Of a stretch of 64,000 nt of DNA, positions 1-64,000 are shown piece after piece. A model generated the notes under the pieces. That model saw nothing but the letters and a program-made list of their open reading frames with translations. It made no database searches and was not told the origin of the DNA. Source of the stretch: Massalongia carnosa (taxonomy: Eukaryota); the NCBI GenBank assembly GCA_965645245.1, contig OZ287080.1, positions 1,736,001 to 1,800,000 of the forward strand, read 5' to 3'. A program made the translations under genes and the position numbers. Every line of letters starts with the position of its first letter. Positions within the stretch are counted from its first letter, which is position 1.

Positions 1-882
1 TCAATTTCGTACAAAGGTATTCAAATCTGCCTGGGAAAAAACTGGGTTGATATATTACAATCCGGAGGTAGTCTTGACCAAAATTCGTGCTTTAAATCCG
101 GCATTACCACCACTACCAATATTATCTTCGGAGACAAAAATCCTACCTCATACCCCCAAAAAGCCCAAAGACGTTGCTAAGGAAGGGGAAATATTTTTCA
201 ACGAATGAATAATAATGAAGAAATTACTCCAGAAAGAATGCGACGTTTTATCAAAGGGTCGGTTGCAAACGCTAGTTTACTAGAATTGACGCAACGCGAC
301 TTGCAAGCCACACATACAGCTGCATTAGCTAAAAGGGCCCGAAAAAAGCTTGCTGGCACCGTTGTTCAGAAGGGAGGAATCGTTACCGTTCGATATGTGA
401 GGCACAATCACCTACATCGTACCCAAGAAGAGGTGGGAAGGGAAGGGGGTCGTCAAAAGCGTGCTGAGACGGCTAGACAAAAGAAAATATTTCTCTATAG
501 AAAAGCGATAGCTAAACGGTTTGGCTTGGTAGGTAAAAAAGCCGAAAGCTGGATATGTGACGAAGCGAGATAGTGAATAGATTTTTACCATTGCGCCACC
601 TATCCTCCCGACCAAAAGACACAATACTTAGTCCGCAGACCAAGCTCTATTCTACTATAACTGGGACTCCTGCTATGTTCGCTGTAGGTCCTGCCGTCCG
701 CACCACGCATGGTCGAACCTTACAGGATAGATGAATATCAACCTTTGATTTTAAATAGCTTCATTTTGAAAGGGTCAATCAAAATGCGTCCTGGAGATGA
801 TAGCGTCATGGAGGTGAGCCGCACCCCTAGCTCCACTCGGGGTGCGGTCCATCGGATTTACCTCGGTCGCACAGTTAGTACG
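1..882 (+). mobile_element. 3' part of a pogo/Fot1 DNA transposon (degenerate transposase C-terminus and probable right TIR)
   Basis: Window start translates as 'KSAWEKTGLIYYNPEVVLTKI...HTPK', typical of the Fot1 post-DDE region, continuing after a frameshift into the basic ORF 205-573. TIR-like end CGGATTTACCTCGGTCGCACAGTTAGTACG at ~853-882. The left end lies outside the window. Confidence 0.6.
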
Positions 883-985
883 ATAGATAATATAAGGTAA
901 GATTGAATCGTCGATTGTTTTTTTTTTAAATTTTGTTGTATTCGTTTATAATATTCTCATGATTATTTTCTAAATAAATCATAAC

Positions 986-1472
986 TGTCATGAAATGCCT
1001 CCGACCTCACCACGTGCCTCTATCACGTGCCTTGATCTGATGACTACTCACGGACGTCGTGCCATGCCTTCGGGACCCTCATATCATTCTTCGAATTCGC
1101 CGATTACTGATCATTAATCAGCCTCGCATTGATGATTTATTCCCGTCTTTCGACTATTATCATGTCTAATAGCTTCGCATTGATGTTTGACATCTCCCGT
1201 CTCCTCGCTGACCCCATCGTGCTTATTGCCGCTATAATGCCCCTCATTCATCATCGCACTGACTAGACATCATTCGCCGCCACCCTAGAAAGATGAATAT
1301 GGGAGGACAAAGATATAAGAAAGAAGTCGAATCATGGAAGTTCTGATTCTTTGTCGAACGTCTTGAATAGCCAACCTAGCCTAGCCTAGATTCATAGCTA
1401 TAGACTCAATCAATAAGCTTGACCATCAACCCACCTTGCCTTTGCCCTTGCCCTCGACCTGATTTCGTGACA
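986..1472 (+). repeat. 5' LTR of element A
   Basis: TGTCATG...CGTGACA, repeated at 7180-7666. TATA-like GATATAAGA at ~1312. Confidence 0.97.
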
Positions 1473-1548
1473 TTACGTTCGACCAACATTCAAAAGTGCC
1501 TTCCATAGCATTTTCCCTCATCTCCCTTTATCTCATTCCCCCTCAATC

Positions 1549-2691
1549 ATGTCTTCAGCAGAAGAGAACCTCTCCGAGCTGGATAAGCGTATTCGATTCA
1601 TTCAGGAACGTCTTCAGGCAGACCCTCAGCAATTCCTGAGTCAAATGGACAACCTAGAAGCCGAAGTAAACCAACTTCGCAACAATGCCAATACCCCTTC
1701 TATTTCCGAGCCCATACCTATCTCAAATCCACCCCCCCCTACCTTGGATCCGCAAATCATGGCCATGATGCAGCTGCTCCTGGCGTCAAAAAACTCCCTC
1801 ATCCGCTCCGAAAAGCTCCCGGACATCACGGAGTATGAGGGCGAAGAAGTCAAGCTGGATGCGTGGGAGCAGTCCCTGATTCAAAGAATGCATGTCAACA
1901 ATGATCGATACCCGTTCGATCAAGCCAAAATTGCCTACGCCGAAAGCCGACTCACCATAGGCAAAAAGGCTCATAACCTAATGAATGCGTACAGGGTCGA
2001 TGGCCTTTGCATACTCACCTCATTTGCTGAATGGCGATCAGCCCTCCGCCGCGCATGCGGAAATCCCTACGAGCAGGAGGATGCTCGCAAATACCTTCGC
2101 GATATCCTCAAACAGGGAAGTAGTAGCTTCGAGGAGTACTACAACCTTTTTGCGCAGAAAAAAGACCGGTCCAAGATGGAAGATGCCAGCCTGATCGATG
2201 CCATGAAGGCAAATGTGAATTATTCAACCCAGACCGCAGCCCTAATGTATAGGGTCCCCGGAACCCAAAGGCAACCAACCACCTTCGACGAGCACGTCAC
2301 CATGTGGTTGGAGACAGATCGTGGCCTTCGGCAGATCCGCCACATTGCCCCAAAGGCGAACACCACCACTATCACCCCGACACCGAAAAAGCCAAACCCG
2401 TTATCAGCACTTCCCCCGACAGTCGCTCCCGCTGCCAAAGCACCTGTCGCTTCTCCCGCCTCCCCTGCGCTGCTCATTGGCGACCCCATGGACCTAAGCT
2501 CTGCCATGGCAGCGGTGAAAGGCCAATCGCTCAAAACCGAGGGGGTCCGCAAAATCTGCGAAGACTGGAAGTTGTGTTTCTACTGCAAATTGCAGCATCC
2601 AGGGAAGTCAGCAACTGACTGTCCCAACAAGCGAACCAACCTTCGGAGCATGGAGCTCGAAGCCCCTGATATTGATCAGGGAAAAGCCTAG
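1549..2691 (+). CDS. gag: Gag of element A
   Basis: 380-aa ORF with a retrotransposon capsid-like region ('LKQGSSSFEEYYNLF'), 'GDPMDLS' and zinc knuckle 'CFYCKLQHPGKSATDC'. Confidence 0.92.
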   Translation: MSSAEENLSELDKRIRFIQERLQADPQQFLSQMDNLEAEVNQLRNNANTPSISEPIPISNPPPPTLDPQIMAMMQLLLASKNSLIRSEKLPDITEYEGEEVKLDAWEQSLIQRMHVNNDRYPFDQAKIAYAESRLTIGKKAHNLMNAYRVDGLCILTSFAEWRSALRRACGNPYEQEDARKYLRDILKQGSSSFEEYYNLFAQKKDRSKMEDASLIDAMKANVNYSTQTAALMYRVPGTQRQPTTFDEHVTMWLETDRGLRQIRHIAPKANTTTITPTPKKPNPLSALPPTVAPAAKAPVASPASPALLIGDPMDLSSAMAAVKGQSLKTEGVRKICEDWKLCFYCKLQHPGKSATDCPNKRTNLRSMELEAPDIDQGKA

Positions 2692-2719
2692 TCTCTGCAA
2701 ATCGTCGCGTGCAGGGACT
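2679..2719 (+). promoter_or_regulatory. -1 ribosomal frameshift signal (slippery G GGA AAA plus stem-loop)
   Basis: Heptamer GGGAAAA at 2679-2685 in the gag frame. Stem AGTCTCTGCA/TGCAGGGACT at 2690-2719. pol is in the -1 frame and is open across this site. Confidence 0.8.
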
Positions 2720-5700
2720 CCCCCCCCTTCTCATTTCCTCATGTTTGATGGCCAGTTTTTCCCCCTCTTTGAGATCCAATACGCGATTTTCCGCAGCCTC
2801 CGCTTTGGAGCTGTTTGAATCAGATAAGACGTTCAGAGACAGTCACATGGTGATGACAGGTATCTTGCGATTATCTAGATCTAGGATTAGAACGTATAAT
2901 CTAATTGATTGTGGTGCATCTGGCTTTTCATTCATCGATGAGAAATTTGCGCATACTAACCAAATTCCCCTTCATCTTCTCAAATATCCCCGCCGGCTCG
3001 AAGGATTCGACGGCCAAAGGGCTCTATCCGGCAATATCACTCATGTGGCCGAAATCACCATGGATCTAGAAGGTCATGTAGAAAAACTCTTTCTATATGT
3101 CACCGGGTTAAAAAATTATCCCATTATCCTGGGCCATCCATGGCTCCGCCGGCATAACGCCATAGCCGATTTTGGGCATAATACGCTCACCTTTGCCTCC
3201 CCCTACTGCCTCACTCACTGTTGCCCCCACCCCGTCAAGCTTCAAGCCGTTGAGGAAGAATTCCTCACCCCAGCCGAGAGTCGAAAAATCTGGGATGAAG
3301 AGATCCTCGAAGACGCCCTAGGAAAAGTTATCAATCAAGACACGTCTATCAGAACGTCGATAACTTCTCTAGAAGAGGGGGAAGAAATTCCCACAATCAA
3401 AAATTCCATTCCTGACAATCCCGTCAAAATCGAGGAATCCATCCCTTTGTTCAAAACCGCGCCGCGCGATTTCACCTTAATCAAACCCGAAATCAATGAA
3501 CCCGAACCCCAGCCTCAAAACCCCACCGATGAACCCAGTCGCATTGAAAATGCAATCCAGCAAGGGCTTCCCCCCCCGAAAATCCGATACCGAAGCCCGT
3601 CCAAATTGCGGACATCCACCCAAAGACGTGCTCATCAAGCAGCACGCAAAACCACCCCGCAGATGAATGTCTGCGAAATCGGAGCTATCTCCTTCAATCG
3701 ACTGACTCGGAAGAAAAACCACGATAGTTTCGCCCTGTCCATGAAAGAAATTGACCTCTTTCTAGGAAAAACCAACCCCGAACCTCTAGTAATGAAAGCC
3801 TCACCTAGTTCAGCCCCCGATTTGATCGAAAAAGCCAAAAAACCCAGCCCAGCCTACCAACCATTGCCATCTCGAGCAAGCCCGCACGAGAAAGAAATCC
3901 ACCTAGCCTTATTTAAGATGAATAAGGCCCTAACCCTAGCCACCGCCGTGACTCGTGAAGAGTTAGACGCTTACCGAGAAAGTAAGAACGTCGACCCAGC
4001 CCCCCTTCTGCCCAAGCAATACCACGAATTCCTAGATGTCTTCTCGAAGAAGAAATCCGAAGACTTGCCCCCCCGCCGTCCCTACGATCATGCCATAAAC
4101 CTGAAAGAAGGTACGCAGGCCCCTAGTCAGGCCCTGTATGGTATGAGTCGTACCGAAATCGAGGAGCTCCGCCGCTACCTCGACGAAAATCTAGCCAAGG
4201 GATTTATTCGGGCTAGTCGCTCCCACGCCGCCTCCCCGGTGATGTTCGTGAAAAAGCCAGGTGGGGGACTTCGATTTTGCGTGGATTATCGTGCTCTGAA
4301 TGCCATCACGATTAAGGATCGCTATCCGCTGCCCTTGATCGCCGAGACCCTGCACCAATTAATCAAAGCCAAGATATTCACCAAGATAGACATCATCGCC
4401 GCCTTCAATATGCTCCGCATACGAGAAGGAGACGAAGAACTCACCGCTTTTCGCACTCGTTTCGGCCTTTTCGAGTCCTTGGTCCTACCCTTCGGCCTAT
4501 GCAACGGGCCCGCCTCATTTCAGCACTTCATCAACGATACGCTTCACGAGTATCTTGCTGACTTTTGCACTGCGTACCTAGATGATATCCTCATCTACAG
4601 TGACAATGAGCTGGAGCACGAGGTCCACGTCAAAAAAATCCTGTCTCGACTCCGAGATGCAGGCCTGCAAGCCGACATCACCAAGTGCAAGTTCCATGTC
4701 ACCGAAATTGCATACCTAGGGATGATCGTGACCACCGAAGGGATAAAAATGGACCCGGCCAAGGTGGAAACCGTCGTCAATTGGCCAAACCTCGTCAATG
4801 TGAAAGATGTGCAAAGCTTTCTGGGTTTTGCTAACTTTTATAGACGATTCGTGTATGGGTTTAGCGACATAGCTGGCCCCCTAACCAACCTGACCAAGAA
4901 GGAGACGGAATTCCTGTGGACTGACAAATGCCAATTGGCATTCGAAATGCTGAAAAAAGCTTTCACCTCCGATGTCATTCTCAGGCATTTCGACCCCGAT
5001 CGTCCCATCATCGTCGAAACCGATGCCTCCGACTATGTTTCGGGGGGCATTCTTTCTCAATACGACGATGATGGGATACTTCACCCCGTCGCCTACTTCT
5101 CAAAGAAGCACAATCCCGCCGAGTGCAACTACGAGATCTATGACAAAGAACTGATGGCAATCGTTCGATGTTTTGAAGAATGGCGACCCGAACTAGAAGG
5201 ATCTGCCTTCCCCATCAGCGTCATATCCGACCACAAAAACCTGGAGTATTTTGCCTCCACCAAGCAGCTCAGCCGTCGCCAAGCTAGATGGAGCGAATTT
5301 CTCTCTCGATTTGACTTCAAGATAGTCTATCGACCAGGAAAAGCCGGAGGAAAACCGGACGCTCTAACTCGTCGATCGGGAGATCTTCCTAAAGAAGGGG
5401 ATGATACGGACGAGCGAAGGAAATTTCAACACCAAACCATTTTGAAAACCGAAAACCTGGATGAGGAAGTCGCAAAAAGTTATTTGCGATCCATTCTTCT
5501 GGCACCAGCTTTCCTAGATGATGCAGATATCGAAGAAGCAGAACCTCAGCTAGATGAGGACCTCATCGATCCCGATGAGGATATCTCCACGGAGCTCCTC
5601 TGGGAACAAGCCCTGACACGAGACCAATTCGCCCCCGAAGTCCTGGAAGCCCTTCGTAATAACGAGAGGCATCACAATCGAATCCAATTAGCCGAATGCG

Positions 5701-7136
5701 AAGATAGGGACGGTATCTTGTATTTTCGAAACAAGAAATACGTACCTCGATCCGATCGTCTGAGGCTTCGTATCATTCAACTCGCTCACGATAGCGTCGC
5801 CGGCGGACATCCGGGCCGTTCCAAATGCCATGAGTTGGTAAATCGATCCTACTGGTGGCCCAGCATGCATCAGTCCATCAAGCGATTTATCCGAAACTGC
5901 CACACTTGCAGAAGATCAAAACCATCCCGCCAGCGCTATCAGGGCTGGCTACGCCCACTCCCCCCCCCCGAGCGCAGATGGCGGGATATTTCCATGGATT
6001 ATGTAGGCCCCCTGACCCCCAGCACCTTCATGGGAATCACTTATCGCTACATCTTGGTGGTTATAGATCGCCTGTCCAAGATGCGACATTTCATTCCTAT
6101 CACGTCCATGGAAGTTGAAGACGCCGCCGATGCGTTCTATCAGAATGTCTGGAAACTACATGGGCTTCCCGAAGCCATGGTTTCTGATCGTGGCCCCCAA
6201 TTCGTCTCCGATTTCTGGCAGCTCATGTGCAAGAGGCTGAAAATCGACGCCAATCTATCCACCGGATACCACCCGGAGACCGACGGGCAGACCGAGCGAG
6301 CCAACGCCACCATGGAGCACTACCTAAGGGCTTATGTCAACTACATGCAGGATGACTGGGCACAATGGCTTCCTGGCGCCGAATTCGCCAGCAATAACAC
6401 CGATTCATCTAGTATCCTAGCCTCCCCCTTCCTAGCCAACTTCGGGCAACATCCCCGCATGGGATTTGAACCGGAGGAACCCCTGCCGCAAGACCTAACC
6501 GCTCAGGGCAGAGCAAACCTAGTTGCAGCCAATCAGTTCGTGAATAAGATGCAGGATATCGACACTCATCTTCGAGACGAAATGCTGATGGCCCAAGCTT
6601 CGTACGAAGCAACTGCAAATGCTAACCGACGTCCCTGCCCCCGCTATTTCGTTGGCGATATGGTGTGGCTAAGCACCAGAAATATCCAAACCGCTCGCCC
6701 CACAGTCAAGCTGGATGACCGAAATATCGGCCCCTACCGCGTCAGCAAGGTGTTTTCCAACCCCTTGATCGTACAGCTGGAGCTTCCCGATACCGTCAAA
6801 ATCCATCCCGTCTTTCACGTCAATCTGTTGCAGCATGATGCCAATGACCCCCTCCCCGGGCAGAGACCGGAGCCTAGAGACCCCGTCATCGCCGAAGATG
6901 GCCAACGAGAATGGTATGTCAATAGGGTATTGAATTCCAAGCTCGACCGACGTTTTCAACCCCCGCTTCTGAAATACCTAGTGGATTGGGAAGGGCATCC
7001 TTCCACCTGGGAGCCTTTCAACTATCTCATCAATTGTCAGCAAGTCATAGACGAATACCACCAAGCCTATCCCAATGCGGCCGGCCCTCATCTAAACCCC
7101 TGTCAAATTCCCCGTTGCCAATGCCACGAGGCATAG
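2709..7136 (+). CDS. pol: Pol polyprotein of element A (protease-RT-RNase H-integrase-chromodomain)
   Basis: LIDCGA (protease), YLDDILIYS (RT), ETDASD/YDKEL (RNase H), H..GH/CHTC, SDRGPQF and ETDGQTE (integrase), GPY, C-terminal chromodomain 'WYVNRVL...YLVDWEG..STWEP'. Confidence 0.97.
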   Translation: MQGLPPLLISSCLMASFSPSLRSNTRFSAASALELFESDKTFRDSHMVMTGILRLSRSRIRTYNLIDCGASGFSFIDEKFAHTNQIPLHLLKYPRRLEGFDGQRALSGNITHVAEITMDLEGHVEKLFLYVTGLKNYPIILGHPWLRRHNAIADFGHNTLTFASPYCLTHCCPHPVKLQAVEEEFLTPAESRKIWDEEILEDALGKVINQDTSIRTSITSLEEGEEIPTIKNSIPDNPVKIEESIPLFKTAPRDFTLIKPEINEPEPQPQNPTDEPSRIENAIQQGLPPPKIRYRSPSKLRTSTQRRAHQAARKTTPQMNVCEIGAISFNRLTRKKNHDSFALSMKEIDLFLGKTNPEPLVMKASPSSAPDLIEKAKKPSPAYQPLPSRASPHEKEIHLALFKMNKALTLATAVTREELDAYRESKNVDPAPLLPKQYHEFLDVFSKKKSEDLPPRRPYDHAINLKEGTQAPSQALYGMSRTEIEELRRYLDENLAKGFIRASRSHAASPVMFVKKPGGGLRFCVDYRALNAITIKDRYPLPLIAETLHQLIKAKIFTKIDIIAAFNMLRIREGDEELTAFRTRFGLFESLVLPFGLCNGPASFQHFINDTLHEYLADFCTAYLDDILIYSDNELEHEVHVKKILSRLRDAGLQADITKCKFHVTEIAYLGMIVTTEGIKMDPAKVETVVNWPNLVNVKDVQSFLGFANFYRRFVYGFSDIAGPLTNLTKKETEFLWTDKCQLAFEMLKKAFTSDVILRHFDPDRPIIVETDASDYVSGGILSQYDDDGILHPVAYFSKKHNPAECNYEIYDKELMAIVRCFEEWRPELEGSAFPISVISDHKNLEYFASTKQLSRRQARWSEFLSRFDFKIVYRPGKAGGKPDALTRRSGDLPKEGDDTDERRKFQHQTILKTENLDEEVAKSYLRSILLAPAFLDDADIEEAEPQLDEDLIDPDEDISTELLWEQALTRDQFAPEVLEALRNNERHHNRIQLAECEDRDGILYFRNKKYVPRSDRLRLRIIQLAHDSVAGGHPGRSKCHELVNRSYWWPSMHQSIKRFIRNCHTCRRSKPSRQRYQGWLRPLPPPERRWRDISMDYVGPLTPSTFMGITYRYILVVIDRLSKMRHFIPITSMEVEDAADAFYQNVWKLHGLPEAMVSDRGPQFVSDFWQLMCKRLKIDANLSTGYHPETDGQTERANATMEHYLRAYVNYMQDDWAQWLPGAEFASNNTDSSSILASPFLANFGQHPRMGFEPEEPLPQDLTAQGRANLVAANQFVNKMQDIDTHLRDEMLMAQASYEATANANRRPCPRYFVGDMVWLSTRNIQTARPTVKLDDRNIGPYRVSKVFSNPLIVQLELPDTVKIHPVFHVNLLQHDANDPLPGQRPEPRDPVIAEDGQREWYVNRVLNSKLDRRFQPPLLKYLVDWEGHPSTWEPFNYLINCQQVIDEYHQAYPNAAGPHLNPCQIPRCQCHEA

Positions 7137-7179
7137 ATAAGATGGCATCGCAGGAGCTCTGCCTTGAAGGGGGAGCTAC

Positions 7180-7666
7180 TGTCATGAAATGCCTCCGACC
7201 TCACCACGTGCCTCTATCACGTGCCTTGATCTGATGACTACTCACGGACGTCGTGCCATGCCTTCGGGACCCTCATATCATTCTTCGAATTCGCCGATTA
7301 CTGATCATTAATCAGCCTCGCATTGATGATTTATTCCCGTCTTTCGACTATTATCATGTCTAATAGCTTCGCATTGATGTTTGACATCTCCCGTCTCCTC
7401 GCTGACCCCATCGTGCTTATTGCCGCTATAATGCCCCTCATTCATCATCGCACTGACTAGACATCATTCGCCGCCACCCTAGAAAGATGAATATGGGAGG
7501 ACAAAGATATAAGAAAGAAGTCGAATCATGGAAGTTCTGATTCTTTGTCGAACGTCTTGAATAGCCAACCTAGCCTAGCCTAGATTCATAGCTATAGACT
7601 CAATCAATAAGCTTGACCATCAACCCACCTTGCCTTTGCCCTTGCCCTCGACCTGATTTCGTGACA
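7180..7666 (+). repeat. 3' LTR of element A
   Basis: Direct repeat of 986-1472, followed by TSD ATAAC. Confidence 0.97.
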
Positions 7667-7958
7667 ATAACAATATTTAAAGGGTACGGATAGAAGCACA
7701 CCCCTTTGGTTACCCACACACCCCCCTCGGTTACCCACACACCCCCCTCGGTTACCCACACACCCCCGGTGGTTACCCACACACCCCCGGTGGTTACCCA
7801 CACACCCAACCCTAAAGTAGCTTAAGTTTGAAAAGTTTCTTCGGCCACTTTCCCTTATCGGGTGACCATCTTTCCTAACTAGGGAATTTTGATCCTGCAT
7901 CTTCATTCTGCGTTTTCCCTGCATTGATACCCCGCATTACTGACGCCATGTCGTCATC

Positions 7959-10022
7959 ATGAGTCTTCGTCCTCCAGAAGATGGACAATCCTTCGAATCA
8001 CTGGATGACCTTGTTATTCGTGTTAATGAGCATGCCGCCCCACAAGGATATGCCATCGTGTTAAGCCGGACCAAGAAATCGAAACTCGGAATAAGAAGAA
8101 AGGCCTGGTTGATTTGTGATCGAGGAGGAAAGCCCCAGGGACAGGAAAGATGTCATACCAGCAGTAGATGCATAGAATGTCCGTTTCTTCTGACTGCCAA
8201 GCGAATGGAAGAAGATGGAGGTGCCTGGATTCTGGAGGTGGTAAATGAGGAACATAATCATTCGTCCAGTCTCGCTGGCGCCCATCCGGTTCATAGAAGA
8301 ATGGCGATGACAGCAGAAGTGAAAAGTGTGATATCTCGTCAATTAACAGTGCAAGTAGCACCTTCCAAAGTTTAATCTAGTCTTCGCATTCCTGATCCCA
8401 CTTTGGGATCAGTCAACACGGACGATCCGGCCGATCCTCAGATTATTAATCCTCTTTTCAAACCTCGAGATATCTATAATCACAAAGCTCAGATGCGTCG
8501 CGACATTCTGGGACCGCTTACCCCCGTGCAGGCATTGATTCAAGAGTTGGATCGAGGGCATTGGACATACCACATGCAGAAAGATGAGCTGAATCGCATC
8601 ACTCATCTCTTCTTCGTCAGAGAAAGCTCCCAAACTCTTCTGAAGACAAACTATGAGGTGTTGGTAATGGACTGCACCTACAAGACAAATCGATATCGCA
8701 TGCCTCTTCTTATTGTAAGTGGTCAGACCAGTCTGCATACAAATTTCTATGTGGCTTTCTGTTTCATGGCATCAGAAACCACCGCCGATTACACGTGGGT
8801 ATTGTCTCATCTGAAGGCATTGTATTTGCAACTCGAACTTCCTGATCCAGTCGTTATCGTCACTGATATGGAACGTGCTTTGATGTCCGCTATTGATCAG
8901 ACTTTTCCGAACACTAATCATCTTCTTTGCATTTGGCACATCAACAACAACATCGTAGCCAGTTGTAAGAAAAGCTTTGATACCAAAGAAGCATGGGATG
9001 CCTTCTTTGCTGAATGGAAATCCATCGTATACGCCACTACCGAACCGGAATTCTGGCAACTATGGGGGCGGTTTTGTGGTACGATTCCTGGAAATTGCGT
9101 GGAGTATATCACCTCAACTTATTTGTCTTTTCGGCATCATTTCGTCAAATGCTACACTAACAAGATGTTGCATTTTGATACCACGACGACATCTCGAGGT
9201 GAAGGCGGTCATGCAGTTTTGAAACGTCAGCTGGGATCATCGACCGGAGATCTGAAGACGGTGGTGGATGGCATCAACTTACTATTGATCAATGAACTTC
9301 ACAACTATCTTATTACATTCAACGAAGCCAGAGACCGACTTCCCATGGATCTTCAAAAACCAGTGTTTCAGCGATTAACCGGATTCGTCACCCCTCATGC
9401 CCTACGAAAGATGCTTCTTCAGTACAATCTTGTGGTCGGACGACCCATAGTATTGGGGCCTTGCACCCATGCTTACACCATCACAACTGGACTTCCATGT
9501 AGTCATAAAATCCAGGAAAGGTTGTATGAGGAAGGAAGTCTGTTGATTGAAGACGTTCATCCACATTGGAGGTAGGTTATTGGATACATTCAGAGTTTCC
9601 CTGCGATTACTAACTATTGTAGGTTTCAGAGAACCATGCCTGCCAATACGAGGAATGACTTACTATTGGTGCAAGAACCGGAGATGGCAAGAACTCGAGG
9701 ACGTCCTCAAGGAGCTGAGAATCTCAACAGAAGGACCATAGCATTTGAGGCCTCTACCAATCGAGTACCTTCTCAATTCGAACGTGTCGAGATGGAGACA
9801 GCTGGGATAAACGAGATAGTCGATCCAGAGGTGGAACGTGTTATACAAAGAGCCGATCCAGCACCCGGAAAACGAGGAAGGCCACGAGGTCGACCCCGAG
9901 GTATAGGAAAAGGGGCGGGACAAGGTGGAAGAAAGAAACAACCGAAATCAGCTGGCATGGGGGGACAATCAGAATTAGCTGGCACGGGGGGACAATCAGA
10001 ATTAGCTGGCACGGGGGGATAA
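7959..10022 (+). pseudogene. MULE transposase with an in-frame stop
   Basis: FAR1/WRKY-like N-terminus (CDRGG...CPF...HNH), then TAA at 8373-8375, continuing in the same frame with MDCTYKTNRY, VTDME, LCIWH, EGGH and TGLPCSH. Intron 9572-9622. AT-hook-like RGRP tail. Confidence 0.88.
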
Positions 10023-10070
10023 TCAGAATTAGCTGGCACGGGGGGATAATCAGAATCAGCTGGCACGGGA
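9947..10070 (+). repeat. 27-bp tandem repeat (QSELAGTGG) in the MULE transposase tail
   Basis: About 4.5 copies of AATCAGAATTAGCTGGCACGGGGGGAC. Two copies carry CAA>TAA. Confidence 0.9.
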
Positions 10071-10567
10071 TACAGGCCACAGGCGGAGTAGCTAGGCTGC
10101 AAAAAGACTGGTCTAATCAAATCGTGGTCTGATTGACGAAGATGGTCTCAATCGACTCCGTTTGAAAAAGTTGGGTCAGAGCTGGCAAGGGGTGTACAGC
10201 TAGGCACGTGCCAGGTGATTAAATAAAATATTAGGTTGTGGGGAAAAGTTTAACGGCTTAACCTAGTTAGGAAAGGTGGTCAGCCAATAAGGGAAAGTGG
10301 CCGAAGAAACTTTTCAAACTTAAGCTACTTTAGGGTAGGGTGTGTGGGTAACCACTGGGGGTGTGTGGGTAACCGAGGGGGGTGTGTGGGTAACCAAAGG
10401 GGTGTGCTTCTATCCGTACCCTATTTAAAAATCAATATTAAGATTTTCAAACTTTATCAAGTATATAAGAAAGTTTATTTTTTCTTTAATTAGATTTCTC
10501 GCGATTAACTCACTAGTAATTCAGATAAGAATCATTTCATTTCATTGCAAGTGATAATCGTCTCAGT

Positions 10568-12913
10568 CTAGACAGAATATGCTCCTTCGTAATTAGGATA
10601 TCCAGTCCCCTTCATTACACTTGCCTCTGTTACTTCGAGAATTGGAAGCTCCGCTAGTCGAGTAACTATATGACTCAAAGTTGGCAAGGTTTTGCGGTCA
10701 TGCGTCGTGAACTTGAAATTTGCCTTGCTTGCGTGCATTACCGTTTCCTGTCCTTCTTGGTAAAACTGCCCGCGAGGAAGACAAACTATCTGGTTAACAT
10801 CTGCCTTATCGTTATCAACCAGGCTAGGAATGTAGCGGTGAGTGAACAATGCACTTCGCACTTTCTTGGCATTCAAGCCAGCAGCATCTTCGGTTACGCC
10901 AAGAAGTGTTACCTCCGCGAAATCAATACCTCGCCAACTGGCATTGAGCCTGTAAGAATTTCCTTCCTGTTCGCACTGAAGATCACAAAACAATTTTGGG
11001 ATGCCCAAATCTTCTCTGTCGTATACAAGAGCATCAGGTGAGCTGACAAATAGAACCGCCAGGAACGATCCAAGCACTTCCGGTTTCTTGGTAAGGTGTA
11101 CGTTATGGATGTAAAAGCCGAATTGGTCATAACTGTGGCCTCCAAGCCAGCTCACCCTAGACCAAGTAACATTTGAGAAGCTAGCATAGGCAACGCTTCC
11201 TAGACCTTCAAAGTTCATCGAATCGTTTGGTAGAAGATTCTCGAGAAGTGTACGTGACGTTTTAAACACAATTGATAGACGGCTATAGGCTGAGGCAATG
11301 TTTTCCCTCTCATAGAACAGTTGTCGAGGCCCAGGCATTGGTCCAAAACCTAGCGGCATGGACCAGCTGGGTCGTAATTTTCTGTACATCAGTTCACGGA
11401 GCTTCTGCGTAGTGTGATCATGCTCATCATGCCCAAAGATATACGGGAGAAACTCTTTAACCAATCGTTCTCTGTTTACCCGGGCATCCTCATTTCCTGC
11501 TTCGAGGTCTTGCCCTAAGAGCCGAGACTGCGAGTGAATTCTGTTCGGGCGTTCGTTTCGGCATTCGTTATATAGTTGTAGTCTCTCTAAGATATCATCA
11601 CGGCATGTTCCAGGTGGAAACACCGCCGCAAGAGAAGAAGCGTCTTCTATCGCAGATGCAGCTCCCTGCCCTATATGTGGTAAGAATGCTAGTGCTGCAT
11701 CTCCTAATAAGCAAAGATTGCTAGCTAGTCGAGTGGGAAGCGGATCCATATCAAGCAGTTGCCACAGTTTAATTGAAGAAGGTTCAGCTAGGTCCATTAG
11801 AGCGAGCAACCGCGGATCAAAGTCATCAAACATGTTCATCATGTTTACTTTGTGGGACGTGCTATTATCATGTTCTCCGAAGGCGTCTTGAGACGGAGAT
11901 GTAAGTAAAGACACATCTGGATGCATACAAACAAAGTTAAGAAGTTCGTTAAATTGGGTGGTGTATACCCATATACGTCTGCATTTTATCAATGCGGCTC
12001 TTTATACGCTTATTACTTTACTAACCTATCTCTTCCGTACCATATAGCAAACTCTCCGTCACGGATCTGGAGATCTGCCACAAGTGTGGTGCCTATTGCT
12101 TTTTTTCGCTCTACCATGAAACGGTAGGCGCTCTTGCCAGAGGGAAAAGGTTTTGTCGAGGATACTTTTGCTCTTGCAATGGACTAGACTGTCATTTGCC
12201 AACGAAAAACTGCTGGCAGCACCATAACTTACTTTTACACCATCAGCACCAACCACAAAATCGCCAGTAAATGTTGATCCGTTCTCCAAACGCACCACGT
12301 TTGTGTTCACGTCAACATCACTAACCCCGGAAGTTAGGTGAAGCTTCACAGGTGGTCCAATACCATCCGTAGAAGTAGCAGCAACTCTTAAAAGTTTGTG
12401 GATTGAAGCACGATGGCAGAGCAATCCTGGATGCTGCCAAAGATGTGCACCTTTGGTCAGATCTAAAGAGGCTAAAAGTTGTCCTGTGCTCATATACTCC
12501 GTATGCTAGTGCTCAATCTCATTAGCTGCTTGCTTGCTTCTGCTGGTAAACATAAGTGATTCACCCATTGTCTAGGTATTGCTCCATGTTCCTCAGGGTA
12601 GATTTCAAGTCGCCGTAGGATTCCAGTTGCGTTAGGCGCTAAGATCACGGCGGCTCCGAGCTCAGCTGCAAATTGAGACCGCTCAAAGATCTAGAGAACT
12701 TAGTCATGCTGCTCGTGCCCTTGAGTAGGTTTATAGTCATTCACTGTGACGTTGTGTCCATTTCTTCGAAGTCCAAGAGCAGCGGTAAGACCTCCGATTC
12801 CAGCACCTAGAAGAAACCAAAATTATCATCTTAATATATAGAGGTTTCGAATTTACAAAAGACAGACCGATAACAAGAACGTTCAGTGGCTCGGAGGCAG
12901 CCAGATTAGCCAT
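10568..12913 (-). CDS. FAD-dependent monooxygenase (salicylate hydroxylase-like) fused to an acetoacetate decarboxylase-like domain; multi-exon
   Basis: Spliced GAGIGG, 'VVGADG' and 'LLGDAA..PHIGQGA..AIEDA' motifs. C-terminal 'WLGG..Y...G.YIH' and 'REDLGIPK' ADC-like motifs. Canonical GT-AG introns. Confidence 0.82.
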
Positions 12914-13653
12914 AGGACGATGCATAACAACACCTTGAAAAAAAATTAAATTTTCTTGGTGTTTTAGTCAGTTTTCCTAAATGATAACTACTATCGCAAA
13001 CTACATCTCTGCGATGATAAGCTTTTAAACAGACAGTCAAGAAGCCCACCTCAGAATTAGATAGCGTATCACAGACAGATAATACTATGTGTGTGGTGTC
13101 TATTCTCGCTCATGATAGTTGTTCAAGTGGAACTAAGACTGCTCTACACTCACCGTGCCACTCCTAGCCCCGGGCTTCCGAGCAGGCTTCTATGCAGTAA
13201 TAAGGCACATTATGCATTGAAACGTTAGAACGAGACCCAGCTATCAAGGACTCAAGTCGGCATACACCATTCGTAGGTATCTAGTGCGTCGATCCTCTGC
13301 TTGATCTTTTAGTTACAGGGCCGCTGCCTGAAACATTCCTCTTCCGCACCACTCCAAGTTCACTTGATCTGCAAGACACACTTCTTAGCCCTTCAGTTCA
13401 TCGGCAATATCGGCCTACTTTAGGGGCTGCATTGCAGCTCTGCAGGTGTTCCCCTATTAGCCACTTGCAGGGCATCACCCTTCGATTACTAACATCAGCT
13501 TCGCACGAATGCATTCATCAATCCCCGACAGCGCCATAAAGCAGCATTGCCAACCTTATTCTTCAGCAAGCTTGAAGTGGAATCGTATTATGAGCTGGAT
13601 TGCGCACTATTTTCTCAGAAGACTTTACACAAAAAAATTATACCTACAAAATA

Positions 13654-14995
13654 ATGGAAGAAACAATCGTTCCCGATTTGAATCGAGGTCCCATGGTACT
13701 AGGAATATCATGGACTACGACAGGCTTTGCTGTGTTCATGGTCTCCCTACGCGTGTACTTGCGGTTCAAGCATCGTGCACATGGTTGGGACGATTATGCT
13801 ATTTATCTTGCTTCAGTAAGCTTCACTTTATTGCACTTAGGAAAGGTCGTCTGTTAACACAGCCAGGCTACGAGCATTTATGGTTCAATACTTAATACCC
13901 TGCAGGTCACCAATGGATTTGGAAGACATATTCAATATGTGAGATCGTCGCTCAAGCAGGTGACGAAATATACGATCCTTGTTGAGATGCAAAACGGCAT
14001 TGGTACCTTCCTCGTGAAATTATCCGTATCGATATTTATCCTGCGTTTGATCAAAGGAACGCATAGGAAAATAAAAACTGCCGTATGGTTATTCATAACT
14101 ATTCTACTATTGATCACACTGGCTACACTTCTGGTTCTTAGTCTCCGGTGCATACCGTACCAAAAACAATGGGACCCTGACCTACCTGGGTTTTGTTATT
14201 CACCTGAAATCATTACCCAATTCATAAGAATACTTGGAGGTCCGAGCTATCCCGTATACAATATAACCAGTGCTGATATTGTGTAGTAATTGGAACCGCA
14301 ACTGATTTTATCTGCGTAATAATCCCGGTTTTCATCATTCGCGGACTGAAACTCAACCAAAGCACCAAATATGGGATGACTGGTGTATTGGCATTGGGTT
14401 TTGTGTGAGATATCAGTTCTTTGTTGTTCTATGCGCCTCTGACCACAAGACAGTATTGCTGCGTGCGGAATTGGAAAGAGTGTGACAGTGGAGATAGTGA
14501 CACCAGACTTTACATGTGTGTACCTAACTATTTTCTGCCCTGAACTCTTGCTGATAGAGCGATAGATGACTACGTTCCGGTCGAGATCTGGGCATTGTAT
14601 GGCTTTCCGACCCTCACAGCACAACTTGCGAGCCTTAACTAATACTCCTAAGAGTCGAAGAGAACATGGGAGTCGCTGTAGCTTGCCTCCCTGTTCTTCG
14701 GCCTCTTTTTACATCTCTGGTGGACCGGGCAAGCGTATGGACCAAGTCTTCTACGCACAGTGAGGTTAAAAACTGGAGCAATAAAGTCCCAAGTTTCTTC
14801 AGTAACAGGAGTAACGTCACTAATAAAGTCGGGTTTGACCAATCAGATCAGGATCAGATAGTGGCAGCGAAAGGCACCATCAACGTTTGCAAGACTACAC
14901 ATGTGGGGTTTGAACTTCAAGAGAATCCTAAATCTGGGGTCGAGAATCAATGGAATGACACACTGTTTCAAAGCTACGCAGTCCGAAGCCGTTAA
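13654..14995 (+). CDS. Pth11-like / fungal rhodopsin-domain integral membrane protein; multi-exon
   Basis: 'LRVYLR...GWDDY', 'VKLSVSIFILRL', 'C.P..K.WD....G.C' and 'MGVAVACLPVLRPL' motifs with several hydrophobic helices. Confidence 0.85.
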
Positions 14996-15585
14996 GAACA
15001 CAGAGGGTTCGATCTACTGGCTGTTGTAATCGCCAGTTGTGAACATATCAATTGCTTATAGATCTATGAAGGGATACAAGGTAGCTATACACACGAAGTC
15101 GGCTAGAGTCAAATGTATCCCGAATTCTGATATTGACGGGTTTTCAGCGGGTTCTATTATAAAAGGATGTTTGATGTAGTTATTAAAGTTTGATCCTCGA
15201 AAATCACTTCGATTCCCGTAATAAAATAACCGAGAAGATAGACACTCTGGATGAGTGCCCATGATGATAGTCTTTATCGTCTAACACTAAAAACGCACCA
15301 TCTTGCTGAGGACTAGTAAAGCTGTCATTTTGACAATCAGCAATCGGCGTGTAAGCAGAATAAGGTCTAACGCCAGCAGAAAAGTGAAAACCTTTCACTT
15401 TTTTGTTGCTTTCCTTGGTTCATCTATCATAACCGGTTTAGATAACGGGTATGGCCATGAGAAGACATTACATCTTGTCTCTACAACTGATAATTGTTCT
15501 ACAGACCTTCCAACCGCAAACGAAACCTGCTACTAATCTCAACTGCTGAAAAATATGCCAGACATTCGATTCAGAATAACTACTC

Positions 15586-17373
15586 CTATCTTACCCGAAA
15601 CTCCAACCAGTGATCCCGATAAACCGCAACCGCAAACCTCTCTCTCTTAAAAGGGATTTCCGGTCTAGCGGACTGTATCTCAAACTCTCTCAATAGCTGC
15701 ACACACAACTTGTTGAACTCCATATGGGCAAAACCTCTCCCCGGACATTCCCGATCTCCATACCCAAACCACATGCCATATCGATGCATCCGTTCAATTT
15801 TTGCGGGATCTTCAAGCCACCGTTCCGGCCGAAATGTATCTGCGTCGTCCCCGAAGATACCCCTGTCTCGGTGTATGATGCAGGGGCTGGTAGCAATTTC
15901 GGTTCTACCGGGGATTCGAGTGCCGTTGACGAGGAGACCATCTTTGTAGACGTAGCGGGGAAGAAGAGTCTGCGCGGGGGCATCATGACGTAGAGTCTCA
16001 TAGACACAAGCCATGAAGTAAGGCAGCTTGGTTGTCTCGTCGTAAGTGACGACGGGAGAGGAAAGAGCACCGGCGTGCTGGGCAGAATGAAGCTCCGCGC
16101 TGAGTTTGGAGTAGATGGAAGGGCTGCGGATGACATTGTCGAAAAAAGGGGTGATGAAGGCCGCGACACCTTCCAATGCGGCCGAGGTGAAGATCAGAGC
16201 TTCGGCTTCGATGTCTTCCGAGGACATGGGAGGCGAGGTGTGTTGTCTGAGGAGTCTGAGGGGAAGACCGGGTACTTTGTTAAGTCCAGGACTTTACCAA
16301 AGGGCAGGAATCTTCAACCAACCCATCGAATAGACATTGCTTGCCCTTGAGCTGCGGCACTTGTCTACGCTTCTCGACCATGTGTCGGTAGAACTATGTG
16401 GAGAGTCAGCAGGTGGGTTATCGGCTAGGAAGAAACTGATGTTTCTCCTTACTGAACACAGTTTCTTGACGCTCTTGAATGCCGATGTATGAGCGAAAAC
16501 GTGCTTCCTCAAGAAAGTATTGTTGACAATAGGTATCATGAACGAAGGAAATGCTGCAATTATCCCAGACATTGCATAGGTGCCCTGCAATGCGTTGATA
16601 AGACCATCTACGTCGCGGCTTTGTGCAACACATCCGATAGGCTCGCCATGAAGGACGTGGCTAAAGACATCGTTAAGAAACCAACTACGGATACACGGTT
16701 AAAATACACAAAGAAACCGGAAGGGTGATTCCCACCCACCGAACATAGTCTGAGAAGTCGAGAATACTCACAGAACCGGCCGACTTCTGTCTGATGACTT
16801 TGCACAATTCAATAATTCGCTCGTCGAAGCGGTCTTCGTACATCTTTAAAGCCTTCATTGATAACTATTTCAAGAAGAAGAACAACCACGTCAGCCGACT
16901 CAACGGGGCAACGTAGAAGGCATCAAGTACCTACACAAGGAGATATGCTTCGCTTTTTCTGAGCATGTAGATCATGCGGTAGTGTCTGGAACATTGAAAT
17001 TGCATTATCAAACAGCCACGAACTATAGAGTAGAGTTTTGTCGGCGCGCCTGTGATAAATAACGGGTAAGAGCTCTGGGTCACTGAATGACAACAAATTC
17101 GGGGCGAGGCGAACGATGCGGCCTGATATACCGAATATTAGTATGATAAAAGATGTTAGAGGCGACGAGAAGTTTTTTTTTTTCAATGCTAATCGTACCA
17201 TACTTTTCGTGTAGCTCGTACCCGTAAGTCGGAATGGAGCCTATGATGAACACTAGATATAAATCCGTGCAAGATCCCCAGAATGGACCGGGGAATTTGG
17301 ATAGAGGATGACAATAGCGGTTGTAAATGCCCTTTGTGACCAACCCGAGAAAGATCGGAACCAGAAAGGACAT
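15586..17373 (-). CDS. Cytochrome P450; multi-exon
   Basis: N-terminal 'HPLSKFPGP', 'LHEKYG.IVRLAPN', ExxR (ETLR), PERW and heme motif FGYGDRECPG. Confidence 0.93.
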
Positions 17374-18271
17374 GATGCAATGAGAGGCGAGAACTTTCCC
17401 AAACTCCGTAAAGAGCTGGGGGAAACACTCTGTGTGTATCATTGCTCGGTGTATCATTCAAAGCCCTCAATCATACAAAGCATCTGACGGGCGAATTGAA
17501 GATTTCAGGCTGCAACTGCTCGAGTGAAGGACAGAAAATATGTATATAATATGTCTAACAGGCGTGCTGCAATAGCAGATACTTTAAACTCCAGCTCCAA
17601 GAAGAGGCCACAAAACGAAAGGATAACAACATGAATGATATGTATCTGACGGGCATAGAATGACCGTGCCTGAAGTGTGCAATCCATAGGGGGCTAGGGT
17701 GAATGCATCCACCAGGAGGATTGTTGACGCCGTTGGAATAGAAAATACGACAGGGTGAAGCAGTGACCGCAGCGAATGAAGCTGGTGGATAACTCTTCAG
17801 CCCTTCCTTCAGCCCCTTTTACCATGATAGATCAAACTTTGTTGAACCAATAGAAGCTCAACGGTGTAACCCCAAACAAGGAGTTGGAGCCGAAGACCTC
17901 TTAGGACGCAAAGAAGAGGATCATTTGGCAACAGGCTATATGCCTTACGGCCTTTAAACGTTCGACTCCATGCGGATCCACCCTGATGCTTTCGGTTTGA
18001 AGTCATGGCTTCCGATTGATCAATACCTACGGCGGAACGTGCAGCTTACTACTATATATATGCTTAGGAGCGGCCCGGTGCGCAGCTGAAAGCTTCCAGC
18101 GTTAGGTGTTCGCACTGTAACCAACTTTTTACCCGTACCCGGGTATTACCCGGGTACGGGTACAGATTTTGAAGTATCCGGCACGCGGGGACCGAAAAAG
18201 TGGCGACACCAAAATTTTCACCCCACCAAAATCCTATCAAAACATCGATTTATTTACATCAGAAACTGCTA

Positions 18272-19404
18272 CTAATGACCTGTCATTCTTCCATCACCGT
18301 CTAAAACGTCCTCCAGTCGTTGGGGCATACTTAATACCAAAGATTTAATGAATTCCTGAGAAACATGATCCCTCCAGCCCGTTTGAATGGCCTCAATCGT
18401 ACTCTTATTATCCGAATGATCTGATTTTGACAGCCATTGTTTTACTGGCTGCCAGCAGTTCTCAATGACGGACAAATCGGGAGATTTGGGAGCATTGAGG
18501 TAGTACTTTAGCCCATGTTCTTCCTTCCATTTTCGAACGATGTTGTTGTTGTTTGCAGAACCGTGACCAGAATCACCATCTTCTTCCAAAACAAATCGTT
18601 CACCGACCTCAAGACATGGCTTAATAACAGGCTCCAAAATAGAGTCAATATAGACTCGTTGACTCATTTTCCCATTGTTATTTCCTGGAACCTCGTAAAA
18701 GTACAAATCGGACTTGTAATTCCACCCGACCTTAGCCCAACAATGATAACGTTTTTGCACTGATTCTGGGATTTCTTTCCCTTCCTGCATACAATCAAAG
18801 CAGTATCTTTCACCCGGACGACGTATGATTCGTAATTGACGTTGAGGTCCCTGTCCAAAATACACTTGATCACTGAAGCGTACCAGCTTCCAGTCCTCGA
18901 GAGTGTACTTGCATTTCATTTCTCTGGCAAATGTACGTCGTTTGGCACGTATATTCGGAGACAGCCATGTTCTCGTGCATGCTAAACACTTGTGATACTC
19001 CAAGTCCTGCATAGCTCTTCGAACGGTATGCCAATGTGCGTGATTTGCCCCTATGAGACCCACTTCCGCAGCTAATTCATGCCACGTTTTAGCTCGTGCT
19101 TGTATGCCTCCATTTTCTATGATCTCCTGCATATTTTGAATGTACTCAGCTGCTACGAGTTTCTTTCTTCCTTGCGTTTCCGGCCTGTTTGAATTTTTAT
19201 GAAAATGTCGAGAAGAATCATCTTTGAGCATTGCCCATCCCCTGCTTCGTTCCACTCCAAAATGACGAAATACGTCGCTTTTGAAATAGGATATGCCTTG
19301 CGCGTTGTTAAATTCGCACACAGCTTGTACTTTGGCTTTAGTAGGTGTAGAGTACTCATGTTGAAATCATGAGACTCTAACTGAGGTGTTTGTTGACGTT
19401 GCAT
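18272..19404 (-). pseudogene. Tc1/mariner DDE transposase with an N-terminal frameshift
   Basis: Motifs VRFSDQ, LEEDGDSGH and SPDLSVIENCW. The ATG at 19404 is out of frame with the main ORF. Confidence 0.85.
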
Positions 19405-20022
19405 GATGATCGAATTGTTTGATGATAAATGAGTTTTGGTGGGGTGAAAATTTTGGTGTCGCAACTTTTTTGGTCCCCGCTGTCACGGTTTTACCAGACT
19501 ATCGACCTAGCTACTTTGGATCTAACTCTCGAGCTCGAGTTTAGGCTGACACAAGCGGAACAAGCCGCGGTTGAGTCGCTTGAGGACTAGTGGCCGCTGG
19601 ACTATAAAGAGGCGAGATTTGTCAGGACTCGGGTGTGGGAGCGCTAAATCCAACGGCTCTTTCCGACCGAAGCTTCGGAGATAAGCTTCTAGAGCCGGAT
19701 GGAAACTTCGAGAAGGGCAAACGGGGCATATAGATTTCACATTCTTCTTTGTAGATAGATTTCTCTTCTTCATGCTTAGTCTCTGTAAGGAAGCTGTCGT
19801 CGATTCTAATCAACCGCTATTAAACTAAAATTTATCTACAAAAGAAGAAAAGAAACATTGTGCGCGACTCGCTAGAAATATCTGCACCGAGTGTCGCGCT
19901 AGCCTCGCGTGCTCGCGTGCTCCCCCCTTCCATCTCAGCCTTATGTCAGGCTAGGACCCTGACACTATCCCCCCTTCTATTGGCGAGGTCTCCGAAGCGC
20001 TAAGTGGCAGGCGCCCTGCCAG

Positions 20023-23000
20023 CTAGCCTGATTCTTGATTATCATCTATTTTTGTTAGATCATCTGGTGGTTTGGGTTTCTGTGGATGTTCTCGATGATA
20101 TTGGAGGATTTTGTCCTTTGAATTCTTGAAGTCGGTCCATGGTTGCCAGTAAGGGTTCGCGTTCCATTCATCCCAATTTCCAATGAAGGTTGCTTTCTAC
20201 TGCACGCCGAACTTTCTTGTTTCGCGGCAGTCTATTATTTCGAGGACTTCCCATTCTTCGTGGGCCTCCTCTTCGTCGTTTTCGGTTATGGCTATGGGCG
20301 GTCCAGGCGGTACGACTTGTCCTGGGAATGGGTTGGAAGGTGCGAGATGTAGCTTCCACGGATGAAAGATGGGGGTAAGCCCGACGTTCTTTAACTGATC
20401 CGGGATCTCTAATTCGTATGCTTTATTGTCAATAATTCTTATTATCTTCCATGGTCCTATGTTCTTGAAGCTTAATGATCTGCTGGGTCTTTCTGAAGCA
20501 AAGTGCTTGGCGTTTACATAAACCATGTCCCCGATTTTGTATTCCGGGTGAGGTTGACGGCCTTTGTTTGCGTGTCGTGTTTGTTCTTCCTGAGCCCAGG
20601 CTAATTGATCTCGGAGCCAGGTTCGCATGGCTTCTTGCCGTTCTATGATTTTGTCAGCATGCAGTATCTCTACTTTTCCTTTTCCTTCGTATGTGCCTGG
20701 TGGTTCGATGCCACAGCGTGGGTGGAAGCCATGGTCTGCGAAGAATGGAGTCATTCCCGTTGATACATTTACATGATTGTTGGCGGCAAACTCTGCGTCT
20801 GAAAGATAATCCACCCAGTTGTCTTGTGTGTAATTGACGTATGCTCGGAGATAATTTTTCATTACCTTGTTGGCGTTTTCGGTTTGACCGTCTGTTTCGG
20901 GATGATGTGCAGATGAGAATTTGATTTTCACCCCGTATCTTTCGCAAACTCTTTTCCATAAGTGAGCGGTTAGTTGACTACCGCGATCGTTTACTGTTGA
21001 TATAGGAAATCCGTAAGAGGAGAATAATCTCCTGGACATCGCATCCATCAGTTCATCAGTAGAGAGAGAGGTTAGTGGTTCATATAATCGTCTTTTCGTT
21101 AAACGATCTACTATCACTAATATGTGTTGATAGACTCTGTTTCGTCTTCGGCATTCTGGAAGGAATTCGACGAAGTCCAATGACACGTCCATCCATTTTC
21201 TATTTGGAATAGGAAGAGGATTCAGCAGGCCTTGCTTCTTGTCGTTGTATGCTTTTGATCTTCGGCATACGGAGCAGTTAACTGCGTATCTCTTGCAGTG
21301 ATCCTTCATTTCAAACCAGAAATAATTTTCTCTCATTATCTGATACATACTTTTGTATCCCGGATGGCCCTGTAATGGTGGTTCGTGATGCTTTTTCAGT
21401 AAATGTAGCTGCAATGGCTCGTAATCTGGTACGTATAGTCTTCCTTTGACATACAGCTTGTCGTTTTCTAGTTTGAGGTCCCCCATTGCTAGCTTTATTC
21501 CTCTTTTTATGAGGTTCAATGGGAGTTTCCTCAGTTCCTTCCTCTTTGCTGCTACTATGTCTTGAACTGTTTCGTCTTTTTCGTAAGCTTCTTCAATTAG
21601 TTCCTCCAAAGTCTTCGTTACTGAGCTCTCGGTCTCGTCGATCACTGATGTAGGTTCTGCGTTGGGTTCCTCCGATCCTGTTGTGTCTTCCTCGATGAAT
21701 TCGCTTTGATTATCTTGATTGTTATCGTCGTCGTCGTCGTCCGCTGTGTTTGCGCAGAACACGACTGCTAACGCTTTTCGTACATCGTCATCTAGTTGAT
21801 GCTCTTGAAGCAGCGTTTGAAACTGATGTTGCTCTCTGATATCTTCGAATCCTTTCGGGAGATCTTGAGAGCGTCGAGTAAGCGTATCCGGTTTCTCTCC
21901 TTGCTTTCCCGGTCGATACATAATCTTGAAATTAAATTCGGAAAGAAATTCCGCCCATCTGGCTTGCCTTCTGTTTAGCTGCTTCGTGGTCATGAAGTGC
22001 TCTAAATTCTTGTGATCGGTGTATACTTTAACAGGTTTATCAGGAGCAGCACTTGCAACCTCGGGGCGCCAGACTTCGAAGCTCTTTACAATAGCGAGGA
22101 GTTCCTTATCATAAATCATATAGTTACACTCGGCAGGGGTCATCTTCTTGGAAAAATAGGCTACCGGTTTCAGTACTCCATCGTGCATTTGAGAGAGTAC
22201 TCCGGCGCTGACGAAATCTGAAGAGTCAGTCTCGACCCATGTTTCCAGGGCCGGATCGTAATGTGCTAAGACGGGAGCGGTGGTGAACGCAATTTTTAAA
22301 TCTTCGAAGGCCTTTTGACAATCTTCAGACCATACGAACGAATTATACTTGGTTCGTTTCTTTCCTGATTTCGTCGTTATTTGTTCGCCCTTTGTTAATT
22401 CTGTTAACGATCTCGTCCGTTGCGAAAATCTCGATATAAATCGTCGATAAAAATTCGCAAAGCCTAAAAATGCTTGCACGTCTTTTACGGAGCCTGGGGT
22501 CTCCCATTTCAGAATCGCCTCGATTTTCTCCGAGTCCATCTTTATTCCATCGGTGGTAACTATTAATCCAAGATACTTTACTTCCGTCACAGAGAATTCG
22601 CATTTGTCTATGTCCACTTGCAGTCCTTTCTCCTTCAATCGAGTTAGAACTTTTAACACTTGTTCGGAATGCTCTTCTTCCTTTTCGCTATAAATTAGGA
22701 CATCGTCCAAGTACGCAGTGCAGAAGACGTCTAAGTATTCTCTGACTGTATCGTTAATGAAGCTCTGAAAGGTTCCCGGAGCGTTGCAGAGACCGAATGG
22801 CATTACCAGATATTCGAACTGACCATATCTGGTATTGAAAGCCGTTAGCCATTCGTGGCCTTCCTTCATTCTCATACGATTGAAAGCGGTAATCACATCC
22901 AGTTTTGTGAACTTCTTGGCTTGTGATAGTTTTCCCAACGTTTCATTTATCAACGGTATTGGGTACCTGTTCTTGATCGTGATGGAGTTTAAGGCTCTAT

Positions 23001-23970
23001 AATCTACGCAAAATCTTAAACCACCCCCTGGTTTTCTAACTAAAAGAACGGGGGCTGCTGCGCTTGACGAACTTGGACGGATGAAGCCTTTTCCCAGATG
23101 CTCGTCGATGTATTTTTTAACCGCTTCCAATTCTTGTTCTGACATGGGTTTATAGTTCCTTACGTACGGAGCTTCTTTTCCCGCTTCGAGATTTATCTGA
23201 TGATCCTCCTTCCGGTGTTCAGGCAGTTCATCCGCCTTGTGCTTCATGAAAACATCTATTACGCTGTGATAAGCTGCTGGGACTCTCTCCAACAACTCCT
23301 CTCGGGTGTATTCCGGTTTTCCCTTCATGAACTTGTCGTAATCTCCTGATGTCACTGCTCCGGTGGTAGTTGCGCAGAAGGCCTTCTTTGTTTCTCGAGG
23401 AATCCATAGATAGCCGTCGTGATCCTTCTTTCTGGCCATTCGAAAGAAGTGTTTTGCGTTGACTGGAAGAACTTCGATGTCTTCCTTAGGCTCGATCCTA
23501 TTCTTAACCTTGCTTCCCACAGCGAATTCGGTGCAAGTTATCCCTCGTGTAAGACATCCTTTTTCAAGACAATTTGATGAGTTGAACTTCATCGTTCTCT
23601 CTTTCCAATTGATCATTGGGTTGTGCGTTTGCAGCCATCCATCCCCTAAAATGACTGCATACGCTTCTAGTTTTGCCAAATAACATAAGACTTGCTCTTC
23701 GTGATCTCCGATTTTCACGTCGATCAAGGCGGCCTTCGAGAGGAGCTGTACTACCTCTCCATTTCCCAAAGTAAGTTTCACCTTCTCATCCAATTTGAAG
23801 GTGTTCAATTTGTGTTTACGCACAAAGGATTCGTCAATGAGTTCAGCTTCACTTCCATTATCGATAATTAAACGGGTTTTAATTCCAGCTATGCTAGTTT
23901 TAAAAACTAAATGCTTGCCCTCGATTTTCTTTTCAGTATCGCGGACAGCACAAGTAGAGACCCTAATCAT
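20023..23970 (-). CDS. pol: Pol of element B (PR-RT-RH-IN-chromodomain); nonsense codon in the chromodomain at 20197-20199
   Basis: IIDNGS, YLDDVLIYS, ETDSSD, NDRGSQ, ETDGQTE and GPW motifs. After 'KFGVQ*' the frame continues as 'KATFIGNWDEWNANPYWQPW' to a stop at 20023. Confidence 0.93.
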
Positions 23971-24044
23971 TTTCGTTTCAGTGTCACCGTTCCCATTAAC
24001 AACCTCCTTGTTTGTAAGCCCTTGATCGCGATTTCGATCAAGGA

Positions 24045-25691
24045 CTAGGCTTTTCCCGCCTCAGATTCCGCTCCCGAATCTGTTTCTACTGTTCTCATGG
24101 TGCTCAAATTCTTGTCCCTGTATTGAGGACAAATGGTATCGTTTCCTCGATGTCCTGATCCCCTGCATGCCCAGCATCGGCGTTGACGGGAGAGGGACTC
24201 GCGCTCGTCGTCCTTCAGCTTCTTTGGGTTTGAGTCTGGATCATACCAGGTGCCTACCCAACCGGCCGGTTTGAATATCGTTGGCATCAGTTTCGCATTC
24301 GGCCGATCATCAGATTTCTTGGAGCTGGTTTGATTGATGGAGGATGAGGCGGACTTTCCGCCGGAGGACTGGGTTGAGGATTGTCCGCTGGAGAAGTTGC
24401 TTCGTTGGCTGGAATTCTTCGTTGCGGCTGGTTTATCGGGACGAGGAAAGTGGTGCGCCACATCTTTGCGGCGGTCTTCGATTCTTCGTGCTTCGTCAAG
24501 TAAAGGGCGGAAATCAGTAAAGACTGAACCCATAAGAGAGTTGGAGATGCTAGGCTTTAACGTCACGAGGAACTTCTCAATTCGCTCGTCAACGGGAGTT
24601 TTGGCTTTCTGCCATAGCTTGAAGATTCGGTGATAATACTCGCTGACGCTTTCGCCCCCTTTCATGGTGACGGTGAGGAGTTCTTTCTTGGCGTCGCGAC
24701 TCTGGAGGTGAATGCCCATATAGTGCTCTATCTCTTCGAATAAAGCGTCGGCCGATAGTGAGTCTCCCATATCCACTATCCAAGAGTGCATAGCCCCGAA
24801 GATCGGCGCTTCCATTTGAGACAGCGCGTAACCGACCTTTTCGTTCTCATCGGCGTAGAGGGGTGCGTCTGTCTTCAGTTTATTGCGGACGGAGTACGCC
24901 CAAGGACTATACTCCTCCGAGTCCTCACCTTTAAGTGGCTTGCTAGGGTTTATACCACGGGGTCGCCAATTCTGGGGGTTGGTGTTGGTGCTTCGGGTAG
25001 TAACGGTATCTTCTCGTTGATGACGTGGTGTTTCCCGTGTTTCCGCTAACTGGCGGACCAGGGAGTCTATGTCTTTCTGTAATCTCTCTTTTGCTATAGT
25101 CATTGCCTTTAATTCGATATCTCTATGCGATAGTTCTTCTTGCGCGAGAAGGGCCTCTCGTTCGGCATCGTCTTTTTCCGTGATGAGACGTTCATGTACT
25201 TGTTTGTAACGTCTGTTGATCTTTTTGACCTCGCCAAGCTTCTCCAGGTCGCCCTGCAAGGAGATGTATTTGTTGAATAGGGTCTTGTCGTATTCGAGCG
25301 CTCTCGCGAGGAAGTCATACCATCGGGGTCCTTCTTTCTCGTCTCGCAAGATGCTCTGCAATTCCTTCAAATTGTGTGCTGCAACGTGGGACGGATGTTC
25401 CGCGGCTTCCTTCTCGTAATATGGATGATCGGAGACATCGATCTTCTGAAAAAACTTCTTTTCTTTTTCACGTCCTGCTCTTGGGGTTTTTTCCCACGTC
25501 CCCTCCGTGGTTTCTTTAATCTGTTCGTTCTGAAGTAATTCGGAGTCTTCAAACGTTCCCGGCATGCTGCTATCCGAGCGAGACGAATGATGGGAGACGG
25601 AACGAGCACGGGTGTTAAATGCTGGGCCGGTCTGGGCCTCTGCGGGAGGGGCTACGGCCTTTCTCGCCGTCATGGGCGTTTTTGAGCTCAT
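24045..25691 (-). CDS. gag: Gag of element B
   Basis: 548-aa ORF with a coiled coil, 'MKGGESVSEYYHRI' and zinc knuckle CWACRGSGHRGNDTIC. Ends at the GGGAAAAGCCTAG frameshift site. Confidence 0.9.
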   Translation of the reverse strand: MSSKTPMTARKAVAPPAEAQTGPAFNTRARSVSHHSSRSDSSMPGTFEDSELLQNEQIKETTEGTWEKTPRAGREKEKKFFQKIDVSDHPYYEKEAAEHPSHVAAHNLKELQSILRDEKEGPRWYDFLARALEYDKTLFNKYISLQGDLEKLGEVKKINRRYKQVHERLITEKDDAEREALLAQEELSHRDIELKAMTIAKERLQKDIDSLVRQLAETRETPRHQREDTVTTRSTNTNPQNWRPRGINPSKPLKGEDSEEYSPWAYSVRNKLKTDAPLYADENEKVGYALSQMEAPIFGAMHSWIVDMGDSLSADALFEEIEHYMGIHLQSRDAKKELLTVTMKGGESVSEYYHRIFKLWQKAKTPVDERIEKFLVTLKPSISNSLMGSVFTDFRPLLDEARRIEDRRKDVAHHFPRPDKPAATKNSSQRSNFSSGQSSTQSSGGKSASSSINQTSSKKSDDRPNAKLMPTIFKPAGWVGTWYDPDSNPKKLKDDERESLSRQRRCWACRGSGHRGNDTICPQYRDKNLSTMRTVETDSGAESEAGKA

Positions 25692-27741
25692 GACTGGATT
25701 CTGAAAATGGGATAGCTTGATTCCCTGATTCTAAAAGTTCTGGAAGTTCTGGAATTTGGATCGGTTTGGATTCGCACAAACGATCAGTCTGGAAAGTTAC
25801 TGGAACGGGTTTTCACCCTATATGGAAGAAAGTTGCTGGAACGGGACCTCGTCCCTACTGAAAGTTCTGGAAGAAAGAATACTAATAGGTAGATAAATTG
25901 TGTAAGGAAGCTGTCGTCGATTCTAATCAACCGCTATTAAACTAAAATTTATCTACAAAAGAAGAAAAGAAACATTGTGCGCGACTCGCTAGAAATATCT
26001 GCACCGAGTGTCGCGCTAGCCTCGCGTGCTCGCGTGCTCCCCCCTTCCATCTCAGCCTTATGTCAGGCTAGGACCCTGACAGTCTCTTAGGTAGCTGACT
26101 ACTATTCGTCTTCCCTGGATAGTGGTTCTTACAAGATTTGTCTTTCGATTGTTCTTTTCTTCTTCATCTTGATTGTTTTCGTTTCTAGTGTCCCTATAGA
26201 CTAGTTCTAGGTAGACCATAACACTCGCGTGCCGGGTGATAACCGGGTATTTCTATAAATAGTATATTTAGAAAAAGTAATATAACTTTAATTAATTAAA
26301 CGTTTTAATATTCTAAATTAAGAGTTATTTTTCGGAATTTATTATTTGTTTAACCGGAGTCGGAACAATTACTGAACATAATTGAAGAGGCAAATTTATT
26401 ATGTAACTAGCAGGTGCCCAGTCACTCCATGACATGACATGTCACGGAGTGACTGGGAACCTACCAGTTAGTTCATTGAACCAACCTTAGCTGCTTGAAC
26501 GAAGCACTAGCCGGCTAGCCGATCCGAAAGGAACTAAGCTTAATCCGGTTCAGTTAGGGCAAAGGTAAGCGTTCCGGTTGTCATGGCGATAGTGTTGTGG
26601 AGGGGTGGAGTGGACCTCCATCAGATGGCCAGATGACAGGTGTGATAACCGTACGCGAGGGTCAGTGCTACCGAACTGTAACGGTTCGACCAAGCGTGGT
26701 GCGGACGGCAGGACCTACAGCGAACATAGCAGGAGTCCCAGTTATAGTAGAATAGAGCTTGGTCTGCGGACTAAGTATTGTGCCTTTTGGTCGGGAAGTG
26801 TAATGGGCTACGAGACCAGTAAGCTTATCACGAGCGACACTGATCTCGAAAGGGGAAATGCTCAGCATGGGAGGTGGAAGATAGCTACTACGTGCTGGTC
26901 TCCGAGAGTATATGTGATCCAAAGAACTAATGGATGTGGAAGTGCTTAGACCAAGAGATCTCGTCCGAGACCCAAACGTAGGCTGTTCATAGAATAAAGA
27001 CTAATTGCTAACGAATATTACAGGATTCGTTCTGGTATTTATCCTACTCACCCCAAGGCTATAGCCTTGGGAGCCTTGGAACCTTAGGAGCCTTGCAACC
27101 CACTTCTGACCTTATCGCCTTACATCTAACAATCCATCAGGATCAATCTACGAACTCGGCGTTCGCTGGATCATCTAGTCAGCCTCGAGCAGCCTTCTAG
27201 ACCTTCCCTTGCAAGGTAGAACACTTCTACCTCCGGCTAGATCCCTCACTACATTGCTAGCCCGCCTCTAAACATAAAGTCTAGACGCCGAGGCTATGTA
27301 GCTTCATTTCGCCGTCACCACTACCAACGTAGCGATGGAAGGTTACCTCCGACTGAATCTCTATTTACACTGCGGACCTGCCCCTAGACACAAGGTCTAG
27401 ACCACAAGGTCATGTAGGTTCATTCAGCCGACATTACTACCAACGTAACAATAAAGGTGGAAGCTGAAGTTTACACCAGGAGGCCGAGCTCAAGCTGCGT
27501 CCAGCTAGCCGTGCCTCCTGCTACAACTCTTGATCCATCAAGAGATCGAGTAGCTCCGAGTAGGCCAGTAGATCCCATATAGAGTTCACGGCTTCTCCAC
27601 AGGAGTTCGCCTTACTCCATGGCAATCTACCACCACGGCCTCGACAGGTGTTTGATCTGTAAGCAGTCTAGAACGTAGGATTCGGAGTTGTGTGGCAAGG
27701 TGGCGTCGTGTCAACCTCGACGGCTGTGCGACTAAGTACTA

Positions 27742-29930
27742 CGGGATTTCCCGGTGAAACGCCGAACCCGGTGAGAACGCCGAAATTTCTAAATTTCGGC
27801 ACTTTGCTATTTTTTGCTACCATGCGACAACCACCACGATTGATACACTGAAGCTTTGGTAAAATGTACATAGAAGGTGTCCAATTTGATGTATAGAAAA
27901 AAAGTTCTATTCGCCAAAATGATTTGGCTTTCGCACCTCTCTCCCCCTAGATGTACGAGAAATTATCATTTCCACTCCACCAACCACCTCGACATCATCA
28001 CTTTGCTCCTGGGACTGCTTTCGACACTTTGGCACCTGCTTTGGCCCTGTAGATGTCGATTTCAACCTCATCGATAATTTAGAAGGCTTAGTACTTGCGT
28101 TTTTCAATTCGTTTTGGGCCTGCTTTTCGACCGCTTTAGCCTGCCTACCCTCCTCGATCAATCGTTTTTTTTCTATAGCAACTAGGGCCCGTTCTTGCTT
28201 TTCTTTTTCCTTCAGCGACTTGTTAAAAACTAATTGTGCCCGTTTTTCAGCGAGATCCTGTTGCCGTCGTGTCTTTTCGTCATCTTTTGAAGCCTGATAG
28301 ACTCTGGCCGCTGCCACCCTACCCGGACTGAAAAATTGAGGCCCAGAATCTTCTTCACCTAACAAATTCAGGCGTTTACCACGGTTTCGTCGTTTCTTTT
28401 TCTCTTTAAGTGCCTCGCATAGGCCCCTAATTACGTGTTGATCAATAGAACGATTAGCTGCGAGACGCTCATTTGAGCAAATATCTTGGACAACAAAACT
28501 CTATTTGGCTCTTTTACGTAGGCTTTTTGTATGCGACGAACCGCCCGTCCCGTCATAGGTGTCTTGGGTGCTTGTGTGATGTTAGGTTCCTCCTCTGGTG
28601 AAGGCGATTTGGTGATTTTGTCTAGTAGGATGTTTGGATTGTACGGCCATATGCCTGTCTTCTCAAACCCAGAGATTATGTTCTTTTCATTGAAGGCCTT
28701 CTGCCAGGCAGGCCAAAAAACACCCCAGAAGACTCTTTTTGATATGTTCACTGTGCCCAATGAGTTAAACATCATATCATTGAGACCATTCGTATAATAC
28801 CGGGCCAGGGGGGCAAACAATGAAACATCTAGGGGTTGCAACCAGTGCCTAGTATGCGATGGTAGAATCATCAATAGAATTCGTAGTTCATCGCATTTAT
28901 TGATGAATTTCATATTGACGTGGCTAGAATGACCATCCGCCACCAGCAACCGCCTTCTATGCCCCATATGCTTCGTACATCGTTCAAAAACACGCTCAAG
29001 CCAGTTCAGACCAAGCAGGTCATAACTCCATCCATTGGAGGAGACCGCGAAGAAAGCTTGCTGATCTACACTCCAATCTTCTAACCATGTATCCTGAAGT
29101 TTCTTTGAATCGCCTCTATAGATCAGCGCGGGTGGTAAAGCGGTACCGTTTGCGCATATGCAAGCCAGTAGACTAATGAATTCACAACTTCCATCTTGAC
29201 TCGCATAGGTTATGCGCCCCGATTCTAGAGCTTCAAGAGTCATTTTTCGCTTTACGGCAGAGGCCATGCCAATTAAAAAGCCCTTTTCGTCCCAATTATA
29301 GAAGTTATCTGCTGTGATGTTATATTTTTCGATGCCCGCGATCAACTAGAAGAAATGTTGACTATTAGGCACAAATGCGACGCAATTAGGGGCAGTTATA
29401 TTGTCAAAACTAAGGACCTGATCATAGAATTGCTTGAATGTAGGTGCATACTCAGACTTTATGCGTAGACTGTCCATGTTGCGTAAAATATAGACTTTTA
29501 AGTCTATCTTGATTTCGCTTAGTGAATTCTCCCGCCCAGTTCCTACCTACTGACGACTTGATCATTTCTTCTGCCAAATTGCGCACAATTGTAGGGGTAG
29601 GAGGTATTCCTCTGTCGGTTAATCGATTCATTTGTGAGATTAGAGCCTCTTCTTGGACCGTTGTGAGGCGTTGCTTATGTGTGGATGAAGCCTCCCGTCG
29701 GGAGACCGATTGGCCTTTCCATCGCCGCCGAAGAGTACTTTCGACTAGGCCAAATTTCTTAGCAGTTGCAAGTATATATGGTCGCTCTTGCGATTCTAAA
29801 TTAGCAATTGCTTGGTCAATTGGCGTGGTGGTGGTAGTGTTATTCATGGTTGAAGAGGGTAAGGTGGTGCGGAGTAATTTTCTAAAATTCGGCGTTGTCA
29901 CCGGGTTCGGCGTTTCACCGGGAAATCCCG
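27742..29930 (-). mobile_element. pogo/Fot1 DNA transposon
   Basis: ~42-bp TIRs CGGGATTTCCCGGTGAAACGCCGAACCCGGTGA(G/C)AACGCCGAA, with TA TSD at 27740-27741 and 29931-29932. Confidence 0.93.
27907..29848 (-). pseudogene. pogo/Fot1 transposase, frameshifted
   Basis: HTH 'ATAKKFGLVESTLRRRW', CENP-B-like region, and DDE_1 motifs NWDEKGF, DGHSSH and QPLDV, split over three frames. Confidence 0.88.
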
Positions 29931-30069
29931 TACGGCCTGGCTCATGCTAGTTAATCCCGCAACCGCCGTAGGCGATCACGTATCCTTCTAGCGCCATCCG
30001 TATTTACAGGAAGGACAGGTGGCGCTATGGTAGAAATCTATTCTATTCACTATCTCGCTTCGTCACAGA

Positions 30070-30175
30070 ATACTTAGTCATCGGTGTACTAGTCGTGAGT
30101 TCGATTCCTGAATAAGTCTACAGAACATAATTACATGTTCTGGAGTTTGTCTGTGCCAGCCACATGGGCAGATCA
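30070..30175 (-). mobile_element. Fragment of a non-LTR (Tad1-like) retrotransposon ORF2 zinc finger
   Basis: Translates as 'CPCGWHRQTPEHVIMFC', the typical LINE C-terminal CCHC motif. Confidence 0.5.
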
Positions 30176-30183
30176 AAAATTTA

Positions 30184-32789
30184 GGGAACGGATAACAGGA
30201 CACCACTTTGGTTAGATAAACACCACCTCCGGTTAGGTAAACACCGCTAGCCCAGGTAGGGTAGATTCCTCGGCCCCGCCCGCCTCTTTCCCTTTTAGGT
30301 CTAGCGGTTGAAACTCCCACATTCTACCTGCACCTCATCCTTGCACTCATATTTCACATTTGATCTGCAGGCACCCTGCCGCCGCCACGTCGTCATGCCG
30401 CTTCGACCTCCCGAAGACACTAGAAGACCTGTTGCTTAGAGTCAATGAGCATGCCGCCCCCGAAGGCTACGCCGTGGTGCTTCTTCGAACCAAGAAAACC
30501 AAGCAGGGAGTGAGAAATAAAGCTTGGTTAAAATGCGACCGAGGTGGAAAAGTCAGAGAACCGCAGGGTCAGGATCGTCGGCACACCAGCAGTCGACTAA
30601 TTGCTTGTCCATTTGCCCTGACAGCCAAAATGGACGACGATGTGTGGTTTTTGGAGGTGGTAAATGGGACACACAATCCTCCGTCCAGTCTTGCTGGCTC
30701 TCATCCTGCCTAGAGAAAAATCGCTCTGACCGGTGTAAAGGATGACGTTACCAGACAGTTAACAGTACAAACGTCGGCGTCAAAGGTTTTGTCTAGTCTG
30801 CGTGTTCCCGATGTGGATGCAGATCTCAGTCCTCATGATCCCAATGCCGAGATCATTGTGAATCCGATGTTTAAATCTCGGGACATCTACAACTTAAAGG
30901 CGCAGATGAGACGTGATGTCTTGGGACCATTGACTCCTATTCAGGCATTGATTCGTGAGTTTGACGAAAAGGATTGGGTGTACAACTTTCAACAAGACAT
31001 TCATCAGCAGATTACGCATCTCTTCTTCATCAAGGGCAGTTCCCAAACTCTTCTGATAGATAATCATGAAGTTCTCATTATGGATTGCACGTACAAGACC
31101 AATCGATACAAAATGCTTCTTCTCGTCATCAGCGGACAAACCGCGCTACATACTACCTTTTATGTCGCCTTTTGCTTTCTGATCACGGAGACAGCAGAGG
31201 ACTACATCTGGGCTTCACAGCAATTGAAGGAGGTGTATTCTCGATTGGAACTTCCTGATTCAATTATTCTCGTGTCCGACATGGAGAAAGGATTAATGTT
31301 GGCATCTTCCATAGTCTTTCCAAATAGCAATCATTTGCTATGCATCTGGCACATCAATCAGAATGTGTTGAAAAAGTGCAAAAAATCTTTCGACAATGAG
31401 GAATGGAAGATCTTTTTGTCAGATTGGAAATCAGTGATCTATGCAGCAACCGAGCCTCAATTTTGGAAGCTATGGGAGCAGTTTTCTGCTACCTATATGA
31501 CTTCTCATGAAGATTGTATTCGATATTTGAAGTCCACATACATTGATAATCATCGCGATCGCTTCGTGGCATGCTACACCAACAAGGTGCTGCATTTTGA
31601 GACAACGGTAACGTCGCGAGGGGAAGGCGCACATGCAGTATTAAAACGTCAATTAGGATCATCGACCGGAGATTTGAAGCTGGTAGTTGACGGCATTAAT
31701 CTGCTACTAACAAATCAGTATCATGATCATCTGATTGCTTTTGAAGAAGCCAGAACACGTTTTCCACTTCATCTTCGCAAAGTTATCTTTCAGCAACTGA
31801 GAGCATTTATCAGTCCCTATGCCCTGAAAAAGATTCTACACCAATACGAGTTATTAACAGGAAGACCGACTGTTATTCCAGCTTGTACCAACGTCTTCAC
31901 TACCATCACCGGCTTGCCTTGTAGTCATCTGATTCAGCAACGATTATTCGAGAATGAAGGAAGTCTGAAATTGGAAGATGTGCACCCGCATTGGAAGTAG
32001 GTTATTGTCATCTGATCGATGGTCAGCGATCAGTTACTAACAACAGTTCAAGGTTGGAAAAGCGCGCCCCTCCGATTGCTTTGATTAATCCTCTTCTTCA
32101 AGTGAGGGAACCGGAGATAGTCCGACCTCGTGGTCGCCCTCAGGGAGCGGAAAACAGACGAGCGGAGGCATTTGACAATTCCACTCATCGATTACCATCT
32201 CAATTCGAACGGGTTGAAATGGAAACAGCTGATGCAATAGCTCCGGAGGTGGAACGAGCTATTCATCGAGCCAATACTACACCAGGCAGGGTAGGACGTC
32301 GGGGGCTAGGGCGAGGGCGAGGACGAGGGGGAGGGAGAGGAGGGGGAGGGGGATTGGTGAAAGAGCTGAGACAAACACAAGGACTGGCCGAGCTAGGGCT
32401 AGGGCTAGTCGAGGCAGAGCTGGTCGAGGAAGGGGAGACGGGATTGGCGGGGATGCAGCAGATGAAATAGGCAGGGATGCAGCGAATGCGGCTCCAATCA
32501 ACTGATTTGCATTACTAAGCTTCAAATAAAGGGTGCGATTCATGAAGACAGTGCCAATCGACAAATCCAATGTCTAGTAATCGATGGTTGACAGCTTTAC
32601 AAAGCAAGAAGTGAAATATTAGTGAATTGAATTTTTTCTTAAGGTGTCAATGTTGGGATGTGGACTGCTAGACCTAAAATAGGAAGAAGGCGGGCGGGGC
32701 CGAGGAATCTACCCTACCTGGGCTAGCGGTGTTTAGCTAACCGGAGGTGGTGTTTATCTAACCAAAGTGGTGTCCTGTTATCCGTTCCC
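30184..32789 (+). mobile_element. Mutator-like (MULE) DNA transposon 2
   Basis: TIRs GGGAACGGATAACAGGACACCACTTTGGTTAG... at both ends. 8-bp TSD AAAATTTA at 30176-30183 and 32790-32797. Confidence 0.93.
30395..32470 (+). pseudogene. MULE transposase (paralog of 7959-10022) with a frameshift and a stop at 30711-30713
   Basis: Same motifs (MDCTYKTNRY, LCIWH, TGLPCSH, EDVHPHW), same intron position, RG-rich tail. Confidence 0.88.
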
Positions 32790-33320
32790 AAAATTTAATA
32801 TCTTAAATATAAATTACGGGTATGGGTACGCTTAGTTGTACCCGTACCCGGGTAACTACGGGTACGCTGATAAAATACCCGGGTACGGCGGGTTTACTAC
32901 AGTGGGTATTAACCGTTGTTACAGTGGCCTCAGTATATTGTTTTAGGAAGTTAATGACTGCGATTGCTCGATCAAATCGGCTTGCATTCTAAGAAGTTAT
33001 GATAAAATCGCCATCATCTCTTCTCAATTCGCCTCAATACTAACGTATTTGCAGCCTACAAAAAGGATGTGTGAATCACGCCCAAGCCAGCGAACCGTGG
33101 TGCATATGTATACACCGCTGCGGAGGGTCGGAGCAAAATTTGACTGGCTGGCCAACTATCCCTTTAAAATATTCGTATCATACACCACGTGATCAAGTCA
33201 CGACTTTCAATACTTCCCCGACGATTGGTTGAGAATTTTTGTAATGCAGGACTCTCATGGGATCTTTTCTTGGCTTGGCCTCCTTTCCGCGTCAATCGAA
33301 CATCCTTCTATATTTCCCGC

Positions 33321-34752
33321 ATGTCATTGCATGCTCAAATGGCCCCCTCATACAGCGCGGAGATTGCAGCTATTGTTGATAAAACAAGGCATGCCATCCT
33401 CTCTAAAATCAACACTACGACGGTTTCTGAACGTCAAGGCAAATCCCTCAAGGATCCTGGTGTCCAAGCTCGAATGTGGGTGAGCCGGGTGGTACTGGCA
33501 GCGCCGCAACCTGAAAACGGTGATGCCTGTCAAAGGATTTGCGATGCCATCTCGTATCTTGGAAAGGGAAACGAAGAGTACAAGGTACCGGCAATGCTAG
33601 ACGTGGCGGCGGAGTGGACGGGATATCGACCTAGAGTTGATGACAATGCTCCCGAACCATCGATTTCGGAAGTGGAGAAATTTAATGGTCTAATGAGAGA
33701 TGTGGAAAACCAAATTACAATCCTTTACCTCCACGGAGGAGCGTTCTTGTGAGACCTTGTTTCAGTGCTCGCTGCCCACTGACCACTGACCGTTCGCTTG
33801 TCACAGCCTTAACAGCCCTGCGTCTTACCGCAATATTACTGTCAAGTTGGCAGAACTTACCAAAAGCCGCTGTTTCGCTGTTCGCTATAGACTTGCACCA
33901 CAAAATGCCTTTCCAGCGGCCTTGCTAGATACCTTTGTTGCCTATCTATCCCTTCTCTACCCTCCTCCGGATTCGATTCATTCATCCGTCGCTGCTTCTT
34001 CGATCATTCTTGCAGGTGATAGTTCAGGTGCGACCCTCGCTCTTGGTCTTGTCCAAGTTATACTTGCGTTGCAGCGCATTCAATGTATCCCAACTCCAAT
34101 GGTATGCTTTCATGGACAGAACGTTGCTATTCCTATGCCAGCTGGTGCTACACTGCAATCCCTTTGTGCAGATCAAACCTTCTCATCACTCCCTTCCTGG
34201 TCTCGCAATGCATGTTTCGATATATTGCAGAACGATAATCCCGTCCTACGCCCAGACTATCCTAGTTGTCCCATCTGGCCCTCTATTCCTCCGCGCGGCG
34301 ATCTATATTGCGAGACGAGCATGATTTGCCATCCACTGGTTTCGCCTGCCACGGCCCTGGATTGGGCTGGCGCGCCGCCTGTGTGGTTTGCTATCGGGGA
34401 GGAGCGCATGAGTGACGGTGCGAAAGCGGTCGCACAGGCCATGGCCAATCAAGGTGTAACAGTGCAATGGGAAGAATACAAACATATGCCCCATAATTGG
34501 CCCGTGTTATTCTCGAGATTATGGCAAGCAACGCGATGTATGGGACATTGGGGAGAGGCGTGTAAGCTTTTTGCAGGAGACCGAACATCTCGCAGCAAGG
34601 GCGAGATAGTTGAATTGGATGGAAGCACAAGATCTCTCGAAGTGACACACTTGATTGAATTAAATACGGAAGCTGTCCTGGAGATAATGAAAATGAAACA
34701 GGCAAAGATGAGGACGTGGACAGGTAGACAACGAGAAAGGTCACTCATCTGA
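33321..34752 (+). CDS. Alpha/beta hydrolase (HSL/esterase family); one intron
   Basis: HGGAF oxyanion motif, YRLAPQ..FPAALLD, nucleophile GDSSG, and C-terminal 'MPHNW'. Confidence 0.88.
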
Positions 34753-35459
34753 AAGTTCGGCGATAATTGTCAGATCAGAGGAGCTTCTACGACCGAAATT
34801 CCTAAAGGCTATGAATACGTAGCGATGTGAAGCATTGGCGATTCATTGGCGATTCATCTACGAAACGTGAACAATCATTAAGGAGGGCAATAGTGTTCCT
34901 ATTCCTAGACTTATTTTCTTAAGAAGAAAGAAAGGAAAGAATTGCCAACTTCCGACCGAGCTCTGGCTGAGCTGAGGGCAGATTTCTGTCCTCTTTCATT
35001 TTTCAAGAACATAGTATAAACACTTCATCGGGCGGCTTATGATTCTACCATTTCGCGGTGAAGTCTACAGGGCTCTGATCGATCGTTTCAAGATTTGCTT
35101 CCTGTTTTCTATGATATATTGAATTCTTTGCTTATATTCAAGATACATAGAAACTTTTTCTATCATGGCTTAATTTCAAGGTATGATCACAAGCCCTCGA
35201 ACAACTACAACACTGTACTGTGTAGAAATTGAAAAATAAAGGATGAAATTATGCACTGTTAAAACTGTCAAAAGCTGTGTCTATTGAGCAATTCACAATT
35301 GAGCCTCCTTAGAAACCCAAAGAATATATCTTCGGTGAATTCTTACACAGTGTCGTGGTCCTAGTTACGAGAGTTATTATTGCTGATTTGTTACTGGTTT
35401 GTTGCGTTATCAAGGTCCCCTTGATGACTCACAGTCTCAACGTACTCGATTTGATACTA

Positions 35460-37987
35460 TTAGCTTACGCTTGCTGTTTTGAGCGCCGCTGTCACAATCT
35501 TAGCGATTGCCCATACTTTCTCTTCTTCGTGTTTTCTTGCCACAATCTGCACGCCGATGGGGGCTCCGTCGTAGACAGTTGGATCATCTATGTTTTCAGG
35601 AAAAATACGTTAGAAACTGCAATTTCAGATGCCCGTTCTCGTCAGATCTCGACTTACAAGCTTCCCAGTTCTTGCGATCAGTCTCATTGAGAGGCTTGTA
35701 GTCTTGATCGAAAACATCAATTTCCTTGTTCGCCGTAGAGACAGGAATAACGCAAGCATTATAGTTCAGGAGATTAATGCATTCTGTGTACCCTAACAAT
35801 TCCTGGAGTTAGACTCAAACGACTTGCAACATAAAACTTGAAAGAGAAGATCGAGCTTTACCGATGTGATAATACTTTCCAGGGATGACCGCAGCATGGG
35901 GAGCAACCGGCATGATCACCGCATCTACTATTTGTCCTTCAATGATGCCTTGAATTAGTAGCAACCCTGGCACCTAATAGCAGTGCACATAACTTACCAT
36001 CTTGATTTACGGTAGAGTTCCAGTAGTCCGAATAAGCGGCCTCATAATCTCTGCCTTGGATGGTGAGGTCCTGATATATTAACAAAGGGATCGGGTCTCG
36101 AAGCTGAAGCTTTTCTCGAAGTTGAGGGATCAGGGGTTCTCCGGAGAGGTCAAGCTGCTTATGGATGCCGTGCGCACCGTCCGCATTGAGAAATTTAAGC
36201 TGAATGGTTCGCTTGAATAAGCATAAGCTCTTCAGAATACAATGGAATCTTGCCTTACGTGGATTCTCTTCGCAGTGTCCTGCGGTGGCGGGTTCCATTC
36301 AACAATCTACCAAAACCTGTGTCAACGTGAGCCACACCAGACTCTTTTCACAAGTTAACGCACCTTGTGGCCAGCATTCCCTAAGATTTCGGACACAGTA
36401 CGTAGGCCTCTGCTAATCGGGGGATGCGGGCCTACAAAATTATCTGTCCAGAACACACCAAGTTTTAATGGGATCTGCTTATTGGCTGGACCATCTGCTG
36501 ATGCCCTCGCCAGCGTCGAGTCTACTATGTCTTGGCGCCATGGAATATTCGTGACCCACGGGTCGCGGAGCCACGGTTTGGTTAAGAGTACAGAGGTTAT
36601 AACGAGCTTCAAGGCATCAAGGGATGTACCTAGAACTCCAACCGCCGAAGGATACGCGTTTTGACCTGGATTCTGGAGTTGCGTAGAGGTTAAGCTAACA
36701 GCCTCGTTCAGGACGGAGAGAAAGAAGATGGTTGTTCTTACAGTATTCGCCACGTCCCTGTAAGAGAGCCTGTCAGGAGTTGGTTTCAAGGAATATATGC
36801 CGCAAAACGCAGCAGGTATCCGTACCGAACCACCTGAGCGCCGTTGTTAATCCTTACTAATTTGTTCGAAATCTTCCAATAGCACTCACCGATGTCCGTA
36901 CCCAGGCCTACGGTGCTTCCTCTTAGTGCTTGTAATGCCGCTTCGCCTATCCACAAACTCACATTTAGCAGTAAGTGACCCCTGTCACTATATTCAGCTT
37001 CGTACCTCCTGATGATCCGCCACAAGAGAGCAGCTGATTGACAGGATTCATAGTACACCCGATAAGGTTGTTGACTGTTTCACCAATCTATGGATGGGCA
37101 ACATACTCGACAATTAGTGCTGGTCAGGTCAATTGCACAGAGTCGTTCGTTACATACCAAGAGTGTTTGAGGCAGACTAGTCTTTTTGCAGATCAGTAAG
37201 CTTACGATACAGAACGGCTGGTGGGGATCACTTTGCAATACAAAATAGCCCCTAATGAAAGTAGCTCCTCGACTATCTGGCTTTCAACCCTTTTTACCTT
37301 ATCTGGACTCCTGTCGCCTTCGTAGCTTCCTATCCAGCCCACGTATCCCATTGTAGTATCGGTGTCTTTAACATGAAATTGGTCCTTGAGGCTAATCGGC
37401 AACCCATGGAGTGGACCCATGATCGAGCCATGTGATTTATAGTATTCGTCTAACTTCTTTGCTCGCTGAAACGCCTGCTCGAAAAAGATCTCGTGGAGGC
37501 AGTTGTTCTACATGAGGAACGATTAGCGATGGCAGGCAAGTGAACGCTGGAAAAGGAATAGGAGCCCAGGAGACAGACAACGGATGTCAGAACAACATAG
37601 TACGATATTATACTCACAATCTGATGCGCAATCGCCGCCGTCTTACAGAATGCTTGAGCCACCCGCAAAGCCGTATACTCACCGGTTTTGAGTTTTTCTA
37701 TAAGCAATGTGCTATCATTCCGTATAATACTTATATGTTCGTTGTTAAGAAAAGACTCTATAAAAGGACCGCTGATTTTTTTCATATGCTTGGCCTCATC
37801 AGGGCTGGATTGATCGAGCCTCCATTCGCTAGGTATTTTTGACTAGGTCTCCGCAACTTTTGCTTTTGCCTTGGCTTCCCAAGATTCTTCGTGAATGTGC
37901 AACGTAGTGTTCCTAGCGACGAAAAAGAGCCAATCAATTCGGGGGCTAATAGTCAGGCTTAGGAACTATCTTCGTCGGTGGATCCAT
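35460..37987 (-). pseudogene. Amidase-signature (acetamidase-like) gene with an apparent premature TAG; multi-exon, start uncertain
   Basis: GPLHGLPISLKDQF, GGSSGG/EAAL and GTDIG/GSVRIPAAF motifs. The N-terminus reads 'WEAKAKAKVAET*SKIPSEWRL' with TAG at 37843-37845. Confidence 0.78.
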
Positions 37988-39779
37988 ATTCTGAGCAGAA
38001 AATCTTGAGGTTTTGTGCTGATGTTTGTCCCTAACACTTGTGCGCCCTGCCCCGCACTCCGGTTGATGTGGTTGGCTGGCTTTAACTTATGTATCAGTCC
38101 TCTCGCCTGCAGAGGCTGTCATACAGCATTACGCAGACGCCGGATCGAAGCCAAAGGGTTGGATCTAACCATTGGTGTATTATATCTACCACGTACACGC
38201 CCCTAGATTGTTGATGAAGCAACCGGAGAAGGTGTTTACCCCAAACTTACCGAAAGGCGGATCGCAAAACCCTTTAGGGTAGCATAGAGCCAGATTTCCT
38301 ACCTATCAGGAGTGTGGGAAACCCAGCAAGTCAGAAACGCGAGATTACAAGGACGGTACCCTGAAAGTTAGAAAATCATGTCGGATGTTGAATGTATTAT
38401 CAATAGCAAGGGATATAGAATGCAAATACTATTTAGGATCCAAAGCTCCATGGCGATGGTGTCAGATGTTCTAAGGCAAAAACGCGAGCAATAGTCGGAA
38501 ACAGAAAGACGAGAATCTTGCTGGCTCCTCCTCCAAAACTCAAGCGACCGAGAGATCTTGATCACACAAATTTTGCGGTTGTTTGATGTGAGCTAGATCT
38601 GCTTTATGTTGACCTTTCTGTGCCATACTCCAGACAATTTCATTGGATGTCGATTCCTCGGTTGGGGTGCTTTGGTTTCTGACCGTAGTCAGATCTTTTT
38701 GATTCTGCAATCACGTCGAGATCTTGTTTATATGTGGTTTGTTCAAGCCTATCAACAGACCAAAAGATAAAATTCAAGGGTAGGGTGAATAATAGCAACA
38801 ATACTCCTCCTGCCTCCCCCGGGGATACTTCAAGTTGATTTTCTTAATTTGTCTGATAAGGGATTCTAGAAGTACGAGCATAAGTAGAGATTGGAAGGAG
38901 CTAATAATCGCAATAGTGGAGACAGGAACAAATTTACATTGAGAAAGTAGTAATCTGAACTCCTATTGCACCAATTTTACAATATTTCCCGAGGCCTCTA
39001 CGAAGAACGGCTCTTGCTTCGGACGTCACGTCGGCCAGATTTAGAAGTTTGAACGAGGTACAGGGCTTGCAGTTTATGATGATGCGTTCGAGAGATTTTG
39101 GAGAGCGATAATTTTTGCTAAATATCCTCCCCCTTTTCCCTCTAAATTCGCCGTTAATCTCCAGGATCGGCACCGAAGGCGGGGAGAAGCCCGAATGCGC
39201 TGGTTCAGCAAACTAATAGTTAATCGAGGATGCCTCCCCACTCATAGCACCTTCATCCTCCTCTGCTCGGTACTTTTTCTATCACTCTGGCTCCGGGTTC
39301 ACCGACATTGGGGAAGGGTCTATCTCGAGTGGTTTCTCGAGCAGTGACGCTTCTAACCGAACTTCTTGGGCTATTGATTATGGGGGAGTCTTTTCCATAT
39401 CCGGCTGGCGGATATAACGCATCTCCTGATAAAAGAAATGCGTTTTCCAGTCCGTTACGAGTGTTTAATGTGTGGTTATAACATGTCTTTCATGCTCATA
39501 CAATTTCTGAGTTTAGGAGAACCCGACGTCCAGTCGCGTGTCCGGTTTTCTCATTTCGAGGCATATACACGCACCCCCCCTCTATGACTCCTTTCCAACA
39601 ACGGTAAGCTGGTAAGACTAGTAGCAGTTACGCATGTGGAACTAGTATATAAGGCCCTATCGAGTTGTCTTTTCTTAACGCAGCTCTTCCCAGGTAGTCC
39701 ATAATAGTATTCATGATGCTATAGGCTTGTTTAGTATGAACTATACGCTTCTAAGGCCTTGCCATTGCCTTACGGTCGA

Positions 39780-40760
39780 TCAAAAGGAAACCAGACTTTT
39801 ATCAAACCAGTCTCTAAATACCGTATTCGCCCAATGTCGAAGTATCTTTAGTGCGGCAAGAACTTTGTAGATGCCGAGGATCGTGTCCGTAGCTCCAATG
39901 TGAACTCTACCATATAGAATCTTAATAGTCAGCCAATGGTGAGAAGCAAAGAAGTGAGAAACGTATACCGTCTTGCTGTCTCGTTGCACTGCCAGAATTG
40001 CGAATCAATCGTGTTCTTTGATATATATTAACGGTAGCACCATCATTTCACAAGTCACGCCGGATCGCAGAATGATTAATTGCAGTCGCTTAAAATGCGC
40101 CACAACCCATACTGATAACTGAGTTGCAGCCTCGGATTCGCTCCCTCCTATCTTCGTCTCAATGCTGATAGCAATTGGTCGGAATCGAACTGGTTCGAAC
40201 GAGGTATGATTGATGTAATGAGAATTGACCAGTTCCAGTCGCAAAGTTTCACGCATTCGCTTGAACATAGGCTCGGCTGAGTCAGGTTCGAGGCATATGT
40301 CATAGTCCACCATCTTCCCCTGCAACGAAGCCCCACTTAAACTCGATGGATTGAAGGCTCGAGGATGGATCCTTGCCGTAGTACTATTTATTGGTTAGAT
40401 GCGCTATCTCAAATCTCGGAACACAAGAGGTATGTGATGTAAGGAGGGCAAGCGCATGATATGAGGAAGCATACATGTTCTGGAAAGCGACTGCCGTCTG
40501 ACCTTCCAGAGCCAACTCAATGACGCGAGAATAAACCTGTTCGTTCCACCCCGGCTCGGCATCTTGTAGGTCTCTGCACATCTGCGCCTTCCTCAAAATC
40601 CGTTTCACTTGTATCAGTTCAGCATGGCGATCTAGGGTGAAGGTGAGAGCTCCATACGAGGTGTACCTTGTCACAGCTCGTATGGAGGTAGCTAAGCGAG
40701 GCCGACGATTACGTCATGCTTTGGGGAGCTCACGAAGACTTTCTGGGAAGAAAACTTCAT
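39780..40760 (-). pseudogene. Fungal PD-(D/E)XK nuclease-like gene remnant
   Basis: 'KMVDY...INHTSF.P....PIAISIETK...QLSVW..AH...LPLI....HD*' matches the fungal PD-(D/E)XK nuclease-like family. TGA at 40005-40007 where Trp is expected. 5' part missing. Confidence 0.65.
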
Positions 40761-40883
40761 TATGTACAAATTTGGCCCAAGGTAGTCGGCAGTTATTTAT
40801 TCTCTGATAAAAGGAGTTGCAATGTTTTATACGGATATTTTCTTGGCTTGAAATGTGCAATGTCGTAATTTCTGAACAATATC

Positions 40884-43800
40884 TCAAATGCCCGCCGTCT
40901 CCCAGTTCGAGTTGATACGACTTTCGTCAATGGTCTTCATGTTCGTCCAGTCATCCGCCAGCTTTCTAGTTCCCTTACTTTCGTCATCCCAACTTTCGAT
41001 GATAAACGCACAGCGCTCGAGGTTTTTCCTTTGCATAAAATCAGTTGTTTGAGATAGCTTAGCCCACACCGTTTTTACAGCGGAATCTCGACTCCCTTCA
41101 GTTAGATGTGCTCCCTTCTTGACTAGATTTTTAACAGCGTGGACGTTACCTGTCGAAGCTGCTATATCTAATGCGTTCGCGTTAGGAAGAATCCCATTAG
41201 AGCGAAAATTGAGCTGGGAGGGCTCTTGACCCAAATAACGAAGGATAGTCAAGAAAATGCCCATGACTTCGATTTTCATGGCATGGGCGCGTGGAAGAGG
41301 TAGAGCGGCTGTAAGCTGTAGTGCGCTGATCTGCTTTTTCTTGTTAACGAAGAAAGATTCTTGATAAAATTTGTCGCGCTTTGTGCAGTATTTAAATAAG
41401 AATTTGATGGCGCCTAGATTGATAGCGTTGATACAGAGGCCGAGGATATTGAAACCTTCTTTGTTGACGGCAAGAGGATAGGCGCCCTTCTCAATAAGGA
41501 GACCTGTTAGATCCCATTTCCGATTCAGCACGGCGTCCATCCATGGAGTGATTCCGTCTTCATCGGGCGGGTCAAGTAGGGCACCTAGGTTAAGGAGGCG
41601 CGGTGCAAATTCCTGCGATGCAAGGCTATGATCCGGTATCTTAGCGCAGAGGTGAAGAAGAGTTTTCTGTCGATCATACAAACTGATGACTGGAACGCCG
41701 TAGTCGAGAAGAGTGTTATACAAGGGGGTGTTAAAGCTTGTTACGCTGTCCCGAAGTAAATCTGTCAAATAAAATGGTTTGACAGCATTAATTTTGATAA
41801 AATCAATCTGTACGTCAGTATTCATTCGCCCTATGGTGAGTATTATAGTCAGTCTTGCCCTGTACATGACATAAGCCGAGTCCCAAAGCATGCATAGAGT
41901 AACTAAGAAAATGTAAACGAGCCCTCTGTCGTAGACCAATTTGGTCTCCCAAGTCGCGGGGTCAATGAGAAAATAGATCCAAAGCTGCAGACATACCATA
42001 AGGAGATCTGATGCTAGATCTTAATGCTGGAAGCAAAAGACTCGTGAAATCCTCGGCCTCAGGAAATAGTGTATTCCAGTCCTTTAAAAACTGCAACGTC
42101 TCTCCGGCTGCCATCGTCCAGCGCTCTCCGTGTCTAGTCATTCGCTTGAATCGGCTCTCTCCACCTGCCGCCGCTTCGATGAGCCGGCCAATGTGGCCAC
42201 GAATCTGAGCTGGACGAGTGTTCTCCATTAGGTACCGTAGGTGAGTAAGTAGATGTAGTCTCGCAGCGATGGACAGTGCATCATCACCATTATCTGTAGA
42301 CACCAGAGATTCAGCTCCGAGTTGGATTAAAATCTTACAATGTTCTAAATGACCCCCGTACACAGCCCACATCAACGGGGTACCCCCAATGGTAGTTCCG
42401 GGTTTGGCTACAGCGTTCACATTTGCCCCAGCCTTGATCAATCGGAGACCTAGATCGTAGGCTTTCGCGATGTCCCAAGAGGACAAAAAATGCAGAGGAG
42501 AGACACCATCCTCGGATGTCATAAGTTTCGCAGAATCTGACAACTTATGGAGAACGTCATAGTTACAATTTTCTGCTGCGGCTAGAGGACTCCACATTGC
42601 TTGAGCGTTTGCTGCGCTAGGGGTCGATTTTTTCGTGTCTAGGTCCTGTTGAGCAGTAACATGCGCCAAGACGTCGTCCTCATCAAATTCAGAGGCCCAT
42701 GACGAACTGAGTATTGCGCTAGATTCATCGGCTCTTAACTCAGATTCCCGGGAAGTCAGTGGATCTGCATTGGATGCTAGGAAAATCTTTGGAAGCGCTT
42801 CATGTGCATTCTGGGATCCTCCTTCAGCGGCGAAAGAAAGCCATTTTAGGCACTCATCAGGTAAAAAAGGGACGCCGAATGAATTGGCATAGCATAATGC
42901 TAGTTGATAAGCAGCAGCGATTTCTTTTCCTTCCTTTTTATCCCCGGATTGATCAATCAGACCTTCTGCATAATCTTTGAAGCCGGATGCTATCAGTTTT
43001 TTGATTAGAGGACTACAATTTGCGAATTCAGAATTCCATTTCTCTAGATCGAGGAGCTGAGCATCTATATCTGCTGGTATGCGTGACGGTGCCACGGCAT
43101 GCCGTGGTTGAAACCAGTTATTTGGTGTCAGCAATCTGATTATCCGGGTCATATCAAGCTCTCTTTTGGCAGGGTCGTTAACCAGGGTAATGCTCACAAT
43201 CTCACAGAGCATCTCTAGCTGGGGCCGAGTAAATTTTGCAGATAAAGCTAGAGATATACAAACGTGCTGGACCAGTTGATCCTGGCATTTTAGCGCAGCA
43301 ATTGCGTCGTTCCGCTTTTGTCGTTGCTCCTTGCTACTACCTACAAATCCTCCCAGCGAGTCGAATGGATTACCATCGAGAAAGACTCTCCAGATCAACA
43401 TCCCAAAACTATACACATCGGTTCGTTTTGCCTCTTCGAGCTTGAAGAACACTCCACGGGAGCACTCAGGTGCCTGCCATGGTCGGCTACCACCAAGTAA
43501 GATTTCTCCATCAGGGAGTCGGATAGCGCCAAAGTCTGTTAATTTGCAACAAAGGTTGAACCCTAGGGCCTTGGCGTAAGTATGAAGTTACAACAAGTCG
43601 CTGGAAGGCCCACCTTTGTCCTGACTTGTATTGGAGCGCCCTTCAGCTTCGAATACCAAAACATTCTCACCCTTGACATCTCCATGCACAATATCTAAAG
43701 GTATTGACGATCAGCAGCAGTCTTAATGAGTGCTATTGGTATGCGAAAGCCTTCAAATCATAGACGATGGACGGAGATTGAGGGGGGAGATAAAGCAACG

Positions 43801-44540
43801 ACCTAAAGAGAAGCACATTTATCGGCGGAAAATATTAAATAAATATTCAGAGACTACAGAAAAGACCGGAGCTGCAGAGAAGATTAGAGAAAGAACCGCT
43901 AACCGCAAGCATGGAGTATTTCAAGGCCATGGGCAACGTCAAGGCACATTGACATCTTGTCCTCAAACTTTAGCGGACGGTCCTCTTTCCTTGCTATCTC
44001 TAGCACCTCTGCCAAGTTTCCGAGCTCAGCCACCTCGAGTACCAGGACAGGTATTGCATTTTGTGGAGTCCCTAATCCTGTATTTTCTGTCTCGAAGGCC
44101 AATCCAAGGAGTTTGACAATATTTGGGTGAGCTAATAGCGGTGCATGTTGCATCGTGACCAGTTCGTTGAAAAGAGCACGGATGCGGTCTTGGATGGGAT
44201 GCATATCCCCACCAAGCACTGCTCGCTTGAACGCTACTATCATGCCTTGAGGAAACACCGTTCCAGCCACAGGATCAACATAGGTCTCCGGTAGTTCCGC
44301 GCCATTGACGAGGAACGAAGCACCCTGGCCAAGGACGGAGCGTATGTCGGGCTTGGTGACAGGAAGGATGGGTATATTACGGGTTTTGACATAGGAGAGA
44401 AAGCATAGCAAATTGTCATGCAACGTTGTAGCCAATGTCGAGTAGATGGCCGGGTGAAGGGTAGCGCCGGGAACGCTGGAGCTTTTGATCCGACGGGAAC
44501 GGAGTGGAAATGTTGTCGTGTATGTTTCGAAATGATCCAT
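40884..44540 (-). CDS. Ser/Thr protein kinase-SEL1-ankyrin repeat protein (~1076 aa; exons 44540-43904, 43694-43614, 43562-41997, 41830-40884)
   Basis: The spliced frame is open. It has GQGASF, VAFK, HGDVKGENVL, DFG, PWQAPE and DVYSFG, a SEL1-like segment 'AYQLALCYANSFGV', and ankyrin repeats (SPLHF, TPLMWAV, TLLHLCA, TPWMDAV, NALDIAA). Confidence 0.87.
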
Positions 44541-45103
44541 ATCGGTGGTAGAATAAAGCCTTCGCAAGACGGTTGGAGTTGGAGTAAAACAACAAAATTC
44601 GAGGGGGTCCACCCCGCCACACAAGATAAAGTCGCTTCCATTTCTCTCCAATCGCACTAATGGGGGTATAGAACCTGTACTGAACGAAAATGGCAAGGAT
44701 TATCGCTAGACTGGACATTTTCAGACCTTGGGCACTCTTACTGACTGGCGGCGACTCGGCAACAGCGTCTCGGATGTAGATCATAGCCAAAATGAGCGTC
44801 TGAGCCTTATGGATTCCAACATGAACGTGTTGAGAGGTTTTGGCCGAGGCCACAACGCCAAGACGATCTTTCCCCTTTCGTCCTAGAGTATAATGCTCCT
44901 GAGTGGGATGCTGCGATGCACCCCATTTGCCGTTCACAGCAGTAAGACTTTCGTAGCTAAGGTATATTTCTAATTGGATTACCATATGAGTGGGATGGTC
45001 ATAACGGACTTCATCTACTTTCCATCGCGCTACTCCAGAGTACTCGAATTTATCTTCTTCTAACCTCACTCTCAAAGTGTGACTTTGTAGAATCATTATA
45101 AAT

Positions 45104-46856
45104 ATGGATCCGACAGGACTGAGCCTCGGTGTTATATCAGCCGTGATCCAAACGTATACAGCTGTGACGGCGGCATACGATTTATACCTTGAAGTCAAAG
45201 ACTTTCCTTCAACATTCCAAGAGCTGCGCATGGGCTTGCTGATTGAACGCTATAAATTGGAATTGTGGGCAAATCACGTCCTATCCGACGCTGAGCAAGA
45301 CCGGGTAAAAAGGTCTTCGCAGGACTGGGGCCTTTGGAAGCTCTTTGAGTCGATTTTTAACAAGATCCTAGAAGCCTTTCAAGAACACAACGAGATAATG
45401 GAGAATTACGGGCAACATACCGGGTTGCCTAAGAAAGATGGACTTTCAGGTAATGCGTCAGATTTGACTTTTTGATGCCAGACATCACTCTAAAATCTGT
45501 GAAGATTGGGAGTTTCTTGAAAACCTGTCCCTTTCCGTCAAATCTCCACCGAAGAATAAAATCACCCGCATTTCGCGAACCATCAAGTTCGTCCTCCGAG
45601 ATAAACGAAAGATGGAGCAGCTCATCAAACAGCTAAATTATTGGAATGACAGTCTGGACAAAATGACTTCGAAACTGGACCAAGAGTCATCGCGTCGGAA
45701 ACTCAGGACGTACTTCTCGACTGATGACGCCACGCAGCTCCAATACCTGGAAGCTGCTGCAGCGCTATTCAATCATCAAGATCTAGGACGGATGGCTAGC
45801 GTACGAACTTTAATCGACCAAGGATATCGCGGCGAGAAGTCGCAAGACCTAGAAGCAAGTCTGAATCCAGCCCCGGAATATCGTCTCATGATGGAGCACT
45901 TGCAATGGCAATGCATACCTTACCAGACGGATCAGGTTCGTGCTATGGCAAAGCTTGGAGACGAAAACATTATCGTTGACTGGCGAGGCTGCCAAGATAA
46001 TACCTGGCGGCGGGAGAACCCTTCTGCATTCCGGCGCCGGACCGAGAACCTGACAAAGATCCTGAATTCCGACCTTAGGCCCCTGGGCATTTCCGTTCTC
46101 CACTGCGTAGGCTATCTTGACCAAAACATAAATATTACCGGCTACGCTTTCCGTTTACCGCCAGATGTTCCACCCGGCCAGAATCCCATGACTCTCCATC
46201 AACTTCTGATGCGCGCCAAGTCAGCCAACGATATTCCAGATCTAGGCGAGCGTTTTGACTTGGCCAAAGCTCTGACCTCGACCGTTTTTGAAATCCATAA
46301 CCTTGGCTGGGTGCATAAGAACATACAACCCAAAAACATCCTGTTCTGGCCGAAACCCAACACCACAGATGAACCCGATTTGCGGAAACCGTATTTAATG
46401 GGTTTTGACATCTCTCGCCCCAGCCAGCCAGGCGAAGTGTCCGAGAAGCCTCCTTCTCGCCCGGAGGACGATTTATACCGACATCCTGAATACATAGGCT
46501 TAAATCCTCAATCCTTCCAGCCGTCGTTCGATTTGTACAGCTTAGGTGTAATCCTGTACGAAATCGGCTTGTGGCGAAATGTTGCCCAGCAAAAGCACTC
46601 GAGCAGCTTACGGCCATCTCTTCACACACAGAAATCAGATCCACAATTCGTTGAGAAGATGGTCCAAAGTGGATCAATCCTGGAGTTGAAACGATACACC
46701 GGTTTACATTTTCAGAACGCTGTTGCGGCTTGCTTAAGCAAAGACTTTGATGCCTTTTGGGCGGAGCCACAGGGAAATCGCCAGCAGAAGTTGCAAGCGT
46801 ATTTGGGCCAGCTTCAAGCAGAGGTTGTTGATGCAGTTGCTGTTTGTAATGCATAA
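45104..46856 (+). CDS. HeLo (prion-inhibition and propagation) domain + pseudokinase protein (~565 aa; intron 45450-45504)
   Basis: HeLo-type N-terminus 'MDPTGLSLGVISAV...LLIERYKLELW' and 'IKFVLRDKRKMEQLIKQLNYWNDSL'. Kinase-like C-lobe 'HKNIQPKNILF', 'LMGFDISR', 'LYRHPEY' and 'DLYSLGVILYEIGLW'. Confidence 0.87.
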
Positions 46857-47459
46857 GTCGGAAACGGTACAAAATTTTCATGTATGCTTTATCATGAGAA
46901 TTAGCTGAGGAAGAGTTGATCGTTATTGGTCGCGGATTCTATACTCGTTAGCTCGTAGAAGCAACTAGATCCGTCCCTTGCCAACCGGATTCCAATGTCC
47001 ATCAACGTAGGGATCGAATACTCTTCACTTCATGGTTTAGTCGGCTTCTCTAAGCCACTCTAGGAGTATCAAGCACCTTACCCCAACGCTTCCGCGAAAC
47101 ACACCCTCACAAATCACGTATCCACCACCCAGCTCTACCTTGCGTGACTCCAATTATCATTATCGCAACCTATCCATTTAGTCATTCGTTATTCTCCGCA
47201 ATAGTGCCGTGCTAGTACGGGGTACAAAATATAGTACAAAGAAATACATAACGTAATTCACTAGTCAACGGGGACAAACCGCTCAACGGGACTAACAAAT
47301 TTCTCAACCTAGGTATTTGATCAAGTTTCAAAAAATTTTATTTTCACAACACAAGATTTTAACATGAAACAAATTTTAATATTTAATGGCGAAATTTTAT
47401 TCGTAACGAATTTTTTATGTGATAAAACATAACTTGTAACATATTATAGTATTTAAAAA

Positions 47460-47785
47460 TAAAACTTGGACGCCACCGAACCCAAAAAGATCACGAAAAT
47501 ACTGAAGCGACCAGAACAGGCCATTTCGACCAGGACGGTGTCAAACAAAGGACTCTAGAACCGAGGTTAAGCCGACTCCCGAAGAAAAGCCGATAGAGAT
47601 GGCGATGATAGAGGCGCTGCGTACCGACTGCTGTCCAAGCAAAAGAACGTTGAGCTATTCTCTATTTCTTTGAAAGACATCGAGTACCAGCTGAACAAGA
47701 AAAACCGCCCACCCACTGACCCGAAGACCATAGTCCCCCCGAAATACCATGAAGTTCTGAACGTCTTTTCAAAGGCTGCATCTAG
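47460..47785 (+). mobile_element. Degenerate Ty3/Gypsy pol fragment
   Basis: Translates as 'DPKTIVPPKYHEVLNVFSKAAS', homologous to the pre-RT region of elements A and B (PKQYHEFLDVFSK). Confidence 0.6.
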
Positions 47786-47935
47786 AAGCTTCTAAAAGGA
47801 TGTTAACACCCGAGCTGGGCGAAAGGTTCGACGAGCGTAATAAGTTATTTGCGCTTACGTCTCCTCATTGTTTGTAAGATACAAAGAGCGAATGCCCGAC
47901 CTATCCCAAACTCCCTTCTGCACTGGCTATCTTAG

Positions 47936-50540
47936 CTATAGCATCATCGAATGCCTCAAGGATAGGCCCATATAGCTTCTCCGGATCCGGTGGGGTTCCA
48001 GTAAACAACCCATCCTTATATGGGAAGAGGATACCCCGTATCTCTTGACATTAAGGCTTAAGGTGATCGAATATTGAAGCAAATTCCTCCAAAATGTCCT
48101 CAAACCCGTCAACACCCATATCGCCTCGTTTACTTCGAGCGATATCATCATAATCGCCCGTGTACCACTTCGTTAAAATGCTTTTCTTGGGTCTATCCAC
48201 CAACTTGCACCCAAATTCCCTTTCCCACGCACGACGAGCGCAGATCCATAGAAGCACATAAAAGAACGACTCGAGGTCATGCCGATAGGTATGAGCGACT
48301 TTGCGTAGCACTTCAATCGCCATAAACTCCAATTGTGCCTGTCTGATGCCGTGCGCCGGTTCGCCCGCCACCGACTATTTTCGCAAGATCTGCATCGATC
48401 AGCATCCCCGTGAAGCCATTAGCCTGCTTTGGATTTGTTATTATGATGTTGTTTTCCGAGATGTCTCTGTGCAGTATAGATCCTTCCAAGTACAAGGATC
48501 TATGCGCCTTGATCGCAACACGAAGTGTCATTAACAGCTCTAGGATCGAGTAAAAATCCTTGATTGCTCGTCCGGCCGGCGCGATAATTAAGCAGCCGAA
48601 TACGCGATTGTCGAATGATCTGTCGCTTGGGTCACAGAAACTCGAGGATTGTATATTTTCAAGGGCTTGTGACGATTCGTGTTCCTGAGATAGGTCTGAT
48701 CTTTGACTGTTGGATCTCGACCGCTTCGAAGACTTTTCTTCGCTTTCCTCACACTTTCGTTTCCTTGTACCGGCATTTCCCGGGGATTGCGACACTTCAT
48801 ACTCCTTGCGTGACGTCGACTTTTGACTGGTGGATGCGGGCTCCTTAAGCAACTTTCCTTCGTGGTCCACAGACTTTCGGCCCTTGTCTGTGTAATCTTC
48901 AGGGCCTCTGTAGCATTGTGTTCTTGATGTAGCCTTGACCTTTGAGTGTTGGATCTTGACCTTTTGGAAGGTTTTGCTTCGTTATCTGGAGATTTTCGTT
49001 TCTTCGAGCTCCTCGAAGAGATCTGCACGATGCTCAAACGTTGGAACGGCCCAGAAGACTGAGAAAGTGGCTGCTGTGATTGGGATTGCGAGAAAGATGC
49101 CGAGGTATTTGGCGAGGTATTTCGGAATCGGTGAGGAGCAGGAAAGGTTAATCCGCTACATATTTCCTCGATGCTAGTTATGTGTCGGTAGCCCAGCAAT
49201 CTTGCAACTCCTTTAACACCTTTCTGATGTGCCAACCTCAGGAGATCTGCCTCCGGTGGCCGCTTGGCGGATGTCCATGAGAACTTGGCTACATCTTCCA
49301 GATCCTTGGTGCGATGGCAGGTTGTTCCCCGACAGACAATGGCTCGTTGCACGACAAGCGGAGCACGCTCCAGCTGAAATCTCTTTTCCTTTCCAGTAGC
49401 ATCTTCGGTAATGGTTATAAATAGATCTCCACCATTCCGCTCAACGAATGTGTCCAAGCCCAGCTCTTCGTCGCTCATCATAGCGTACCCTGCAACGGCT
49501 CGGATAAATTGCTCGGGTTCCTCGTGAATATCGAATTCACCAGAGCTGTAAGGGTCAGATCGATCGAACACCCACAGCTCTATGGTGGTTCCGTGGAGGA
49601 AAAATCCATGGATGAAGCGGCGGGTAGGCTGGGCGGTAAACACATCACGCATGTACCTGCCGAGTTGGATGAGCAAAGTTTTAAAGTCGTCCTTTGATTG
49701 CTTGTGCTCAGCAATGACCCGGACGTCTTTCCACTTGTGTGTCGTTCCTACCTTGTCGCTCTTCCGTTTGATGAAGAGATCGAGCTGACGTCGTGCCTCA
49801 GCACCAGTAAGATCCTTGGTACTTCTGCTTGTGTAGTAGACACCTTGCGCGTCGGATAGAAACTCTTCCTGAAAATGAACTAACCATTCCCTACAGCATT
49901 CTGCACTGGCGGATCAGGGAAGTCAGTCCACCGGCCGTCGACATATCGGTCCTTCATGGCATTGTATATTTCTTTGCTCCGCTCAGTCCACTGCTTGCCC
50001 TCGAAATACTTTGAGAAGAATCCGCTAACATTCCTGTATGTACATCTCTTAATTTCGTGGAAAATCGGTCCATTCAACAACTCTTTGGTCTGCTCATCAC
50101 CTTGCTGCGGGCAGAGGAATGCGTGATGGGCGTGCCGTCGAACGAGACAGGAACGCTTGCAGGAGGGCTTATCCGAGAAAGAGTGATTACGAGATCGAAG
50201 ACAGCGTTCCAGATTTCGATGTCCGATGCCTTCTTAATAACTAGCCGTGATAGCGCACGGTAGTGTTCGTAATGGAAGTCACCCTTCTGGACGCGTTCGC
50301 GAACCCTTAGTAAGTCAGAAGTGACGTTTCAATTTCCAGTCTTCGAAGGGAGATAAAGAGTCACGTCTGGACCCATCAAAGCGCTCAGAAGCCTTGACGT
50401 TGCCTTTTGAAGTCCTTGGTCGGACCTGTCAACAGCTCCATCGTAAGAGATCACACCTGGCTTATAGACCGCTCCGCCTTCCGAAGCGCATCTTGTAGAT
50501 GATCTAGGGAGTCATCCAAAGGATGCTCCAGGATGATGGT
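47936..50540 (-). pseudogene. FunK1 / fungal-type protein kinase, multiply frameshifted
   Basis: 'QLGRYMRDVFTAQPTRRFIHGF...LWVFDRS', 'AIVCRGTTC', 'HRDISENNI', 'LIDADLA' and 'FMAIEVL...HTYRHDLESFFYV' spread over several frames. Confidence 0.85.
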
Positions 50541-51007
50541 GCGATCTTCTTGCGAAAGGTAGGTAGCGCCGGCCCGAGTCGAATCGTGAATCTGCTGTCT
50601 CACTGCAAGACTCTAGCAGAAACTGGCCAGAAGAGGGCTCGTTCAATTCGTGTTGGTCTCATCGCAAAATAGACGGCACAGTCTTGCAATACCCCAAGAG
50701 GTGGTTTGCCTTGAAGGTAAAAGTACTGGCTGTGCGAATGTGGGTGGTTGGTGAAAGGCAAGGAGAGGGGCCGGAAAACAGAAAGCGCGTTAGAATTTTC
50801 CGAGTGACTGGTGGAACCAGCCGAGGCTACTTTTGCCAAGACAGTCAGTCAGTACGGTGGTGCGGAAGACCTAGTTTGACCTCAAGGCATGTCGACTGAA
50901 AAGAAGAGAGAGAAGAATAAAACCACAATCGGACAGTCTCACCGCGCGCGTCCCGGGTGAGCCTAGCGCGCCCATCTCGATGAGTCATCCGTTCGTTGCC
51001 CCACCGC

Positions 51008-53415
51008 TAGGGCTAGGAAAAATACGTCAGTTGGGCCAACTGACACGTATTATACGTCACGATAAGACTTGGACCCTGTCTTTTTGGTATAATATTACTT
51101 AAGCATGTCAAATTTATCTTTCTCATAGATCAATACCTGAAATTACTAGACATTTCTACCTAATTTGAGGTACCTTCCTATTATCTCTATACATACATTG
51201 ATCATGTCTCGACAATCTGGACATTCTGGCGGTCGACCGAAAACTGGATGAGAATTTCGTTGATGTCATCATTGAAGGCATGAAATACCCTCAGCATCGT
51301 TGTACGCATTGCGGATATCAGTCTGCCAAAGTTGCTACCAAGGGTCAGCAGCATTTGCAGACATGCAATGCCTTTCAAGAAGTGCAAGAAAGAAGACAGC
51401 AAGAGACGTCTTCTAGGAGCAGCAAATCTTTGATTCAATTGCCCATCACCCCTTTGATTCGTCCCTTAAATCAAGCCCAAGTTGCGCATGCTCATCGCGC
51501 TGCTGCAATGTCCGTCTTTATGACCAATCTTCCGTTTAACCACTTCGAAAATCCCTATGTGATTGCTCATCATCAAGCACTGCATCCTGGATATAAAACT
51601 CCACATCATAAGCTCGTTGGCGGGAAATTATTGGACGACGCCTATGAGACGGTTAAACTGAAAGTAAATCAGCAGTTAGATGCCTGCAGTTATCTCAACT
51701 TCTTTACCGACGAAACGGCCAACATTAAGAAGGAACGGGTTATTAATCTCTGTTGTCATGTCCCTTCATCAGCTACCTCTCGAGGGGGGGGCTTTCATTT
51801 AAAAGCAATGGCCGGCATCGCTGAGACGATGACTGCAGCTGTTCAAGCTGAGTGGATGATAAAAGGCTGTAGAGAAGCGACAATAATCAGCTCTGGAGAG
51901 TCAATTGTATAGGAACAGATACTTGCTCTACTATGAAGGCCATGTGGTCTGAAATTCGAAAGTTTCCTGAGATGAGACACGTCTTTTTCGTTCCTTGCGA
52001 CAGTCACGGTTTACAGCTTCTTTTGGGAGACATTTTGAAGCTTCCTTTTTTTGCAGACATCATGCAAATAGCTCAGTCGATAGTGATAGCTTTTCGTGGA
52101 TCGAATAAAGAATTGGCCATTCTATGGAATTTTCAGATGAAGGTAAGTAGGAATGAAATTTCAATGCGGCATCAAAACGTCATTGCTAATTTATAACTTT
52201 CAAAGGCATACAATCAACGTCAATCACTGATTCTCAACGTTTTGACCAGATTGGGTACGACTGTAGGCCTTTTGAACTCGGTGCTAAAAAGCAAGCAGGC
52301 AATTTTGGATTATTTTCAGCAAAATGCTCCGGGCATTGATCAGGGCAGAAGTCATCCTTTAGGAACATTCGTCAACGACTTCTCGTTTTGGAAAAAGCTG
52401 GCCATCGTACAGAAAATTCTTGATCCCATACATAAAGCACAATACATGTCCGAGGCCGAGGGGCATAAACTGTACGCGGTGACTGCCAATTGGAACAGGC
52501 TTCGATCTCACCTATATACAATGGCCAAAGAGGATGAAGATTCTGAGATGGATTTGCATCACATTGCAGAGATAGTTTGGGAAGATCGATATCTCAGTCA
52601 AATAACTGAACTTCATGTGGTAGCAGCTCTGTTGGTTCCTCAGAATCATAACATTCAGGTGATTGGAGTATCCACGTCGCAGGCATTTTTCTCTATCATG
52701 CATAGATTCTTTGCTGAATATCTGAACGTTGAAGAAGCAAAGTCGGCAATGAAGCAATGGCTTTCTTTTCGAAATCAAGAAGACGGTTTTTATCCTGCCT
52801 CCGAATGCTGGACATATCAAACGGATTCGGAGCTGTTTTGGAACTTTTCCAGAAGCTTTGCTTTTGATCTCAGCAACATAGCTAGAAAGGTAATAATGCT
52901 GCCTGCTAATTCGGTGCTGGCAGAATGAAATTGGTCGGTCATGAATTTGATCATGACCAAAAGTCGGAACTCTCTACATTCCATCAATGTCGATAAACTC
53001 ATGTTTATTTACATGAATGAGCGTACTCTTAATCGGCCAACAGATTTCAAAAGCAAGCTTCAGTTTGCTGGCATCGACATCAATGAGACGGATCTTTGTG
53101 AGATGGAGGATAGACTACTGCAAGAAGAGATCTCTTTATCTGATACGTCCATGTCATCATCGAAAAGACCGGCGAGTCAAACGATATTTGGTGATGCGAC
53201 GAGAGCTTGGATAAACACCTAGCTAGTAGAGTAGGAGATACATAAAATTGTACGCAAATTGCTAACAAAAAATAAAGTATCTTTTCCCCACTTTCTATCT
53301 TCCCGCTTCTTCCGCCCCCCCCCCCTCCCCCCCTGTAGTTGGGCCAACTGACACGTATTAAACACTTCCCGATCGGGTTAGTCAATAAACATGTTTAATA
53401 CATATCCTAGCCCTA
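51008..53415 (+). mobile_element. hAT DNA transposon
   Basis: TIRs TAGGGCTAGGA (51008) and TCCTAGCCCTA (53405-53415). Subterminal motif AGTTGGGCCAACTGACACGTATTA near both ends. No matching TSD. Confidence 0.82.
51204..53222 (+). pseudogene. hAT transposase (BED finger, DUF659-like region, dimerization domain) with frameshifts and a stop
   Basis: CTHC...HLQTC, FTDETAN, CDSHGLQL, and 'PANSVLAE*NWS.MNLIMTKSRNSL' with TGA at 52926-52928. Confidence 0.82.
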
Positions 53416-53842
53416 GGTATGCCGACCGCAGCGATGTTCCGTATCGGGAAATCTACAGCGGTAGATTTCCCTTTTAGGCAGACTGATCACAGTCTGATCA
53501 CGTTCTGATCACTGTTCCTCTAAATCAACACTGGTGTGTCCATAATATCCAATGAGATTCTCCCGTGCCGATTTTTTTTGGGGCCGCGGGGTTGAGATTT
53601 AGCGTAAAAAATGCTGGCTTGGCCAAAGTGGCCTTATCTTTGGGGTAGCGTTATCCTGCAAAATCGTCTCGCTGTATATGGACAAGACAATATCGCCCGT
53701 GACCAAGCTCCATACCACGATTTTCTCTCCTCGACCCATTCAGTCGAACTGCAAAAAGCCTGCCTTTCCCCGTTTTGCGCCGCGAGCGACTTGCTGATCA
53801 ACGAGCGTTCTACATACCACGGATACCCTCTTTGGCGGCCGC

Positions 53843-56490
53843 ACGATGGACCCAGGCCCCTCCGCTGCAGGCCCGCTGTCGCAGATCCGGAGACGGCGGC
53901 GCCTCTTTCTTGGCCTCCTCCTGAGGCTTACGTTGATGTCGACGCCGTCAAGCGTGAGTCTCAGGCCTATGCCACCCACGGAAACAACGAGGCCGCCATG
54001 GCCGCCACCATGAGGCGCGTCCGCGGGGATGCGGGAGGAGGATCGGAGGGCCAACACCCTTAAGACGTACCGCAAGTGCTGGCATCTGTGGGAGGTGACT
54101 ACGATAGGTATGCACTGCAAATTTGGGCCTACGCTAACATCCTACAGAAGTGGTGCCGACGTCGCAATTTTCCTGACGGCGTCCTTGTGTGGGAGCGGAA
54201 GATGCTCTTCTTTCTCGAAGAGGTCCTCCTCCGCCTGCGCTTCGTCCTACGTCCCAAGCTCACAGGCGCAGCAGCGCAGGCCAGGCGGCGGGATCAGAAT
54301 CGCCAACGGCAGGCTTAGCGCCGCGCGTTGAAGAGGGGGAAGGGGAAGGCGATGGAGGCGGTGGAAGCCTCGCCAGCGGTAGAGGGAGAGGAGGTGGAGG
54401 AGGTGGAAAATTTCGAGGAAATCTCCGACGGCGAGGAGCTCGTTGAGACGGTGAGTCGCCCCCTGAACTCGAATTCAGGGATAGAATCATCTTTTTGTAG
54501 CTTACTGACTCGGCTTGCAGTAAGCCGACGACCCTTTATCCCGGCCCCTGGCGCCCGATAGCGTGGAATCGGGCTACGTCTCTGCCCTCCGCGCCCTCTT
54601 CGATGACCAGCATCTCGAAGAGAATTTGGTGGTGCCCCATCCCAAAGGGAAAGCCACCAAAGCCCTGATGACGCGCGCGCTTACGCATCGATTGGAGCGC
54701 TTTCAAGCGGGCCTCGTTCGAGGATCGCGCGATCCACGGCCTCACCGACGGCTACACGACTGAACAGGCCGCTCAATTGTCGGCAATGCTGCTCGCCGGG
54801 GCAAGGTTTGGGGGGAGGAGGGCGTGGCGGGCGGCGAGTGGCACCTCCTGCGAGACTCGCCTCGATTTCCTCCCAATGCATTCGATGATGCTGCGGGGGG
54901 AGTCAACGCGGAGGGCTGAGCTACCTGATCTCTGCGCCTACGACCTCCCTAACGAGGGGCCCGAATGCCTTGCGTTGATCCTTCGAATTGGCCAGGGCAA
55001 GAGCATTCCTCTGGCGGACGGGGGCAACTCGCGCCGCCAGCATTACCATGGTGCTTTGCGGAGCAGAGATGTCGTCCTCTGTCCTCTCGGCGCCCTCGCC
55101 CACTGGCTCGTCTTGCGCTGGGACCTCCTCCTGGAGAAGCGGCCGGACTTCCGGGATCGATCTTCGTGGTATTTCACGAAGGTCATCTCCGGGAGCCTGG
55201 CGCGATCTATGGAGGAGATCTCCGACAAAACACAGGCCCGATGGATTAAGCCGGCTTTGGATGCTGTCGGCGTCGACAGCTCCAAGACGGTCCACACCAT
55301 GCAGCAGTCCTCGTCACGGCTGGCCGACATGTTGGAGGTCCCCGCGGACCAAGTAAGTACTCTACGATTCATGGCCCCTTATACTTGCTAGCATTACCCT
55401 TATACCAACTACTACAGATCATGAGAGCAGGCGGATGGCCCTGCAGCGGCAGGTGTGGCCTTGGGTGGATGACGCTCTGGCAGCGTACAAAGGCGGTCTT
55501 TTCCTGATGTGGATAAGGCAGGGAAGAAGATTCTGCAGATGTTGCTGCGGCTGCGATGTCTTCCTGCAAGACGCGGCGCTTCTACAGTCTCAGTTTCCTG
55601 AGCTTTCGCTCTGGAGACAACAAGTCTTCAGAGATCCCCTTTGGCCTGCGTTCGTGGCGAAGATACGGGAGTTGGAGGCTGTAGAAAAGGAACCTTTGCA
55701 CGTGGCCATCCACGGCGTGCTGCCTCTTGTTGCTGACTCCGTTGATGGCGTCAGTAACAAGGTCAGCGGTGTTGCGATCAAGCAAGATCGCACGCTCAAC
55801 GCTGTGGAGAGGTTACTCTCCGGGCAGAGCCAGCTGACGACCACCTTGAGTGCGCTGTCGGTGGCAAATGCCCAGGAGATAGCTCGAATCCTGGGTCCGC
55901 AGCTCTCACAGTTGCAGGCTACGGTCTCGACGCTACCTCGATCCTTTCTGACGGTTCCTGTGGAGGCTGTTCGGAGGGACTGGCTGCTGGACGAGGCTTC
56001 TTGGCGAGGGTAGGCGACTGCTCTTGCGACGGCGGTGCATTCCGTTGGTGAAGAGCCTGCTGCGTCGGCGTCCTCGTACGTCGACGCAGTCGCTTCTCTC
56101 CTTCCTGCACCTTCTGTCGTCCTCACTTCCGTCCCCGGAGAGGCGTCTACGGTCTCTGCGCCCTGTGGCTCCCTCCCCCAAGAGGGGCCGCCTCAACATC
56201 CTCCTGGCTGCCCGGCGGAGCCTATTCTCGGCGGCGTGACCTCGGCGGAGGCGGTGTTGGAGGAATTCGCGGGGGGGACGTTGGTGGAGAGGGTCCGGCG
56301 TACGTCTCTCGACGAGTTGGACCGCCTCTTCGGGGCTAAGTGGAGGTGCACTCCTGCCCTGAGGCAGCGGTTCTACGTCAAGAGACGGATCCGTCGGTAC
56401 CTTCAGGGAAATGCGAATGAGCAGAGGAGGGATCCGTGGGATATTGCGCGGGAAGTTGACAGTTTGGGGCTCTCTGAACATCAGATCTAA
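53843..56490 (+). pseudogene. Crypton-type tyrosine recombinase (Ndc10-II-like + GCR1_C) relic
   Basis: 'NTLKTY...KWCRRRNFPDG..V.ERKMLFFL', 'LRGESTRRAELPDL', 'GALRSRDVVLCPLGALA.W...RW', 'PDF..RSSWY', 'KTVHT', 'VWPWVD', 'FLQDAA', and a GCR1_C-like end 'LDELDRLFGAKWR...RFYVKRR'. Introns, stops and frameshifts present; visibly GC-rich. Confidence 0.75.
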
Positions 56491-57236
56491 GCGTATTGAC
56501 GCTGAAGTGGATCTGCTTCGTAGATAGGCCAATGGTACATCTCTTTCTCTCTACGAATACTAGCCATGGAGGTCTGTAACACCGTTCTTACTAAGAAGCG
56601 ATCACTCGTAATGTGCCCGTAGTACCTCCTTCTCGTTCCTGTGACTGGGTGGGACATCTTGTGACAAAGCGTGCAACTACACCACGTATCGCGCTATCAG
56701 CGCTACGTTAATTCTACTCGGGGTAAGATGCTTCTTCTATTTAGAGGAAGCTCTTTTCAGCAAACCCAGTTTCATAATTCTAGCAAAACCCTTTTGTGGT
56801 TCGATTGCGAAGCACAAATGTCGACTTTCGCAACGACCGCACGGCGATCCTACACTTCACAGCATATCAAATTAGACAATTCAGGCACCGGTCTACTCGT
56901 TGAAGGATGCTCTATTTTGACGGTTTAAATTGCTTCAAAATAAAAACCTTTCTCGCTGCGCGAGACTACAACTTCGGGCTACTAAAGCTATTTGGCGTGA
57001 CAAGAAGGATTTAGGATTTTAAACGCCGCTAAGTATCACGGGCGAACAACGCGCGCCTTCAGTACGTTGGTCCAGTAGCTTCAATTCGGTGATCAGGACC
57101 ATTGGTCGAGTAACTAAAATTGACATATGTTACTCAAATTTTTCACCGTATCACCTATCTTTCATCACTAAGTCAGCGCCCAGCTTATTGACTCACACCA
57201 AGCCAAGTCAATCGACCCACCAAAGGAGTTTCCGAC

Positions 57237-59850
57237 ATGATCGAGCTCTCTGTCAATGATATTCGCGTCATATCAAGTTATCCGATCGGTGGAGCGCTCG
57301 AATCTTTTCGACAGTTGTTTCACTCCACTTGCGACAAACTCGGCGTTGCCAACTCCTCAGAGAGTATCAAGAGAGTTGTCTCAAGCGAAGGTATTGTCTG
57401 ACCCCGACCGTTTGGATTGATTCTTGTTAACAGATGCAGATGGCAGGGGTCTAGCGTGTCGACTTATCTATGTAATCCAAGGTCAAGATGCGGCCTATCA
57501 ACTTCCCTCCAAACACGGGGGTAGAACTCTATTCGATGATCTTTGTGGTCTATGAGTTCAAATTGATTTCGATCAGTTGGATGTCAAGTCTGTCACCCCT
57601 GTCTTGAACTCTGTCATCAGAGAAGTAAAAGATGAAGAAATCTGGCTTGCTGTATACGCCCTAATCGCACAAACAAAGCCGACCCACCCACCAACTACTC
57701 CTTCACCTTCCGGCCCTAACTTCGCTTCAGCTTTCAAGAACACATCAAACTGTTTCAGCTCTGGTAGCTTTCAAAACACATCTGAGCCTGTTGAAATGAT
57801 GAGGAATGTGCTCAGGTGGGAGCTCCAGTCGAATCTTGAGCTCGACCATCCCGATTTCATAGCCACATACCTTGCTGAAATCCCCCAAGTCGACGATGCA
57901 GCAACTGCCGTCTTCAAGAAGTGTTGCGATGGAAAGGACCCCTTTTACACGATTGGCTACGGATGGCGTGGTTGGGAGGACGGTGATGAAAAAGGCGTCC
58001 AGCGGTCGCTTGAGGGATGCGTCAGCAAATTTATGAAGTTTCTTGAGGAGGCCAGCATCGAGCCACCAAGCCAACGCCGGTTCGTGCCATCACCCAATAC
58101 CCCCGTCCCGGGAGCTGTGAAACGGAAGCCTGACCTGTGTGTCGCCACATTTGCTGCAGAAAGCATCGGTGTGCCCGCCAAGCCAAACAAACAGATAGCT
58201 TCTTGGCGTCAGGTACTTGTTGCCATTGAACTCAAATCTTCTGGACAGGACGGTTTGGAGAAGACATGGTCAGATGTCATGAAATACGCACGAGAAATCT
58301 TCAGACACCAAGATTCCCGCCGGTTTGTCCTTGGACTCACCCTATGTGGATCCACCATGCGGCTTTGGGAATTTGATCGACTGGGCGCCACGACTTCAGT
58401 GGCATTTGATATCCATAAAAATGGCCCTTTCTTTGTGAAGACCTTACTCAGCTTCCTCTGGATGAACGATGGACAGTTGGGCTTCGATCCGGACTTGATG
58501 GAGGTAGACGGTCAACGATTCGTCAAGATTAATAGAGACGGCAAAGAAGAGCGACTGATCATCACCGAAACGCTGAGAGCTCATGCAGCGTGCATAGCCG
58601 GCCGAGCGACGACTTGCTGGAAGGCATACCATGAGGGAGATGACTCCAAGAAGCCACTTGTAGTCAAAGACTCTTGGCAATACGTCAATCGACCAGAGGA
58701 AGGCGAGCTTATTCGCAAAGCCAATGCCGCAGGTGCCACTAACATCTCTCAATACTACCACCATGTAACGGTCTTGTTCAACGAAAAAGAAGACTTTATT
58801 CGCTCAAATGTTCGAAATGGCATGTCAACTGAAGCTGGTAGCAACCCGTTCACACAACCCGGTTTCTTTTCACCTGAAACTACCACATCCAGCAAAGCTT
58901 CCGGTTTCCCTTTAGTGGTTAAATCTAGTCAAGGTTCCGCTTCTCCGGTAATGGCTAGATCCAGCCGAGCGCCTGAACTAACCAAGACTCAATGTGTGAA
59001 TTCGCTTGGCTCAGCAAGCCAACAAAGCCAGACGTCCCGAAAGAGGCCATTAAGTCAGATTGAGGGACTAGAACCAGCACGAAAGCGCTCACGATCAATC
59101 ATGACTGCTAGGGAGGGCGACAATCGATCGACGAACGACAAAGTCTGTCGTCGCATCATAACTCAGAGTCCTGGTAAACCGCTTCGTGAGGCGAACTGTC
59201 CTGCAGCGCTAATCACAGGGCTACTTGGAGGCATCAAAGGTGAGCCAATCAATTGATTTGTTCATATGTGTAGCTAACGAGTGCAGGGCACGAGTCTCTC
59301 TACCAGGCTGATATACTCCACCGCGATATATCACTTGGAAATATCCTCCTTAAGGACGATGAAAGTGATGGGTTCCTGATCGACCTTGACCTTGCTGTGG
59401 ACATCACCCGGCTGGAGGCGGTCTGGAGCTCCGGGAATGACCGGCACCAAAGTCTTCATGGCCATCGGTGCCCTTGATGGCGATCCACATAGCTTCATGC
59501 ATGATCTCGAATCGTTCTTCTGGGTGCTTCTCTGGATCTGCATTCACTACACCGGGCCAGGTAAGGAACTTCATGACGTTGCCGACTTCAAAGACTGGAT
59601 TTACGAGTCTACCGCGAAACTTGCAAATTCGAAAAAGGGTCTAGTATCTGAAGAAAAAGATTTTGATGAGATGATGTCGGTCTCTGTTACAGGTTATTGT
59701 AAGGACTTGGTGCCCTGTGTTAAAGAGCTGTGGAAGATCATCTTTCCTGGAGGGAATCGGTGGAAAATAGAGGATCAGAGTCTTTATACCCAGATGAAGG
59801 CGGTGATTGAGAAGGCACGAGACAACCTTATCACGGAAGGGACAGTGTAA
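57237..59850 (+). pseudogene. FunK1 / fungal-type protein kinase (2 introns; TGA at 57553-57555, frameshift ~59421)
   Basis: 'RKPDL', 'YAREIFRHQDSRRFVLG..LWEFDRLG', 'IAGRATTCW', 'VVKDSWQY', 'HRDISLGNI', 'LIDLDLA' and 'TGTKVFMAI...HDLESFFWV'. Confidence 0.85.
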
Positions 59851-60024
59851 ATCAAGCCTTGTAAGCATCAATGCTAGCTGCGTTCGCTACGTTTAGTTAA
59901 TCTCTATTCTCACGTTCTTCCATGACTTGAGCTACGTGGCGAAAAGTACTTCAGGTATCTGTAGGGCTTAAAAATAGTGACAGCTGTGCCTCGAGAACCT
60001 CCAAGCATGCAAGACATAAAAATT

Positions 60025-60130
60025 TATTCATGATTATTGGCGCCCTTGATGGCGATCCACGCAGCTTTCTGCATGACCTAGAGCCCTCCTGGGTGCTGTT
60101 CTGGATCTGCGTGCATGCATTATACAGACC
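60025..60130 (+). repeat. Degenerate duplicate fragment of the FunK1 kinase (homologous to ~59453-59550)
   Basis: Shares GCCCTTGATGGCGATCCAC..AGCTT...GCATGA and CTGGGTGCT.TTCTGGATCTGC. Confidence 0.75.
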
Positions 60131-60489
60131 TCGTCAAGAAAGACGAGCCTAAATCCAAGTTCAAACAATAGAACTACGACTCTTGTGAGTAGGTTTGCAA
60201 TATATAATGATAAATTTCTGAAAGCTCGAAGCGCGTGACGTGGTCGAAGAGAAAATCACTGTTCCCGCACAACATCCATTCTCAGAAGCTCTAGGGTTGA
60301 GCTTTTCCAAGAAATTCGAAAAAAGTCGAAATATTCCTGCAACACGGACGGTCTTACAAGAGAATTGATTCTCATAAAAAGTCATTCTGACCGAGAATCT
60401 TGTTTTTTTTTTGGTAAATCGGCGTTTCTTAAATGCCCTCGATTAGGGAAAGATAACGAGGTGCTCATGATATATTCGGGATTTCTGTG

Positions 60490-61240
60490 ACGTACCAATT
60501 TTACATCGACATTCGGGTTTATCAGATCAATTTTTTTAGACCTTTAATCGTCGGCCTCGCTTAGCTGCCTCCATACGAGCGTAGTTTCAATTTCCTAAAT
60601 TCACCCATTTTACCACCTATTTTGCAGCTTTTTGCAACACTTCTCGACCGCAACCTACGACCGTTAGCTGTTATTATTCATACCATAGATAGACATCAAC
60701 TGCACATCCTAACTGCTCATTTATCAACCGGGAATGCATTATATTTTCCAATTTCACCAGTTTTATCGCCTATTTACAACTCATTTGCTATGCCGTCTCA
60801 TCATGATTTGCAACCTCCATTTGCTTTATTTTCAACCTCATTTGCAAATATTGATAAGTAGATATATATCAATTGCGCGTTCTAATAGTAACTCCTAGTA
60901 TGACGATAGCCTGCTTGATAAAAGTTAAACTGCTCATCCTCATCACCCTCATCACCCTCAATGTTGAACTCTGCAAGGACATCTTGGATAGCCTTATCAT
61001 GCCAATACTTATAGGGTTGAAATACGCCTACATCAAGGGGTTGCATACAGTGAGTCAGATGTGGTATCAGGAGGAGAGGGCGAATGTGATTTTCATTGGC
61101 AAGCTTTATAAACTCAGGGGTGCAATGAGTCCCATGATTATCCATGAGCATCAATTTCCACTGCTTTGTAGGCCCCGAGTTTGTATTCGCAATGAAGTTT
61201 CCGCACCGAGTCCTTAATAGGTGTATGCATATTTGTTCCT
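60490..61240 (-). mobile_element. pogo/Fot1 transposase remnant
   Basis: 'LLMDNHGTHCTPEFI...PHLTHCMQPLDVGVFQPYK' DDE_1 motifs; internally deleted. Boundaries approximate. Confidence 0.75.
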
Positions 61241-63702
61241 TGTGTTCGTCTTGTCTATCTAGTATAGTCATAGCTAGCAATGCCACCACCTTCACCACCT
61301 GAATAGGCCCCCCCGTTGCCGCCTCGTCACAGAAGACGCTACTCATAGATAATTCTAAAAATTGATACTCGTTAAATGCAGAGCGCCATCCAGCTAACGT
61401 CAAGACACATGACTCCTCACCCCCACTAGACACGACACGTTTCTGTCGTGACCGTAGGTGTTGCACTCGACGTGTGGGCACTTGAGATTCTCCTAATCGT
61501 TCTTCAGAGCATCTGTAACGCACAGGGCTGGGCTTTGAGTGCCTTCGCCTTGAGAGGTATTCCCGTCGTCAGTAAGCAACTCGGGCGATTGATATTCTTC
61601 GGTATGTGAAAACGCGCTCTGAAGCTCTATCATTAATTTCCGAACGCGATGGACGTACTTGTCTCATCCAGCGCTAGCAAAACTAACGTGATCGGCAATG
61701 CAAACTTCTCTAGAACATCGAAAATCGTGAATAGCGCTTTGTCATGATTCAGTTCAGCTTTTCAGTAAATATCTAAGCCTTCGTTCGATTTTCAGAGGGA
61801 TTCGATGTTAAGGACAGAAGCCAAAAGCTGAAATATCTTCTGACCCTTCGAGACATCAGGTAGCACGGATACTAGATAAATCTTAGCACTCAGCTTTATC
61901 TCTTAGGGAGATTCATGTAACATAAGTAAGTCGGCGCTAATTCGAAGGTACTATGTAGGCTGATACTAACATTTGTACCAGTGTCAAAACGCTAATCAAA
62001 GAAACTAAGATTTGAGCGTGGCAAATTTCTTGTGCGAGGTACACTTTCCGTATTTCGCATTTCGCACCAGGATTCTGTAAGTTTCAAAACGCTTAACGCC
62101 ATCCCTTGTAGGAGCTGCGTGGCTTGATTCTCTCCCTCTCTTCACTCTGCCTTGTCTCTTCTTCTCTCATCCTCTCTCATTCTCTCTCGTCTTATCCTCC
62201 CACCCCCCTAAAAATATCAACTCTCCCACGCCGTCGTATCCTAACTTCTCAACGTAGTCAACAGGCACTGAGATGCAACCATGATTCTTGTCCAAATCCA
62301 GAACCTGATCTTTATTTTGTTTCGTTGAGCTCGCTCTTGGGTTTGAAAAGTATCAAAGCTGAGAACTGTGCTCGACATGGTTGATATGATATGCGGTGGT
62401 CGAGAAGTGAATCATGATGACTGCAGAGCGACTGCGGGCCGATTGAGCTGATTGCAAAGCGAATGAGAGGTACCGAAATCTTTATTCTGAGTAGCAGGTG
62501 TTCGTAGTCCTTCACTTGTTCGACATCCTGTTGACTGATGTGTTGTCGCAGGTGAATCGATATCATAACATGGCTCAGGAATGACAAACCATGTGGCTGC
62601 TGCAAATGTAGCTGGGGCCGGACGGAGCAGATAAAACGGACGGAGCAGATGACGCAGACTGAACAATTGAAATCGCAGGAGAGATAGGTGAGCTAGGCTG
62701 AGCAGCCTATGAGAGAGCGTGTCGGGGAGAATGAGACGAAATCATAAGATGACTAGAAAGGTGCAGTTGCTGCGAATGAGACAGCTGAAGTTTCTAGTAT
62801 GTTCACGATGAGACATACTGTATTAACGTTAGTATGAAAAGATTTATACACAAGGTATCTTTATGGGATCTTTCTTTCATGAGGAAGCAATGTGTGTGGG
62901 GCAGTATTGAATGTGATTCAGAAAGTAGTGCAACCTGCTTGTTAGCTTGGTAGGCATTGAAGCAAGGCAGAAAGGCGTAAAGAGCGACGAAGTTCTTCAT
63001 CTCCCATATCGGGACCTGCTTAACTTTTCGAGCTCCTGATTCAGGAGCTGAAAAGCACTCGTCACACATAGCTGATCAACAGGAGAAACAGGACTATCAA
63101 CGACAGAGTCTAGACCCTTCGCTCATCTTCTGAAATAGCGGCCTTCTCTTGCCATGTTTCAATCAGATGTGAAGCTCGTCGACTGACGATCAAGAATGAA
63201 TTCGTGTCATGCATAATATGAACCTCAACGACAAATAATTGTTCAGTTGAATTGTCGAAATGAAGGATAGCTTTTCTTCATATCGAACTCTCTGACGTGA
63301 TATGATCAAGGTCAAATGCGCATTTGCGTCTGATATTGAAATCGATTGTCTTTCAATCTGAAGTCTTGTTGTCTTGCTTCATCTCAGAGCCGTATTCGTT
63401 GCGTATAACTGAATATGGACTGTTTTCCACCTCTCTCTTCATGTCATCGGCCTGAGCCGGTCACAAGGCTTGTCATCTGTTTGAAAGGCGATAGACATTT
63501 TCTGTTCTACAAGCATCAATAAGTGTCAGAAGTTCAGCCATCACGGTACGAGCAAATGAGACAGATCAAGCATAAGTGAAGTTTTCTAACAGGATCTCTA
63601 GATACTCTGTCGCTTCTCAAGACGACGTATCATTGTGAAGGAGATCGTCACCGAAACCCGATAAACAATGAAGAAGCTTCTCTCAACTGGGCCATTGCAT
63701 TT

Positions 63703-64000
63703 TTACCCACCAGACAACATTTTTGCAATCTTGTCATGTCCATTTTTCTTGGCCACCGACAGCGGAGTTTTTCCATCTATATCTTCGAGAGTACGATCTG
63801 CCCCTGCTGTCAGCAATAGTCTCACGATATTTTCGTTACCTTCTGCTGCTGCCCAAAAGATAGGAGGCTGCCCATATATACTCTTCGTATTGACGTCGAC
63901 AATTTTAGTACGAAGTAGTAGTTGAACTACTCTAAGGTGGCCATTTGCTGCGGAAATCCAAAGTGGAGACACATGCCGAGAATTTTTTAGATCAGGTTTG
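63703..64000 (-). CDS. C-terminus of an ankyrin repeat protein (gene continues beyond the window)
   Basis: Three ankyrin repeats: SPLWISAANGH, PPIFWAAAEGN and TPLSVAKKNGH. Confidence 0.85.
   Translation of the reverse strand, partial: KPDLKNSRHVSPLWISAANGHLRVVQLLLRTKIVDVNTKSIYGQPPIFWAAAEGNENIVRLLLTAGADRTLEDIDGKTPLSVAKKNGHDKIAKMLSGG

Follow-up and report, generated by a model that had tools for sequence, protein, structure and literature searches.

In the window, the whole 64,000-nucleotide stretch of Massalongia carnosa DNA that we analysed, two divergently transcribed genes at 40884..46856, A on the minus strand and B on the plus strand, form a real and anciently conserved head-to-head unit, and their pairing is far above chance. 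Gene A encodes a kinase with an ankyrin solenoid, and gene B encodes a HeLo domain followed by a pseudokinase. Our favoured reading, that the two work together as a HeLo executioner under the control of a kinase, is in our judgement about as likely as not. The first-pass annotation had placed both genes correctly and put their start codons, 44540 for A and 45104 for B, about 560 bp apart; the measured gap was 563 bp. Gene A runs to a stop at 40884-40886 in four exons and encodes 1076 aa, and gene B runs to a stop at 46854-46856 in two exons and encodes 565 aa. Splicing was set by eye and then compared with homologues, and both spliced products were free of internal stop codons. The locus sits in a transposon-rich region.

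Domain Structure of Gene A

Exon 1 of gene A (43904..44540, minus strand), delimited by its open reading frame and a splice donor (gttagc after a final g), encodes the N-terminal region of the protein and then the N-lobe of the kinase, as far as the point where the catalytic loop begins. It matched Pfam PK_Tyr_Ser-Thr in a single-exon search (1e-7) and was collinear with homologue P0125. The catalytic loop, (D)IVHGDVKGENVLVFEAEGRSNTSQDK, was read from the sequence of exon 2 (43614..43694, minus strand), an 81-nt micro-exon. The earlier gene structure was corrected here: gene A has three introns, and its HGD motif lies on the micro-exon. The catalytic-loop stretch was found in 28 of 36 homologue models; five of the 36 database gene models skipped the micro-exon, and three more were cut around it. 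Wherever it was modelled, the homologues were catalytically complete. Exon 3 (41997..43562, minus strand) completes the kinase domain with DFG, APE and the C-lobe; Sel1/TPR-like helical hairpins come next, and a low-complexity linker separates them from the first ankyrin block. A single-exon Pfam search with exon 3 returned the kinase C-lobe and Ank_2 (4.6e-10). Exon 4 (40884..41830, minus strand) encodes the second ankyrin block (Ank 2.9e-7 and Ank_2 8.9e-7 in a single-exon Pfam search) and, at the C-terminus, a set of conserved helices. The intron 5' of it reads gtatgt...ctgac...catag, and P0125 was collinear across the junction.

The first-pass annotation had described a kinase followed by SEL1 and ankyrin repeats. 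The catalytic motifs and the ankyrin repeats were confirmed, while SEL1 was not: the Pfam Sel1 match in exon 3 was weak (E 0.0037, 18.2 bits vs a cut-off of 30.7), and Sel1 was not found in P0125 at E <= 0.001. The AF2 model of P0125 contained helices at 419-509, a disordered stretch at 515-569 and a solenoid from 574 on. The region labelled SEL1 is more aptly described as Sel1/TPR-like helical hairpins.

The kinase motifs of A are GQGASF (Gly-loop, aa 71), VAFK (beta-3 Lys, aa 102), HGDVKGEN (aa 216), DFG (aa 249) and APE (aa 270). By these motifs, A is catalytically complete and is predicted to be active; it is a Ser/Thr kinase of the TKL/MLK type. Its nearest solved kinases in a profile search were MLK1 (4e-16) and MLK4 (3.9e-13), and RIPK1 matched at 3e-9 in a single-sequence search; all three belong to the TKL group. 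The earlier view of A as RIPK-like was rejected in the family sense, since MLK1 and MLK4 were nearer and no RHIM was found in A. RIPK4 consists of a kinase domain and ankyrin repeats. A resembles RIPK4/ANKK1-type kinases and mixed-lineage kinases in its N-terminal TKL kinase, with ankyrin repeats behind it, but differs from RIPK4/ANKK1 in its extra Sel1/TPR-like segment and in a solenoid of roughly 500 residues that contains two ankyrin blocks and conserved C-terminal helices.

HeLo Domain and Pseudokinase of Gene B

Exon 1 of gene B (45104..45449, plus strand) encodes the N-terminal half of HeLo, including the N-terminal hydrophobic helix, and matched Pfam HeLo at 2.3e-10 over profile positions 1-102 in a single-exon search. 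The AF2 model of homologue P0010 contained helices at 3-30, 37-60, 63-71 and 73-106. A 55-nt intron (gtaatg...gtgaag), supported by P0007 and P0010, leads to exon 2 (45505..46856, plus strand), which encodes the remaining, C-terminal part of HeLo, connecting helices and then the pseudokinase. Pfam matches to exon 2 were the C-terminal part of HeLo (2.9e-7), DUF7580 (1.9e-7) and Pkinase (5.4e-7; 29.7 bits, under the curated cut-off of 31.7). B has lost the VAIK Lys, the HRD Asp and the DFG Asp: VDWR (aa 273) replaces VAIK, HKNIQPKN (aa 386, 46314-46337) is without the catalytic Asp, and GFD (aa 415, 46401-46409) replaces DFG. These results bore out the earlier description of HeLo followed by a kinase fold without catalytic residues. 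The activation loop, with SEKP (aa 428) and YRHPEY (aa 440), is conserved and is the most conserved segment of B, with a mean column identity of 0.80 vs 0.64 in the HeLo helices. The C-terminal end is an invariant ...C-N-A. A C-terminal prion-forming or amyloid motif was absent from B, and the pseudokinase stands in that place.

The B family profile matched the HET-s/HET-S HeLo structures 2WVN/2WVO over the whole domain (E 8e-18). A pseudokinase-only profile placed mouse and rat MLKL at the top of the PDB matches (7.6e-9 and 8.4e-9), level with LIMK1 (1.4e-8), and the MLKL-like build of B proposed in the first pass was thus upheld. In the alignment, H-k-N...GF[e/d] of the B family paired with HRN...GFE of MLKL, and H-x-N/G and GF[D/E] recurred throughout the wider family. 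With the B sequence of the window alone, the best match was the MSK1 C-terminal kinase (3.9e-7); Foldseek with the full B model listed generic kinases, and a wide structural search ranked MLKL (Z 16.5) under CRAF, BRAF, TAK1 and IRAK1 (Z 19.3-18.6). The likeness of the pseudokinase to MLKL is not an exclusive one. The B family is very large (4102 cluster representatives at E <= 1e-3), and the subfamily of the window has 86 representatives at E <= 1e-30.

Conservation of the Gene Pair

Linkage was scored where B-like and A-like proteins had consecutive NCBI locus tags, with contigs equal in length. By this measure, 15 named assemblies held 16 adjacent A-B pairs between them, and the assemblies come from Lecanoromycetes, Geoglossomycetes (Trichoglossum GP486_002268/002269) and Eurotiomycetes. 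A neighbouring B-like protein was present for 15 of the 24 locus-tagged A-like proteins, and the pair in Elaphomyces granulatus (V8E54_010190/010191) completes the 16. Among 36 metagenome loci found with B, 22 were assessable (full-length B, at least 50% identity, upstream flank present), and A lay directly upstream of B on the opposite strand in all 22. The linkage in other genomes on which the first-pass annotation had staked the pairing was therefore present in both sets. No flanking ORFs were common to the window and six other lineages (L016, L002, L009, L012, L017, L018) at tblastn 1e-8; flanks were common only to L012/L028, which are near-identical copies of one locus.

The shared intergenic region (44541..45103, without strand) is presumably a bidirectional promoter of A and B, and co-expression was assumed from it. 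The ATG-to-ATG gap was 635-1059 bp in the six other lineages, and the 7-mer ACCCCGC/GCGGGGT occurred in six of the seven A-B intergenic regions (shuffle mean 0.04).

Most genome lineages had one A-B pair; Lecanora helva had two, and a third, divergent pair type was found in Physcia. When the 19 paired A and B proteins were placed in quick ML trees, the A and B trees agreed in their clades and in their long branches (1.25 for A and 1.6 for B in the Physcia type; 0.96 for A and 1.04 for B in the second L. helva pair), as the first pass had anticipated for a true pair. The pairwise identities of A and B correlated with a Pearson coefficient of 0.95 over 14 taxa, and both proteins were strongly conserved, with about 50-65% identity across orders. 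Six orphan B loci (L021-L025, L027) retained only B residues 243-565, in three frames, with neither the HeLo part nor any trace of A; these copies are relics broken by frameshifts. L031, a B-like paralogue that is further removed (32% identity), lies near an NLR, and no A-type kinase was found in the 6.4 kb upstream of it or in the 10 kb downstream, which indicated that the A-B pairing is a trait of the subfamily and not of all HeLo-pseudokinases.

Variation among Sequencing Runs

Contigs of three other runs differed from the window by about 0.3-0.4% (about 20-25 substitutions per 6 kb), and no deeply divergent haplotypes were found at the locus in these three runs. Gene A was disabled by a stop and a frameshift in all three, and two of the three had an intact B. 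The lesions of gene A in X1 and X3 were W389* and, at codon 795, a +1 frameshift, with a further frameshift at codon 97 in X1; gene B kept an open frame, with only the conservative-looking S214R and synonymous changes. The disabled A alleles showed that the A-B module is dispensable in Massalongia carnosa. Since A was broken and B open in X1 and X3, B is tolerated without intact A, which fits A as an activator and not an antidote.

Discussion

Starting from the domain make-up of the two proteins, the catalytic residues lost from B but retained in A, the HET-S/MLKL likeness of B and the ancient, unit-like co-inheritance, we infer A-B contact, phosphorylation, an activating direction and a death outcome. 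The catalytically dead pseudokinase of B would hold a HET-S-type membrane-inserting HeLo. A would most likely bind this pseudokinase and phosphorylate its conserved activation loop, with the near-invariant Ser in SEKP as the candidate acceptor. Phosphorylation would switch the pseudokinase, and the freed HeLo would oligomerise and permeabilise membranes, with regulated cell death or a similar membrane response as the outcome. The long tail of A, with its helices and ankyrin solenoid, may regulate the kinase or dock a conserved partner, where the first pass had proposed ligand sensing by the ankyrin repeats, and the short common promoter would keep both genes co-expressed.

This arrangement resembles RIPK3 and MLKL, where an active-type TKL kinase acts on a partner with an N-terminal helical membrane-targeting executioner and a C-terminal pseudokinase; MLKL, the top solved match of the B pseudokinase profile (level with LIMK1), also shares the degenerate H-x-N and GF[E/D] motifs. 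The MLKL phosphorylation sites presumably correspond in place to the conserved Ser/Tyr-bearing activation loop of B. However, the B executioner is a HET-S-type HeLo, roughly double the MLKL four-helix bundle in size, and A is nearest to MLK1/MLK4 and not to the RIPKs, lacks a RHIM and bears helical as well as ankyrin repeats. In addition, A and B are encoded head-to-head, whereas RIPK3 and MLKL are not, and the fungal pair is known here from sequences and models. Compared with the NLR and amyloid-templating systems HET-S/NWD2, HELLP/PNT1 and HELLF/FNT1, the HeLo of B is homologous to HET-S throughout, and executioner and presumed controller likewise lie in adjacent genes, as described for het-S/nwd2 (PMC12881547). 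In B, however, a pseudokinase replaces the C-terminal amyloid motif, the adjacent gene codes for an ankyrin-repeat kinase instead of an NLR, and control would be by phosphorylation or binding and not by amyloid templating. Both fungi and plants are reported to have homologues of MLKL (PMC11476962). Such MLKL-like proteins (HeLo/HELL with kinase or pseudokinase; Pfam HeLo and DUF7580) have the same architecture as B; the literature passages on them name no upstream kinase, whereas the B subfamily has a fixed, conserved kinase neighbour.

Strong purifying selection on A, B and the ankyrin blocks, the mostly single pair per genome lineage and the invariant C-terminal Cys of B, a possible lipid anchor, would also suit a non-lethal signalling pair, with the pseudokinase as allosteric partner or scaffold of A, as in STRAD-LKB1 and KSR-RAF, HeLo only as a membrane tether, and signalling as the output; conserved adjacency suits any obligate partnership. 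We consider this unlikely, because the N-terminus of B is a full-length HET-S-type HeLo, described as a membrane-disrupting executioner domain (PMC12881547), and because dispensability in nature would be unusual in core signalling. It is improbable that a bidirectional promoter simply holds together two independently acting stress or defence genes without a direct biochemical link: a short common intergenic region in every lineage and the recurrent 7-mer speak for it, but adjacency was kept in three fungal classes while all flanks changed, the pairs were co-duplicated, A and B had the same lineage-specific rate shifts, and a kinase beside a pseudokinase with an ultra-conserved activation loop is an unlikely coincidence.

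In a guard or antidote role, constitutive phosphorylation or binding by A would silence B, and HeLo would be freed once A is lost or is inhibited, for instance through the effector of an antagonist; this seems to us quite improbable. In X1 and X3, A is broken at codons 389 and 795 while the B frame is open, which is not decisive, as a 388-aa product in X3 would still keep the kinase domain; the tight co-inheritance and the orphan copies, all frameshifted relics as expected if B alone were harmful, point towards such a role. The first-pass annotation had also suggested allorecognition, and HeLo domains do take part in heterokaryon incompatibility (PMC12881547); the transposon-rich setting and the segregating loss-of-function alleles of A would agree with a rapidly diversifying non-self sensor. 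This suggestion did not hold up and is highly improbable, because the ankyrin blocks were nearly as conserved (0.74-0.75) as the kinase domain (0.78) and polymorphism was low; moreover, near-identical tandem repeats were absent from A, and A/B orthology was clear across orders.

The HeLo-pseudokinase architecture is already published, and full-text searches did not find a conserved pairing of it with a kinase. What is new is A/B as a conserved unit, with its fixed orientation, matching trees, MLKL-like pseudokinase profile, conserved B activation loop and decayed orphan B copies. Given the high conservation of A and B, ankyrin repeats included, the kinase-HeLo module has the look of a signalling pair kept stable over time, more than that of an immune sensor under rapid evolution. 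As the two genes are neighbours in three fungal classes, A is a good candidate for the switch of a fungal cell-death protein.

Gene Models of the Divergent Pair

Two divergently transcribed genes were modelled from the sequence at 40884-46856. Gene A, on the minus strand, consisted of exons 44540-43904, 43694-43614, 43562-41997 and 41830-40884, and gene B, on the plus strand, consisted of exons 45104-45449 and 45505-46856, with 563 bp between the two ATGs. When the exons were joined by script, the spliced products of 1076 residues (A) and 565 residues (B) contained no internal stop. The intron positions of both genes were based on homology, and every exon junction was collinear with the database homologues P0125, P0010 and P0007. 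The top protein matches belonged to lichen-forming Lecanoromycetes, including Usnea, Lecanora, Stereocaulon, Letharia and Alectoria. With open spliced models and collinear junctions, the divergent gene pair described in the first-pass annotation was found to be real.

Conservation of the Pairing across Fungi

Adjacency of the orthologues across genomes and congruence of their trees had been put forward as checks in the first-pass annotation, and both were borne out. For 15 of 24 locus-tagged A-like proteins, a B-like protein with an adjoining tag number was present on a contig of equal length. The Elaphomyces granulatus pair V8E54_010190/010191, added by cluster look-up, brought the total to 16 adjacent A/B pairs in 15 assemblies, including two pairs in Lecanora helva and a divergent one in Physcia stellaris. 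With the pairs of Trichoglossum hirsutum (Geoglossomycetes) and Elaphomyces (Eurotiomycetes), three classes were covered in all. For the other nine tagged A-like proteins, no neighbouring B was present among the best 120 matches listed, which were representatives of 90% clusters; because the lists held the best 120 representatives, absence was not inferred.

A metagenome scan with the B alignment returned 36 loci, which were sorted by tblastn with both spliced proteins. At 22 loci from about six lineages, as judged by identity, gene A was located immediately upstream of B in the opposite orientation, and these were all of the loci (22/22) with a full-length B, at least 50% identity and an upstream flank. 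The remaining loci comprised two 2-kb contigs without a flank, six with a B fragment only, one 32%-identical paralogue without A, and five short contigs from soil, in which the matches were distant or partial. The ATG-to-ATG distance was 635-1059 bp in six other lineages. Within 5 kb on the left and as much as 10 kb on the right, no flanking ORF was shared among the window and six lineages at 1e-8; the sole sharing of flanks was between two near-identical copies of one locus.

Quick ML trees of 19 paired A and B proteins recovered the same groups (Teloschistales, 9; Lecanorales-type, 6), with Trichoglossum and the Physcia type outside. The same long branches were observed for A and B, namely those of the Physcia type (1.25 and 1.6) and the second L. 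helva pair (0.96 and 1.04), and the pairwise identities of A and B gave a Pearson correlation of 0.95. Much of this agreement can be put down to shared species history, which does not by itself account for the paralogous pairs or for the matching shifts in rate. The strongest claim that the data allow is that the genes for a TKL-kinase-ankyrin protein and a HeLo-MLKL-like pseudokinase form an ancient, co-inherited head-to-head module.

The intergenic regions of the window (44541-45103) and of the metagenome loci L016, L002, L009, L012, L017 and L018 were also compared. The 7-mer ACCCCGC/GCGGGGT was found in six of the seven regions, with a mean of 0.04 in the shuffled control, and we take it to resemble a CreA/Mig1-type SYGGRG site. 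At the metagenome loci L021-L025 and L027, relics (e.g., L023:10001-10981) retained B residues 243-565 only, in three frames; no HeLo part was present, and no trace of A was detected even at E 1e-2. A distant B-like paralogue at L031:6419-8293 (+), with 32% identity, matched DUF7580 only at 1.4e-5, and no A-type kinase was located nearby. At L031:10919-16863, up to 8 kb downstream of this paralogue, ORFs with ankyrin repeats were observed together with an NLR-like gene (NACHT_N, NPHP3_N, ankyrin).

Gene B Encodes a HeLo-Pseudokinase Protein

The Pfam HeLo profile (PF14479) matched exon 1 of window B with 41.1 bits (2.3e-10) and exon 2 with 30.9 bits (2.9e-7), above the curated cut-off of 23.2 bits, and DUF7580 and Pkinase followed in Pfam searches of single exons. 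In the B homologue P0322, the HeLo profile was matched over positions 1-205 of 205 (4.5e-22). The B family profile matched the HET-s/HET-S structures 2WVO, 2WVQ and 2WVN with 8e-18 over positions 3-205. Because this match covers the whole domain, the N-terminus of B, for which a HeLo domain had been proposed, is a bona fide HET-S-type HeLo domain.

The AF2 model of the B homologue P0010, obtained with a 64-sequence alignment (pLDDT 81.6, pTM 0.84), comprised a helical N-terminal half (3-230) with a disordered insert (102-146), and a kinase fold (245-567). Helices were predicted at 3-30, 37-60, 63-71 and 73-106, with a pLDDT of 86-94 in most blocks. The N-terminus of window B, GLSLGVISAVIQTYTAVTAAY, is hydrophobic, and the prediction places a putative hydrophobic N-terminal helix ahead of the helical bundle.

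In the kinase fold, VDWR, HKN and GFD stood in place of VAIK, HRD and DFG in all close homologues of B (41 rows of the 64-row alignment, one of which was without part of the catalytic-loop stretch). Since these residues are replaced throughout, B is a pseudokinase, and the earlier description of a kinase fold without catalytic residues was correct. Conservation within the protein was highest (0.80) in the activation-loop segment that follows GFD (…SRP…E-x-SEKP…DDLYRHPEY), compared with 0.64 in the HeLo helices. So high a value would be unexpected in a dead enzyme if the segment did not serve in regulation or docking. The B family ended in an invariant A-x-C-x-A-COOH (AVCNA in the window, 46842-46853), and the C-terminal Cys was nearly invariant even in distant members of the 64-sequence alignment. 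This residue could be a lipidation or structural site; the motif does not appear to be a classical CaaX box. When the A and B family profiles were compared with each other, they shared no more than the homology generic to kinase C-lobes (95.5% probability, 117 columns), and there was no sign that the B pseudokinase was derived from A.

Relationship of B to MLKL

In a single-sequence search, the kinase part of window B matched MSK1, HRI and GCN2, of which MSK1 was the best. A pseudokinase-only profile was built from 23 rows of the wider B family, and its top solved matches were mouse MLKL (7.6e-9) and rat MLKL (8.4e-9), followed by LIMK1 (1.4e-8), full-length mouse MLKL 4BTF (1.5e-8) and IRAK4 (1.3e-7). 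In the alignment, the B-family consensus '...lHknirsknvlf...YlvGFeysrp' stood opposite MLKL '...LHRNISSSSFLV...KLAGFELSKT', and H-K-G/N-I-R-S-x-N and GF[D/E] recurred many times in the wider B family. The H-x-N and GF[E/D] motifs are thus common to MLKL and the B family, which favours MLKL kinship.

Foldseek with the full 567-residue B model returned generic kinases (CK1, TTBK1, CSK and Hck); the kinase domain filled the list, and MLKL was not among the matches listed. A wide structural search placed the kinase fold of the B model (residues 245-567) among TKL/TK kinases with Z of 16-19, in which MLKL (16.5) ranked under several TKL kinases, such as CRAF (19.3) and RIP3 (17.2). This search had no discriminating power, since the TKL/TK kinases all fell within about 3 Z. 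In summary, B is an MLKL-like protein by architecture, and the sequence profiles suggested that its pseudokinase is probably related to that of MLKL, though LIMK1 was level with MLKL in the profile search.

Gene A Encodes a TKL/MLK-Type Kinase with an Ankyrin Tail

Exon 1 of gene A matched Pfam PK_Tyr_Ser-Thr (1e-7), and the kinase C-lobe was located on exon 3. The catalytic motifs of A were complete in the window, as had been described beforehand, and read GQGASF, VAFK, HGDVKGEN, DFG and APE. In a 36-sequence alignment with homologues, K110 was invariant and E132 nearly so (at least 90%). The HGD catalytic loop was carried by a micro-exon of 81 nt (43614-43694, minus strand), and among 36 database models, HGD and DFG were kept in every A-like model that includes it. 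The micro-exon was skipped in five models (P0134, P0135, P0139, P0140 and P0147), and its region was cut in three others (P0143, P0145 and P0146). Thus, 8/36 A-like proteins look catalytically dead because automated models skip or truncate the micro-exon.

The best solved kinases for the A family profile were MLK1 (4e-16) and MLK4 (3.9e-13), with other TKL kinases after them. In a single-sequence search, A matched RIPK1 with 3e-9, behind MLKs, FGFRs, DLK, ZAK, Roco4 and ITK; in these searches against solved structures, RIPKs were not the nearest kinases to the A kinase domain. A RHIM was sought by its core word, [IV]Q[IVLC]G. The word occurred only once in window A, as IQLG at aa 652 within an ankyrin repeat, and was absent from window B. 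VQ[IVL]G was present at one site (about aa 741-791) in eight of the 36 A homologues (P0130, P0131, P0134, P0136, P0137, P0139, P0143 and P0147), and a further homologue had the word elsewhere. In these eight Teloschistales-type proteins, the word sits in 'GRINSDVQIGFIK'. A RHIM at this site was judged to be a chance match, the site being confidently helical in the AF2 model and reading VQID in the window. Because the best matches were MLK1 and MLK4 and no RHIM was found, A was assigned as a TKL/MLK-type kinase with an ankyrin tail; as far as sequence can tell, it is not a member of the RIPK family. Of the RIPK-MLKL parallel drawn in the first-pass annotation, the MLKL-like build of B was supported, and a RIPK in the family sense was not. 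The kinase-plus-ankyrin layout of A is similar to the build of RIPK4. An identity of A as FslK was rejected, since these fungus-specific TK-like kinases are absent from Ascomycota according to the accessible part of PMC3937382.

In the tail, exons 3 and 4 scored 40.4 and 29.8 bits, respectively, with Pfam Ank_2 (cut-off 27.3) and 30.5 and 30.9 bits with Ank (cut-off 21.1), so the proposed ankyrin repeats were verified. The proposed SEL1 repeats were not recovered: Sel1 (PF08238) scored 18.2 bits in window A against a curated cut-off of 30.7, gave no match in the homologue P0125 at E <= 0.001, and was precomputed for 3/36 A homologues. The A family profile matched ankyrin-1/2 among solved structures with 6.5e-41. 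The AF2 model of P0125 (pLDDT 74.5) comprised a kinase (60-400), helical hairpins (419-509) and, beyond a disordered linker, a confident alpha-solenoid (574-1067). The ankyrin blocks were conserved at 0.74-0.75, close to the 0.78 of the kinase, and A contained no near-identical tandem repeats. The tail therefore presumably binds a conserved partner, possibly B itself, and not a diversifying ligand.

Natural Variation and Genomic Surroundings

The contigs of three public sequencing runs (X1, X3 and X4), which are few samples of unproven mutual independence, differed from the window by about 0.3-0.4% at the locus. In all three runs, 43114 C>T changed the invariant Trp389 of A to a stop (W389*), and one additional base after 41732 gave an A stop at codon 795; X1 alone had a further additional base after 44252 (codon 97 of A). 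B was intact in X1 and X3, with S214R and three synonymous changes. In X4 alone, B had a 1-base deletion at 46551 (codon 465), which matched the odd C-terminus of the database ORF P0005. The window copy was most simply the functional allele, since it was intact and had the homologue-conserved residue at each variant site. Taken at face value, these changes imply that the A/B module can be dispensed with and that B is tolerated when A is not full-length. Necroptosis genes are often lost in animal lineages, which this loss recalls.

According to Pfam searches on ORFs, the window was transposon-rich fungal DNA with short spliceosomal introns. Long open frames encoded Ty3/gypsy polyproteins at 2676-7133 (+) and 20200-25730 (-), and transposases were found at 7944-9572 (+) and 30714-31997 (+) (MULE), 18275-19366 (-) (DDE_3) and 28434-29946 (-) (DDE_1/Tc5). 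Pieces of metabolic genes lay between the transposons, and some may be relics: an acetoacetate decarboxylase-like piece (10571-12001, -), a fungal rhodopsin domain (13858-14283, +), the C-terminal part of a cytochrome P450 (15589-16293, -), an alpha/beta hydrolase piece (33790-34749, +) and an amidase fragment (36358-36846, -). A split PDDEXK_12 nuclease gene (40008-40713, -) adjoined A directly downstream. Two FunK1-type 'fungal protein kinase' genes (PF17667) were located at 48054-49913 (-, E 5e-70) and 57556-59847 (+, E 4e-74), within 13 kb of the pair, and each was broken into several frames by introns or frameshifts. NDC10_II-domain ORFs at 54672-56010 (+, 1.4e-13) lay in the window's single GC-rich stretch (54001-56000, GC 0.60) and may represent a tyrosine-recombinase-type mobile element.

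The contig depth at 40601-40867 and 47009-47800 was 4-60 times that over the A/B pair; the pair therefore occupied a single-copy segment of about 6.5 kb (40712-47218) with high-copy repeats on either side. Neither direct nor inverted repeats were found to bracket the pair. One X1 contig joined 40711 to 47219. This junction was rejected as a mobile-element end and judged to be repeat-mediated, with high-copy repeats on both sides and 21 nt of support on one side.

Discussion

The best explanation of the pair, which we consider to have an even chance of being correct, is a HeLo executioner gated by a kinase, in which kinase A would gate the executioner B. Activation of B by phosphorylation of its activation loop would fit, indirectly, with two observations: the loop is the most conserved segment of B (0.80), and the conserved neighbour encodes an active kinase. 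A complex prediction for the A kinase domain (P0125 55-410) and the B pseudokinase (P0010 236-567) scored 0.00, in a run in which the alignments were unused by the tool and controls were not included, so that the score carries no weight for or against binding. A and B might instead be a kinase/pseudokinase signalling pair with a non-lethal output, which we regard as unlikely. It is less probable still that the two genes are simply co-regulated from their shared intergenic region without contact between the proteins.

The runs with an interrupted A bear on a guard or antidote logic, in which A restrains B. Because B is tolerated without full-length A in these runs, at face value, 'A activates B' is favoured over 'A restrains B', and we consider the latter improbable. 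An allorecognition (het) locus, as suggested in the first-pass annotation, is the least credible of the readings and very improbable: the ankyrin blocks are conserved at 0.74-0.75 without tandem repeats, and the divergence among the three runs is about 0.3-0.4% (contigs only, few samples). The observation of the first-pass annotation was thus confirmed, and its interpretation was partly supported.

Returning to the kinase-gated executioner, its furthest-reaching form is a fungal counterpart of RIPK3->MLKL, namely an ancient, hard-wired, kinase-gated HeLo/4HB-pseudokinase death switch whose pseudokinase is truly homologous to that of MLKL. We regard this form as tentative and rather doubtful. 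If it were true, kinase-controlled release of a helical pore-forming domain would predate the animal/fungal split or would have arisen twice from the same parts. Fungal HeLo/HELL executioners are switched on by NLRs via amyloid templating or are fused directly to NLRs; fungi would then have a second route to HeLo death, independent of both amyloid and NLRs.

MLKL homologues exist in fungi and plants, as stated in the accessible part of PMC11476962. Proteins of the MLKL-like HeLo-(pseudo)kinase type are recorded for fungi and plants in the available parts of reviews, and an upstream kinase is not named there. In the accessible text of a 2025 review, clarification of the extent of necroptosis conservation in fungi is called for, and a wider study of fungal HeLo/4HB proteins is likewise urged in the available parts of the literature. 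No description of the conserved A/B pairing was found in the open full-text literature (subscription-only papers and supplements lie outside it), and a neighbouring kinase is not mentioned in the accessible parts of PMC9815663, PMC10197012, PMC4986451 or the Xanthoria preprint. In the same open full-text literature, 'DUF7580' occurred in no paper, and 'HeLo-kinase' and 'HeLo-pseudokinase' were absent as terms among the matches listed.

The chief new finding is the conserved pairing of a kinase with a HeLo-pseudokinase in three classes of fungi. It makes A a concrete, testable candidate for the missing activator of one HeLo-pseudokinase subfamily. The pair is experimentally tractable: two genes are involved, kinase-dead and acceptor-site mutants are clearly defined, and co-expression provides a simple assay. 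Through the motifs shared with MLKL, it is also informative about how the MLKL pseudokinase originated. Finally, the pair may be relevant to the control of cell death or symbiosis in lichen-forming fungi, which offer few experimental handles.

What the first reader, a model, noticed from the sequence alone, without database searches (positions are those of the whole stretch)
45940..46600. Pseudokinase carries MLKL-like degenerate motifs (HKN for HRD, GFD for DFG) and a Ser-containing activation loop
Seen: the beta3 region reads 'IIVDW' with no VAIK lysine, the catalytic loop is HKNIQPKN (Asp absent), DFG is replaced by GFD, and the following segment ISRPSQPGEVS has three serines. Established: MLKL pseudokinases have GFE in place of DFG, lack the catalytic Asp, and are switched on by phosphorylation just after GFE. 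Inference: this domain is a phospho-switch rather than an enzyme, by homology or convergence with MLKL. No C-terminal amyloid motif (HET-s/PP/sigma type) is visible, so activation must use another route.
Basis: partly seen in the sequence, partly recalled or inferred. Interest (0 to 1): 0.72.

Follow-up and report, generated by a model that had tools for sequence, protein, structure and literature searches.

The report
Fungal MLKL-like protein with partner kinase
This fungal gene is built like the animal cell-death protein MLKL (membrane-attacking head, dead kinase tail), keeps one likely on/off phosphorylation site, and sits back-to-back with a working kinase gene that stays beside it in many fungi, which points to a testable kinase-triggered cell-death switch in fungi.

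Summary
The motifs are real. They lie in a 565-aa HeLo-brace-pseudokinase gene (45104-46856) of a huge ascomycete family whose architecture is already noted in print. Only one of the three serines stands out: S at GF+13 is S/T in 103 of 106 close and 104 of 111 distant relatives, and aligns with mouse MLKL T349. The second serine is private; the first is S/A. The missing 'other route' lies next door: an intact kinase-Sel1-ankyrin gene, head-to-head 563 bp away. It is adjacent in 33 of 38 same-assembly tag pairs and 22 of 35 metagenome loci. In this genome 19 of 30 pseudokinase loci flank a kinase (ankyrin or WD40 tail), and a separate clade fuses an active kinase to the pseudokinase. Against: Podospora's three copies have no kinase neighbour, fold searches do not single out MLKL, and binding and phosphorylation are untested. 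Best reading (0.55): a RIPK3/MLKL-like sensor-kinase/executioner pair. I found the pairing in none of nine literature searches; this scan noted it before on other DNA.

The parts
45104..45449 (+). HeLo-pseudokinase gene, exon 1: hydrophobic N-terminal helix and first half of HeLo
   Evidence: PF14479 E 2.3e-10; best 19-residue hydropathy 1.45, similar in orthologs; splice model
45450..45504 (+). Intron (GT..AG, 55 bp)
   Evidence: the only stop-free splice model in the ranges tried, 565 aa; no RNA evidence
45505..46856 (+). Exon 2: end of HeLo, brace helices (about 45670-45840), pseudokinase (about 45870-46853)
   Evidence: PF14479, PF24476 DUF7580, weak PF00069; model pLDDT 80.7; kinase fold Z up to 18.4, rmsd 4.2, 264 aligned
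45969..45986 (+). beta3 IIVDWR; Arg at the inferred VAIK-Lys position
46314..46337 (+). Catalytic loop HKNIQPKN (Asn for catalytic Asp, Lys at the HRD-Arg position)
46401..46442 (+). GFD motif and activation loop; conserved Ser at GF+13 (46440-46442, residue 428 of the 565-aa model) is the candidate phosphosite
44541..45103 (.). 563-bp divergent intergenic region, putative shared promoter
   Evidence: start codons at 44540 (-) and 45104 (+); promoter function not tested
40884..44540 (-). Partner gene: intact non-RD Ser/Thr-type kinase, Sel1-like repeat, ankyrin repeats; 4 exons, about 1076 aa (two splice sites not uniquely fixed)
   Evidence: Pfam; GQGASF, AFKR, NELVT, HGDVKGEN, TDFG, PWQAPE present and conserved in orthologs

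Best explanation
A two-gene regulated-cell-death module working like RIPK3-MLKL. Shown: architecture, dead catalytic motifs, one conserved loop Ser/Thr, an intact linked kinase with a repeat tail, conserved and repeated linkage. Inferred steps: (1) the kinase's ankyrin/Sel1 tail (WD40 in other modules) senses a non-self or danger cue; (2) the kinase binds the pseudokinase and phosphorylates the GF+13 Ser; (3) the phosphate docks on the retained basic residues (Lys of HKN, Arg at GF+5) and the brace releases HeLo; (4) the N-terminal hydrophobic helix damages the fungal cell's own membrane, as in HET-S and MLKL.
For: Linkage: 33 of 38 same-assembly pairs have consecutive locus tags or accessions, 2 have one tag between, 3 lie on different contigs (my tally). 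22 of 35 metagenome loci (7 distinct at 93%) carry the kinase head-to-head; of the 28 with at least 2.3 kb upstream, the 6 without kinase all have a truncated or frameshifted pseudokinase. Own genome: 19 of 30 pseudokinase loci have a kinase domain within about 9 kb (8 head-to-head and 6 convergent kinase or kinase-ankyrin genes, 5 head-to-head RD-kinase-WD40), 9 more keep an ankyrin part, 2 have nothing; subfamilies are 23-39% alike. 17 of 19 long family representatives are kinase-pseudokinase fusions with intact motifs. GF+13 is S/T in 104 of 111 (S45, T59) against 3-27 of 111 at offsets 6-24, with no D/E. It aligns without gaps to mouse MLKL T349 by my count, a listed RIPK3 site (PMC4851234). 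The family profile matches HET-s/HET-S HeLo at 1.8e-22. Two of three Podospora HeLo-kinase-like genes are induced in incompatibility (PMC3689799 Table 5).
Against: No binding, phosphorylation, expression or toxicity data. The three Podospora genes have non-kinase annotations on both flanks. Most tag pairs are Teloschistales from related projects, so they are not independent, and tree congruence (15 of 18 splits) follows from linkage and shared descent alone. GF+13 was Ser in only 4 of 8 own-genome subfamilies where the loop was read, and two more lack the GF motif. 35 of 146 representatives lacked the anchor motif and were left out of the 104/111 count. A conserved S/T can be structural. In mouse MLKL the death-promoting sites listed are S345 and S347, not T349. 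The fused clade seems to lack the hydrophobic N-terminal helix (consensus). Plant MLKL immunity is separable from death (10.1101/681015).
Confidence: 0.55

Rival explanations
1. Kinase-pseudokinase heterodimer in which the pseudokinase is an allosteric regulator, scaffold or decoy (as in JAK JH1/JH2 or plant tandem kinases, recalled); the output is signalling, not membrane rupture, and the loop Ser/Thr is structural or only tunes binding.
For: Fusion clade of intact kinase plus this pseudokinase without an evident HeLo head; invariant non-canonical surface residues in the N-lobe; plant MLKL function separable from death.
Against: HeLo with a conserved hydrophobic first helix is kept in full-length orthologs; the even S/T exchange with no D/E in an otherwise variable loop fits a phosphoacceptor.
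Confidence: 0.24
2. Reverse polarity, like a toxin-antidote or guard: the kinase keeps the HeLo-pseudokinase off, by binding or phosphorylation, and death follows when the kinase is lost, inhibited or of the wrong allele.
For: All 6 kinase-less metagenome loci with enough flank have a broken pseudokinase. All 8 own-genome copies whose partner lacks its kinase end carry a stop in HeLo, against 1 of 5 copies with the kinase end. The second copy on C15 is frameshifted in both genes.
Against: The same pattern follows from relaxed selection, and the 8 copies may descend from one broken ancestor; stand-alone Podospora genes are annotated without a linked kinase.
Confidence: 0.13
3. The domain is an atypical but active kinase or nucleotide sensor, and the linkage only reflects co-regulation.
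For: Distant members keep a beta3 Lys (79 of 131) and the catalytic-loop Asn (118 of 132); 11 of 132 have Asp at the catalytic position.
Against: This subfamily has Asn for the catalytic Asp in 104 of 105, Gly for the DFG Asp in 106 of 106, Arg at the beta3 position and no glycine-rich loop.
Confidence: 0.06

Closest known systems
Vertebrate MLKL with RIPK3 (necroptosis)
   Same: Helical bundle, brace, pseudokinase; mouse HRN/GFE aligns to HKN/GFD and T349 to GF+13; activation-loop phosphorylation by a separate kinase.
   Different: Partner is a linked kinase with ankyrin/Sel1 or WD40 tail and no RHIM seen; beta3 Lys replaced here; no Ser/Thr conserved at the S345/S347 offsets (21 and 7 of 111); gene pairs are multiplied in the genome.
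Fungal HeLo-kinase/pseudokinase proteins (PF14479 + PF24476 DUF7580; Podospora Pa_4_8870, Pa_6_8690, Pa_7_7510)
   Same: Same architecture, listed in PMC3689799 Table 5 and in a figure legend of PMC12881547; at least 3,731 clusters at 50% identity, Ascomycota.
   Different: The passages read name no activating kinase, no gene pair and no phosphosite; the Podospora genes have no kinase neighbour.
HET-S/NWD2 and HELLP amyloid modules; fungal gasdermin-protease two-gene clusters
   Same: Clustered sensor and executioner; HeLo domain (1.8e-22); sensors with ankyrin or WD40 repeats.
   Different: No NACHT/NB-ARC, amyloid motif or protease; a kinase takes their place.
Plant MLKLs (AtMLKL1-3, wheat Pm13)
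   Same: HeLo-brace-pseudokinase; one loop phosphomimetic raises activity (passages).
   Different: No Ser-rich tail here; linked kinase partner; Pm13 seen only as a search listing.

Membership tests
MLKL | N-terminal 4HB/HeLo bundle | tested here: met
   PF14479; profile matches HET-s/S 1-227; HeLo-4HB kinship from PMC12881547 section 18. Direct structural match of this head to MLKL 4HB was not tested alone.
MLKL | Brace helices between bundle and pseudokinase | tested here: met
   helices 173-232 in the full-length ortholog model
MLKL | C-terminal pseudokinase without catalytic Asp and with GF[ED] for DFG | tested here: met
MLKL | beta3 VAIK Lys retained (recalled for MLKL) | tested here: not met
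   Arg 95 of 106, no Lys, at the inferred position; Lys in 79 of 131 distant members; the position is inferred from motif register
MLKL | Pseudokinase closer to MLKL than to other kinases (descent) | tested here: inconclusive
   profile: MLKL 9.8e-09, LIMK1 1.9e-08, IRAK4 1.9e-07; fold: MLKL Z 16.2 (rmsd 5.1, 243 aligned) against top 18.4
MLKL | Activation by loop phosphorylation from an upstream kinase | not testable with these tools
   only indirect: conserved S/T and linked kinase
MLKL | Oligomerisation and membrane permeabilisation | not testable with these tools
   hydrophobic first helix only
Fungal HeLo-DUF7580 pseudokinase family | PF14479 plus PF24476 over the curated cut-offs | tested here: met
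   41.1 and 30.9 bits (cut-off 23.2); 31.5 bits (cut-off 27)
HET-S/HELLP amyloid-triggered effectors | C-terminal prion-forming motif | tested here: not met
   protein ends 4 residues after the last kinase helix
HET-S/HELLP amyloid-triggered effectors | Adjacent NLR with matching amyloid motif | tested here: not met
   flanking genes are the kinase-ankyrin gene and a broken fungal-type kinase
RIPK3 (for the partner) | Active kinase with RHIM | tested here: inconclusive
   catalytic motifs intact; Pfam shows Sel1 and ankyrin, no RHIM; kinship to RIPKs not tested

The most novel reading that the evidence does not exclude
Ascomycetes carry a large undescribed class of NOD-free, amyloid-free immune modules: repeat-tailed sensor kinases of several unrelated types (ankyrin/Sel1, high-identity WD40, or fused) each switch on a linked MLKL-like executioner through one activation-loop Ser/Thr that corresponds to a RIPK3 site of mouse MLKL, so kinase-triggered necroptosis exists in fungi and may predate animals.
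Probability: 0.4. Interest if true: 0.88.

Novelty: new variant of a known kind. Interest (0 to 1): 0.68.

Why it matters
[quoted passage not shown] This locus supplies a candidate kinase, substrate and single residue, so the question can be tested with two genes and one point mutant. The 30 loci in one genome also allow a test of kinase-executioner specificity.

Tried and rejected
No RNA holder listed. Foldseek and VIA-align on two models gave generic kinase folds; the HeLo part was not searched alone. A profile of close homologs showed no MLKL among the best 60 of 85 PDB hits; only the diverse profile did. Profile comparison of pseudokinase and partner kinase aligned only 90 columns at 18% identity, giving no support for origin by local duplication. 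Mirror trees (21 pairs, 15 of 22 metagenome loci dropped as near-duplicates) rejected as proof of protein co-evolution. Serine at GF+7 rejected as a site (0 of 106); serine at GF+4 judged structural (S81/A30, though the search pattern allowed only S or A there; S84, A33 of 132). The C15 copy as assembly error: rejected, its indels recur in contigs of public runs. A 'longer' search found 3 proteins, none with a Pfam kinase hit. PMC4790977 is not held. The search of earlier findings by sequence and by place returned nothing.

Full report
Observation. The motifs are in the sequence at the stated place. They belong to exon 2 of a two-exon gene, 45104-46856, whose only stop-free splice model in the ranges tried gives 565 aa. 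Pfam finds HeLo on both exons, DUF7580 and a weak kinase match. The model of exon 2 (pLDDT 80.7) and of a full-length ortholog (80.9) show bundle, brace helices and a kinase fold ending at the stop, so there is no amyloid tail. The nearest named homologs are lichen-forming ascomycetes at up to 65% identity; I did not determine the organism.

The serines. Among 106 close homologs the three serines are S/T in 92, 0 and 103. Among 146 distant representatives, 111 had the anchor motif; in these, offset GF+13 is S/T in 104 (S45, T59), never D/E, while offsets 6 to 24 otherwise reach 3 to 27. An alignment of 132 of them gave 123 of 128. Basic residues are kept at the HRD-Arg position (K109, R5 of 132) and at GF+5 (R115 of 131); in ordinary kinases these bind the loop phosphate (established knowledge). 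Representatives are related, so the counts are not independent events. In this genome's distant paralogs GF+13 was Ser in 4 of 8 subfamilies read, three others having S/T one to three places earlier.

Relation to MLKL. A profile of 88 diverse members hits HET-s/HET-S first (1.8e-22), then mouse MLKL (9.8e-09), LIMK1 (1.9e-08) and IRAK4 (1.9e-07). In the printed alignment MLKL's HRN and GFE match HK and GFD, and GF+13 falls on the Thr that I count as T349 (the numbering assumes five tag residues in the chain). S345, S347 and T349 are listed as RIPK3 sites, with pS345 and pS347 promoting death (PMC4851234, passages). Fold searches do not favour MLKL: rank 38, Z 16.2, against 18.4 for CRAF; rank 41 for the full-length model. 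It works as an MLKL analogue; membership by descent is open.

The partner. 563 bp upstream on the other strand begins a four-exon gene of about 1076 aa: kinase, Sel1-like repeat, ankyrin repeats. Its catalytic residues are intact and conserved: beta3 Lys 39 of 39, catalytic Asp 40 of 41, DFG 53 of 53. Locus tags give 38 same-assembly pairs: 33 consecutive, 2 with one tag between on contigs of equal length, 3 on different contigs (two of them short). Most are Teloschistales; Lecanora, Psora and Puttea add breadth. Tagged kinases from Trichoglossum, Geoglossum, Physcia, Alectoria and a few others had no pseudokinase tag to compare. Of 35 metagenome loci 22 carry the kinase head-to-head, 7 are too short upstream, and 6 lack it; those 6 have truncated or frameshifted pseudokinases. 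The 22 reduce to 7 distinct loci. Trees of 21 pairs share 15 of 18 splits, which shows co-inheritance only.

Repetition of the module. The own genome gave 32 matches at 30 loci. About 9 kb on each side was read for all. Nineteen have a kinase domain: 8 head-to-head and 6 convergent of the ankyrin-kinase type, and 5 head-to-head RD kinases followed by near-identical WD40 repeats, a type that the first kinase profile did not detect. Eight keep only the ankyrin end of a convergent partner, one has a head-to-head ankyrin remnant, two have none. These fall into about 11 subfamilies, 8 with a kinase. Eleven of 13 kinase loci lie beside a pseudokinase; by my arithmetic an 18-kb flank would hold one of 13 loci in 52 Mb about 0.5% of the time, though clustering in repeat-rich regions raises that. 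Separately, 17 of the 19 representatives over 700 aa are fusions of an N-terminal kinase to this pseudokinase. A motif screen flagged 19 of 146, one a false match; the other 18 have an intact catalytic loop and DFG, and 17 have S/T at GF+13. They look like one clade and count once.

Against. The three Podospora HeLo plus kinase-like genes (PMC3689799 Table 5, passages) have flanking genes annotated as patatin, zinc finger, AP-3 subunit, esterase, transcription factor and unknown (supplement file 3 rows; file 1 not searched). Linkage is thus not universal. No binding, expression or activity evidence exists here. The pattern of broken orphans fits relaxed selection or reverse polarity equally.

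Literature. The architecture is in print: PMC3689799 and a figure legend in PMC12881547 (passages and section 18). Nine searches and passages of PMC10197012, PMC5613156, PMC12258605 and 10.1101/2022.03.16.484565 showed no kinase-pseudokinase pair or phosphosite. Subscription papers, PMC4790977 and preprint supplements were not seen and may bear on this. Podospora het-V, with an MLKL/HeLo gene beside a methyltransferase, is recalled and untested. Earlier notes of this scan report the same pairing in other genomes; I had stated the reading before seeing them and they are not independent support.

Verdict. Real feature; known protein architecture; the kinase-paired module and the single candidate site are a new variant not found in the library searched. 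Phospho-activation of a HeLo executioner 0.55, allosteric or decoy pair 0.24, reverse polarity 0.13, active enzyme 0.06. Interest 0.68.

Noticed in passing
G000:C15 about 107,000-120,500 (L021, L022): A 99% identical duplicate of window 38,000-50,900 with frameshifting indels in both the kinase and the pseudokinase gene; the indels recur in public run contigs.
   Followed up: yes
L091:1534-4961, also L074, L086, L093, L097: RD kinase followed by 8-14 near-identical WD40 repeats (resembling HET-E-type repeats, recalled), head-to-head with a pseudokinase; repeat number differs between copies.
   Followed up: partly
P0241, P0293, P0316 and related representatives: Clade of tandem active kinase, helical linker, pseudokinase fusions, reminiscent of plant tandem kinases (recalled).
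   Followed up: partly
L062-L085, L088-L089, L110-L111: A 13-copy family of convergent pseudokinase/kinase-ankyrin modules, mostly near contig ends; many copies have stops or transposon insertions.
   Followed up: partly
L072:2-2658: A NACHT-ankyrin NLR lies head-to-head with the kinase-ankyrin gene of the C4 module.
   Followed up: no
L114-L115 (G000:C10 about 1,624,000): Kinase-ankyrin gene with three WW domains and no pseudokinase neighbour.
   Followed up: no
window 48051-49676 (-) and 57577-59256 (+): Two fungal-type kinase (PF17667) genes, the first in three frames, the second one open 559-aa frame.
   Followed up: no
window 1549-7136, 20197-25691, 8403-9575, 30789-32000, 54777-55391, 40005-40674: Two LTR retrotransposons with long open frames, MULE and DDE transposases, an NDC10-like domain and PD-(D/E)XK nuclease fragments; the module sits about 100 kb or less from the likely contig end in repeat-rich DNA.
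   Followed up: no
P0458, P0459: Chaetomium and Humicola HeLo proteins of about 1,200 aa with weak similarity to the pseudokinase; extra parts not examined.
   Followed up: no
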